From Chiloscyllium plagiosum (taxonomy: Eukaryota), in contig NC_057744.1 in the NCBI RefSeq assembly GCF_004010195.1, positions 18,789,107 to 18,853,106 of the forward strand: a stretch of DNA of 64,000 nt. The letters run 5' to 3'. Within the stretch, counting starts at the first letter, position 1. Each line of letters starts with the position of its first letter. Below are positions 1-64,000 of the stretch, one piece after another. Position numbers and translations under genes: made by a program. The notes below the pieces were generated by a model. The model saw nothing but the letters and a program-made list of their open reading frames with translations, made no database searches and was not told the DNA's origin.

Positions 1-644
1 CCACCAATTGCCGTGGTGGGATTCGAATCTGATCTCCGCACCATGACCTGGTTCGCTGGATTAATAATCCAGATGGAAAAGTGCGAGGCCATCGCTTACC
101 CAGCATCTCCAAGCAGCTCCATTGTCGATAGTGGATGTTGCAGTTGACATGGCTGCGTTTGAAGCACAGCTGTTTGAAAGGCAAATAAATATTTTGGCAA
201 AAAACACCATCCTTCTTAATTTTGCATTTATTAGAGGTTTGAGGATCAGATGAGCGTTTAGCGAAAATGTCCTTCGTCATGAGTTATTAACAGATTTCAT
301 ATCTGACAACAAATAATCAGCACAGGGAATCGTGTGCAGTCCATCATTGCAAATTGTTTAAAGTGAAACAGTGAAGAAGTCTTTATGTAGTAGTCGAGTG
401 CTGTTCAAAAAGTACTTGGGGAACTGTGGACAGTTTGTCCGTCATTCATATGGAAAGGTCTCCATGCCACAGAGAGACAACATAAAGGAGTTTCACGAGA
501 TTAATCCCTGCGGTAATAAGACCATGAGGAGAGTGTGAAGGAAATAACCTTTATCGATAAAAAGAATAACAGGTGATTGCAATCAAACTTGAGGGTTAAA
601 ACCAACACAAGAATATCAAAACAAATGCCAACACAAGAATATCT

Positions 645-858
645 GTTCGGGGCACAGATAGGCGGTTTTGTGGGAACGAGGGAGACTCACGTTTGGTATG
701 TTGCCTCCCAGGTGCAAGGGTACGTGATGTCTCTGAGCTTCCAACCTAGCTCCCTGAAAGCCTGTCTAACATCCTCGGCACTCCTCCTACCTATGTCGTT
801 GGTGCCAATATGGACCACGACTTCGGGCTGCTCCCCCTCCCCCTCCAGGACCCGGAGG
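645..858. mobile_element. CR1-type LINE ORF1 (SGNH esterase) fragment, internally inverted
   Basis: Plus strand 645-736 reads RGTDRRFCGNEGDSRLVCCLPGARVRDVS. Minus strand 858-737 reads LRVLEGEGEQPEVVVHIGTNDIGRRSAEDVRQAFRELGWK. Confidence 0.8.
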
Positions 859-939
859 GTCCTTCGCGCTTTTAAAGGGGGAAAAAACCTACCCAGGTAA
901 GCTTACACTAACTGGTTCCGGGTCTCGGCTGCCCCTCTG

Positions 940-1676
940 GAAATGACCGACGGCTTCGAAGGGTGGGTATAAATACTCACCGCTTTCCTTCCCGGCTGCC
1001 CCTCTGGTCGTTGTCACTTCCCCCTGGTGCTCCCGCTCTTTCTGTGAAGAGAGAGTGAAAGAGAAAAACAAACACCGCTGCCCGCTACCGGTAAGCACTT
1101 TTAAAACCAAACAGTCTTGCCTTCGCTGCTGCTCGCACTGGAAATGACTGACGGCTTCGAAGGGTGAGTATAAATACTCACCGCTTTCCTTCCCGGCTGC
1201 CCCTCTGGTCGTTGTCACTTCCCCCTGGTGCTCCCGCTCTTTCTGTGAAGAGAGAGTGAAAGAGAAAAAAAAAACACTGCTGCCCGCTACCGGTAAGCAC
1301 TTTTAAAACCAAACGGTCTTACCTTCGCTGCTGCTCGCACTGGAAATGACTGACGGCTTCGAAGGGTGAGTATAAATACTCACCGCTTTCCTTCCCGGCT
1401 GCCCCTCTGGTCGTTGTCACTTCCCCCTGGTGCTCCCGCTCTTTCTGTGAAGAGAGAGTGAAAGAAAAAAAAAACACCGCTGTCCGCTACCGGTAAGCAC
1501 TTTTAAAACCAAACGGTCTTACCTTCGCTGCTGCTCGCACTGGAGATGACCGGCGGCTTCGAAGGGTGAGTATAAATACTCACCGCTTTCCTTCCCGGCT
1601 GCCCCTCTGGTCGTCGTCACTTCCCCCTGGTGCTCCCGCTCTTTCTGTGAAGAGAGAGTGAAAGAGAAAAAAAAAC
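940..1676. repeat. ~201-bp tandem repeat, ~3.7 near-identical copies (probably LINE 5'-UTR monomers)
   Basis: Units start at 940, 1141, 1343 and 1543. CpG-rich and adjacent to the CR1 ORF1 fragment. Confidence 0.9.
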
Positions 1677-1689
1677 TACAAGGATAGCT

Positions 1690-2516
1690 CCACCAGAATT
1701 GCTAACAGGGAGAAGACTCTGCACGAGGTTAAATCAGATCTTGCCAGATTTGGGGGTGGGGAGGGTGAAAGGGCATCAAGAATGCTAATGTTGGACACAA
1801 GACTCTGCTAAGCGAGAGAGACAATTTACTTCAGGGGATGAAGTTTGGCATACGTACCACAGAAATGGCCCAGCATAGATATAAGGCATGTTCAATGTGA
1901 GGTCAGGTCTTGTGACGTATGTTTGGGTAGGTGCAACTGTCCTGAACAGGTGGACCATATGAAATCTGCAAACTCACAAACGGTGTCGAAGCAAAACATG
2001 CCCGACTCCTTGACAGCCTTACCAATTGTTTCCAGAACCAATGGGTTCTCCCTTTCCATCAAGTGTTAAAGATACCCCGGAATCTGAGGTGGACACAGCA
2101 GATTTCACTACCTCACCACCTTTGCTGCCTGAAGAAGAGAATGAATGTCTTTCAACTCACTCTGGGCACAAGAGATTAGCTACTGAGCGTTACATGCCAC
2201 CCGTAGGAGAGGGAGAGTTGGAGATACTGGACCCAGTCCTAAAATACCTCAGGAGGAGCTACAAAAAAAAAGAACCAGCCCATATCCTCAGACTCACAGA
2301 GGGAGTAGTGTAGGGGTAATGAAAAAAGTAAAAGGAAGAAAAAAAAGAAAAAAAGATGAGAAAAAAAAACAAAAGAAGAACAGCAGTATCAGACATTCTT
2401 GAGAGCTGGCTCTGAGAGAGCTGAATCAGTTTTAAGGACTTTGAAATAAAGTCTAAATAATATGTAAATAAAGGGTGACTTGGTGATGGGAGACTGGCCT
2501 CTGTGGAGTTATTTCA
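1690..2516 (+). mobile_element. Degenerate Gypsy-type LTR retrotransposon remnant (integrase fragments plus LTR end)
   Basis: WPSID...VRSCDVC zinc-knuckle-like and QVDHMKSA segments. The LTR-like end ...ggtgacttggtgatgggagactggcctctgtggagttatttca is shared with 9809-10161. Confidence 0.5.
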
Positions 2517-2530
2517 GTAACCTAATTAAG

Positions 2531-2925
2531 GAGGCTGATGGGTAACCTTATAGAGGTTTATAAAATCATGAGGGGCATAGATAGGCTAAACAGCCAAGGT
2601 CTTTTCCCTGGGGTTGGGGAGTCCAAAGCTAGAGGGCACAGGTTTAAGGTGAGAGGGGAAAAATTTAAAAGGGACCTAAGGAGCAACATTTTCACACAAA
2701 AGATGGTGTGTATATAGAATAAGCTGCCTCAGGAATGGTTGAGGCTGGTACAATTACAACATTTAAGAGGCATCTGGATTGGTACATGAATAGGGAGCGT
2801 TTAGAGGGATATGGGCCAAATGCTGGCAAATGAGACTAAATCTATTTAGGCTATCTGGTCGGCATGGATGAATTGGACCAGAGGGTCTGTTCCCGTGCTG
2901 TACATCTCTATGATTCTATAACTCT
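2531..2925 (+). mobile_element. CR1-type LINE 3' fragment
   Basis: LIEVYKIMRGIDR-like RT tail and 3' UTR ending in ctctatgattctataactcta. Confidence 0.85.
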
Positions 2926-3579
2926 AAATCCTGGCTGATGTGATGCCTTGGGGGGCCACTGAATTTTCTCCATGGTCTCAATCTCAATGAAACCCAGTAT
3001 CAATGCATATAAACCATTCAAAAGTGTAAAAATAATTGTAATAACAATTCAGTTAAAACAAGGAGAAACTTAACAAGAAGCCATAATGAGGGGCTTAGAA
3101 TAAGTGGGGGGAGGGGTGTTAACTAACTCTCCCCTTTCAATCCACCTCTAGCAGGCAGGTTTCTTTTATCCTCAAGGAATACACAAAGACAATGGTTAAA
3201 AACACATTTTCAATTCTACAGGAGTGGACTTAAGGGATTGAAAGTTTTTATGTGAACCAGCCTATAACTGAAAGTCAGCGTGTTGTGAAGGTCACATTTG
3301 AGAAACTATCCCTTAGTTACCTCTCAATAGTCGGTAAAGATCCTCTCTGACTCTATGACTCTGTATGCTGAAAACTAGTTTGCAAAATCAACAAAACAAA
3401 TCTCAATATTTGACATCTAACTCTCAATGTCATCATTATTAGTAATCTCCACTGCAACAGGATCAAATAATCATCCAGTGCCTTCTTGAGTGCCTCAATT
3501 CAACTCGCCTCCATTTCCAGACAGTGCATTCGATATCCTAGCTATTTGCTGTGGTTTTGTTTCTCACACCACTCTTGCT

Positions 3580-4120
3580 TCAGTTGCACATCACTTTAAA
3601 TCTCTGCCTTCTCTTTCTTTTTCTTACATTTATGCACAGGAACTGCTCCATATTTACTATATCCAACCTGCTCAGGATTTTTAAAATCTCCATCAAATCA
3701 CCTCTCAACCTTCTTCTCTCCAAGGAGAATGGTCCCAACTTCTTCACTCTATCCTGATCACTGAAACGTCTCATTCCTTGAATTATTCTTGTAAATAATT
3801 TCTATGCTGTCTCCAATGCAGTCATACCTTTCTTATAATGTGGCACCTATAACCGTACACAAGATTCCAGCTGAGTCTAACACATGACTTGTACAAGTTC
3901 AGCAACACCACCCCCCCCCCCCCCCCCACCCCCCCATTACTCATATTCTCTATGTTCCTATTAATAAAGCCAAAAATACTGTCTACTTTATTAACTGCTC
4001 TCTTCACTGTCCTGCCTCATTCAATGATGTGCACATATACATCCAAGTCCCTCTGCTCCTGTAGCCCCTGTAGAATTGTACCCCCTATTTTATATTGTCT
4101 TTTGGTGTTCTTCTAACCAA
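3580..4120 (-). mobile_element. Old CR1 LINE fragment
   Basis: LGPFSLERRRLRGDLMEILKIL on the minus strand. Confidence 0.75.
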
Positions 4121-4764
4121 TGTGATCCTTGTAGACTGCTTTAGCCCATGGGTGGAGACGGAGAATCAAGTGACTTACTTCACAGAACAGTAAACATTCT
4201 CAAAGACCTAGGGATCCTGCAAAGATATGTGGATGTGAAACTTCCATGAAGTTCCAAGACATTTTAAAGTTCTGTAAATAAAATGTTTGTTTTAACACTA
4301 GTTCATCTGAGTATTCCTCTGAGCTAATCCTTATCAATAAGGAATGCAGCAGCCAAACACAAAGATAATATAGGGTGGTGAGCAGGTATAATTTGCATGA
4401 TTTGTCTATTAACAACACCTGGCTAAATAACCATTTTTGATTATTGTTTACACCAATTGCTTACACTGGAGAGTCAAAAACTAAGGGTTACTTTCTAATG
4501 ATAAGCTTTTGACTAATTAAGGTGAAATGGGGAATTTATTTACACAAAGCTTTATGAATCTTTGGAATATACTATCTCCATCTTCACCCTACCCTCCCCC
4601 TTGCAGCAGAATAACTAAAGGAATGTCTAATGGGTGTGACTGATTGCCATACCTGGAAAGGCTATCTATGCAGCAATTACCTGGACATTAAAATTCCTCA
4701 TATGGGATGGATAGCTCACACTAATACCTTCAAATGTTTGCATGGGGATGAGACTTCTCAACAA

Positions 4765-7150
4765 CATAGACAATAGGGGGTCTAACATAGAAACAGGCCC
4801 TTCACCCACTATACCAGTGTCAACCATGATACCATTCTAAATTAATCCCTGCTACCTGCACATGGTCCATATCCCTCCATTCCTTGACTATTAGTGTGTC
4901 TGCCTGCATGCTTCTTGAGCTTTGCAAATTTCTACCACCTCCCCTGGCAGCGTGTTCAAGGGACCTATCACCTTTATATAAAACTCTTTTTTAAACGTTT
5001 CCCCTGTCACGTCAAACCTATGCACCATAACACTTACACCTTCGGTAAAAGATACTAAATATCCATCCTGATCTATGCCTCTCATAATTTTGTGTGTATC
5101 TATCAGTTCGCCACTCAGCTTTCAATGCTCTTGCAAAAACAATCCAGGTTTGTCCACCCTCGCCTGATAGTTAATACACACCAATACAGACAACATCCTG
5201 GTAAACCTCTTTTGCACTATCTTGAAATCATCCATATTCTTTCGATAGCATGGCAACCAGAACTGTGCACAGTAGTCCAAATGTAGCCTGACTAAAGTCT
5301 TATACAGCTGCAGCATGACTTGCCATCGTTAATGCTCAATACCCTGACTAATGAAAGCAAACATGCTGTACACTTTCTTTACCACCTTTATCCACTGTGT
5401 TGCCAATTTCAGGAAGCTATGGATTTGCATCCCAATATCTTTCTCTATATCGATGCTTCCAAGGATCCTGCCGTTAACTATATAAATTTCCTCTTGTATT
5501 TGACCTCCCAATATGCATCATCTCGCACTTGTCTGAATTAAACTCCATATTTATTTCTCCACCCAACTTGCCAACTGATCTATATTCTGCTGTGAGCTTT
5601 CTCACTATCCACAACTCCATCAATTTTCATACCATCTGCAAACTTACTAATATGACCACTTGCATTTTCATCCAAATCATTTGTGTATATTACAAGCATC
5701 AAAGGTTCCAGCATTGATCCTTACAGTACAACACTAGTCTTAGACCTCCAGTCAGAAAAATTCCCCTCCATAATGACCCTCTTCTATGACCAAGCCAATT
5801 TTGTATCCAACTTGCCCAGTCGCCATGGATCCCATGCAACTTAATCTTCTTGAGCAGCCTATCATGAGGGACCTTGTCAAATGCTTTAGTGCAACAGGGA
5901 CTGCCCTACCCTCATCAATCATCTTCAACACTTCCTCAAAAAACTCAATCAAGCTTTTGTACCTGACTTCTCTGACTATCCCTACTGGTCCAGTTTTTTC
6001 CATTCCTATCTCTAAAAAACTTCTCCAATAATTTCCCTACCACTAATATAAGGCTGTCTAGCCGATAATTTCCTTGATTATCCATGTTGCCGTTCTTAGA
6101 CAAATGATTACAATTGCCTATTCTCCAGACCTCTGGCATGTCATGTGTGGCTGAACAAAGATCTCTGTCAAGGCCCCAGCAATCTCCTCCATTGCCTCCT
6201 TCTGTATCCTGGGACAGATCCCATCGGGGACATATCTACATACCCCTACTTAATCTTATCATTATCCATATCCTTCTTCTTGTTGATTGCAAATGTGAAG
6301 TAGTCATTAAGCACTGTATCCACTTCCTGTCCCTCCACACATAAATTCCCTCCTTTGACCTTGAGTGGGCCTACCTTTTCCTTAGTCGCCAGTTTAGCAT
6401 TTTAATCTGAGGTCCAGTCTTATCCTTATCCATAACTATGTCAGTACTTACAGAATTATGACCATTGTTCCCAAAATGTTCCCTTTCAATCACTTGGCCA
6501 GGCTCATTCCCCAATACAATGTCTAGTATAGCCCCTTCCTCTATCTCCCAGTGGCTATTGAGAGGCCTACAGTATAATCCCATCATAGTGACTGCATAGT
6601 TCTTCTCCCTGAAGATTCCCCATATGTCCTTGCTGGACCTGCCCTCCAAAGTGTTTCTTTGAATATAGCTGTGACATACTCAAATAGTAATTCATTTCCC
6701 CATCTCTTATGCATCCCTCTCCATCTCACCTGAAAAATATAAACCCTGGAACATTGAGCTGCCAGTCCTGCCCTTCTCTCAAACAAGTTTCTGTAATGGT
6801 TACAACATCACAGTCCCATGTATTAATCCAGGCTGTAAGCTCATCTGCCTTATCTGCTATACTCTTCATATTAAAATAAATACATTCAGACTGCCGGTTC
6901 CACCATGTTCATTATCCTGTGCCTGCTGTTCTTTCTATTAGATCTACTTGACTTAAAGTAGACTTTCTCCTTAATCACACCACATGCTAACCTATGGCTG
7001 TTTCCACCTACCCTGCCACACTAGCTCAAAACCCTCCTAGGTGGCATTAGCAAGCCTCCTGAAAGATATTTGTTTTTATCCTCTTTAGATGCAACACGTC
7101 CTTCTTGTACAGGTCCCATGTCCTGGAAGAGATTCCAATGATCCAGATAT
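4765..7150 (-). mobile_element. Long decayed CR1 LINE (endonuclease plus RT fragments)
   Basis: Minus ORFs with LYKTLVRLHLDYCAQFW, LIEFFEEV, GNYRLDSL, GLYCRP and AILDIVLGNEPGQV; many stops. Confidence 0.85.
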
Positions 7151-7159
7151 GTTGCTTAA

Positions 7160-7640
7160 TGTGAGAGGGTGCAGCAATGATTTACAAGGACATTGCTGGG
7201 ATGCGAGGGTTTGATTATAGGGGGAGGCTGGAACTTTTTACCTTTCAGTGTTGGAGGCTGAGGGTTGGCCTTCTAGAGGTTCATAAAATGATGAAGGGCT
7301 TGGATAGGGTAAATAGCCAAGGTCTTTTTCCAAGGATGGGGGAGTCCAAAATTAGAAGGCATAGGTATAAGATGAGAGGGGCAGCATTTAAAACGGACCT
7401 AAAGGGCAATATTTTCACACAGAGGATAGTGCGTATATGGAACAAGCTGCCAGAGGAAGTGGTGGAGGCGAGTGCAATTGTAACATTTTAAAGGCATCTG
7501 GATAAGTATTTGAATAGGAAGGGTATAGATGGATATGGGCCAAATGCTAGCAAATGGGACTAAGCCAGATTGGGTTTTCCAGTCAACGTGAACAAGTTGG
7601 GCTGAAGAGTCTGTTTCTGTAATGTACAACTCTATGAGTC
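7160..7640 (+). mobile_element. CR1 LINE 3' fragment
   Basis: ORF 7177-7491 FTQRIVRIWNKLPEEVVEA followed by the 3' UTR. Confidence 0.85.
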
Positions 7641-9808
7641 CCTATCTGAAAACCTCCTTCTTACAGCAACATTTGAGCCACACAATTTTGAGATTGAGAT
7701 TCCGTGAAAGTTCTCTAGATTTATTCCTGGGATAAGACAGTTGTCCTGGGTTGTGAGGTTATGAAGAGTGGATCCATTGCATTTTGGAATTAGCACGGAT
7801 GAGAAGTGATTTCATTCAAACATCTAAGATTCGAAGGAAACTTGATAGTATCAATTTTATGTGATTTCTTACCTTGGACAGTCACTGTCTCAGGATAAGG
7901 TCTTGACCACTTGAGGCCAGATCAAGAATTTTTTTGTCTCAAGTTTTATGAATTTTGGAATGTGCTGTATCTCTCTCTCTCTCCCTCCTCCTATGCAGCA
8001 GCAGAGTATGTTTAGTCCTGACATGAATTTGCTCCAGAAATAGACAGATTTCTAGCTTCTAGAGAAATATGGAGTTTGGACAACATGACTGATCTCCAAG
8101 CTGTGTGCTTCACCATTCTGGCCATGCCAATTGAATTTACTCCACCATTACCTTATGTGCCATCAGCTGCCAATGAAGGGCCTCAGCTTTGGATTTCTCT
8201 GCTTGCCACCCTGTCTCTGACCAACCAGCTGAAATAGTGCAACACTCCATCTCAGGGCAAATAAGGTTGGTTAACAAATGTTTAAAGTCTGCCTTGTACT
8301 TTACACATCATATATTTGCCCATACCACTCCTCCCCCAGTTTGCTGCCTAGGCCTCTTCCAGACAGCTGTTCATCAGCATTGATGGGGGAGCTGGAGGAT
8401 AAATAGGAAATTCCTGAGAAGATAGCCCAGAGTGGGCTGGTTCAGGCAAACAGGAATGCTGACAAGTGATACAAATTTTCATGTCTCTCCATCACTAAAA
8501 GCTCTGCTCCTTATGAACATTTAGAAGGCTTTTAGGCTATTCAAAGAAAACTAATTTTCTAAGTTATGAAGGAAATGCTGATGTGTGGGATTAAACTGGA
8601 CTGATTCTATGTATAATTAGTGCAAGTTAGTCATCTTTCCCCTTCCCTAACCTGAATGATCTAGCTTAGACCAAGCTGCCATTTTCTCTATATTCCTTAT
8701 AAAGTCAAGTAGCTGGAAAGTGGTTCATCTTCTGAGTAAATTGACATGTCATTGAATAATCTTTAGAACTCTGGCATAATTAGGGGACTTTGAACTTCTC
8801 ATGAAACAGAATTTGGCAGGTGTTATTCCTCAAATTGAACGTAAACAACGAACGATGATAAAAAACAGTTCACATCATGAATTTTGGAGAATGACCGTGT
8901 GAGAAAATTCTCGAGCAGCTTTTCAGGATCCTCCCTTCCTGTTCAAACAAAGTATCTTTCTTAAATAGCTTTTCATACATGGACTGCCGCTTTAAATCTA
9001 AAGGGGTTGGGAATTGCCCAGAAACTTTCCACTCAGTCCACTTCGCTATCGGAGGTAAAATGGAGCTGGGCTTGACTGATGGAGATTGTTATGAGGAAAT
9101 ATATATGTTTATTTGGAAACATATTATGGTTCTCCACTTGGTAATCTGATGGAAAATGATTTTTTTACCTTTTGTTCTGAAGAATTTGCTAAAAGCCTTT
9201 TCCAGGGGTGAGTAAAGTCTTTGGTTTTGTTAACTGGATTGCTTTGCTCAATGTCGGTCTGAAGAGCAACACCCTAATTTGTGAGTAGCCGCCTGCAACT
9301 TTACAGAGCAATTACTTAGTTTATTGTCAGTACAATTTTTTTCCTAGTTATTTTAATCAGCGTGTTCAGACATATAACTGGGACGGATGGACTTGAACCC
9401 ATCCTCCAGGATTCAGAGGTAGGGGGCATAGGAACCCCAATGTGTGGGGCTAGACCCTAATGCTTCTGGCTCAGAGAGAGATATATATCATTGTGCCAGA
9501 AGAGTCCTCACAAAGTACACCTTTTGCATCAAGTGTCAAATGAAGGATCTCTAATAGCACAAAACTGTTGGAGACTGCAAACAGTTCCTGAATCTAAAGC
9601 ACAAGTTTTTAGCCAGATCAGTGGATGATCTGGAACTGATGTCTCTACTCCATTTGCATAGCGCCAGTTCTCCCACTTGCTCTAATCTGAGTTACTGAAT
9701 GAACAGTAAAGCAGCAGGATTGGGGCTAAATTAATGTAATAAGGTGAGAAAATGGGAATTAAAGGGGGAGTGGTGCAAGTGAAAGGGAGCTGATAATGTT
9801 AAAGGTGT

Positions 9809-10161
9809 TGTGATTGTAACAAGGTCAGATAGAATGTGAATTACCTAATCAGAGCTGTTAATCTGGTCTGATCAGAGAGCCCCGGCTGATATAAAAGGAT
9901 TGAGTGTCTCGGAAACTAGCACTCTGGTGCCTGACTCTGTATGAGGCAGTACTATAGTCAAGGACTATTCATGTGTAATTGAAGAGATAAAGGATGACTT
10001 GGTGTGGGATATAAATGAATTAATGTTATTTCTGCAAGTATAAAGCACTCTGGTGCCTGACTCTGTATGAGGCAGTACTATAGTCAAGGACTATTCATGT
10101 GTAATTGAAGAGATAAAGGATGACTTGGTAATGGGATACTGGCGTCTGTGAAGTTATTTCA
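9809..10161 (+). mobile_element. Solo LTR-like element with an internal 86-bp perfect duplication
   Basis: TG...CA ends. 9918-10003 is identical to 10044-10129. Related sequence at 2380-2516 and 60866-61930. Confidence 0.6.
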
Positions 10162-10591
10162 GAAGGTACTGGATTTAACTGAGGGATGGGGAAATGGATG
10201 ATGATGTAGGAGTGACGGGTCAAAAATAGAAGGAGGATTAGGCCATTCAGCCCTGTGACCCAGTGCAAATGTTCTGAATGGTGGACCAAGCAAGAGAAGT
10301 GAAGTCTTGGAGTGTTTGCCAAGAAGAGAGGAAAAGAACATTTGTGTGTGATGAGGAATATTCCCATATTAACAGAAAGACAGGATGCCAAAAGCTTCTG
10401 AAAGCAAGAGAATGATGAGTAAAAAATATACTTCCATGATAGTGACTGAGTAAGACTCCTGAACTGGAGCTCTTCCACTCCAATCATTTCTTTTCTTCAT
10501 TTCCTCTCTTTTTGTGTTTTTCTCTTTCTCTTTTTAGTTTCTTTCCTCGGAAGCTTTGGCGATATGCTGGGTGAAAGCCAGCATGGACCTT

Positions 10592-10790
10592 TGGCCCCAG
10601 TGCAGACTGGGAGTTCCAGCCCCAGGGCGGACTGGGAGTCCTGGTCCCAGTACAGATTTGGAGTTCAGGCTCCAATGTGGATTTGGAGCTCAGGCCACAG
10701 TGCAGACTCAGAGTTTAATCTTTAGTGTAGATTTAGAGTTCAGGCCCCAGCGCGGACTCGGATTCCAGACCCCAGCACTGATTTGAATTG
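10592..10790. repeat. Degenerate 25-bp tandem repeat, ~8 copies
   Basis: CAG/CAA/TAG-anchored units at 10598, 10623, 10648, 10673, 10698, 10723, 10748 and 10773. Confidence 0.75.
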
Positions 10791-12921
10791 CCAGCACTCC
10801 TGGCCTTGAGGTGAATCTCTGCGCAGTCTGTGTTGGAAGGACTGCTATTCTGAATTCTTATTTCTCTATTTTACTAATACATTGCTGGACCTTTTATTTC
10901 TTTATCTTTTGAATATTTTCCCTCAGAATTTGTACTTAAGAATCTGGACTAAGGTATTTGTGTATCTGAGATGTAAGGTGCGATTAGTAAAATTTTAACA
11001 ATATTCACTTGAGTATATAAGACAATAAAGGTAATTCTAATTCTAAAATAGGTTCCTCAGTCCAAGAGTGCAGGGCTTATGAAGACCCTAAAACATCCAA
11101 TAGCAAGCATGTGTCATTTCATAGGCTGAGCTCCTTCTGCTGCTAAACCAGGTAAGGACAAATGAAAGTTGCCCTTTCCCCATAGCTGAGGCAGGCATAG
11201 GGCCAAATGCACATTCCTTCCCAGGACTTTGTTACAATATGTCTTCACCCTGAATGAGACAAGCTGCACAATCATTCAATGTACATGGAGCCATCAGACT
11301 TCCAAAATATATGTAACAATGGGCCAAGTGGCCTCCTCCTTCAATGCTGTAACCATTCAGGGTGAGTCTGGGAGAGAAGTGTTAATTTGATCTAAGAGAG
11401 GGAGAGAGAGAGATGAGAGGAAAGTTCAGGTGAATATCAGCGTGCCCTGACTGAGAAAGAATTGAGGAAAGAGAAAGAGAAGTGTGGCAGAACATAAAAG
11501 GGCAATAATCCTGTGCTGTCCTTAGAGAGTGAGAGAGAGAGACAGCTGATGGTTTAATCTGAAGGTCATCACATCTCAGATTCCTGTTTACATTAACCAT
11601 GTTACTGGTTCCAGCCTCTCTCTTTTTCTTTTATCTTCTAATGGGGCATTGTTTAAATGTTTGGTTGCATTTCATTCACAGTCCTGAACTACAGCCTCCT
11701 TAGGGCATTTGCTCCTGGGTTTGGCAAGATGATCATGAACAGATCCAGGCAGTGGGGGATAGAGGGGAAAATAAAAATGGCTGCCTGCCTCTCACCTGTG
11801 GTTCTGTCCATGTGCAGGTGTCCTTTGAGAGAGAACACGCTGGTACTCTTCTGGCCTATGTGGCCAGTGGGGAGCATAAGGGCTAAGGTGCATTATCACC
11901 CCAACAACAAGATATTTTGATACAAATATAATTGTTTTATTCTCAATGCAGTGCCCCGTAGGAATTGTCGCCATTAATATTATCTTATTGTTCATTTTTC
12001 AAGAGTAGAAAGAAGGTTGAGTCATAGCAAGCAGCCATAACCACAAGCCCCCAGTGATTGCTAACCAGAAGATACAACGTGCTGTCAGAGCTGGTACCTG
12101 AAAATACAACACATTGCAGACCTTAACCACTTATTGTGTGAAATGTTGTTCCTTGTGTTACTCTTGCTTCTTTTACCAATTAGTTTAAACCGCCTCTTTT
12201 TCATTCTCCATCTCTTTCATGAATGGGAGCAGTTACTCACTATCAACTGCTCTCTACACCCTTCACCATTTCCAGCTCCAACCGAAGTTGGAAACATTCA
12301 GGTGAACTGGATTTCCTGATGTTGCAAAATAGTTGAGAAAGTTCAGTCCCCACTGTGCAGTAGTCTGACTGTGAAGGAAATATCACTGTCATCAAGAAAC
12401 AATGGGAATGGTGAGAAGAAATGGAAAGTGACCCTGATTCTCACATACCAACTCAAGCAGGCAAATGTTGATTCTCAGAAATATCCCACAGGTGTTCCAC
12501 CAATACTGCTTGTATTACACTTTGCGACTTTCTTTCCCAGTTAATGACTGGGTTTTGAACTATTCCAGGTCCAAGATTCCACACACTTCTTGAAATTGGA
12601 TGTGGTCCCTGTCTTCACTGCACTCTCTGTGCCACGGAGCATGTGGAGGAAATGGTTTTGTCTGATTATGCTTCCAACAATCGTCAGGAGATTGAGCAGT
12701 GGTTACAAAATGATCCAAAAGCTTTTGGCTGGAGCCCAATTGCAAAATTTGTGTGTGAACTGGAAGGCAACAGGTAATTAAGAACTAACCATGAGGTGCT
12801 CTGCTCTTTTCAATAGAAAAGTTTGCTTATTGATCCATTTACATTTTTCAGTGTGTTACTGAGACTTACAGAGCAAGAAAACTATGGGTCTGAATTACCT
12901 GACCTCCTCTGGTGTGATTTG

Positions 12922-13225
12922 ATTTGACTTATTAGTGTCACATACCAAGACACAGTTTTGTTTTGTGTGCTATCCAGACAAATCATATCTACGTGAATAC
13001 ATCAAGGTAAAAGAACAGAATGCAGAATATAACATTACAGCTGCAGAGAAGGTACACAGAAAGGTCAATCGAATATGTGTGAGATTCGTTCAGAAGTCCA
13101 ATAATTGCAGGGAAGAAGCTGTTCTTGAATTTGTTGGTATGTGCTTTCAAACAATTGTATCTTCTGCCCAATGGAAGAGGTTGGAAGAGAGTATGACCAA
13201 GATGGGCAGAGTCATTGATGACGTT
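12922..13225 (-). mobile_element. Rex1/Babar-like LINE 3' end
   Basis: HLGHTLFQPLPLGRRYNCLKAHTNKFKNSFFPAII followed by a (tcaaa)n-like tail. Confidence 0.7.
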
Positions 13226-15741
13226 GGCTCCAATGGCCATATTCACAAAATGTTACGTGACTTTGTCAAATTTAATTTGATCTTGCTCCACTGAATTGCC
13301 TTGCAATGCATCCGTTTGTTAAAAGTGCTGTACAAATGCAACTAGCTATTGAAGCACTTAAAGACATGATAGGGTGAGGAAATGTTATTTCTTTAACTGA
13401 ACATGAGCTGACAGAAGTTCTCCATTTATTTTGGGCAGATCAACCTGCAGAGTTCTTTCCATCACTTAGTCATCACTAAGTTTTTGCTGTGGAGTATCCC
13501 CTCGACTGGAAACTTGTCAGAGCAAACATTAACAATAGGCTTGAAATGCACAATGCAGGTCATCCCCTTTTAATACGGCACACATTCTTTATAGAATCTA
13601 GTTTTCAGACATTGAGTTTGTATCTATGAGGGAAAAGTGGCAAGAGAAAGAGAAGAAGCTGAGAGATTCCATCAAGCAAGTTTTGAAGTGTGATGTTCAT
13701 CAAAATAACCCTCTGCATTCAGTGGAATTAGAACCTATTGACTGATGACTTCTTTGTGTCTGGAAGCTGCCTGAAAAGATAAAGCAGCTTACTGCACAGC
13801 TGTTAGAAACGTAACCTCTCTGTTAAAACTGGTGGGTTGCTTATTATGATCACTGTTTTGAACAAGACCTTATGTACAGTGGATAAACACAAGTTCTCAT
13901 GCCTGAAATTTGATCAGGCCTTTTTGGAAAAAAACTTTGAAGGAGACAGGTTATGAAATAGCACAACTTGAAATATTTGTTGTTCCTAAAACTATAAACA
14001 CTATGTCAGGCTGCAATCTCCTTGGATGCTCGCATGAAAGACCATATTGAATCAATAATGTAACTGTTATAGATTTATTCTGTTGAACACTGACTAAAAT
14101 TACAACAATTAAAGCATATTATAAAGCAAATCAAAATACTTGTTTATTATTAAGATTATTTATCTTAGCTGCTTTACTCATTCTTAAGAAACAATGTGGC
14201 CAATTTTCTGAGGGTTGGTGATCTTATGCAGGTTGCCACACCACCTCTTTCAATAAAAGAAACAGGCTCTACATTTCTGATTGGAGATTGTGTCTTTCAG
14301 AAATGTAGACCAGTATTTCCATTCAGACTGCTGTTTTGTACCACAGGACCATCAAAGGAAGGTAAACCATGCTTCATTTTCACAGCATAAGCTGTCATAT
14401 TCAGAAAATATAAACATGTGATTACAGTGCCATTCAGTATTACAGTGATTACATGCAACATTGATATCTTTGCTTACCATCTCACCTCTGACCATTCTGC
14501 CAGAGGTGGTCAGAGTGATCCATTTGCTAGTTGCATCTCACTGACTGGGTGCTGTTTGGTACCTTATAAAGCTGCAATTGTTTTCCTGAGATCATAATGC
14601 CAAGTAATGTTTTACAATTTTTCCCTACCACTGCTATCTGTTTTTCAGTGTCCCTCTCGTGAGGTTTTCTGTTTATACCCTCCATTATACATCTTTCAGG
14701 CCTTGGTATTCATTTTCATTGCCCCCTGCTGGTGGGATGGGGGCTTCTCTCTACAATCTATAGCTATTTGTCTGAAAGAATTCCGCTAAATTGCATTAGT
14801 TTGTTAGTTGCACTTATAATTTCACTATGCCTACATGTTTTATTGGCAATTACAGAGCCTTTAATTATGGTGGGATCAGTCTCTTCCCTCTACACTTTAC
14901 TAAATAAAAAGTTTTCTCTTTCCTCCTAAGAGTTCCATGAGGCACTTCATTTTTTAATCTGATTGCCGTGAGTGTGAAGGTCATGATTCTGTTTGTGGAA
15001 TCTGCTGCCTCAACTAATAATTCTCTTAAGCCAGAGGCAGCACCAACAACTCCCCATTTAGGCCCTCGGACCCAGCACCAAGTTAGCCAACATCTTACAG
15101 CATTAACCCAGACAATAATGCCTGTTTTTCTAACCTTTGTCACTTACATTTCCACTTTATTTCAATAGCCCATTGTCATGCCAAACTAACCTTTAATAGT
15201 ATGTGTTGGAGATATCAATTTTGAAGCACATGCATGTCATTCAATAATCACAAGCTGATTATACATCTGATAAAGTTTAAGATTGGCTCATGCTTAACTG
15301 GCAACAGATTATGCATTTACTTTCTTGTAGCAGGTCCGAAACTGGTCCCACTGTTGGAAAATTCCCTTGTGTTGGCCAGCAGTATTCTGCCCATCTCTCG
15401 GCTTGCAAAGATGCTCAAATGGCAGTCAAGTGTCTGCTAATGTTGCTCTGCCAAGGCATTAGATTTTTATTGCATGGCCCCACCGCACATGCTCCCTCAC
15501 AGCACACTCAACATGGAATCATACTTCCCAGCTCTCATTCTCCACCTCCCCAAGTCAGTGACTCATGGTCCTCACTCTCAGATTCACTGGTAAAGCACCA
15601 GGTCTTGGGTTGAATGAAAGCATCAAGTTGTGTTACTCCTGCAATCATAGAAGTTCCTCTTGTACAGTGACTTCTGACAGATTCACTAGTGAGCAGCACC
15701 TTTCAAAATCTTTCTGTTTCACTTCCCTGTATTTTGTTGTG

Positions 15742-16262
15742 GAGGTACTGGTGTTGGACTAGGATGGACAAAGTCAAACATCACGTGACACTGGGTAAAA
15801 ATCCAACAGATTTATTTAAGACCTTAAGCCTTCGAAGCTCCTGCTCCTTCCTCAGGCAGCTAGTGAGAGGGAATACATCGGACACAGAATTTATAAGTAA
15901 AAAATCAAATGGTCATACAACTTATGTGAATGTATTGAACAAACCTGGATATCTATTAAGTCTTTAATCGGTTGGAATGGAGGTACAGGTTTTGATTGGT
16001 TAATATGTAAATCCCATAATTTCTTTCAAGTCACTGCCCCAAAATATCTTCAGGTTTTATCAGGATAAAGATGACACCCCCGGTCAGAAAATGCATTTTA
16101 GGTGTGAGGCCATGTTTCAAGTCTGTTTCTAACTTATCCTGGAGCCAGACTGGTTTTATTTCCAGAGTAGGAATTTTAAAAATGTCACCTTGATTGTCTG
16201 TCTACAGATCATGCGCTTTTTGAACAAAATAGAATGTATCTGCAAATACAAATCTGAATTTT
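15742..16262 (-). mobile_element. Penelope-like element 3' fragment (family B terminal repeat)
   Basis: Minus strand carries CTGAGGAAGGAGCAGGAGCTTCGAAG (degenerate hammerhead-like core) and the aaataaa.ctgttgga terminal segment shared with 27097-27306. Confidence 0.55.
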
Positions 16263-16777
16263 ATAAATACCTTGTGTACTTCACAACAATGGATATGATG
16301 TTTATTGGCTTATTCCTGGTTATCCCGATCAGTTCCAAACCTTAGGCTCTACTTCTAGGTACTGTATTTGTAAAAGATTGCACTTTTGTTAAGGTGTTCT
16401 CCATTTGTTCCTGAATGTTGTTTCTTTTTAATCTCCTTAGCCTGTCAGTGACTGCCCTATCTGTAACTTTCATTTTGAATATTTTTACTTTAATATGCAG
16501 CTTCCATGCTGCAGACCAATCATGGTGATCCCATGAACCAGGGAGAAAAACTTTGACATGTTTGGTATCTTTTGTTCACTAAAGTATTGTATCTTATGTA
16601 TGATATCTTGACAGCCTTCACTGTTTTGCATTTATATCTAATTGTCAAAAGAATTGACCATTCTTTTAATATTTCCTGCTATTTCAATTTCTATTTAACT
16701 TCTTCTAATTGGTTCTTAATCCAGCCTCGCCTTGCTTCTATGTTCATCTCAGTATAATCACACTTTTTGTTCTTATA

Positions 16778-17232
16778 GAGTCATAGAGATGTATAGCATG
16801 AAACATACCCTTCGGTCCAGCCCGTCCATGCCGACCAGATATCCCAACCCAATCTAGTCCCACCTGCCAGCACCCGGCCCATATCCCTCCAAACCCTTCC
16901 TATTCATATACCTATCCAAATGCCTCTTAAATGTTGCAATTGTACCAGCCTCCATCACTTCCTCTGGCAGCTCATTCCATACATGTACCATCCTCTGCGT
17001 GAAAATGTTGCCCCGTAGGTCTCTTTTATATCTTTCCCCTCTCACCCTAAACGTATGCCCTCTAGTTCTGGACTCACCGACCCCAAGGAAAAGACTTTGC
17101 CTATTTATCCTATCCAAAATTATGCCCCTCATAATTTTGTTAGTCTCTATAAAGTCACCCATAGCCTGCGACGCTCCAGGGAAAACAGCCCTAGCCTGTT
17201 CAGCCTCTCCCTATAGCTCAAATCCTCTAACC
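16778..17232 (-). mobile_element. CR1 LINE 3' fragment
   Basis: ORF 16854-17162 RGNIFTQRMVHVWNELPEEVMEAG. Confidence 0.9.
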
Positions 17233-17271
17233 CTTTGTTGCCTTCACCAGTGTTTTCTCTTTCTTTTCCCA

Positions 17272-17883
17272 AGTTATGAACTAGATCTGACCCCCTCAAA
17301 ATATTTTAAGAAGGTAGCCTTGATCCTAACTTGTTCTTATTTCAAGGGTAGATGTGAAATGCCATATTGCAGACGCGATGTGATTGGTCAAATTATTCAA
17401 CGATAACCAAAAGAATTTATTTAAACACTGTGGTTATATACAACAAAAGAAAGAGGAATTTAGAATAACTTGACAAATGGAAATTGCAAAATAGACACAG
17501 TATCTATTACTAATTAACTGTTCCACTATAGTAACATCCCATAAATATACCTCTTGGCAAAAAGGAAAATTCAGACACAGATCCTCACATGCTGTTCTCC
17601 AATCTAGGATGCAAGAAAATCAAGAGAAAATTCAGAGAGTAGCAGCCAAAAGACATTCACTGAAGCTTCCAACACTTTTGAGACCCCATTAGCTTCTGAT
17701 GTTACTAAAAGAAACAAAACCCAAATATCCTGATCTATGAAACTGGCCACACCCACTCTGTTTGTAAAGAAAAAACCCAAGCCCCTATAAGTTGTTTACA
17801 CAAGTCGTCTTCAATAGACTTACAACCTCTCTTCAAAAATAAACCGGGACAAAATAACCTTTTAAATTGACAGCATCATCACA
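17272..17883. mobile_element. Probable solo LTR
   Basis: gttatgaac...catcatcaca ends and LTR-like composition; the flanking duplication is imperfect. Confidence 0.4.
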
Positions 17884-18046
17884 CCCCTATAGATATCTGT
17901 TCTGTACTCATACTTCCCAAGATGTTTTAGTCTTCATCCATGCTTTTCACATATGATGTTGCTGTTCAGTCTGTTTCCTGAGCTCAACATCATCTTTATT
18001 ACATTTCTTATATTTCTCCAGCATTTGGGATAATTGAATTCTGTTT

Positions 18047-18260
18047 TGGGCATTCCAGTGGCTCAGTGGTTATATTGCTGCCTCACAGTGCCAAGGACCC
18101 AGGTTCAATTCCACCCTCTGGTAACTGTGTAAAGTTTGAACATTCTCCCCGTGTCTATGTAGGTTTCCTCCGGGTGCTCCCATTTCCTCCACAGTCCAAA
18201 AACATGCAGGTAAGGTGGATTAGCCATGCTAACTTGCCCATAGTATCCAGGGATGTTGTG
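18047..18260 (+). mobile_element. tRNA-head SINE
   Basis: tggctcagtggtt A-box and ggttcaattcc B-box; same family as 32255 and 61033. Confidence 0.8.
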
Positions 18261-20323
18261 TGTTGTGTCGTCATAGGAGAGAGAGTAAAAGCGACTGATG
18301 GTGATTTAACCTGAGGGCCACTAGACCTCAGGCAAGGGAAGTGGTTGAGAAGGAGAGTCCTTCATGGTGACCTCAAACTGGTTTTGGAAATTGAACCCAC
18401 ACTGTTGGCATCACACAGTTTGTAAACCAACAATCCAGCCAACTGAGCTAAACCGATTCCAGGGATGTAAAGGCTAGGTGGATTAGCCACGAGAAATACA
18501 GGGTTAGGGATAGGGTAAAGAGGGAAGGCATCTGGGTTGGGTGCTCTTCAGAGGGACATTGTGGACTCAATGGGCTGAATGGCCTGCTTCCAAACTGTAG
18601 GGATTTGATGATACCATGATAATTGCTACTTAGATGTACAGAGCTTGAATCTTGCTGAAAAGAGAGGACTGTTGCTGAAACACTTTGTCTTGGATACATC
18701 AGGACAAATGTAGGAATGCCAAATTTGAAACATGTATGACAATTTGTTCCACAGGAGAGAAAAGGGTGCTGATTGTTGACAAGTCAACTCTGCTTGGACA
18801 AGGCAATGTCCTGGAGAAAACAAAGTGGAACTATAGAAGCCCCATGCTTCTAGGTAAGTCAAGCATTTCAGGCAGCTCATTTACTCTTGCTGGAAGTGGC
18901 ATTCATTCAGACTCGAGCAGCTGTTCTCTGCAAATAAACAGAACACGTTCAAGCCTTGTGCCATTTGGAATCAGCAATAATTCTATAAATTATTTTGTTA
19001 CAAGAATGATAGATCAGTGGAATTGATTATCATGATCTAACCTTCATCATGACTGCAGGATCACTATTTCCAGTCTGGCTGGGGCTAGCACAAGCCAATG
19101 ATTGTGTAGCTCTGCGAAACATCAGCCTGTGCATCAAGTAAATTTCTCCTCCTTTGATGATGAAGAAGAGGAACAGCATGAAGACCATGATTCTGACATA
19201 ATTTAGTGAATAACCAAACAAATGTTTAATTTAAATACTTTTTATTTCAATTTATAAACGTGTAAGTTCTTCTACTTTGGACACCGCTGTACAGACATTG
19301 ATCGCGTTTGAATAACAAATTTTTTCCATGAATATAAAGAGGAGATTTGATAGAGGTATTTAAAAGCATGAGGGATCTACGTAAGTTAGAAAGAAACAGT
19401 TCCTCTTGGCAGAAGAATTGAGAACTTAGAGGACACAAATTGTACGGTGACTGGCAATGGAAGCAATAACGACATTAGGAAGTAAATAATTTAACACAGG
19501 GAGTGATTAACGTCTGTAATACATTGTCTAAGAATGTTCTAGAGGCAGATTCAATTAAGGCCTTCCAAAGAGAATAGGGTCACTGTCTGAAAAGAAAATG
19601 ATTGCAGGATTGTAGGGTGTAATTGGTTAATTTGCACTTTCAGTGAGCCAACACACACAGGATACAGCAATCTGAAAGGCCCCATCCTGTGCTGTAACCA
19701 TTCTATCGATCCATAACTCGAGGATAAATGAGACATTAATACTTTACTTGTCAGCCTTCAATGTCACTCCAGTATTTACTGCGAAATGTCATGGCCAGTG
19801 AAATATTTACATTGTTGATAAGGATTCTCGTGGGCCATCTCTTAATGTTTATTATTTCATTAAAAAAAACATTGAGCATCAATCGCTTCTTTTTCGACTG
19901 TGATCACTCCATATTTTCGTTATTGGGGTAAAGCAATACTATGCAATAAATATTGTGCCTTACCCTGCAACTTGGTAGCATAGAAATCCTCTCTTTTGGA
20001 TTCAAGTGATCCAATCAGATCATTTGAACTTTAATTCTAGACATTTGATTGGGCATGCAAATTTACCATTGCAAATAAGATGCTCCATTTTAATGAACAA
20101 ACTGTTTCAGTGAAGTTTTCATTCTCCAGGACAATTGACTCTTTCCCTGGATTCATTCCAACCTGGCCACCCGACAAATGATGACGGAAGTCATTACCTT
20201 AATGAAACAACATCAACAATAAATACAACACTCTAAGAAAACAGCTCATTCTGTGTTTAAAATAAATGTGCAGATTTTCTCTTGTGAAATCCAAACGTGC
20301 ATAGACTGTTGGATTACACTCAT

Positions 20324-20544
20324 TTAGGTAGAGAGAGTCCATTCTAGAAGAATCCAAGCGAGGGTGGGGATGCTTCCTAGCAATATCCAGCTATGTCTGG
20401 AGTAGTCAGCAGAACTATCAACGTTACAAAAGTCGGTGGAGCAGCAAAGAATTTTTCTACCTCCAATGGTTATATCACTGGCATCAGCGGTACACTCCGA
20501 ATGATATGAACATTTCTTTGTGACCCTCACAATGCCAAGTCCAG
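20324..20544 (-). CDS. Ly6/uPAR protein, last exon with CCxxxxCN motif and GPI-anchor-type tail
   Basis: tattacag|(A)GLGIVRVTKKCSYHSECTADASDITIGGRKILCCSTDFCNVDSSADYSRHSWILLGSIPTLAWILLEWTLST*. With the previous exon this gives 10 Cys in LU spacing. Confidence 0.9.
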
Positions 20545-20893
20545 CTGTAATAGAATAAATAGATTAGGTGACCTTCTCATTGGTTGGTTTACATAACATG
20601 TTAAACATAATTAACATTAATCATTAAAGCTATTACTTGTTTAAATTGTATTCATCTGAAATGTTCCCCTTATCTAAATGGACAGGTGCTCGTGTGAAGC
20701 AGTGAGTAGCCCTGCTGTCTTTACATCAGAGGCTCCAGGTTCAAGGCCCACTCCTGGACCTGATGGCTATGAAAGGAGTGATCATAACAAGGCCAAATGG
20801 AGTGGTCATTAAGCTGGAAATCCTTCCTAAAGGCTTATGGGAAGAGCAGATGAGTTTCCTGGTCAGCCACGCTTGATGGGGACTGTCATCCAA

Positions 20894-20982
20894 GTCAAAA
20901 AATGTGGTGCTGGAAAAGCACAGCAAGTCAGGCAGCAACCTAGGAGCAGGAGAGTCGACGTTTCGGGATTTAGCCCTTCATC
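20894..20982 (-). mobile_element. Penelope-type terminal repeat fragment (family A)
   Basis: gtgctggaaaagcacagcaagtcaggcagc...gtcgacgtttcgggatttagcccttcatca. Confidence 0.7.
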
Positions 20983-21593
20983 ACTACAGTCTCTGATGAC
21001 TGTAAAATAAAGAGTCAACTATAACTGTACTCTAAGAAGAAGTACTGAGCATGTGCGTAAAGAATGATACTATAGTGACATTAAATCACACAGAAGTGGA
21101 GCTTGAATCTATCAGGTTCTAGAAGATGTGCTCTTTCATATCCTTTGTGCATTGTTATGTTCAATAAAGCCTGTTAACATTCATTGACCTGAGTAACTGG
21201 GGTAGTAGCATGGTGGCTCAGTGGTTAGCACTGGTAGTTCACAGCACCAGGGACACTTCTAGTCCAATGCAGTATCAGAGATGCTGTCTTTCATTAGAGA
21301 TAGTAAACCAAGAGTTCATCTACTGCCTGGGTGGATGGAAAAGATTTCTTAGTACTATTTCAAAGAAGAACAGAGGAGTTATCCATAATCTGCCCAATAA
21401 TTATCCTTGTATCAATATCAGCCAAAGAAAATCTCATCATTAACATATTTCTGTGTGTGGGAGTTTTCTGAAAACAAACTAGCAGCAGCATTTCCTATAT
21501 TGCAACTGTGATGTCAGGCCTGGTATAGGCATGTCAGTTTATGAACTTATACTCAATAATTATTGAAATTAGACACAAAAGTGCTGTTGAGAT

Positions 21594-22298
21594 TGTTGAC
21601 ATGGGGTAAACACTCCTGCTTAATTTACAACCAGCAACACAGAAAAGATTTATCCCGTACAGTAATCTGTAAAAATGCTAGTGGCCAAGAACTATTTAAA
21701 GTACAAATTAACAACTTTATTTCTTAAAGTATAACATAGAATAATTAATTAACAACTATCTACAAGTCCTTACTCTAACCTATCTTTTACCTTCCCTTCT
21801 ATAATACTAGTCTGATAAAACTCCTGATTACGATTTACAAAACAAAGCATTTTATCTGGAAACCAGGCAGCTTTCATTCTTCTCTGTATTTTGGTCTTCT
21901 TTTCTCCTCCTTAGGGATTCTGCTACACAGATTACTGATTGATAAAGGTACCTTTTAAGAGAGCTATTTTCTGGGCAATGTGCAGATGTTGTTGGTTTGG
22001 CACTTCTCCTCCCAACTGTTCAATTTTCCCGGGTCTAATACCCCCAAAGCATCGGATTGTGTCATTGGCTTCTAAAATTGCTAAATTCAAACTGGATTGG
22101 ACTTTGATATTTTTCAGGGTATAATTTAAAGTGATTGGCCTAATTCGAATTTGTTTTGTCATTTCTAGGCAAACAGCTACCCTAGCTACCCCAGTAACTG
22201 GAGCACATGTTACATTGTATCTTATTGAGAACACTTGGTGCTGTCACTGCTAGCTTTTAACTCTCTTAAAGGTACAGTACACTCACATCTTCATAACA
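21594..22298 (-). mobile_element. Solo LTR (705 bp) in the intron of the Ly6-like gene
   Basis: TGTT...AACA termini with a 4-bp target-site duplication AGAT (21590-21593 and 22299-22302). Confidence 0.8.
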
Positions 22299-23489
22299 AG
22301 ATGTTTAGTGCAAATCATGAGATGTCTGGTACGTGCACAGATAATATCAAGTCTCTACCGAATATCTGATTAAATATGATCTTAGGTATGGGAACTTCAC
22401 AAACATATGTAGAATTCACATGCCTCATTGTTCAAGAACGGACCAACATCTAATAAATATGGAGATTCTGGAATGGTTTTTCCATGTTTCACAATGGACA
22501 AAAGGCCACGACACTAAGCATTACCGACACTTCATTGTACCGTGATGGTTTCTCCTATCCAGTCTAGGCTGCATGTTCCTCAGAGGTGTTGACTAAGCAT
22601 TCATAGGTTCAGCCTTGGGGACTGCACCCAAGGATCTAGTGGATTGACTAGCATCATCAGTCATCAGGCAGTCTACAAACCAGACTTGAAAATGAGCTAA
22701 ATTCATCAAGCAGATCAAGTATTTCGTCTGTCGCAGTTTCAATTTCACCTGGAAGTCAACTCTCTAGATATTTGACTCCATGAAATGTCACCATTTGTTG
22801 TGCGTCGTTTGCTTTATTAGATCTTTACATCAATTTTAAATCACCACTGAAGAAACCACAGGCCTATGACCTGGGAAAATTGAAATTGTAATTCAAGTCC
22901 AAATTAACTATAATTTTTAAAAATGCAATATCAATATCCCATCTTCCTATGAGTGTATAAGACCAAATATGTAGTATTACATGAATTCAGGGGTACATAT
23001 GTGAGAATAACTAACCTTATTTTAAACTCACAAAGGCTGATGTTGAATGATTAATTGGAATATATATTCAAGGATAAAAATAGATATGTTTTTTTCAACA
23101 CAAAAGCGTTGCGAATATGGTCACTAAAAGAGCATATAAGTCTGTCTGTAACAGTTGCTACACAGCAAATGTCCTGGCTTAAAAATGCTTTTCAACATTC
23201 AATCATCATGAACAGCACTATATTGACATCAGACTTCCTTTTCCTTTCTTTGCTTTTCAATACATCTGGTTATTTGAATGATGCCATCTGAAATTCAATA
23301 GATACTTTCAGGAACTTTTAATATGGATATGAATTATTGGTAGAGACTTTCTCATTCTATAACAAACACATGATAGATGTTTGAAAAGAAGTATTCAGAA
23401 TGATCCCCAAGACAGGAAAATATTGGGATATAGCTATCTTTCTTATGCCTTTTATGTGAAATATTTTATCAAAAGTGAAAAATACTCAC

Positions 23490-23618
23490 CCTGGCTAAAT
23501 CCTACTGTCTTCACAGAGGTGAGGCACATCGATTTGTTAGATGGACATAACTGATATTGTGAATTGCATTCCTCTATTAATCTGGTGTTGAGACATTGGT
23601 AACATTTCAAGGTTTCAG
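23490..23618 (-). CDS. Ly6/uPAR (three-finger, LU domain) protein, middle exon
   Basis: tattacag|(A)ETLKCYQCLNTRLIEECNSQYQLCPSNKSMCLTSVKTVGFSQ+G|gtgagt. Phase 1-1 exon with the LxCyxC start typical of LU domains. Confidence 0.9.
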
Positions 23619-24373
23619 CTGTAATAGTAATCAAAGACTGATGGTAATACAATAAAACTCAGCAAGCATTCTGTGTGAGGAGCTGTGATGTCCTGATATT
23701 ATGTCATGAGCAAACTATAGAACATATTTTTGCGAGAGGTAATTTGGAAACCAAATCTATTGATATAAATCTCTGGACAGTAAAATTCCAGTTTTCCCAG
23801 ATTCATGCAGCAACAAATGCATGGAAGTAATTAGTAACTATGAATTTATCATTGAAACACCAGAATGAAACCAGGCACATACAAACACACACAGACACAC
23901 ACACAGACACACGTATACAAGTGCACAAACAAACAATCTCCAGGTTCAAGAGTGTCAAGCAGACCAAGCTATTCCCATGCACTTCCTACCCTGTCCTTTT
24001 GAGGTGTTGAGGGTCTGGGGGCATTCTATGATTCTATGTTACTAAAGAACTCTTGCAGAGTTGCTTAAAGGTACAACTTAACAGAGGATAGGAATGACAA
24101 CTCAAGACTCCTGGTCACATGGTTTACAACAGGATAGAGAGATGGGTATAGAGGGTTGGGGGTAACAACATTGAGTAAATAAGCAATCACAGCTGTGAGG
24201 AGGGATGATATAGTGGAAGGATCTAATGATATGGCTGGAGGGAGCTAAGGAACAGAAAAGAGGCAATCACATTGCTGGAGGTATACAACAGATGTCTAAG
24301 CAGTGAGAATCATAGAATCATACAGTACAATATCTTCAGCCCATTGAAGTCTGTACCACTGAAATATATACTA

Positions 24374-25047
24374 CCATATGTACTCGTGTATAGGTTGAGT
24401 TTTGAAGACTTTTTAAAACTGAAATTAGGGGGTCGACTTATACACAAGACATTTTTTTAGAGGAGATGAAATTCATGCTTGGCATGAGTCAAAAAATGGA
24501 TAAACAAAAGCCAGATTTCTATACGAATTAATAAATAACAAAAGAAAAAGACTTATGGCCATCATTGAATATTTATCGACAAAATAACTGTCTCCATTCT
24601 GCCTGCTATGGTAGAACGGTACTGTCATATCGGATTCCAGTTACCAATACGGTAAAGCACGTGTAGGTCTACACATATGCACAAAAGTTAATAGGCATAC
24701 AAGCAGGTGGTGAGACCATCTACTGGGGTATTTGTACAATACACAGTTTATGAAATAAAAACAAAGGAGCTGTAAAAACATAAAAAGGACTGCTAGTGTT
24801 TTATTTTTAAAAAAGACCACATGAAACTGTTAATAATATACAATAAACACTTTACATGAAAAACTGATATTCACAGTAAAAAAAACTCTTCTCACCAAAT
24901 ATCACAAATATTATAGGATAAACAGGAAGAGACTCCTGAAAAACTAGGGTTGGCTTATGCTCGAGGTATATGAAAATACCAGATCTTTTGGCCAAAACTA
25001 AAGGGTCAACCTATACATAAGATTGATTTATATGTGAGTATATACGG
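24374..25047. mobile_element. Non-autonomous Tc1/mariner-superfamily DNA transposon
   Basis: Terminal inverted repeats CCATATGTACTCG / TGAGTATATACGG with TA on both sides. Confidence 0.75.
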
Positions 25048-25323
25048 TACTATCCACATTAGTCACATTTTTCTGCACTTGGCCCATAGCCTTGAATGTT
25101 ATGACACTTCAACTGTTCATCCAAGCACATTTTAAAGGTTGTGAGGTTTCTGGCCTTAACCACTTCCCAGGCAGTGCATTACAGATCCCCGCCACCCTCT
25201 GGATAAGAAATATCTTCCTCAAATCCCCTCCCACTTTAAAAGTGTTCCCCCTTGTTCTTGATGCCTTGACTAAGGGAATAGCCATTTTCTATGCACCCGA
25301 TCCTTATCCCTGATAATTTTGTA

Positions 25324-25518
25324 CAGGTTGTTCTGCAATAATGCGATAGTTGCGTTCATCTGCAACCCCGAGCTATAGAAAATTGTAGAAGAGCACCATA
25401 GAAAACTGCTCTACCTGTTCAGTAGAAAGCTTGCATTATCCAAACATCGTCCATAATTCGTCAATCGAGTTACAGCCAATTCGTGTTGACAAAATGTGCG
25501 GTATACCAGAACGACCTG
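25324..25518. mobile_element. Tc1/mariner (Tigger-like) MITE
   Basis: Terminal inverted repeats CAGGTTGTTCTG / CAGAACGACCTG with TA duplication. Confidence 0.75.
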
Positions 25519-25923
25519 TACACCCCAATCAGCTCCCTCAAACCTTGTCTGCTCCAAATAAAACAACCTGAGCTTAAAACTGAAATGCTCTATCCCAGGC
25601 AACATCCTAGTGAATCTTGTCAGCACTTGCCGAGTGTGTGTGCTTATACACGTGAATGTATACTTGCATCCTCCTCCCAGTAAAGACAGATGTGAAATAT
25701 TTGTTTTACACTCTACCAATGTCCTCTGACTTCACGCCCCCTTGGTCTCTGATAGGCCTTGGCTTTCCCTAGTTATTACCTTTCCCTTGATATACTTGTA
25801 GAATATTTTAGAATTCTCACAAATCTCACCTACCAGTGTTTTTTGTGGAAGTAGAAGAGTAAATATGTAGGCAAGTTGGTGAGATTTGCAATAACTAGCA
25901 TGGTAATTGCAGGGGTATAATTT

Positions 25924-26120
25924 AGAGTTGAGAATGTAGTGCTGGAAAAGCACAGCAGGTCAGGCAGCTTCCGATGAGCAGGAGAATCGACGTTTCAAGA
26001 ATAAGGCCTTCATGAAACATCGATTCTCCTGCTCCTTGGATGCTGCCTGACCTGCTGTGCTTTTCCAGCAACACACTCTCGACTCTGATCTCCAGCATCT
26101 GCAGTCCCCACTTTCTCCTA
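25924..26120. mobile_element. Fold-back insertion of two inverted Penelope-type terminal repeats (family A)
   Basis: Arms at about 25924-25997 and 26013-26086 are reverse complements. Confidence 0.8.
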
Positions 26121-26317
26121 GGGGATTTAATTTATCCTGATATTAACTGGGATAAAATACAAACTCATCGAGGATAGAACAGGATACTTCCTAAATGATG
26201 AAAAGATATAAACAGTGGTGGAGCAAAGTTTGGATCACCAAAGGTCTAGTTACAGATTGTAAACAGTTGAAGAAAATAATTAAAAGACTAATGCTGCCCT
26301 TTATATCAAGTGGAATC

Positions 26318-26817
26318 NNNNNNNNNNNNNNNNNNNNNNNNNNNNNNNNNNNNNNNNNNNNNNNNNNNNNNNNNNNNNNNNNNNNNNNNNNNNNNNNNNN
26401 NNNNNNNNNNNNNNNNNNNNNNNNNNNNNNNNNNNNNNNNNNNNNNNNNNNNNNNNNNNNNNNNNNNNNNNNNNNNNNNNNNNNNNNNNNNNNNNNNNNN
26501 NNNNNNNNNNNNNNNNNNNNNNNNNNNNNNNNNNNNNNNNNNNNNNNNNNNNNNNNNNNNNNNNNNNNNNNNNNNNNNNNNNNNNNNNNNNNNNNNNNNN
26601 NNNNNNNNNNNNNNNNNNNNNNNNNNNNNNNNNNNNNNNNNNNNNNNNNNNNNNNNNNNNNNNNNNNNNNNNNNNNNNNNNNNNNNNNNNNNNNNNNNNN
26701 NNNNNNNNNNNNNNNNNNNNNNNNNNNNNNNNNNNNNNNNNNNNNNNNNNNNNNNNNNNNNNNNNNNNNNNNNNNNNNNNNNNNNNNNNNNNNNNNNNNN
26801 NNNNNNNNNNNNNNNNN
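26318..26817. other. Assembly gap (500 N)
   Basis: Run of N. Confidence 1.
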
Positions 26818-27096
26818 CCAACCTATTAATAGATGACACTTACCAGACTACTGATCTGATAGGTTAGCACTAAAATCTTAATCTCTTAATCATATACTTT
26901 AGGAAGACCACTAGATTATTTAATTGAATTAAATGCTCCCAACCAATACAATGGTATTACAGTTGTTTGCAATATAATTTAATTAGGAACAAGCAATTCA
27001 GCTACTTTGTTTTTAGAAATTAGAGTGTGAGAGGACAGAATTGGTGAAATCAATGTATGTGACCTTAGCCCTGCAAGTTGATTTCTTTTGAAATAA

Positions 27097-27306
27097 GTCA
27101 GGATTTACATGACATCAAGTTACAGTGCAACAGGTTTATTTGAAATCACAAGCTTACAGAGTGCTGCTCCTTCAAAAGGTGACTTCGCATGACGAAGAAG
27201 CAGCGCTCCAAAAACTTGTGATTTCAAATAAACCTGTTGGACTATAATCTGGTGTCATGTGACTTCTAACTTTGTCCACCCCCAATCGGATATCGGTACA
27301 TCCACA
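27097..27306. mobile_element. Fold-back insertion of two inverted Penelope-type terminal repeats (family B)
   Basis: caacaggtttatttgaaatcacaag / cttgtgatttcaaataaacctgttg inverted arms; 13-bp duplication TCTTTTGAAATAA at 27084-27096 and 27307-27319. Confidence 0.8.
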
Positions 27307-27612
27307 TCTTTTGAAATAATGCATCGCACCTGCTTATACTGTCCTCACAGGTAGTGAGTTCTACTATCTTTGCAGGCATTCTTTTCCATCACTCTCACAG
27401 GCACTGAGTTCTACAGTGCTCACAGGCTCTGTTTTCGATTGCTACTAAAGAGCAATGTTCCCAGGTTGCTGGCCCTTTGCTAGAGATAGAGTGGCCCATC
27501 GGTCTCATGGGTAGATTGCCAGTTCCAAGAAGGTGGCCTTCCAGCAAATGGCTGGATAGTGGCACTACACGGGGATTGTTGCATGATGCCAGTGCTGACA
27601 CCGGAGGGTTTA

Positions 27613-28308
27613 CAGAGGTACCTCGATTATCTGAATACCAATTATCTGAAAATCGGATTATCTGAAGGAGATCTCAAGGTCCTGATGGAAACATCACATC
27701 AAAGACGTGTTTCCACAGTGATCACGTCTTTTGTTTACAGTGATTAAACAGGCACCGTCTCCAAATGACTGTCTGCCCACCCTCTCTCTGTCCCACACTT
27801 TCCCTGGAGTTCTACACAGGGGTGTACCCTAAACCTCCCCCCCCCGTCCCTAGATAATCTCTACAACATTGCCCTGTACAAAGCAAAGGTGGAATCTGTC
27901 AAAAAGTTGCAGTTAAACATTGTGTGTGAGGCTGTGGCTGTGTGTGTGTGTGTGTCTGGTGTGTGTATGTTATTTGGAGACATACCCCACAAAGGCAACT
28001 TGCAGCAGTCTTGTTGTTGGTGTCCAGCCCAGCTGCCCCGGAGAGGGGGCGGGTATGTACGGGATTGGGGGCAAGGGGGCGGTGTTGGATGGAGTTGGGG
28101 CGGAGGGGCAGTTGTGGGTGGGGACGTGGAGTCGGGGGCAGGGAGGTTCGGCCTCGCGTCCTCTGTGTTGCTGCATTCTCCTGAATGGGGAGCAGACTTT
28201 AAAAACTCCGAGCCCCAGAGGAAAGGCATTTATTCGATTAACTGAATAATCAATTATCCGACTGAAATAGTGCCCGCTCATCACGTTCGGATAATCGAGG
28301 TTTCCCTA
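27613..28308. mobile_element. Non-autonomous Tc1/mariner (Tigger-like) DNA transposon
   Basis: Terminal inverted repeats CAGAGGTACCTCGATTATC / GATAATCGAGGTTTCCCTA, flanked by TA. Confidence 0.75.
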
Positions 28309-29278
28309 TATTTCCATTCTCCTGGCCCCAAAATGACTCTAAATTGCCTCATCCTGGCATCATCACCTAGGAAGTGCTACTTCCTGCATAAGAACCTGAA
28401 AACCATCCTGATGACTGAACCTCCAGCACTTCAACAAAATCTCACTCTGTATACAGGTAACAATCCTGCCTGGCCTCTCCTGAGGTTCATTCTTGTGCGC
28501 TTAATGAAAACAAGATGGAAGCCCGGGCTGCCCATGGCGATCTCCAGCAAGTAGAGTCCAAGCATCAAAGTTTGGAATTCTCATACCTACCTGCTACTTG
28601 TTTTAAATCATCGCCGAATCTATTTCTTCCCCCAGATGGTGTTCCAATATCTTTTTTATCAATATAAATTTACACTGCCAGAATTATTATACACATAATC
28701 AATAAATTCAGGAAAAAGCCTGCATTCTAACAACTTGAATTTATTTCTATATTTCCCTTCCCAGGACACCCACAAACCTTTTACAAGATGAGCTTCATGT
28801 CTCTAATTACAAATTGCTGGTGATTTTTATGACTTGTCAAAGATTAAATGGAATTCAGGAATGCATTACCTAGCACTACAGTACAATATGTACATGATAT
28901 ACATTATGTACAAAATGAATTAAACTGTTTTCCCCACAGAGACTGTTCTGTATTGACTAAACTGTGAAGTTTAAAGTCTTCCATTGTTCAATATTTTACC
29001 TCATGACTGTGCAAAATGAAAATCTAGCATGTCTTGCTTAATGTACACCTCTGGTTTCCAGCTGTGGTTTAATTCTGGGCCATCTGATCTAGCAATTACT
29101 GGAGCAGTTATTACAGCAATTAGTTGCTCTAATCTGTGTGCTTTCAGCACATGACCTGTTCAAACACTGCCTTAATTTTATTTTCTTTGTTAAATTCATT
29201 TTTGAGAGCCTCAAAACTTAGCACTTGAAATGCAGAATCATTGGATGAAATCTTAAACAGAAGGACACATGCAAAAGC

Positions 29279-29442
29279 TAGGAGAAAGTGAGGACTACAG
29301 ATGCTGGAGATCAGATTCAAAAGGTGTGGTGCTCGAAAAGCACAGCAGGTCAGGTAGCATCCGAGGAGTAGGAGTGTCAATGTTTTAGGTATAAGCCCTT
29401 CATCAGGAATGGGTTATTACTGATGAAGGGCTTATGCCCAAA
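29279..29442. mobile_element. Family A Penelope-type repeat with a short inverted hammerhead-like segment
   Basis: taagcccttcatcag is followed by ctgatgaagggcttatgccc. Confidence 0.7.
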
Positions 29443-29526
29443 ATGGCTGAATGGGCTGTTTCCACATTGTAGGGTTTCTATGATTCACCTTCATGATTGT
29501 TCTCTGAATGTCTCCAAGGTAATGGG

Positions 29527-29741
29527 AGAAAGTGAGGACTGCAGATGCTGGAGATCAGAGCTGAAAATGTGTTGCTGGAAAAGTGCAGCAGGTCAGGCAG
29601 CATCCAAGGAGCAGGAGAATCGACGTTTCGGGCATGAGCCCTTCTTCAGGAGTCTTCATGAGCCCTTCTTGAACATCGATTCTCCTGCTCCTTGGATGCT
29701 GCCTGACCTGCTGCGCTTTTCCAGCAACACATTTTCAGCTC
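29527..29741. mobile_element. Fold-back family A insertion with an intact hammerhead-like core
   Basis: Arms at 29558-29627 and 29672-29741. 15-bp duplication CTCCAAGGTAATGGG at 29512-29526 and 29739-29753. Minus strand reads CTGAAGA-A-GGGC-TCAT-GCCC-GAAA-CGTC. Confidence 0.85.
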
Positions 29742-30959
29742 CAAGGTAATGGGTCCAACTTTACAAAAAAAAGCATCAGTGTTCTGTTATGCTAGTAATG
29801 CTGTTTCAACTTATAGGTGCAAGCCTCTATGGTAAATGCAGTTCTGTTTCTAACTTCTGCATTTACTTAATCTACAAGGTTTTCATTACCTTTGCTGATG
29901 GTCAATATCACTGAACGCAAATGGCAGGATGATTGATGTCTATTGTTAGGTTTCCCCTACTGATTATAACTACAATATTAACAAGGAATGTCCATATTCC
30001 TTTAGCAATCAACTAGCCATGGGCCTAATTCAGCAGTTCTTAGTTACGGAAACTGGGGCCTTTTTGGACAGAACTGCAGTACCCTTTGGCTTCAGCAGTT
30101 TCAGTAAACTACTTTATCATAAAGGGTAAAAACAGCTAGATTGTTAGAGGCAATTTGACGATTCTATAGTCACAGCTAATTCATAAAGCTTTCTTATCTT
30201 TTAATTTTAAAGATTAATATTTAATATATTGCAAATACAATAAATAAATAGAAATATTCAAATATAGATTAGCTTCTTCAGTTAATGTCTTTTAAAAAGC
30301 AACTTATCTTTTGTTGAGAATTTTTTTTTAAAAGAAGGCCTACCAAGTACTTACAATTTTCTCTTCTGCTTACCTCTTCCATGGAATTATCTGACCTTTG
30401 CCCTATTATTACATACCTTATTTATATTGTAAGAGGAAAAAAGTACTGCTACAAAGTATCAAACATGGATAGAGTCAGAGTAATAAACAAAGTTTGAGAC
30501 TTTTAACATATTTTTATCAAGTTTTCTGACTTACTGAGTATTCACAATTTACTTTGCAATTCAAATTAGCACATCCTAGAATATTAGTGTTACTATGGCT
30601 ACATCTATGATGTAAGCGCTTCAGTTAGCTGTTTAAAATTAAATGCTGGGATAATGTCACATTACAAGGATTGGGCTTTAGCTGAAATGATTGTGATGCA
30701 ATTTAAGACCTAGATGAATTATGATGCCACACTCTTTCCTTGTCCTTGTGTTTAGAAGAATAAAACATTACAGCTCTGAAGTAGAGTCACATGGGACTCA
30801 ATACATTAATTCTCTCTCCAGGAATACTGCCTGAACTGCTGAGTTGCTCCACCATTTTGTTTTCCTTAATTTTTGATTTCAATGTTTACAGTATTTTGCT
30901 TTTAATACAGATTCTCTGAGCAGTTTGCCAACAACATGTCTTGGGGTAATTCTGAGGGT

Positions 30960-31345
30960 TAGCACATTGTACAATGGCTGGATACAAGACCTTATAAGGA
31001 GATGTTGAGTAGGTTGGGCCAGTACTATTTGGAGTTTAGAAGAATGAGTAGGAACCTTATTGAAACATGCAAGATTTTTAAGGGACTTGACAGGGAAGAT
31101 GCAGACAACATCTTGTGAGAGAGTCTAGGACCAGAGGAAATAATCTCAGAATGAAGGGTTACACATTTAAGGTAGAGATGAGGAGGAATTTATAGGGTAG
31201 TGAATCTGCAGAATTTTTATCACAGAGGACTGTCACAGCTGTGATATTAAGTATGTTCATTGCTGAGATAGAGAGTAAGGGAATCGAAAGTTATGGGAAA
31301 AAGGCAGGAAAATGGATTTGAACATTATCAGATCAGTCATCTGAT
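30960..31345 (+). mobile_element. Old CR1 LINE 3' fragment
   Basis: gagtttagaagaatgag...cttattgaaaca RT tail. Confidence 0.65.
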
Positions 31346-31359
31346 TGTATGTCCTTTCA

Positions 31360-32100
31360 TTTCTTTTAATTGGCTCTTCTTGGTCCTCCCAACAAACTGT
31401 GTAATTTCACACATGTCCACTTATTCAACCAGTCTATGTCCTCCTCTTGAAATCTCCCATTACCCTCCTAACAGATCACCCAAATCATGTCATCTGCAAA
31501 CTTTAAAACTACATCCTGAACAAACAAGTCCAGGCCATTAATAAACACCAAGGGTCCTATTACCAACCTTGGGTGCACTCACTACATTCCTTCCACCAGT
31601 CTGAAAAACAACCATTTACCACTAATTTGGTTCTTATGACTGTCAACGTTATATTCATGCTATCACCTTCCCTTTTATTTCATGGGTTTGACTTTTGCTG
31701 ACAAATCTATTATGTGGCATTTCATGAAATACCTTCTGGAAGTCCATATTCTCATTACCCTCATTTACCCTCTTTGTTATGTTCATCACTCAAATTAATA
31801 ATCTCAATTTGCCTTTATCCATACTAGCATCCTTTAATTAATGTACATTTGTCTACATATCTGATTTTATCCCAGATTATCATTTACTAAAGCTTTCCTA
31901 GTGTCAAGGTTAAAATAACTAGCCTGTAACTGTTAGACTTATTCTTGTATTCCTTTTTGAACAAGGTGCAAGCAATTGCAATTCTCCAGTCCTGTGGCAC
32001 CACTTTTAAGAAGATTCTGGTCACTACCTCAGTGATTTCCATTCTTATTCCCATCAGCATCCTTAGATGCATCTCCTCTGGCCTTGGTAATTTATCAACT
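31360..32100 (-). mobile_element. Old CR1 LINE RT fragment
   Basis: VPQDWRIA...LFKK...SYRLVIL on the minus strand. Confidence 0.65.
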
Positions 32101-32254
32101 TTGAAAATATCTTAATAAGTTATCCTTATTATGCACATATCAGAAAGGGTTGAGGATTCTGTTCAATTTCCCAGCCCTGTCATTTCCATTTGTTTCCAGC
32201 CTCCATTTTTAAATCCTATGTCCAACTCATTCATGCGCTCAAAGCCATTGCACT

Positions 32255-32548
32255 GTGGATGGCACAGTGGCTAGCATTACTGCCTCACAGTGCCAGTGAC
32301 CCAGGTTCAATTCCTTGGGTGATTGTCTGTGTGGAGTTTGCACATTCTCTCCGTTTTTGTCCAGATGCTCTGGTTTCTTCCCACAATCCAAAAGACGTGC
32401 AGGCTAGATGAATTGGCTATGTTAAATTACCCATAGTGTTAGGTGCATTAGTCAAAGGGAAATGGGTCTAGGTGGCTTACTCTTCCGAGGGTTGGTGTGG
32501 ACTTGTTGATCCCTAATGGCCTGTTTCCACACTGTAGGGAATCTAATC
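32255..32548 (+). mobile_element. tRNA-head SINE with LINE-derived tail
   Basis: A/B boxes; ends cctgtttccacactgtagggaatctaatct. Confidence 0.85.
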
Positions 32549-32771
32549 TTCGTTGAGGTGTCTAAATTCTCTCTTTCATGTTTAATTCTCCTGTCATTAC
32601 TTTTTAAAGCTTTTCTGAATTCATCCATTTTGCTGTCTGGCTTTAATAATATTCCAGGTCTTTCCATGAGCTCACTCTATTTGACTTCGTCCTTCTCAGT
32701 GATTTCTTTCACAGTCTCACATCTGCTTGTTTTCCATTTGAGTCATTCTTAACTCTTTCAATGTAAACGTT

Positions 32772-33112
32772 TCCTTTTTTTAAAAAATTTAACCCCCACA
32801 CTATCACTTAAGTGCGGTAGTGCTTATTTTTTCCTCAGCACCCATAGTGTGTGTGTATACGTGTGAGACACAGTGAAAGACACAAAGTGCACGAATCTTT
32901 ATTCAATTTCCACCACCAGGAAGATAGGAAAACACCCGAGTGGCCAGTGACAAGCAATGCCCTTCACATCGAAGGGCAATGCTGTGTGATCAAAACAGTG
33001 AAGGGGAGGGTAGGGACTAAATCAAAATAGAGTTGGAGGGGGAAATAATGCACTCCACTCCCCGGGGCGCCCACCTCTCCCTGAACAGCTCCAGGGTGTT
33101 GGTGGACACCGC
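32772..33112 (-). mobile_element. Tx1/L1-clade non-LTR retrotransposon 3' end
   Basis: Minus strand reads AVSTNTLELFRERWAPRGVECIISPSNSILI*, then a 3' UTR and A-rich tail. Confidence 0.6.
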
Positions 33113-35043
33113 AAAATGTTTCCTGTTATCTGTTAATTTGATGTCAACTTTCATCAAAACAGAACTTATTTAGATTATTAGGATCTGGAAGTAGAATGTA
33201 AACTCTCAGCTCTGTGAATATTTAACTGTTTGCTTCAATAACATAATAAGAAATAGGAACGGGAGAAGGCTGTTCAGTCCCGCGAGCCTGCTCTGCCATT
33301 CAAAAGATCAATAAAATGCAACATCGAACACATCTCCACAAGTTTGAAATTTAAAGAGTATCTGGTTACAGATAAGAATTTAAAAAGTTACAGTTTAAAT
33401 TCTTAAGAATCATGGAGGTGTTGACCTGGAACCACTATTGTTTACTTGGAGACTGATATTCTCAGATGTAGTGAAATCAGTTCTGAATAAATAGTTGTTT
33501 TCTGGCTTATTGTTTCACTGAACACTATTTTCAAGATGAGGAAGAAAGAGGGAGGTAGACTTCCTGTTTTTGCTATTGAAAATCGATTATCGATTATTCT
33601 TTCTGTCTGCTACTGTGCTAAGCAGCTACTAAAATATAGTAGATTTCTGTACTCCCAATTCTGGCTACTTTGTTTTTCTAAGCTGGATATTTACAGCTAA
33701 CCTTTCAATTCCAATATATGTGCAACTTTTCATAAAATTGTAAACTGAAAAGATGAGTTTCTTGAAGCCTAATTCTATCAATTTGTTTTGATGTCTCCAG
33801 TGGTTTTCTGAATTTACTTAACTTTGTGGGAAGATGATTGGTTTAGCTAATTTAGGTTAGTGATGTCTTTTTAAAACTATTTTAGGCTCTGAAAATCTCA
33901 GATTTAAAATCAAGTGATACAAGTTGACACTTCGTAGCCCATATTTACCATTCACATGACACTGCTTATATTAATAAAAGCATCTTCTAGTACAGACTGC
34001 TGATTATTTAATTTCACACATTTATTTCTTACTAACAGTTGTCACAATTACTGACATTTAAACCCTGAATTGGATAAAGAATTATTTGCTAGAATCAGTT
34101 CTCTTTATATTGCTAAATTTTTATTGTAGTTTTAGCAACAAACAAAATCAAAGCTGCAACAGTCACTTCTTACAAAGATAGCCTCAAGCTAAAATAGCCT
34201 AAAATCCAACAAAAAGACTGTGTAAAACTCAAAAATCAAACATAAGCATTGTTTTTCAAAAGTGATATTACTTAAACTACTCTTGATTGCACTACATTAA
34301 TTTGATTGAAATCTCACTAGGCTCCAGCAGATGCTTGCAGGCATTTGGAGGCAGGAACAATTACAACATTTAAAACGCATCCAGATGGGCATAAGAATAG
34401 AACGGCTTAATGGGCCAAATGCTGGCAAATGGGATTAGGTCAGATTGCGATGTCTGGATGAATTGGACCGAAGGGTCTGGTTTCCATGCTGAATGACTCT
34501 ATTCCTTGAGTATTTCATCACACAATTTGGAACCAGACCTATTTTACTGACATAAAATGTTAAATGCTTTCCTGTGGTAAGACTACAATGAATTATAGAA
34601 TTTAATGCTGCAACCCAGTGCAGCGATTCGTAATATTTTTATTTATTTCTAAACAGGTGAAATCTGTTATGTAACAGGATTATTTAAGGTGAAATCCTGT
34701 TGTAATGAGGGAATAACATTCTGTTATCATGGGAATTATTTTCACAACACAGCATTGTTTTCCTATTGTTTTATTCAATAAAAATAAGTTATTTACTTGA
34801 ATGCTAAAATAAGTAGGGCTAAATTTTGACAGCTAAATATGTACTTTTGTTATTATGCATATATTTCTTCATGGGCAAACTGAATGTGTTTGTCAAGTTT
34901 TAGTTCTGATATGTAACACTGGCAATGATATAGACACAATGTCTGACAGTACATCTTCATTTGAGACCAAGCTCTCTGACAGCAACACATCTGGCAAGAG
35001 AAGAGTATGGTAATAGAGAAATAAGCCTATGTTTGTAATGATG

Positions 35044-35169
35044 TTAGCTTCCTGCAGAGGGGGTATTTTCATGCAGGTTTTGTAGGGCTAGATCAGTCCA
35101 TTTCATATCTTGTTCATTAATAGATTCAGTCGTTCCTCCATTATCCTGTTCAGGTTCTGGAAGTTCACT
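35044..35169 (-). CDS. ANAPC13: ANAPC13 coding exon 2
   Basis: tctttgtag|SELPEPEQDNGGTTES...GS*; minus-strand AATAAA at 34770-34775. Confidence 0.96.
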   Translation of the reverse strand, partial: SELPEPEQDNGGTTESINEQDMKWTDLALQNLHENTPSAGS

Positions 35170-36852
35170 CTACAAAGACAAAGAAAGAGTGGAATTGTTA
35201 AGACTGCTGTCTTAGTTCATGAAACTAACTCCTGGGTTCCAGGGATTGTCCTATGGGGAAAGATTAAATACACTGGGCCTATGATCGTTTGAGTTTTGAA
35301 GAATGAAAGGTGATCTCATTCAAACATACAAATTTTTTACAATGATCAATAGGGCAGGTGGTGGAAGGATATTTTCCTGGCTGTGGTGCCTACAGGCAGG
35401 TACACAATCTCAAAAATATGAGGCAGACCATTTAGAACTGAGAAGAAAAGCATGGTCTTCACTGAGAAAATTGTGAATATCTGAAATTCTCTGCCCCCGA
35501 GGGCTGTGGAGGGTCAGTCATTGAGTATTTCAAAATTGAGACTGATAGATTACTACACATTAAACAAAAAGAGAAATATAGGAATAATGGAGGAAAAAAA
35601 AGTGGTCTGAAATAGGGCACCAGCCATGATCTCACTGAATGGTACAGCTGGCATGTAGGGCTAAATTACCTATGGGGAGAATGTGAGGACTGCAGATGCT
35701 GAAGATCAGAGTCGAGAGTATGGTGCTGGAAAAGCACAGCAGGTCAGGCAGCATCCGAGGTGCAGGAAAATCGATGTTTCAGGCAAAAGCCCTTTGTCAG
35801 GAATTTCTTCTGTTATGCCTCGACAGATTTTCTATGGCAACGGGCCACTTCATGCTTTAATTACCCAGGGGATACTAACAAGTAGAGCTTGCTTACTTCA
35901 ACTCCTAATGGTGTAGTATGTGACATTTCAACAAACAACTTCCTCTAAACAGAATTTATTTACAGAAAAAAAGGATGTTAACACCATAAAAAATTCCAGC
36001 ACGCTCTAGATGTTTAGTGCATATGGAGCAATTTAATGACTCTCACAAATTTCCCAATGACCTTCACATGAATGAACGTGGTGACACACATTTTTAAAAA
36101 ATAGATAGAAACACAGCAATACCAAATAATAAACAACAATTTAAGATTATAAACCATAAGACACAGCAGCCCATTGCATCTGTTCCACCATTCAACAAGA
36201 TCATAGATGATCTTATACCCCTCAAACTCCACTTTCCTGTCATTCCATCAACACCCTTTATACTTTTCCACCAGCTTCCCTTCTTGCTTCTTGGTTAAAT
36301 GTGTCTAATTCAGTGGCTGACTTTTCTGAGACAATTACAATCTTAAAAAAAAATCTAGAATCAATACAAAAAAAAAACTAGAAAAGTCTGCTTCGTTTGC
36401 CAAAATAGGAGGCAGTCATTCTCTTGCTTTCATTTTGCCACATACGTATAGAAAGTGAGGGCTGCAGATGCTGGAGATCAGAGCTGAAAATGTGTTGCTG
36501 GAAAAGCGCAGCAGGCCAGGCAGCATCCAAGGAACAGGAGAATCGACTTTTCGGGCATAAGCCCTTCTTTCCCGAAACGTCGATTCTCCTGTTCCTTGGA
36601 TGCTGCCTGACCTGCTACGCTTTTCCAGCAACACATTTTCAGCACATACGTATAGAGGCTGCTCTCACATTTTAACTGATTTTGCATTCCAAAATGATGC
36701 GCCTTCATACAATTATTATTAAGACACTACACAAGAACGGATTCTGTACATACTAGTGGTATTTCCACATCTTCATACGGCAGTTTGTCCTCACGCCATG
36801 CATCATCAATAAGGTCCAGAATTCTGCCATCTCTTTGTACTTCACTGTCCAT
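35044..36852 (-). CDS. ANAPC13: Anaphase-promoting complex subunit 13, spliced CDS, 74 aa
   Basis: Exons 36852-36754 and 35169-35044 join to MDSEVQRDGRILDLIDDAWREDKLPYEDVEIPL-SELPEPEQDNGGTTESINEQDMKWTDLALQNLHENTPSAGS*, recognisably vertebrate APC13. The intron is GT-AG, phase 0. The ORF track misses this gene. Confidence 0.97.
35240..35670 (+). mobile_element. Old CR1 3' fragment in the ANAPC13 intron
   Basis: gaagaatgaaaggtgatctcattcaaacatac RT tail. Confidence 0.65.
35676..35805 (-). mobile_element. Family A Penelope-type terminal repeat
   Basis: Same sequence family as 29527 and 36453. Confidence 0.75.
36453..36643. mobile_element. Fold-back family A insertion in the ANAPC13 intron
   Basis: Arms at 36483-36555 and 36571-36643; 14-bp duplication CACATACGTATAGA at 36439-36452 and 36643-36656. 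Confidence 0.85.
36754..36852 (-). CDS. ANAPC13: ANAPC13 coding exon 1 (exon starts at acceptor 36868)
   Basis: tacttcag acceptor, 16-nt UTR, ATG at 36852, donor CTA|gtatgt. Confidence 0.96.
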
Positions 36853-37789
36853 ATATCCTCTGTTGGCACTGAAGTATGCACAAACACAATACAAAAAATA
36901 TGGGATTTAGTAAACATAAAGCATATGTATCTCATTTATTATACTCCCACCTGACTCATTTTGATATTTTGAGCTCCTTAGTTCTTTATTCAAAGGAAAT
37001 GAGTCTGTCACACCCCATGTTCAGTTAGTTACATTTTCACCTCCAAATTAAAAGTTTGTGTTAAAAGTGCCATTCAAGGTCCTGAGCATGAAACCTTTCA
37101 CTGACATTACAGTTAGTTGCACTGTGGGAAGTGCTGTCATTCGGATGAGATATTTAACTGATGCTGAATTTTTTCCTTTCGGATGGGTGTAAAGGATGCT
37201 CTTGACCTATCCACAAGTGAAGCAGGGGAGTGATCCGGGCATAGTGTTCAACATCCAATTTTCAAACATCATCACAAAAAAAGATTATCTATACTTAATT
37301 ATGATGCTACTTGTGGGAGCTTGCTCTGTACAAATGGAGTGGTGGTGGCCTACTGGTGTTGTCACTGGAGTAGCAATTCAGAACCCTAAACAAATACCAC
37401 AAGACAATATTCTGAATCTCACTATGGCAATGAAATTTGAATTCAATAAAAAAACTGGAAGAGAGAGATACCATAACGGTAACTGTATAATCACTGTTGA
37501 TTGTCATAATAACTGACCTGGTTCACTACTGTCCTTTAGGGAAGAAAATCTGCATCCTTACCTGGTCTGCTGAGATATCACTTCAGATGCACAACAACGT
37601 GGTTGATTCCTAACTGCTTTCTAGATAGTTAGGGATAGGTAATAAATACTGGCCTAAGCGAAACCCATGTCCTGCAAAAGAGTAAAAATAATTACATGAC
37701 TATATAGCAAGAGTACTTAGTTGGCTTCAAAGCACATTGTAAGATCTGGTGGTTGTGAACAGTACTAATGAAATGCAAGACTTTTACTT

Positions 37790-40555
37790 AGATCGATTTA
37801 CAATACAGCATCACTGAAGAAACTCCACAAGACAGGTGAAATTAACAAGACAGACCTCCAAACAATGAAACCCGAAGGATCCAACACACCCATTTCTACA
37901 GATTACCAAATGTACACAAACCAGGGGGTCTCCCTCAGACCCATAGTGTCACTTCCGAGCACACCAACATACAGACGAGCAAAGGAACCTCAAAGTAAAC
38001 TGAAATACCTAATAGGACGACGAGATCATGGTTTCCTTCGATACAACAGCCCTATTCACATCAATAAGCATCACCCTAGCCAAAGAAACACTGGCTGCAC
38101 TACTAGATAAACCAGAGACATAAATACTAGACAACACCAATACCATCAGCGAGGACAGCACCCTCAAAATAGTAGACCTGTACCTCACAACCCACTTTAC
38201 CTTCAACAACAAGACCAACAAACAAATCAACAAATTAAATTCTTTGAGGAGGTGACCAAGCATGTGGATGAGGGTAGAGCAGTGGATGTAGTGTACATGG
38301 ATTTTAGTAAGGCATTTGATAAGGTTCTCCATGGTAGGCTTATGCAGAAAGTCAGGAGGCATGGGATAGTGGGAAGTTTGGCCAGTTGGATAGAGAACTG
38401 GCTAACCGGTCGAAGTCAGAGAGTGGTGGTAGATGGTAAATATTCAGCCTGGAGCCCAGTTACAAGTGGGGTTCTGCAGGGATCAGTTCTGGGTCCTCTG
38501 TTGTTTGTAATTTTTATTAATGACTTGGATGAGGGAGTCGGAGGGTGGGTCAGTAAATTTGCAGATGATATGAAGATTGGTGGAGTTGTGGATAGTGAGG
38601 AGGTCTGTTGTCGGCTGCAAAGGGACTTAGATATGATGCAGAGCTGGGCTGAGGAGTGGCAGATGGTGTTCAACCCTACCAAGTGTGAGGTTGTCCATTT
38701 TGGAAGGACAAATAAGAATGCGGAATACAGGGTTAACAGTAGGGTTCTTACTAAGGTGGAGGAGCAGAGGGATCTTGGGGTCTATGTTCATAGATCTTTG
38801 AAAGTTGCCACTCAAGTGGATAGAGATTCTAAAAAGGCCTATGGTGTATTAGCGTTCATTAGCAGAGGGATTGAATTCAAGAGTCGTGAGGTGATGTTGC
38901 AGCTGTATAGGACCTTGGTAAGGCCACATTTGGAGTACTGTGTGCAGTTCTGGTCGCCTCATTTTAGGAAAGATGTGAAAGCCTTGGAGAGGGTGCAGAG
39001 GAGATTTACCAGGATGTTGCCTGGAATGGAGAATAAGTCTTACGAGGATAGGTTGAGAGTGCTAGACCTTTTCTCATTGGAATGGCGAAGGATGAGGGGT
39101 GACTTGATAGAGGTTTATAAGATGATGAGGGGAATAGATAGAGTAGACAGTCAGAGACTTTTTCCCCAGGTAAAACAGAGTGTTACAACGGGACATAAAT
39201 TTAAGATGAAGGGTGGAAGGTATAGGGGGGATGTCAGGGGTAGGTTCTTTACTCAGAGAGTGGTGGGGGCACGGAATGTGCTGCCTGTGGGAGTGGCAGA
39301 GTCAGAATCATTGGTGACCTTTAAATGGCAATTGGATAGGTACATGGATAGGTGCTTAAGCTAGGACAAATATTCGGCACAACATTGTGGGCTGAAGGGC
39401 CTGTTCTGTGCTGTATTGTTCTATGTTCTATGTAACAGGACATCCATCGTATCACCAATATCAGGATTCTTGGCAGAAGCAGTTATGCAGAGGTTGGAAC
39501 GAACAGCCCTCCCCAAGATCCAACCCAAGTTTTGGGTCCGCTATGTGGATGACACCTTTGTTATCATGAAATGGAACAAATAAGAAGAAACCCACAAAGA
39601 CAAACAACATTCTTACTGGTATAAAGTTCACCAAAGAGGAAGAAAACAAAAACAGATTCCCCTTCCGAGATGTCACAGTAGAGTGAAAAGCCAATGGAGA
39701 GCTGCAGACCAGTGTCTATAGGTAAGCGACACTCGTAGACCAGATACTCAACTACAGGAGCAATCATCCCAACACTCACATTCAGAGCTGCATCAGGACA
39801 TTATTTAAATGAGCCACAACATACTGCTGCACCCAGGAACTACAAGATGCTGAAAACACCTATACAACGTATTCAAGAACAATGGGTACCCGACAAGCAC
39901 AGTCCGCTAATTCTTACACAACAAATCTAAACAAGAAGACACAACACACCCAGAGACTCTAGCCACACTACCATACATTAAAGACATCTCGGAGATGATG
40001 ACGAAACTACTCCAGCCCTTTGGCATCATGGCAGCCCACTGAAACAGCTCTCGACGAATCTAAAGGGCCCTGAACCAACAACCAGCAGAACGAGCGTCAT
40101 TTACAAAATTCCCTGCAAGGACTGCAAAAAACATTACATTAGGCAGACTAGCAGGAAATTAGCCACCAGGATACACGAGCACAGACTAACCACCAAAATA
40201 ATGAGCAACTATCACTAGTATCCTTAGACGCAGACGATGAGGGACACCAGTTCGACTAGGACGATACATCCATCTTGGGCAGGCTAAACAAAGACACGCA
40301 CAGGAATTCTTAGAGGCCTGGCATTCAAACTGGAACTCCATCAACAAACACCTTGATTTGGACTCCATTTACCAACCTCTCAGAAAAAGAACTGGAAGTG
40401 ATATGACCCACCACAACAGACCACTACACGCAAATAGAAAACTGGACTGAACACCAGCACTTCAACGGAGGCTCACTCATGATGTTACCTAGCATGGTGA
40501 TGAAACATCTGAAAGCAAATCTTCCAGCTCAGCTAGAAAACTTTGAACCCGAATA
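37790..40555 (+). mobile_element. Decayed Penelope-like retroelement (RT plus GIY-YIG endonuclease), interrupted by a CR1
   Basis: LRPIVSLPSTPTY at ~37935, THFTFNNK...QIN at ~38190-38230, SPISGFLAEAVMQRLE and FWVRYVDDTFVI at ~39450-39565, and SVIYKIPCKDCKKHYIRQTSRKLATRIHEH (GIY-YIG) at ~40093-40183. Degenerate hammerhead-like core at ~40473-40512. Confidence 0.88.
38233..39433 (+). mobile_element. Young 5'-truncated CR1 LINE with an open RT C-terminal ORF (38252-39364, 370 aa)
   Basis: YMDFSKAFDKV, GVLQGSVLGPLLF and KFADD motifs, no stops, (GTTCTAT)n tail, AACA duplication. Confidence 0.95.
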
Positions 40556-41214
40556 TAAAACGCATTGGCGTAATTTACCTTTCTGAGTATGTACAATAAC
40601 AATTTCTCTTTATCAGTTAGCTCAATGGAATGGTTAGGATGTATTGACAGCTAATTCAATGAATACTGTGTGGCAGATAAATTTATCAGATAAAAACTTA
40701 ACCATTCAGCCCACTGAGTCGATACTATTTTATGAGCATCTCTCCATCTGTGGAGAGGAAAACAGAGTTAACATTTTGAAACCTATGGGTCTCTTCTTCA
40801 GAACAAGATTAACTATGTTTCTCTCTCTCTAGATGCTCCTAGACCTGAGTTTCTTGAGCAATTTGTTTTTACCCCTTTTTTTTCTAAATGTTTCCTGACA
40901 GTCTTTCCTTTTAAAACTCCTTCAATCAATTTTGCATCTTTAGCTTTTGCAACACTTTCACAGTTGCACTTAAGTTGAATTCCAAGGTTATGTTCCTTTA
41001 TTCTAGTCTTCCCCAAAAAAGAGTTCCTCCATTAAACATTGTGGGGCTTGTGAATAAAAACCTTCAATTTCATTTTCAAATAACATAATTATACCAAAAC
41101 TCCCCATAGCTCAATTCCTTAGTCACAGATGTTATTTTTGCTATAACCATTCATCAAATTTGGACATCACTAGCAAGGCAGTATTTGTTGTCCTTCCCTA
41201 AAAAATCCTTTTTC

Positions 41215-41694
41215 AAAGGACTAGTGAAGAAGGCGTTTGGTATGCTTGCCTTTATTGGTCAGAGTATTGAGTACAGGAGTTGGGAGGCCATGTTGTGGCT
41301 GTACAGGACGTTGGTTAGGCAACTGTTGGAATATTGTGTGCAGTTCTGGTCTCCATCCTATTGGAAAGATGTTGTGAAACTTGAAAGAGTTCAGAAAAGA
41401 TTTACAAGGATGTTGCCAGGGTTGGAGGACCTGAGCTACAGGGAGAGGCTGAACAGACTGGGGCTGTTTTCCCTGGAACGTCGGAGGCTGAGGGGTGACC
41501 TTATAGAGGTTTACAAAATTATGAGGGGCATGGACAGGATAAATAGACAAAGTGTTTTCCCTGGGGTTGGGGAGTCCAGAACTAGAGGGCATAGGTTTAG
41601 GGTGAGAGGGGAAAGATATAAAAGAGACCCAAGGGGCAACCTTTTCACACAGAGGGTGGTACGTGTATGGAATGAGCTGCCAGAGGATGTGGTG
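41215..41694 (+). mobile_element. CR1 LINE 3' part running into the gap
   Basis: KKAFGMLAFI...LEYCVQFWSP...WNELPEDVV. Confidence 0.92.
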
Positions 41695-42351
41695 NNNNNN
41701 NNNNNNNNNNNNNNNNNNNNNNNNNNNNNNNNNNNNNNNNNNNNNNNNNNNNNNNNNNNNNNNNNNNNNNNNNNNNNNNNNNNNNNNNNNNNNNNNNNNN
41801 NNNNNNNNNNNNNNNNNNNNNNNNNNNNNNNNNNNNNNNNNNNNNNNNNNNNNNNNNNNNNNNNNNNNNNNNNNNNNNNNNNNNNNNNNNNNNNNNNNNN
41901 NNNNNNNNNNNNNNNNNNNNNNNNNNNNNNNNNNNNNNNNNNNNNNNNNNNNNNNNNNNNNNNNNNNNNNNNNNNNNNNNNNNNNNNNNNNNNNNNNNNN
42001 NNNNNNNNNNNNNNNNNNNNNNNNNNNNNNNNNNNNNNNNNNNNNNNNNNNNNNNNNNNNNNNNNNNNNNNNNNNNNNNNNNNNNNNNNNNNNNNNNNNN
42101 NNNNNNNNNNNNNNNNNNNNNNNNNNNNNNNNNNNNNNNNNNNNNNNNNNNNNNNNNNNNNNNNNNNNNNNNNNNNNNNNNNNNNNNNNNNNNNNNNNNN
42201 NNNNNNNNNNNNNNNNNNNNNNNNNNNNNNNNNNNNNNNNNNNNNNNNNNNNNNNNNNNNNNNNNNNNNNNNNNNNNNNNNNNNNNNNNNNNNNNNNNNN
42301 NNNNNNNNNNNNNNNNNNNNNNNNNNNNNNNNNNNNNNNNNNNNNNNNNNN
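41695..42351. other. Assembly gap (657 N)
   Basis: Run of N. Confidence 1.
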
Positions 42352-42421
42352 TCAACCCACTCCCCCCGATAAACCGTCCGGACCCTCACCAGTAAACGGT
42401 GCCCACTCCCTCCCTCCCTAG

Positions 42422-42737
42422 CTACGGTTCTCCCGGTCCCCCCGGTAAACGGTCCGGACTCTCCCGTTCACCCCGGTAAACGGTCCGGACTCTCCCGGTT
42501 CCCCCGGTAAACGGTCCGGACTCTCCCGGTCCCCCCGGTAAACGGTCCGGTCTCTCCCGTTCCCCTCGGTAAACGGTCCGGACTCTCCCGTTCACCCCGA
42601 TAAACGGTCCGGTCTCTCCCGGTCCCCCCGGTAAACGGTCCGGACTCTCCCGTTCACCCCGATAAACGGTCCGGACTCTCCCGGTCCCCCCGGTAAACGG
42701 TCCGGACTCTCCCGGTCCCCCCGGTAAACGGTCCGGC
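42422..42737. repeat. 31-bp GC/CpG-rich minisatellite, ~10 copies
   Basis: G(G/A)TAAACGGTCCGG recurs at 42444, 42475, 42506, 42537, 42568, 42599, 42630, 42661, 42692 and 42723. Confidence 0.95.
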
Positions 42738-42849
42738 CACATCAGTGAACAATGGGCTCGGGGACTGTGTTGTGGTGAACACTCTCCGGGATTGAGGCGA
42801 TGGTTTTTGTTTCTCTCCGTCCTTGAGCGAACAGCCCTTTATTTCGATG

Positions 42850-43036
42850 ATATTTTATTTCCCGCCAGTTCAGATGATTTTTTTCCCCATTCTCACCTCC
42901 TCAGACGTGACTTATTTTAGTCTGTTTCTTGCCGATGAATAATCGCAAGGTCCAGCCCATCCCCTTTAAGGTGGGTCGCCCTTTCCCTTTAAGCGGTTGC
43001 CTAGTGACAGAGGCGGGAGTCCCTTAGTAGGTGAGT
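42850..43036. promoter_or_regulatory. Putative bidirectional CpG-rich promoter and non-coding first exons of ANAPC13 (-) and THYN1 (+)
   Basis: Lies between the divergent genes and is CpG-enriched. Minus-strand donor GAG|GTGAGA at 42897/42896 and plus-strand donor TAG|GTGAGT at 43030/43031. RFX X-box-like GTTGCCTAGTGAC at 42996-43008, E2F-like TTTCCCGCC at 42858 and GGCGGGA at 43012, and two CCCTTTAAG motifs. Confidence 0.65.
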
Positions 43037-44449
43037 GGAATGGAGGCTGCTAACCTCACAACCTTTAAAAAGTACATTTACAGTAAAATGTAACATACAA
43101 GGGTGTGGCTGGAGTAGTTTTGGTTTAGTTTTGATGGGCTGAATGGCCTTCTCTATGGTTCTGTGAAATGTGGGTACCAGGAGCATGGCCAGCATTTGTT
43201 GGTCATCTCTAATTTCCGTTTAACTTGATATTTCATAGGGATTTTTGTCTGTAAGGACAATATGTTTCTTTTCACTAAATAGTTTAATGGACAGATTTAT
43301 AATCAGTAAGGGAATCGAGGGTCATGAGGAAAATGGAGTTGAGGAACATCAGATGAGCCTCATTGAATGGTGAAGCAAACTTGATGGGCTGAATGGACTA
43401 CTTCTGCTCCTACATATTATGGTCTTGTTGTCTTAAAACTCCATCTGGTTCACCAATGGTAATTTAATTGAACCATTCCTGATACTAGCTTTCAATTCCA
43501 GATTGTAAAACCCTATTAGATTAATTTAAACATAAGTTCCAACAGTTGCTGTGTTGTCCAACACATTAACCCAGATCTCTGGATCTACAGACAAATAATA
43601 TTAGTTTACCACCACCCTCCAGGAATGGTTATGTTCAGCATCTGTGGGCATTTGTACTAAAGACAACTGGATTGTTAGGATAATACATCCGAGGTTCCCG
43701 ATGATTGACATTAATAGCAAGCAACACTGTTTATAGTAGAATGCCTCAACCTCAATGGTTTTTGCTCAGTTCATCTGCACAAGCCTTCAGTTTTACTGAA
43801 GGAAGGAATCCAATGTGTGTTCAAAAATAGTAGTGTTTATGAAAATAAATATTTTACAAATTGCTCCTGAGCATCCCTCCACCTATTGTTCATGGCAACC
43901 AACAGTGCTAAGGGAAATTTAGAAAATTAGTAAAAATATTGGAAATTTGTAGTAAAAAGATAAAATACTAGAAGTGCACACATTTTTTGAAAGTTACGTT
44001 GAGGAAACTTTTTGTTCTTTAGCATTAACATTTTTGCTTTCTTTTAAGTAATAATTTTAATAAATGAGGATTGGCTGAGCATTTTCTTCAAGAAGACTTT
44101 GAAAGACTGAGATTTCAAGTAACAAAGAACAGAGTTCCACTTAACAGTACCTTTGACAAACTGAGGGTGGCCAAAAGTGCTGAACAAAGGATACAAACAC
44201 GGCACGTCTATGTATATTCCCAATGATAGTCGATTGAACTAGTTTACATTTGCTAACTTTGAATGGAAAACTGAAGGAGAGAAATGTTATGTTTGAAATG
44301 AAATTGATGTGTAGTCTGATGTAACAACAGTACGTCAAATATCATAAGAATTCAAAGGATTAAATTTTCTTTACTGCAGTAATCCCACAGTTGCCTATGT
44401 TTCTTGTTTGCCATACTGGAATCTTGTGATTGGTGTTGACATTGACTTA

Positions 44450-44870
44450 TCCAAGGAGATTTACCAGGATGTTGCTGGGAATGGAGGGTTTGAGATGTAA
44501 AAATAGATTGGCAAGACTGGGACTTTTTTCACTGGCGCGTAGGAAGTTGAGAAGTGTTCTTATTGAGATTTATAGAATCATGAGCGGCATAAACAGGGGT
44601 CTTTTTCCTAGGGTAGGGGGGTTCAAAACAAGGGGGATATTTTTAAGGTGAGACAAGAAAAAATTGTATGTGGGTTAACTGCCAGAGAAAGTGGTAGAAG
44701 CAGGTGTACTTGTAATATTTAAAAGACGTTTGGATAAGTTTGTGAATAGAATAAGGTTGGAAGGATATGGGCCAAGCGCACAGGCAAGTGGGACTAGTTT
44801 AGTTTGGGAACATTAATGGCATGGACAGGTTGGACCGAAGGGTCTGTGTCCATACTGTGTGGCTCTGTTA
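44450..44870 (+). mobile_element. CR1 LINE 3' fragment
   Basis: RRFTRMLLGMEGL...LGLFSLARRKLR. Confidence 0.85.
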
Positions 44871-46623
44871 CTATGTTGTTGGGAATATACAAAGTCGTTG
44901 CACCATGTTTGTATCCACTGTTCAACAACTGTTCATTCTTGGTGAAATTTCATGCTTATTTGGACCTGAAACAACTACCTCCATCTTCAATACAAAATGC
45001 TGAATAGAAACAGTAAGAGCAATGTGTGACAATAAAATCATGCAGAACTACCTTTCCAGATCCAAGCCCTGAATTTGAGTTTCTGTGGGACTAGAATGAT
45101 AAGCTGTGAAGAAGTATTTTGCAGAGCACAACCATTTGTGGAACAAGTTAAACAATTTTACTGCTGACCAGCTGCAAATCCTCTGTCAGAGGAGCCAGTC
45201 TCAGTGGAAGCATTTAGTGTCAAGGTGTACAGTGAATTTGCATTATCTGCCTTTCAAAACAAAAATTGGGAAGTTGTCCAATTCTCAGAATGTTGTGAAT
45301 TCTTTGGCTTTCTTGCTAACATTACTGTCTTGAAAAAATAAAAATTGGAGTATTGAATCATTGTGAATGAAAACCAGATTGTTCTATCTTTGACATAAAT
45401 TTTGACAAAATTTTGACTTCTTTGACATAAATTTTCCTGATTTGCCTTCCACCACAATAAAAGAAAAGAACTTCTGAATATTGTCAAGCTTTTATCAAAA
45501 TGTTTTACAATTGAGTGATTTCAGTTTTCAACTGGATTTCGGGGTACGTTTTCTCAAACTTTGGTTGCTGTAAGAGTGTGCTTGTGTATCTGCTGAATAT
45601 ACCTTTGGCTGATAGCAGGTATGGTCTCTGGCTCAGGATTTTGTTTTTTCCTCTATCATCAATCAAGAATGCCTTTGTACTTGACTAAGATTTTGATTGA
45701 ATATATTCATTGTTAAAACATTGGACTGCAGTGATCTTGTGAAAAGGTTTCCAGCAATAGGACTATGGAAATGTTGGCATAATCAGCCACTCAACTTCCT
45801 ATGCCTGATCTAGATTCCCCAGTTGGTTCTCTAGACCCATTGTTTCCTGAAGTCAGCTTTACCACAAATGGATCTTGATCCCACAATCTTTACCTCCCTT
45901 AATTGTGGCTTTGGCCATCAGACAATTAATATAAAGTACATATTCATTTTAATTGATTAATTAATTCATTATAAATCAAAGTGATAGCTGTTAAGTTTGA
46001 ACAATCTGTCTGATCAATAAAATATATGTGCCTTAGTTATTATGAGTAGTCAGTTGTTTTCCATATTGGAATCTTGATTTTATTGCATTAGTTGATTGGT
46101 TCTATGTGCTTTCCTGAAGTATTCAGTGAATCTGAACAAATGTTTTCTGGATTCACATTAAAGCCTGAGAGACTTGCTGGGAAAATAACAAATTTTGATG
46201 GTTTTTGTTAAAGTGGTCCATTGCTGTTTGGGATTTGGTGAACCTCTGTATTAGAGAATCAGTGACATGTTTGTCACAGTGCTACCACAAATATGTGATG
46301 ATGTGTTTTTTAACATGATTTGTAAACAAACAACTTTAACAGCACCTTCAAAATGTGCTCTATAATTGATGATGAACATTGACTAATGGGTTTCAAATCA
46401 ATATTGTGGTTTAATAGTATTTTTATTACAATCTCCATATAACCAAATTGTCTAATGTTTTAAGCATTTTATGCAGATACTGATGTTGGGGAACATGTTT
46501 TCTTGTTCTGGAAATTCAATGCAATTTTAACAGCCAAGCTAACTTACTTACAACTGCAGTGTTTCATTGGCAATATTATATATTTTTCTCATTATAGGAT
46601 ACAAAAAAGTTGAAAAGACAAAG

Positions 46624-46666
46624 ATGTCTCAAAAAAACAAAAAACGTGGTGGAAATGGAAAATCAA
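46624..46666 (+). CDS. THYN1: THYN1 coding exon 1 (MSQKNKKRGGNGKS); exon starts at acceptor 46598
   Basis: ttctcattatag acceptor, ATG at 46624, basic N-terminus, phase-1 donor A|gtaata matching the next exon. Confidence 0.8.
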
Positions 46667-49600
46667 GTAATACTTTTTCCTATGTTTTGCCAATGATTCT
46701 ATGTTCATTGATGATGGTTAATGCAATGGCTTTACAATGGAGGAGCATCGTGAGTGATGTATTGTGATCTGTAGTGAGTGGTGAAGCTTTTAACAGAGTC
46801 ATTCTAAGAGTTTCCCTATTTGCTAAATTATGGGGAATGTTCGTGTTTGTGAACTTGATATAATTTTCTGTTACTTCCTTCCATGTTGCTCTGTTCTTGA
46901 ATCCACTAATCCTTTGCTTGAGTGTAGCTGCAGAGTTTGGAACATCTCTATCCCACATCCCTCATTAAGATGATAATTATTCAGCATCACCTGATAGTGA
47001 AAGTCAGCAGGATATTTATAGAGGATTGGCTTTACATCTGGGATCACTCTTCCGTTTGATATTCACACAGATGTTTGGGTGCAGTGTGGTATTGGTAGGA
47101 TAAAGAAACCCCTTCAACAACAACAACAACAATTTGTATTTGTGGGCCTCTGTGTGTTCTAAAGCCACATGTTGCATTTCACTCAAAATCCTAAATAATC
47201 TTGGCCTTTACTGTCAACTATTACTGGCTAAATTCACTGAATAATCAGGTCACGAGCATGGATGCTTTTCTTGGAAAGCTTTGCGGTATGATTTATGGAT
47301 AGATCTTGGTGTACTTGCAGAGTGGTGTGATGTGACTGAATGTGAGTTCATGGTTGTAATTTTCAATACAGAAAGTTCACACTCGGAGGGGTATATGTGT
47401 TAATGATGACTATGCACATTAATTTGGATTGGGGAAATTACGAGATTTGTTGGCACCCAGAATGCAAAAGCAGCAGTTTAAATCTCAACACTTTACCTTT
47501 ATACTTGAGGCAATCTCATATCACATCAAGTTCTCTTCCCTTGTCACCCACATGCTCATTGATCTACATTGCAGCAATGATCAACCAGCAGCCGGTGGAA
47601 ACATTTGTGTCCTTTTGTTTTCAAATATCTCAAAGGTCTTGACCCTTTATGCCTCTGTAACTTCCTCAGCTCCAATTCTTCTGTGATCTTTGTGCTGCTG
47701 TAGTTCTGGCCTCTTGTACATTCTTAATTTTAGTTAGTTCACTGGTGGCTGTGCCTTTAGCTGTCTATGCCCTAACTTCTTGAATTCCTTTAAATCTTCA
47801 ACTCTCAAAGGAAATAGGGACTTGAAATCTTTGATCAAGTATTTAACCATCTGCCTTGTTCTCCTTGGAAAAAAAGGAAACTGATGGGAGATTTGATGGG
47901 GATGTACAGTGTTATGACAGACTTGGATATGGTAGTCAAGGAAAATGTGTTCCCATTAGTTGATTATATAAAAACTATGGAATGCAGATTTAAGATGTTG
48001 GCAAGGAATTACAGAATCCGAGAATTGTTACAGTGCAGAAGGAAGCCATTCAGTTCATCTTGTCCACTCTAGCTTTTTGAATGAACAGTTCAGTGGCATT
48101 CTTCTGCTCTTGCTCAGTAACCCTGCATATTTTTTTTCAAGTAACCATGTAATTCCCAAATGAATGTTTCAATTGATTTGGCTGTTTGCTCTTAGACAGT
48201 GCATTCCAGGTCTTAACTACTTTATATTTGAAAAAGGATTCTCTTATATTATGTTTGCTTTTTTGTCAGTTACGTAATCTATCCATCTGATTCCTAATCC
48301 TGTCAAGAGTGAAAACAGTCTCCCTCTATCTACTTTGTCCAGTTGTCTCATCATTTTGAATACCTTTACTAAATGTCTTCTAGACCTCCTTTCCTCCCAT
48401 GTTTCTCCAAAGTGTCTTCATAACTGAAATTCTTTAACTCTAGAACCACTCTTGTGAAACTTTTTTGCACTGTCTTCAAAACAAGAAGAGGATATATTGG
48501 AAGGGCCCTCTTGTGGTACAGTGGTAGTGTCCATACCCCTGGATCGGGATGCCCAGGTTAAAGTCCTACCTACACCAATGGTGTGTAATAACATCTTTGA
48601 GCAGATGTTATTACACACAAATAGGTTAAAAAAATATTAAGAGGCTACTTGTGGCACAGTGAAGATGTTTCTACCTATGAGCCAGGTGGCCTGGGTTCAA
48701 AACCCATCAGCTCCAGAGTTGCACAATTACATCTCCAAACTGGACTTTTTGGAAGCTTTCGAGAGTAAGAGCCACAACTGAACAACACTGGAACTTATTA
48801 AATAAAATTTTTTGAACTGTTTTTAAAAAAAGGTACATTGGAGGGGTCTTGTGGGTCTTGTGAACTGCCTCTGGAGCAGGAGGCCTGGGGTCATGTCCCA
48901 TATGCACCTAGCTGTGTAGTAACATCTCTGGACAGATTGATTAGAAAATATGAAAAAAAGGATATATTGCAGTAAGTTGGCAATTGATTCAGAAGCACGG
49001 GTGATTTAACGGTGGAGGATGAATATTTGCATCAATGCAAATTTAACTATATTGCTTGTGAAATTTGAATTCACTTAATAAATTTGTAATTTTTTAAAAA
49101 TGTGGGTATATTGGTGGAATGGGACAGACTAGTGTGCTTTACAGAGAGTTGGCCTGGATTCGGAGAACCGAGCATCATCCTCCACTGCCATAAATGACTT
49201 ATGAACTCGTGGTAACACTTCAATATACTGCATCTGAAACTTGTATTGAATCATAGAATGGCTAAAGCATGGAAGAAGAGCACTTGACCCATCCTGTCTA
49301 TGTCAGCCTCCTGTAGAAGAGTTAGTTAATCTCACCCCCCTCCTCTTTCCAGGTAGTCCTGCAAGTAATTCCTTTTCAAAACCTTAACCAACTCTCATTT
49401 TTGTAGGTCCCAATTTTACCTGCCTCCACCACAAATTCCAGTACATATACTTCTCAAGAGCTTATTCATTTATTTACTCTTCTGTCTATATCTCTGAATT
49501 TAGTTGAGGACTCAGGGCAATTGTCTGCTCAGTGTATGCCACTGTGTCAACACCTCTGATTGGTCTGTTCCATCAGTAAGTCAGGACACACTCAGTATGG

Positions 49601-52600
49601 TATCAGGGAGTCAAAACAAAAAAAACACGGGAGCCAATGGAAATCACAGGGAAAATTCTCTGTTAGATGGAGTCTATACATGCAAAAAAGGAATCTGGTT
49701 GTGCGGGTGTTGATCAATTACTTTAGTTCCAGAATTTCTCTGCAGGTCTTCCTCAGCAGTATTCTAGGAGCAATATTCAGTTGCTTCACCAATGATCTTG
49801 CCTCCATCCTAAAGTCAGAAGCGGGGATGTGTGCTGATGATTGCACAATCAGCACTATTTGTGACACCCCAAATAATGAAGTGACCTGACTCTGTCTGGA
49901 ACATTGTCTGTAAGGTATGATTCTATGAGTACGACTATGTCAGCTGTTGCTTGACTAGACTGTGGGATAGCTCTCCTATCAGAAAGGACATTACAGAGTC
50001 GACAGAGCTGAGTTTTCTATTTGTGTTTCTGATGTCTGGAAGCCTGATTATCCACCCAGTTTCATTCCACTTAGACTTTGTTCTATACAAAGAGTAGCTT
50101 GTTAGCTACTCACAGAACAACTAAGAATTGACTACATTATTGTGGGCTTGGAGTCACATGTAAGTTAGACCAAATATATTTGGCAGATCTCCTTCCCTAA
50201 TAGGCATTGGTGAACCACACTGGTATGTGTAATAAGAGACAATGGTTTGCAGTCACTATTGGACTGGTTTTTACAAAGATTTTAACATTGAAATTTTACC
50301 ATCCGCCATGGTGACATTCAAAGCTGTGTCCGCAGGATATTAGTCTGAGTCTCTGATTAATGGTCCAGTGACATTACCAACAGCTCACTACCTCTCCCTC
50401 TCATTAATTAATGTCTCTGAACATCTTTCAGCTAATAGATGCTGATAAATATGTATGAAAACAGCACCTTCTTTCTCCTCTGCACCAAATTCCTAAGTTA
50501 GCAGGCATTTCACATTGCACATAGGCCTTGTCATTTCCATGCAGTCAACTTATGTAGAGGCTGGTAGCTAAACTCAAGTTGCAACTGCTACGTTAGCTTC
50601 CTTCTGCAGTAACGAACACCTATATTCAGGTAAGGAATTTCAATTGAATGGTAACTGCCACTGCTGGATGGATTCTGTTAAGCTGAGGTTCTTAGCTAGC
50701 TGCAGTTTTACATTTCTCAATTAGAGTCTGACTGCATTATTATAGCTTGAAAGAAATCTGACTCGCACCAAATTCCCAAGTCAGCACTTATTCATTGTCA
50801 AATCTGTGTCTTGTTATCTCCTCATCTGTGGAAAAGATTCTGTTACTTTCCTGATGTTGCTTGTCCTCTATTGCCAGTAGAATTAATTGAACCAGCTGCC
50901 AAATCTGCTAAAAAAGAACTGGATAACTCAACTGAAGATGTAACTAAAAAAAGTTCAACCAGTGACAGTAGAAAGGCAGCAAAGTCATCTGTAGAGGATA
51001 AAGGCAACAAAGAAGCACATAGCTTTTGGCTGATGAAATCAGAACCAGAAAGCCGAATTGAAAATGGTGTTGATGTGAAGGTAACGTGTTATTCTCATAA
51101 GAGGGTGATTTACAATATTATGCAAAAGGAATAGTGATGAGTGTTCAATTAGGTTTCTTAATCTTTATTATACAGTATACAGTTTTTGCCTCCTTACCTA
51201 AAAAGGATAGCAATATTTACATGAAAGGAGAAGGTTCTCTAGGTTGATTCTTCAGATGAGAGTTGTCATGAGAGATTGAGTGGTTTAGGGTGTTATTCTC
51301 TGTCATTTAGAAGAATGACAGCTAATCTGTAATTTCTTTCGGATTTCATCACAAAGTGGATCCTGCAGGGCTGTTTCCGAAGCTGGACAGTCTAGAAATA
51401 GGGGGGTCAAAATCTCAGATAAGAGATCAGCCATTCACTACTGTGGTCAAGAGACATTTCTTAAATCAGAGTTGTAAATGTTTATAATTCTCTATACCAG
51501 AGGGCTAATCAATATGATGTTGTTAATACGTTGAAGACTGAGATTGTTAAGATTTTTGGAAACCAAGACAGTCAAGCGATATGAGGATTGTTAAGGCCAG
51601 TGGAGGAGGTATAGAAGAGGCAGTATGACCTGCACCTGAGTTGCTTCTTAAGTTCTTTGTACAATTTCACTGGTTGTGCTATATTTCTATATAAAAGCAT
51701 TGATCACAATCTAAGCTTTGTTTTATTTTAATTGAACAAAGCAGTTTCAGTAGCGTTCATCCTAAATATTTAATGGTGGGATAATTAAATTACCATATTG
51801 AGAAAATTGAGGATGACCTTGCTCAGCAACCAACCTCCGGCCCATTTTAAAACATGAGTAAATATGAACCCAGTTCCTTAATTTCCCTTTCATTTATACT
51901 TGTGTTTTTTTTGTGCAGATGGGTGGAGGGTTGTGCACAGAAAGGACAGAAGGTGAAGGTGAAAAATTAGTCAACAACAGGGTCATTTGTTACTGTTGTG
52001 AATTTTTAGTATTTACCAAATAAACTTTGCGAGTTATTACTTTGAGGGGGAAAATAAGATAAATATTTCCACATTATATTTAAATTCTTTCTTTGATTCT
52101 GTTCTTAGTTTGGAGTTGAGGATTTGAAGGCACAACAAAATCAGACGGCATGCTGGGATGGTGTTCGGAACTACCAGGTAAGACTGGACATCCCAATGAG
52201 GATCCTAGTTTTATAGGATCAAATTTATTTGGATTGAATCTTTTATTCATGTATAAGTATAGAATATGTTAAAAAATCTAGAACAAGATCATACGTACAA
52301 GCTCTATTCAGAAAGGTAACAATTTCAAGGTCAAATTAGATAATTTCTTAGCTTCTGATTTTATTTTTAATTTGGAATTCAAAATTGACCAATATTAAGG
52401 TTTTGATGAATCTTTTAAGTGCACAAATTGCCAGCTGCTAATACTATGTGTCATTGGATTGAATACTCTATGTAGTTTATTTTCTATTGACTGAAGGACT
52501 AATCTCTGTTTGAAAGTGTAGGAATGTAACCCCTCTGGAACCGATTTGCATTATTTTATTGTACAGGTTTGCTGTCACCCTCTTATTTCATATATAATTG

Positions 52601-55600
52601 ATTGCTATGTCAATATTGAGACTACTTTTCTATTCCTCTTTTTATTTTTGTTTGAATGCTGTATAATCAGGAATGTCCAGTTCCAACCCTGCCCATTTTT
52701 CAGGACAGTTTAGCTTTTACAGTTTCCATCTCACCCCGAAATGGTTCCAATATCTCAGGAATCAAAAGACCTCTTTGCTGCATAATCTGCCCAGCCGTGT
52801 ACTCATCTGCTGGATTCTCTTTTTATACTCATTACTGTGTGGAACCTGGAATAATCTGGAGATTGCTATCTTTTTAAGTCCTGCTTGACAATTTCCAATC
52901 AAACTCCCTAAAGCCTGCCTGCAGGACCTCAATTCTCTTTCTGCTGGTGTCATTGATTGCAACAGGGATCATGACATCCAACTGTTCACCCTCCCCCTAT
53001 AGGATATCCTGCACCTGTTCCACGACATCCTTGATCCTGATTCCTGGAAGGCAACATATATTTTTGGAGTCACTTCTATTACGAAGGGGAAGATTGAACC
53101 TCTCTGATAATTAAACCAAAAAACAAGCCCTCCCAGTCTCTGACTGTGGGTGTAGAGGTTCCCTTCTATTAATTAACACCCAAAGTACCCAGGGAAGCTT
53201 GCCTCGCCTCATAATCTGTTTTAAAGGAGTTATTAAATGAAAAAAGTCCCTGATATTCACTTTATAAGCAACAAGTAACAATTTATTTATTTAACCCTAA
53301 CAGTGAACAAATTACCAGAACTACTAACAAACAGAACAATTCTCCCCTAACCAATAACTATTCCCTAACTGAACCAAATTCTACTGGTATGTAGTCCCAA
53401 TAAACTCAAGTCATAAAAAATTAAATTAAAGCTTAGATTCTCAATCTATACAGGATGTGTTTCCCAGGATGTTCTGCCTTCTCCGCTGTCTCTCCAGTCA
53501 GGGATGTTTCCTCTGTGAATTCTTCCATTAGGGCTCTTAGCTAGAAGTGCCGTGGTACCTTTTATGGATAGATGTTGCTCTCTCAGCGAATGTAGAGATT
53601 TCTGTGAGAGCTGGATGTTAATTCCTCAGATGGCAGTTTGCTCTCCCCTGATTTCCATAAGCCATGTTCGTATATACCTTGGATGACGTATCAACTTTCT
53701 TACAATAACATTGGTCTGAGGTTGTCAAAACCATTAGATTTAAAATCAATCGGTTTTCAATTTCTAAGGCTTGGTTTAAATTCATTGGCATATTTCAAGC
53801 TAGTTGCCAACACATCAAAACAAGCCTAAGGTTTCCAGTCACACAGGCAATTGATACATGGAGAGTCATGGGTAAACATGGTAATGAAGGACGCTTTTGG
53901 CACACTAGCTTTCATCAGTCAGGGCATTGAGTATAGAAGTTGGGAAGTTATGTTTCAGTTATACAGGATGTTGGTGAGGCTGCACTTGGAGTATTGTCTT
54001 CAGTTTTGGTCACCTTGTTATAGGAAGAATGTTATTAAACTGGAAAGAGTGCAGAAGAAATTTACAAGGATGTTGCCTGGACTCAATGGTCTGAACTGTA
54101 GGCAGAGGTTGGACAAGCTAGGATGTTTTTCTTTAGAGCATAGGGGACTAAAGGGGGGACCTTAGAGCTGTATAAGATCGTGAGAGGCATGGATAGGATG
54201 AATGCACTCAGTCTTTTTCTCAGGATTGGGGAAATGAGAACTAAAGGGCATCAGTTTTAGGTTAGAGGGGAAAGAATAAAAGGGAACCTGAGGGGCAAAT
54301 TTTATACAGAGGGTGGTGCGCATATGGAATGAGCTGCCAGTGGAAGTGGTTGAGGCAGGTATGTTAACAACATTTAAAAGGCACTTGGACAAATACATGG
54401 ATAGGAAAGGATTAGAAAGATATGAGCCAAGTGCAGGGAAATGGGGTTAGCGTAGATGGACATTTTGGTCAGCATGGACCAATTTGAGCCAAAGGGCCTG
54501 TCTTTGTGCTGTAGGAATCTATGATGTTTCAATTTTCGAACTGTCTATACATTTTCAGCTGCTTACAGACACATTTTCTGTGTAAATCTCCAAGCTTACA
54601 AAAACCCTATACCTCTTAAAGGAGTCATGCACTCATCCCTCCTATCATGTTGTACAAACAAATTTTAACTTGTTGCCTTCCACTTGACGAGTACGCTAGA
54701 CAACTTCATAACACTTCCGAGGCCACAGATATGTCTGTCTGCTCTCTTCGCTAACAAATCCTCTCCATTGTTGCTCTTTCACATTTTTCCTCCCACCTTG
54801 AACAGCTGAACCACCCACAGTGCCATAGCCTTGGGTCTGACTAACCTCAATGAATCGTCACTGTTACCAAAAACTGCTTGCCAGCAAGATGTACTTAGGA
54901 GATTCTCCATCTGCTTGGTCTCCTTCTGCCTGGCAGTTACCCATTCCCTCTCTTCCTGCACTGGGTGTCCATGTCCCGAAATTCGTTGTCCATGAACCTG
55001 TCAACTTTGTGACTGGACTAGTGCTTCGCAGCCAGTCAGGCTCCAGAACCCGGAGCTTGAATTGCTGCAGGTGGAAGCACCTCCTGCTCACATTGTCATC
55101 CAGACTACCAGGAGTGTCTAGCATTTCCAGAATAGTGAAGGATGTGCAAATCGTGGACCTGAACTCTTAGTACACAGCTTACGTATATGGAATATGGACC
55201 CTTGATTTTTTGCCCCCTTTACTCCTACATAAGTGTAGACTAGAAAAATCACTGGATTTTATAAATCAGTTATAATTTTGCAGTCACCATTCCTAAGACT
55301 AGCTTTCAATTCCTTATCTTACTAATTGAATTTAAATTCCAACAGCTATGATGGTGGAATTTGAACCCTTGTGCACTGACCATTAGCCTGTTTCCCTGAA
55401 TATTAATCCAGTGACATTACTACACTACATTTCTGCCTTAAGTGCACTTACAATGAAACTTTTAAGTTTAATAAAAGCTATATCATTTTTGCTTTGATTT
55501 GTGGCTTTCATGGTGGCACATATTGGGTGAAAACCTCCATTACAAGCTACGCTCTGGTTTGTGTCTTTCCGGCTCTGGTTCCCTTCATCACAGTGCATGA

Positions 55601-58600
55601 TCTTCTCCTTCTGTTGGCTTCAGTGCACTCCATCTGTCTTCATGATAAGTTGTGCTAGGTAGAACATCTACTCTCTGGAAAATTTTACAGGACACACTTG
55701 ACATGTCAATTGCCAGCTTAATGCAGTAATGTATCTCATTGATACAGTCTTCCAGGTCAGTCTGGTGAACATACAAAAGTGCCATCAACTTTGGCATTAG
55801 CTAGCACATCTTCACACAAAGGGTGATAATAAAGGTATGCAATTCTTCCACACAAAAGTAACAGTAGAATCTTAAATGAACAAGACTCTTAAATCTGAGA
55901 TTGGGTAGCGAAAAACTAGCAATTTGTGGAACAAATGGCTTGGGGGTTGAATTTCACTGAAAGACAGAATGGGTCAATAAGATGAATGGCTTCACCCTGT
56001 CTCCATTTTTAATGGTCTGTTATGAGGGCTGATGCTTTATGTTCCCACAGCAAATGTCAGTCTGCTGTTGTTGAGCAAAGCTGTCATACAATCAGCTTCT
56101 CAATTGAAGCCCATACACTATCTGAATAGACTTGTGCTTCTGCTGCTGATGCTTCACTTTCCATGTTTTCTGCCTCAGTTTTTTTTTCCCTTGTCCATTG
56201 TAACCACAGTGGAGTGGTACCAGTCAGAAAATGTCTGACTGCATTAATTATTCTTGAAAAGGCTGAATTGCACTTGCTGGACAATCTCATTAAAATCTGA
56301 AGAGCACTTCTGAGCAAAAGCATTTGGAGGAAAACAACTATAACACTTTGTAACTTGGGAAAAGGGCCATTATCATGGGAGGAAAAGTCTTTGAAAAGAG
56401 CTGAGACTACTGTAAAAAAAAATTAAGAACTTCTGTATATATTTTAATCATATCCATCAATCATTTGTGCTCAGTTTTTCATTCTGTTAGGTAGGACTGC
56501 ACCCTCTGATAAGGTGTACAACTGGGTGCAAATCTGGGTGTTTCCAGAGGCACGTAATTACTAATATATCTGTACTCTCTGCTTGATATGAAATTCAGAA
56601 GAAGGTTTAATTATTTTGAGCAGCCTAACTTGTATTTTCATCCCTTTTACTCATTTGAGAGACTTTTTAAAAACAATTTCAGTATTATTAGTTTGGAAAC
56701 AGAATAAAGTGTTCCTCCCAAAAAATGAACGACTGTTTGAGTAAGAAGATTGACTGCTTTTTATATACTGTGTCCATGTGAGTGTATCAGTTGTGTATCC
56801 AAGACTAAATGAAAATCTCTGGATTTAGATGCAAGGTGCAAAGTGAGATCATAGCTTATTTTATTTATGCATTGTGTTATTAGGCTCGAAATTTCATGAA
56901 AGCTATGAAGTTGGGACAGCTGGCCTTTTTCTACCACAGCAATTGCAAAGAGCCTGGAATTGCTGCACTTGTCAAGGTTTGCATTCCTAACAGCTACTAA
57001 CCTGTTAGTACAAGTTTTGAACTGTTTTGTGCCTGTTTGAGCAATAATGGTACTTATGAAATAAGAGCAGTATAACAGTTGTGACGTTGCTTCTAACTAT
57101 AGTGACAGTGTTGTTATTACAGCACCTATATAATGTACCAACTTCACCTTTGGTTATGAATTCTAAATTATTATATCCTCTAACTATGTAAAGAAAAGGC
57201 AATTTTAATTAATGATTTTTCTCCCCGACTCAGCTGCAGAAATATATTCCAATGTCCATGATTTAAATGTTGCACATTATTGATATAATGAGCATGGCAA
57301 TGAAATCCAGTCTGCCAATGATGGAATATAAACTAAACAGTATAGTTTATGGGTGGATGGCTTCATCTGAGTGTAAAAATGAATGGTCAGCAATGCTTTT
57401 AATCTGTAATTCTAAAAGTCTTAATCTCTGAGCAAGGACTTCAGCATTTAAAGTGCTTACTACCTCTCCATATTTGTACTTCTCACTTTCTTTTAAAGGT
57501 CGTAAAGGAATCTTACATTGATCACACACAGTTTGACAAGAAAGATCCTCATTATGATCCCAGAAGCACAAAGCAAAATCCAAAGTGGTTCATGGTAACG
57601 GAATCTTCTCTTGTATTTTATTGCAACACTTAAAAAGGCTTTCAGTTATTTAATGAATGATTTTTTATAAAATCAGCTGGAGCAGTGCTATGATTTATCA
57701 GAGCTGGTAGACTGACATTTTCATTACCTGCAGGAAATTTATACAAGTTTGCATTACGTGAGTAACAAAGTACAGCAACTGTAATAATTTATGGGGTGTA
57801 TTTTGAGATGTTATAATGAATCAACGTTATGTTCTATTTGGAGATAAATCATATCGAGGCAGAGTTACCGGTTTGCTGCCCTTTATATTTCATGTTTTTT
57901 CTTTGTTGTGAAATAGTAATTTGTATTCCATAGTGCCTACCTAATCAGTTCTGATACTTTACAAATCCTGAAGCTCATCTCACCCGTGTGCATCTCTTCT
58001 CATAGAGCGAAATAATTACAACAATGCTTTTTACTGCAAATAATGATTGTGTTAATTTCAACTGATCAGAGTGGTTAAAATATGTTATTTGTATTTCTGA
58101 TGTCTGTATTATTGGTCAATGTTATCTGATTATATCTCATGGACATAACTGATGATTTTAAATTTTTAATCCCAGCAATTGTGTGATTGTCGAGTGGCAG
58201 TGAAAATCTAATTAACCACTGCTCCCTGGAGATGGTGCTGCAATATGTTGGTTATCAATGTTTGACAGTGTTGTGGATAAATGTTGGAGAATAACTTAAC
58301 CAGACATTGCAGCTGTCTGGAGTAAGTGAATAAGTGAATTCAAACAATCCATTCGAATATAATTTGAATATTTATCCATTTGTTAAATTTAAAGAAGAGT
58401 TCAAGGGAAACATATTTATTGAGAGTGATTTGGAATGTGAAACTGAGCCAAGTAGTGTAATTACTTTTAAGAGGAAACCACCAAAAATGGAAAGAAATAG
58501 CAAATTTACTAATAGATTTAGATGAATAGTGTGGGCAGAGGTTCATGTGGATCTCAAACACTAACGAGGACTAAATAGCCTATTTTTGTTGATGAGATGT

Positions 58601-60307
58601 AATTCTTTTTAATATTTTTAAAATGCCACGCCAGCAGAAATGTGCTTTTCAAGTTTCTTGTGCTTTTATTTTCAGAATGTGTGTTAATTGCCTCTCACTA
58701 TGCAATTGCCTCTCACTTTTTCTGTTTGAACAAATGGACAGTTGACCAATTTTTTGAACTTTACCAACCCTACCTTGACTGGCTCCAATGTTACATCTTG
58801 TATGGTATCTATATCTATATGAAAAAAACAAATGATAAGTCAAGTACTGAAAGAGCCACAGCTCTGATTTGTGATTTCACTTTTTTTTTAAGGTAGTGTT
58901 GGCTGGACAGCTTAGTTGTCCAGCACTGTCTAAATTTACTTTCTTTTTGAGGTGGATGTGCAATTTGTGAGGATGATGAAACGTTACATCTCTCTGGCTG
59001 AATTGAAGAGACACCATCAAGAACACAAAACAAAGGATGGTCCACTGAAAAACATGGCACTGTTTACCAGGGCTAGGCTTTCTGTGCAGCCAGTAACCAA
59101 AGGTGAGGTTGGCACATTATAAATATTTTTAATTGACTAGTTCAGACATTTTATGACACCCCTCTGGAGCAACTGGGACTTGTGCCTAAGCCATCTGATG
59201 CATTAAATGTATGCTGTAATAACCATCTTCTCTCTACCTCCAGTTATAAGCAGTGTCAATTGTTATGAGACAAGCATTACAAGTACCATTCTTGCAAAAA
59301 TTAATTGCAAGCTATCAACTTTAGACATTGGGTAACATAAAATTGGAGATATGTATTTGTTATAATTAATGAAACCATAGGAATGAGTTTGTGCTGTTTC
59401 TAAAAATTGATTTTCATTAACTTGTGCTAATTATAAAAACAAGCTAGCTTTCATCTGTACAAGTGTAGAATTACACCTCATTATTTTGCATCTCCTGTCA
59501 ACTGATTTAGCATCATCAGTGCTGTGCCCTATGTATTCAGTCGCAAGATGATATTTGCTGAAGCAAGGTTTAAAGTAACCAAGATATAGAAATAGCTGCT
59601 AATGTACTAAGAGTGCAAAGAATTTGCCGTTTTCCTTGTTTAAAATGTCAGTTGACAACTGATAATATAAAACTAAACAATCCTGGAAAAACAAATGCAG
59701 CAACTGATAAAGAAACTAGTTAATTAATTAATCCCAGAAAGGTCCAACCTAATACTTTAACCACTCAGATCATGAACCATCTTAAATTTCCCGAATAATT
59801 TTACTTCAAAGGTTTTCAGTATTAATTCAAACTTTGGATTTAATATTCGTCAACACTTGGCTGAGGTACAGCAAACTACCAATGTTTGTTAGGAAGCAGG
59901 AAGCAGGGAAATTTGTTAGTGATTTTGAAATCTGAGTTTGATTTCAGTTTTATACTGTTTTGAGAAGTGAATCTTTAGAAGATATATTTCCAATGGGAGG
60001 TCAGAGCAAAGGAAGCACTAGATTATTTGAAGCAGTACGATTTAATTCGCAATGGCAACCTGCTGTGGTGTCATTACTTCCTTCGCCACTCATACCTCAT
60101 AAGAGCTTTTTGAAACTAGTTATATTTTTAATGGAGTTAATTTGAATATTAATGTCCTTATGCAATGTATTTCAATGGCTTTTAATGATAAAGGCATTCT
60201 GATAAAAGCAGATTTACTTGTAAACTACTGAATTAAAAACTATATTTATTACTTCAACAGAGGAGTTTGACTTTGTACTGAGCCTTGAAGACCAAAAGCC
60301 AGTTTAA
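46624..60307 (+). CDS. THYN1: Thymocyte nuclear protein 1 (EVE domain), spliced CDS, ~233 aa
   Basis: Coding exons 46624-46666, 50878-51080, 52109-52177, 56884-56976, 57499-57594, 58952-59102 and 60261-60307 total 702 nt. All introns are GT-AG and phases are consistent. The translation contains FWLMKSEPESRIENGVDVK-FGVEDLKAQQNQTACWDGVRNYQ-ARNFMKAMKLGQLAFFYHSNCKEPGIA...RLSVQPVTKEEFDFVLSLE, the THYN1/EVE signature. Confidence 0.97.
50878..51080 (+). CDS. THYN1: THYN1 coding exon 2
   Basis: Ends HSFWLMKSEPESRIENGVDVK|gtaacg; tandem CAG/TAG acceptor. Confidence 0.95.
52109..52177 (+). CDS. THYN1: THYN1 coding exon 3
   Basis: ttcttag|FGVEDLKAQQNQTACWDGVRNYQ|gtaaga. Confidence 0.97.
53855..54524 (+). 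mobile_element. CR1 LINE 3' fragment in a THYN1 intron
   Basis: AFISQGIEYRSWEVMFQLYRMLVRLHLEYCLQFWSP. Confidence 0.9.
54700..55170 (-). mobile_element. Decayed CR1 ORF1 fragment
   Basis: SLDDNVSRRCFHLQQFKLRVLE and EWVTAR resemble the CR1 ORF1 N-terminal region. Confidence 0.5.
56884..56976 (+). CDS. THYN1: THYN1 coding exon 4
   Basis: tattag|ARNFMKAMKLGQLAFFYHSNCKEPGIAALVK|gtttgc. Confidence 0.97.
57499..57594 (+). CDS. THYN1: THYN1 coding exon 5
   Basis: ttttaaag|VVKESYIDHTQFDKKDPHYDPRSTKQNPKWFM|gtaacg. Confidence 0.97.
58952..59102 (+). CDS. THYN1: THYN1 coding exon 6
   Basis: tttttgag|VDVQFVRMMKRYISLAELKRHHQEHKTKDGPLKNMALFTRARLSVQPVTK+G|gtgagg. Confidence 0.96.
60261..60307 (+). CDS. 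THYN1: THYN1 last coding exon
   Basis: ttcaacag|(E)EFDFVLSLEDQKPV*. Confidence 0.96.
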
Positions 60308-60719
60308 ATGGAAGAAGGTGCAGATGGGAGAGTCATTATTCAGTCTTCCAGTTATTAATTCTGTCTTGGGTGTACTGAACTCATTTGTTGCGTGCATGTA
60401 TTTATCTAGTAGTCTGAAGCAACACATTTTCTTTGGTAACAGGAAGATGGGCTGCTGAATTGTAAGTGGACTTGATTTTTCTGCATTTCTGCAGTCAGTA
60501 TGCTTCCTAAAGGGGACAAATGTATACTATCATAGTAGGCCAAACACTCAGAAGAGGTTATAGTATGGCACAGAAGCAACAGAAGAGTGGTCTGTAAAAT
60601 ATATAACTTGTTTTGAAATTATCTGCATTCCCCCATTTCAGGATTACTGTCTTCACTTTCACCTGCAGACAAAGTACAGAAAGAGGAAAGCATTAACTAC
60701 CCAAACATTTTCATGTATA

Positions 60720-60785
60720 AATAAATACCTGAACTAACATGTTATTTTGAAGGTTTGTCCTTGAAATGCTGTATAATTGAATAAA
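60720..60785 (+). terminator. Candidate THYN1 polyadenylation signals
   Basis: AATAAA at 60720-60725 and 60780-60785, followed by T/GT-rich sequence, 0.4-0.5 kb after the stop. Confidence 0.55.
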
Positions 60786-61032
60786 TTTCTAAAAAAATGA
60801 AAACATTGTTTCTGACCTTTTTATATTCTTGTTAACACAATCTTAAGAAAAACTGTTAGTGATGGAGTGATTGCAACAAGGTCAGCCAGATTGATCTCAC
60901 ATGAGTTCCTTGATTGGGGCTTTTTATTAAGTCCAATCAGGGAGCTCTGGCTGACAGATTAAAAACAAGAGTGAAACAATAAGCACTACCACAGTTAGGC
61001 GGTAGTGTGGGAAAAAAAACTAAAAACAAGAG

Positions 61033-61342
61033 TGGGGGCGGCACAGTGGTTAGCACTGCTGCCTCACAGCACCAGGGACCCGGGTTCAATTCCCGCCTCG
61101 GGCAACTGTCTTGTGTGGAGTTTGCACATTCTCCCCGTGTCTGTGTGGGTTTCCTCCGGGTGCTCCAGTTTCCTCCCGTGGTCCAAAGATGTGCAGCTTA
61201 GGTGAATTGGCCATGCTAAATTGCCTGTAGTGTTAGGTGAATGGGTAAATGTAGGGGAATGGGTCTGGGTGGGTTGCTCTTTGGAGGGTTGGTGTGGACT
61301 TGTTGGGCCGAAGGGCCTGTTTCCACACTGTAAGTAATCTAA
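61033..61342 (+). mobile_element. Well-preserved tRNA-head SINE
   Basis: ggcggcacagtggttagcactgctgcctcacagc...gggttcaattccc; tail cctgtttccacactgtaagtaatctaat. Confidence 0.9.
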
Positions 61343-61467
61343 TTATCAGGTAAGTTAAACCTGATTGATATGGTAGAAAGGGGATTTCTCTTTGGTGTAA
61401 ATACTGTAAAGCAGTGCTATTGGAATTAATAGTATTAAAAACAAAACAAGAGTGTTCTGCTATCTTA

Positions 61468-61840
61468 GACAGAAGTGGGTACTGCAGATGCTGGAAACCT
61501 AAGTCTAGATTGGAGAGGTGCTGGGAAAGCACAGCAGGTCAGGCAGCATCTGAGGAGCAGGAAAATTGACATTTCGGGCAAAAGCCCTTCATCAGGAATG
61601 AAGGCAGGGATTCTCAGGGGTGGAGAGATATATGGGAGGGAGGTGGGGCTGGGGAGAAGGTAGCCAAGAGAACAATAGATGGATGGAGGTGAGGATGAAG
61701 GTGATAGGTCAGAGAGGAGGGTGAAGTGGATAAGTGGGGAGGAAGATTGGCAGGTAGGACAGTCATGAGGATGGTGCTGACCTGTAAGGTTGGAACTGGG
61801 GTAAGGTGAGGGGAGGGGAAATGAGGAAAATGGTGAAGTC
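61468..61840 (-). mobile_element. Family A Penelope-like 3' fragment with a hammerhead-like core
   Basis: Minus strand CTGATGAAGGGCTTTTGCCCGAAATGTC, preceded by a pyrimidine-rich UTR. Confidence 0.8.
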
Positions 61841-63584
61841 CAGAGTGAACAGGATATCTGTTCTGATATCCTGTTCACGCTGAGAGCTGGTTCTCAGGAA
61901 GCTGGATCAGTGTCAAGGACTCTTCATTGTGTTAGGGGACTGACTCTGTGCCGGCTGGGCCAGTCAGTGTGTACTGTTAACCTGGAACAATGAGGAAAGC
62001 CCTGGCTGACCAATATAACCAGGAGATTTAGAGTCTCCTCAGTTTAGGGGACTGGCTGGGCCATAGTCAGTGTGTTTCTGCTGTTGTTGGTTTCTGCTTT
62101 TCTGGGGGAAACCTGGTTCCTAAATTGGCTGGTTTACAAAAGCCCTTTTGTTAACTGGTATTCCTTTTTTTTATTGAGGACTGATTTCTAAACTGCCTGA
62201 CCTACACAGTCAGTGTGTTTCAGGTGTAACTCTGTTCTCATTAGGGAACTGTTGTTTCATTGGCTCGCTACAGCATGTGTGTTACTGTTTTCTCTTTTAG
62301 TTTGAGAAAAGGACTATGTTGATTTTTGTGGCAGGGCTTAGCCCTTGCACTGTTGTTTTCTTTGTTCTTTTGCATGTGTTTTCACTTCTTTGATGTTTCA
62401 ACTGAGCACTTTCCAGATGAGCTGTTCCTGTGGGTAGGCTTGGCCCTTCTTGGTAGACTTGGCCTCAGTAAAGATTGAACATGTGTGTGTGTGCTGGGAC
62501 GGAGCATTTGCTGTGTCCTGGGGTTCGGGAGTAGACTCTGTCTTCGGGAGTGGACCAAACCCCTGTGAGTTCACTGCACCTTCACAATGTACTGTGTTCC
62601 TGTGAGTGGGCCTGGTTCTTTGTGGATAAACCAGGCCTCTATGTAGACTGAACACCTGTGTGTGTGTGTGTGCTGTATAATGTGTATTAGCTGCCTTCAG
62701 GAGTGGACTCTGCCTTTGGTTGTGGTCTCTATCTCTGACAATGCATTCTGCATACTGGAGTGGAGTCTATTCTTGGGAATGGATTCTACAATTTGAAGAG
62801 AATTGTTTATGGTAATGGACTCTGTTTGTTGGTAATTGACAATATCTTGTTGCTTGTTGGGTTTATCATCTGCACTGTCTTGTGTATCCCTGGGTCTGGC
62901 AGGCCTCGCTGTGAGCTGGGAGGCTCATAGCTCGTCCTGAAAGCTGACACCCTGAGAGCCGGAGGGTGGATTGGCCATCCTGTGAACCGAAAGGTGCGTA
63001 GTCTGCCCTGAAAGCCGGTAGGTGGGTAGGCCACCCTGGTGTCAGTCGTCCTAAGAGCCAGAAGGTGGGTAGGCTGATCTGACTGCTCTTGTCCCGAGAA
63101 GGGATAATCCAGACGGGCTGTCCTAGAGATGGCCAGGTGTGTCAGAGTGGCCAAGAGCCAGAACGTGCATAGGGGCAGTCTGAGATCTAGAAGGCTTGTG
63201 GGCCGCCCTGTGTGCCATTGTCCCAGGAAAGAGGACAGACTGTCCTAGAGGTGGCTGGAAGGCATGTCAGGGCAATCCACAGGCCGGATAGTGTGTCAGG
63301 TTGGGAGAGAGCCAGATGGTATGTAGGGGCAGACTGAGAGCCAGAAGGCAGGTAGGCCATTCTCAGCGCTGTCACCCAGGGCAGGTACCAGGGTGGGCTG
63401 TCCTAGAGGTGACCAGAAGGTGCAAAGGGTGGTTAGGGAAGCCAGAAGGTGGGTAGGCCATCCTGATCAATGTCAGCTTGGGGGTGGGGGGTTGGTGGGA
63501 AACAGGATGGCCTGTCCTAAAGGTGACTGGAAGATGTGTCAGGGCAGGCCGAGAGCCGGAAGGGGCATGGGGCGGCCTGCCTTT

Positions 63585-63866
63585 GAGTGACCAGAAGGTG
63601 GAAGGGACGGGTAGCTTGCTGGGTTGTTGGAGTTCTGTATTCTATGCACTATTTTTTAATCTAATTGGACTGCCTTATATGTATTTGTTACTGTTACTAT
63701 TTTGTGATGACTGAAAGTAGGATCTTGGAGTGACCAGAGGTGGAAGGGACGGGTAGCTTGCTGGGTTGTTGGAGGTTCTGTATTCTATGCACTATTTTTT
63801 AATCTAATTGGACTGCCTTATATGTATTTGTTACTGTTACTATTTTGTGATGACTGAAAGTAGGAT
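63585..63866. repeat. Near-perfect ~140-bp tandem duplication
   Basis: 63585-63723 closely matches 63728-63866. Confidence 0.9.
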
Positions 63867-64000
63867 TTGAGGTTTGTCCTCATTTCCCTGAAAACTGGTT
63901 GAATGGTGGAGTTTGGTGCCTGGCTTTGCTGCTCCTCTCCCTTGTAAATTGCTATTTATCTGTCTATAGGTGTTAATGTTAATTGTTTGTAAACTGTATT

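Follow-up and report, generated by a model that had tools for sequence, protein, structure and literature searches.

Inverted terminal-repeat insertions in a shark genome as ORF-less products of Penelope-like elements, probably primed from both strands of a staggered cut

Four short insertions in a 64-kb stretch of shark DNA (the whole stretch analysed, here called the window) each carry one terminal repeat (pLTR) twice in inverted orientation, which raises the question of how such fold-backs arise. All four pairs that the first-pass annotation had described were recovered by a self-complementarity check of the window, at 25924-26001/26009-26086 (E1; 78 nt, 88% complementary), 27095-27173/27194-27272 (E2; 79 nt, 81%), 29558-29627/29672-29741 (E3; 70 nt, 97%) and 36483-36555/36571-36643 (E4; 73 nt, 96%). 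With the C of CUGA numbered as pLTR position 0, E1 (25924..26118, + strand) is a family-A fold-back in which a tail-less inverted arm (25924-26011, +5..+93) is followed by a tail-bearing arm (26014-26118, +20..+124), and the family-B fold-back E2 (27097..27306, + strand) likewise has its tail-less inverted arm before its tail-bearing one. E3 (29527..29741) and E4 (36453..36643) are young family-A fold-backs on the - strand, with tail arms at 29525-29652 (-2..+124) and 36450-36569 (+3..+122) and tail-less arms at 29672-29741 (+22..+91) and 36571-36643 (+17..+89), respectively; the E3 junction contains an insert of about 20 nt repeating nearby arm sequence. The arms of all four are unequal, one of them bearing a tail of 34-36 nt, and none of the four insertions itself contains an ORF. 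The target duplications were exact, with the lengths quoted earlier, at E2 (13 bp; 27084..27096 and 27307-27319), E3 (15 bp; 29512..29526 and 29739-29753) and E4 (14 bp; 36439..36452 and 36643-36656), and that of E1 (25911..25924 and 26120-26134) is a degenerate 14-15 bp match with 7 exact bases. A hammerhead-like core had been proposed for every insertion; an intact minimal one is present in E3, whereas E1, E2 (where the cores are decayed) and E4 retain remnants, so that the core is intact in one of the four. The only intact motif in the window, a minimal type-I hammerhead at 29622..29649 (- strand), has CUGAAGA, a 4-bp stem II, GAAA, a palindromic ACGU and a GUC site, with a stem I of just 2 bp, as judged by the description in the available text of PMC4209133.

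The fold-back density of the window is ordinary (4 seen, 3.2 expected per 64 kb), and further copies lie on its - strand. These are a fifth, damaged family-A fold-back (29281..29444; complete tail arm and about 24 nt of the second arm), solo family-A pLTRs with a tail (35676..35802, beginning just before the hammerhead core) and without one (20899..20983), a family-A copy with about 250 nt of element 3' UTR still in place before the hammerhead (61473..61850) and a family-B copy retaining about 330 nt of 3' UTR, including a TATAAA box, before the hammerhead (15738..16190). The window also holds two coding exons of ANAPC13 (Apc13) on the - strand (first 36754..36852, second 35044-35169; Pfam Apc13p, E 8.5e-08). 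E4 sits 110 nt into the intron separating them, and the tailed solo lies in the same intron.

Both repeat families are pLTRs of Penelope-like elements (PLEs), as the first-pass annotation had recognised. Long family-A copies extend from the repeat into a 649-aa RT + GIY-YIG frame 157 nt upstream of it, for which Pfam gave RVT_1 (E 2.5e-06) and GIY-YIG (E 3.2e-04), each just below the curated cut-off; RVT_1 passed the cut-off in two other family-A copies. Pfam returned no match for any of four family-B fragments or for linker/EN fragments by themselves, and a PDB sequence search with the family-A protein found none. Family-B protein fragments are nonetheless homologous to the family-A protein (23-38% identical, E down to 1e-23). 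The two families are the pLTRs of RT + GIY-YIG elements that are related to each other; their shared form is thus inherited, and the idea of two unrelated families converging on it was not upheld. A CxxxxCxxC linker lies between RT and EN in family A and likewise in family B; a Zn-finger-like cysteine motif at this place is the criterion for the Neptune and Nematis clades in the available text of PMC8557442, which makes both families, on sequence, putative members of the Neptune/Nematis type. A minimal hammerhead descriptor gave 61 matches in 100 blind 10-kb stretches of the genome and 0 in each of 10 shuffles, and the pLTR has the features of the minimal type-I hammerhead of EN+ PLEs, a predicted ribozyme; a search of Rfam gave no hammerhead family match, the stems receiving just weak miRNA-like scores. 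The pLTR with its tail also stands at the ORF 5' end in two copies (L207 and L233). Exact tail-to-ORF junctions numbered 176 genome-wide; in the 20 such copies examined, upstream UTR never exceeded 58 nt, and no partial-tandem master with a long stretch of it was among them.

Inverted pairs were far commoner than chance adjacency would give, as had been proposed. Exact pattern matches over the whole genome numbered 6,966 head-to-head and 154 tail-to-tail (about 45:1), the latter being an imperfect control with equal spacer width and a different spacer range. Among 197 arms in the 100 blind stretches there were 43 head-to-head, 0 tail-to-tail and 1 direct pair. Blind sampling gave about 45 family-A fold-backs per Mb, and stumps from the two PLEs number about 100,000 in order of magnitude. 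In the young subfamily, picked by a 46-nt anchor, fold-backs made up 49 of 87 insertions. Fold-back size is narrow, with a median of 206 bp.

One arm, and one only, bore the tail in 47/49 young and 39/43 blind-sample fold-backs, and the 3' ends of arms were bimodal (+88..92 and +119..125). Target duplications were found at 40/49 young fold-backs and 15/29 solos, with a median of 14 bp and none in shifted-flank controls; they are locus-specific and 11-20 bp long. The two arms of one fold-back belong to the same subfamily, agreeing at six subfamily sites (for example, 69/75 versus 37.5 expected). Such agreement may stem in part from later gene conversion.

At their other end, arms share a 5' stop 3-9 nt before the hammerhead core and not at the cleavage site. 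The proposal that breakpoints lie at the motif was therefore right in that they are non-random relative to it, but the arms end just before the core. Starts fell at -7..+9 in 88/126 young arms and 20/29 solos (9 of 38 solos, with N upstream, were excluded from 5'-end counts) and at +26..+32, around the cleavage site, in 5/126 young arms; there was no clear second peak at that site, with 0 of 227 arms at +28 and five at +29. Alignment ends carry an uncertainty of 1-3 nt, and long copies frequently fall within assembly gaps. The same stop was found in solo and ORF-bearing copies, and the inverted partners of tail-to-ORF copies ended at -8..+2 in 7/12. Short family-B copies align up to -8/-9 (6 of the 11 placed ones having TATAAA at -40), and short family-A copies up to -4/-5. 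Family A has no canonical TATA box and a TTTATC motif at -35/-37, the motif by which the 'long' family-A copies in the short/long comparison were themselves selected. An extra G preceded the stop in 3/8 solos starting at -4 (two of them within the duplication) and in 7/11 fold-back arms, where the partner arm supplies a G anyway.

Given the PLE origin of the arms, the tail on one of them, the duplication length, the shared subfamily and the common 5' stop, E1-E4 are probably one-off, dead-end insertions of two RT + GIY-YIG PLEs, cut down to a head-to-head pair of pLTR copies and made when each strand of a single staggered cut (about 14 bp) primes near the RNA 5' end. Of the two 3'-OH ends, one would prime at about +124, where the tail ends, and the other at about +89, at its base; each cDNA would span 90-125 nt, running off the RNA 5' end. 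That end is predicted to be the transcription start: family A has an initiator-like TCATTC, and family B has TATAAA some 31 nt before it. The cDNAs would then be joined at their ends via 1-4 nt of complementarity, often from the hammerhead's own small inverted repeats, or via short templated inserts. Extension of a single strand would leave a solo copy of 95 or 129 bp, and priming at the 3' pLTR would give the familiar long insertion with inverted ends; the ribozyme would mark the site, the template being copied staying uncut by it. Nicking and extension of both strands have been seen in vitro with an anole PLE protein, which uses uncleaved RNA and has two internal start sites bounding the tail (PMC11167929); the start site there was alike on both strands, which does not speak for strict one-tail pairing. 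The chances are about even for a wider reading, that PLE integration is normally two-ended on one RNA: an RT-EN dimer would cut the strands about 14 bp apart, one strand taking the tail-end start and the other the tail-base start, and at the 5' pLTR strong-stop-like cDNAs would be welded into a hairpin. If true, the tail, inverted pLTR and pLTR boundary of every EN+ PLE would follow from one rule, which would have left over 100,000 near-perfect 70-bp stems in this genome, some of them in host introns.

Other sources of the shared stop and of the second arm have to be weighed. Both strands might prime and the cDNAs halt at a roadblock, a folded or protein-bound hammerhead within a longer RNA; stem I of the hammerhead does have its 5' strand (-4..-1) at the family-A stop, and the protein is reported to aid hammerhead folding (PMC11167929). 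We consider this improbable. An independent roadblock predicts uncoupled arms, whereas arm lengths are coupled, with both arms beyond -30 in 5/92 fold-backs against 0.53 expected and a long partner in 6 of 9 duplication-verified long insertions; family B, moreover, stops past its stem I (3-6 bp) and some 31 nt downstream of its TATAAA, and ORF-bearing copies start at the same place. A little less probable again is self-priming, in which one cDNA, or an antisense RNA, folds at the hammerhead palindromes and copies itself. A cDNA folding back on itself has to be the tail arm and has to reach furthest, and the tail-less arm extends more than 3 nt beyond it in 22/47 young and 24/39 blind-sample fold-backs, so that roughly half of the cases lie outside what simple folding of a cDNA can produce. 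In 13/47 the arm ends differ by no more than 3 nt, which leaves no room for a loop, even if some recurrent junctions ((-3,+5) in 4/49 and (-1,+9) in 3/49) suit a small hairpin. Solos have the same 5' stop without a fold-back, 22 of 38 starting at the tail base. This and the further reach of the tail-less arm also speak against RT template switching at the ribozyme hairpin, one of the causes suggested in the first-pass annotation. Self-priming on an antisense template is argued for rotifer PLEs in the available text of PMC3846280; that version, against which the arm-reach test was not counted, leaves the shared stop and one-sided tail without a reason.

The junctions between arms bear on whether fold-backs multiply as units. 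Of 49 young junctions, 24 overlap by 1-4 nt, 3 are blunt, 13 have inserts of up to 5 nt and 9 have inserts of 11-15 nt, and their coordinates differ across the set. Genome-wide counts, covering two junctions, found that of E3 once in 3.56 Gb (one mismatch allowed) and another idiosyncratic one twice, on a single contig with 114 kb between the two places. A class of non-coding hairpins or retrozyme-like elements, each transcribed and re-inserted whole, would suit the very high copy number, the narrow size and the junction found twice, and PLE-derived non-autonomous retrozymes do exist (bioRxiv 10.64898/2026.07.22.740005, available part). Such a class, which had been proposed earlier, is very unlikely in view of these counts, the single direct pair against 43 inverted ones, the intact core absent from three of the four window copies and stumps that lack the predicted promoter. 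A MITE or other unit-amplified hairpin was rejected on the same two junction counts and on the varied coordinates of the 49 young junctions, and a non-LTR retrozyme on the absence of head-to-tail tandem arrays among the 197 arms and the core intact in one of four. That the pairs are assembly artefacts or chance neighbours is hardly credible: many assembly gaps do lie near these repeats, but the duplications are locus-specific, the orientation bias is strong, and the E2 junctions are bridged on both sides by contigs of another individual and on the right side by those of a related species. At the E3 junctions contigs enter by 21-24 letters, below the 31-letter bridging threshold, and no empty site was found in the contigs compared.

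For region 26900-32200, RNA run X21 (13 million records, about 2% of the run) left the unique sequence flanking E2 and E3 uncovered; its reads fell on repeats only, 97% continuing into other loci, and run X22 placed no reads there. A>G/T>C changes (11/13 in X21) were in line with those of DNA run X4 (14/14) and thus give no indication of editing either way. The origin of the PLE tail and inverted repeats is stated as open in PMC11167929 and in the available text of PMC8557442. With near-identical copies in the tens of thousands, the young subfamily provides a fossil record favouring two-strand priming over self-priming, and it predicts the RNA start position. Cartilaginous-fish genomes would carry about 100,000 short perfect hairpins in order of magnitude, with a possible intronic dsRNA load. 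Judged as an element class, the fold-backs are ordinary.

LINE-1 twin priming, as Ostertag and Kazazian are said to have described it in 2001, likewise has both target nicks priming on the RNA and the cDNAs joined head to head by microhomology; its second primer reportedly anneals at a variable internal site, giving an inversion without duplication, whereas in the shark fold-backs the two start sites do not vary and each arm repeats the same stretch. Non-LTR retrozymes are, like the fold-backs, short, non-coding, hammerhead-bearing and PLE-related, but they form head-to-tail tandems and are thought to move via circular RNA, the fold-backs being head-to-head, dispersed and individually formed (bioRxiv 10.64898/2026.07.22.740005, available part). 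Minimal PLE hammerheads have the same core with palindromic positions 15.2-16.2; the available text of PMC4209133 mentions, in one sentence, Schistosoma pairs on opposite strands 100-700 bp apart, does not analyse them for tail, duplication or breakpoints and does not name sharks. Anole Poseidon PAc matches in vitro what is proposed for the fold-backs, with its two internal starts bounding the tail, extension of both strands and uncleaved template, and it too has a hammerhead, lying some 110 nt upstream of those starts; unlike PAc, the shark elements have a cysteine-rich linker between RT and EN, and that study neither explains inverted copies nor found strand asymmetry of the start site (PMC11167929).

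The closest likeness is to EN+ PLE insertions such as Pen2a_Av and D. virilis Penelope (available texts of PMC3846280, PMC8557442 and PMC2377424), which likewise have a head-to-head inverted 5'-truncated copy, a target duplication, an optional tail of 30-40 bp at one end only, a parent with RT and C-terminal GIY-YIG, and a hammerhead in the pLTR. The shark fold-backs differ from them in having no ORF between the repeats, in making up about half of the young subfamily's insertions, in 5' ends that pile up at one site and in longer duplications (median 14 bp versus 8-10 bp in the rotifer examples). They are the ORF-less extreme of this known insertion, with its inverted pLTR, one-sided tail and target duplication.

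The four fold-backs described in the first-pass annotation, each consisting of two head-to-head arms of the terminal repeat (pLTR) of Penelope-like elements (PLEs), were recovered in the window at 25924-26118 (E1), 27097-27306 (E2), 29527-29741 (E3) and 36453-36643 (E4), with stems of 70-79 bp that were 81-97% complementary. The claimed flanking duplications were also present, exact in E2, E3 and E4 (13, 15 and 14 bp, respectively) and degenerate in E1. E1, E3 and E4 belong to one pLTR family (A) and E2 to another (B), and in all four elements one arm is longer at its outer end by 34-36 nt (the 'tail'). The number of fold-backs in the window is approximately that expected from the genome-wide density. 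Since the right junction of E2 is spanned by contigs of a related species, and both E2 junctions by contigs of another individual, E2 is older than the split of these lineages.

Of 507 unmasked frames in the window, the 150 longest were compared with Pfam, which identified an NNMT-like exon (NNMT/PNMT/TEMT family; 12559-12774, plus strand), two exons of a Ly6/uPAR/CD59-like gene whose intron may contain E1 (20327-20563 and 23455-23658, minus strand), coding exons of ANAPC13 (Pfam Apc13; 36754-36852 and 35044-35169, minus strand) and two EVE-domain exons (57403-57630 and 58934-59119, plus strand), which we take to be THYN1-like. Tandem arrays with periods of 31 nt and about 201 nt were located at 42367-42798 and 863-1675, respectively. 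E4 lies 110 nt inside an ANAPC13 intron, within the precursor of the transcribed strand, so that a 73-bp stem is predicted in that pre-mRNA; the same intron contains a solo (single) family-A copy, which could pair with the antisense arm of E4. No depth was found over the unique flanks of E2 and E3 in one shallow single-cell RNA run. At 27194-27247, 91 reads of RNA run X21 carried poly(A) directly after an AATAAA within the family-B pLTR, and 76 reads had a common upstream stretch that derives from a different locus; somewhere in the genome, transcripts thus seem to be polyadenylated at a family-B pLTR.

Genome-wide, an exact two-arm pattern produced 6,966 head-to-head versus 154 tail-to-tail pairs for family A, and 1,385 head-to-head pairs for family B. 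In a blind sample of one hundred 10-kb stretches placed at round positions, totalling 959,122 non-N bases, 197 family-A arms formed 43 head-to-head pairs, one direct pair and no tail-to-tail pair, and six family-B fold-backs were counted by eye; by both measures inverted pairs exceeded chance, as had been anticipated. The family-A density was 45 per Mb (95% range 32-60), which, on an assumed non-N genome length of about 3.4 Gb, extrapolates to roughly 110,000-205,000 fold-backs, and 38 of the 43 fold-backs were 300 bp or shorter. Many of the listed tail-to-tail pairs consist of one tailed and one tail-less copy about 15 nt apart (for example, L056-L057), a spacing that may reflect insertion beside a pre-existing pLTR. 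A minimal hammerhead descriptor gave 61 matches in the blind sample versus none in ten shuffles.

Upstream of some family-A copies a pyrimidine-rich UTR is followed by coding sequence. A protein search for the family-A element returned 123,676 candidates, and in one copy a frame of 649 aa matched both RT and GIY-YIG and included a cysteine-rich linker. Long family-B copies run into a homologous frame, fragments of which are 23-38% identical to the family-A protein. Judged from these frames, both families are endonuclease-bearing PLEs with a Neptune/Nematis-type linker, their common architecture being inherited; the suggestion that two unrelated families had converged on it was therefore abandoned. 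At two loci (L207 and L233) the tail continues into the N-terminal coding region, placing a pLTR before the ORF as well, and such tail-to-ORF junctions had 176 exact matches genome-wide. L233 (contig C1 of genome G000, ~4,998,500-4,999,100), with an inverted arm, pLTR, tail, ~340 nt of ORF start, and a second pLTR and tail, is an internally deleted PLE copy of textbook layout.

A 46-nt anchor of a young subfamily occurred 35,696 times in the genome, and the first 100 matches recovered on contig C1 collapsed into 87 insertions, of which 49 were fold-backs and 38 were solos (nine solos with an assembly gap upstream were dropped from 5'-end and duplication counts). With the C of the CUGA core as coordinate zero and cleavage predicted between +27 and +28, 3' ends fell at +88 to +92 or +119 to +125. 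Exactly one arm was tailed in 47 of 49 young and 39 of 43 blind-sample fold-backs. Target duplications (median 14 bp) flanked 40/49 young fold-backs and 15/29 solos, and none were found in shifted-flank controls. As both arms of one element were also concordant at subfamily-diagnostic sites far above expectation, each fold-back represents a single insertion event from a single source.

Breakpoints were non-random relative to the hammerhead motif, as proposed: 88 of 126 young arms began at -7 to +9, and only five near the cleavage site. Solos stopped at the same place (20/29), so the pile-up is due to the template and not to folding back. Short copies match the element up to -4/-5 (family A) or -8/-9 (family B). 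A roadblock halting cDNAs at the hammerhead within a longer RNA would fit the coincidence of the family-A stop with the edge of stem I, but both arms passed the stop together in 5/92 cases versus 0.53 expected, and in 6/9 duplication-verified long insertions the partner arm was also past it. Among 20 ORF-bearing 5' ends, five started at -6 to 0, 12 were cut within the pLTR, three reached -18 to -58 and none extended further; inverted partners of ORF-bearing copies ended at -8 to +2 in 7/12. TATAAA begins at -40 in 6/11 placed long family-B copies, and long family-A copies, selected for this comparison by the motif itself, carry TTTATC at -35/-37, while their stop coincides with TCATTC; from the general consensus, we presume these to be promoter motifs. 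The coupled arms, ORF-bearing ends, partner ends and upstream motifs together favour a predicted RNA 5' end over a roadblock. Five loci (L067, L096, L211, L301 and L313) have ends at -38 to -71, often in both arms, hinting at minor upstream RNA starts.

The 49 young junctions comprised 24 overlaps of 1-4 nt, three blunt joins, 13 inserts of up to 5 nt and nine of 11-15 nt, the last mostly part-copied from neighbouring arm sequence; such overlaps and templated inserts resemble polymerase-theta end joining. Were a single cDNA to fold back and copy itself, as in the template switching at the ribozyme hairpin suggested earlier, the folded-back arm should have both the tail and the furthest reach, but the tail-less arm reached more than 3 nt further in 22/47 and 24/39 fold-backs, E1 among them. 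A retrozyme-like hairpin class fared no better, given the one direct versus 43 inverted pairs and two idiosyncratic junctions counted genome-wide: that of E3 occurred once and the other twice, 114 kb apart, giving no sign of unit copying in these two cases. In the model we propose instead, the target would be cut with a stagger of 14 bp, each of the two nicks would prime reverse transcription on PLE RNA from its own internal start, and both cDNAs would run off the RNA 5' end before being joined. In a study of an anole PLE (PMC11167929), both strands are nicked and extended in vitro, two internal start sites flank the tail, the substrate is uncleaved RNA, and a dimer is predicted; the start site did not differ between strands, however, which counts against a separate start for each nick.

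The fold-backs are thus real, common products of known elements and no new class, and their value is that their ends record how PLEs integrate. A search of open papers found no report of body-less PLE fold-backs, of PLE priming from both strands or of a PLE boundary set by run-off. Inverted pLTRs, one-sided tails and target duplications are known for PLEs (PMC3846280, PMC8557442, PMC2377424, PMC8969392), close inverted hammerhead pairs are mentioned in Schistosoma (PMC4209133) and antisense self-priming has been proposed (PMC3846280), whereas retrozymes (bioRxiv 10.64898/2026.07.22.740005) are tandem units, unlike the head-to-head fold-backs described here.
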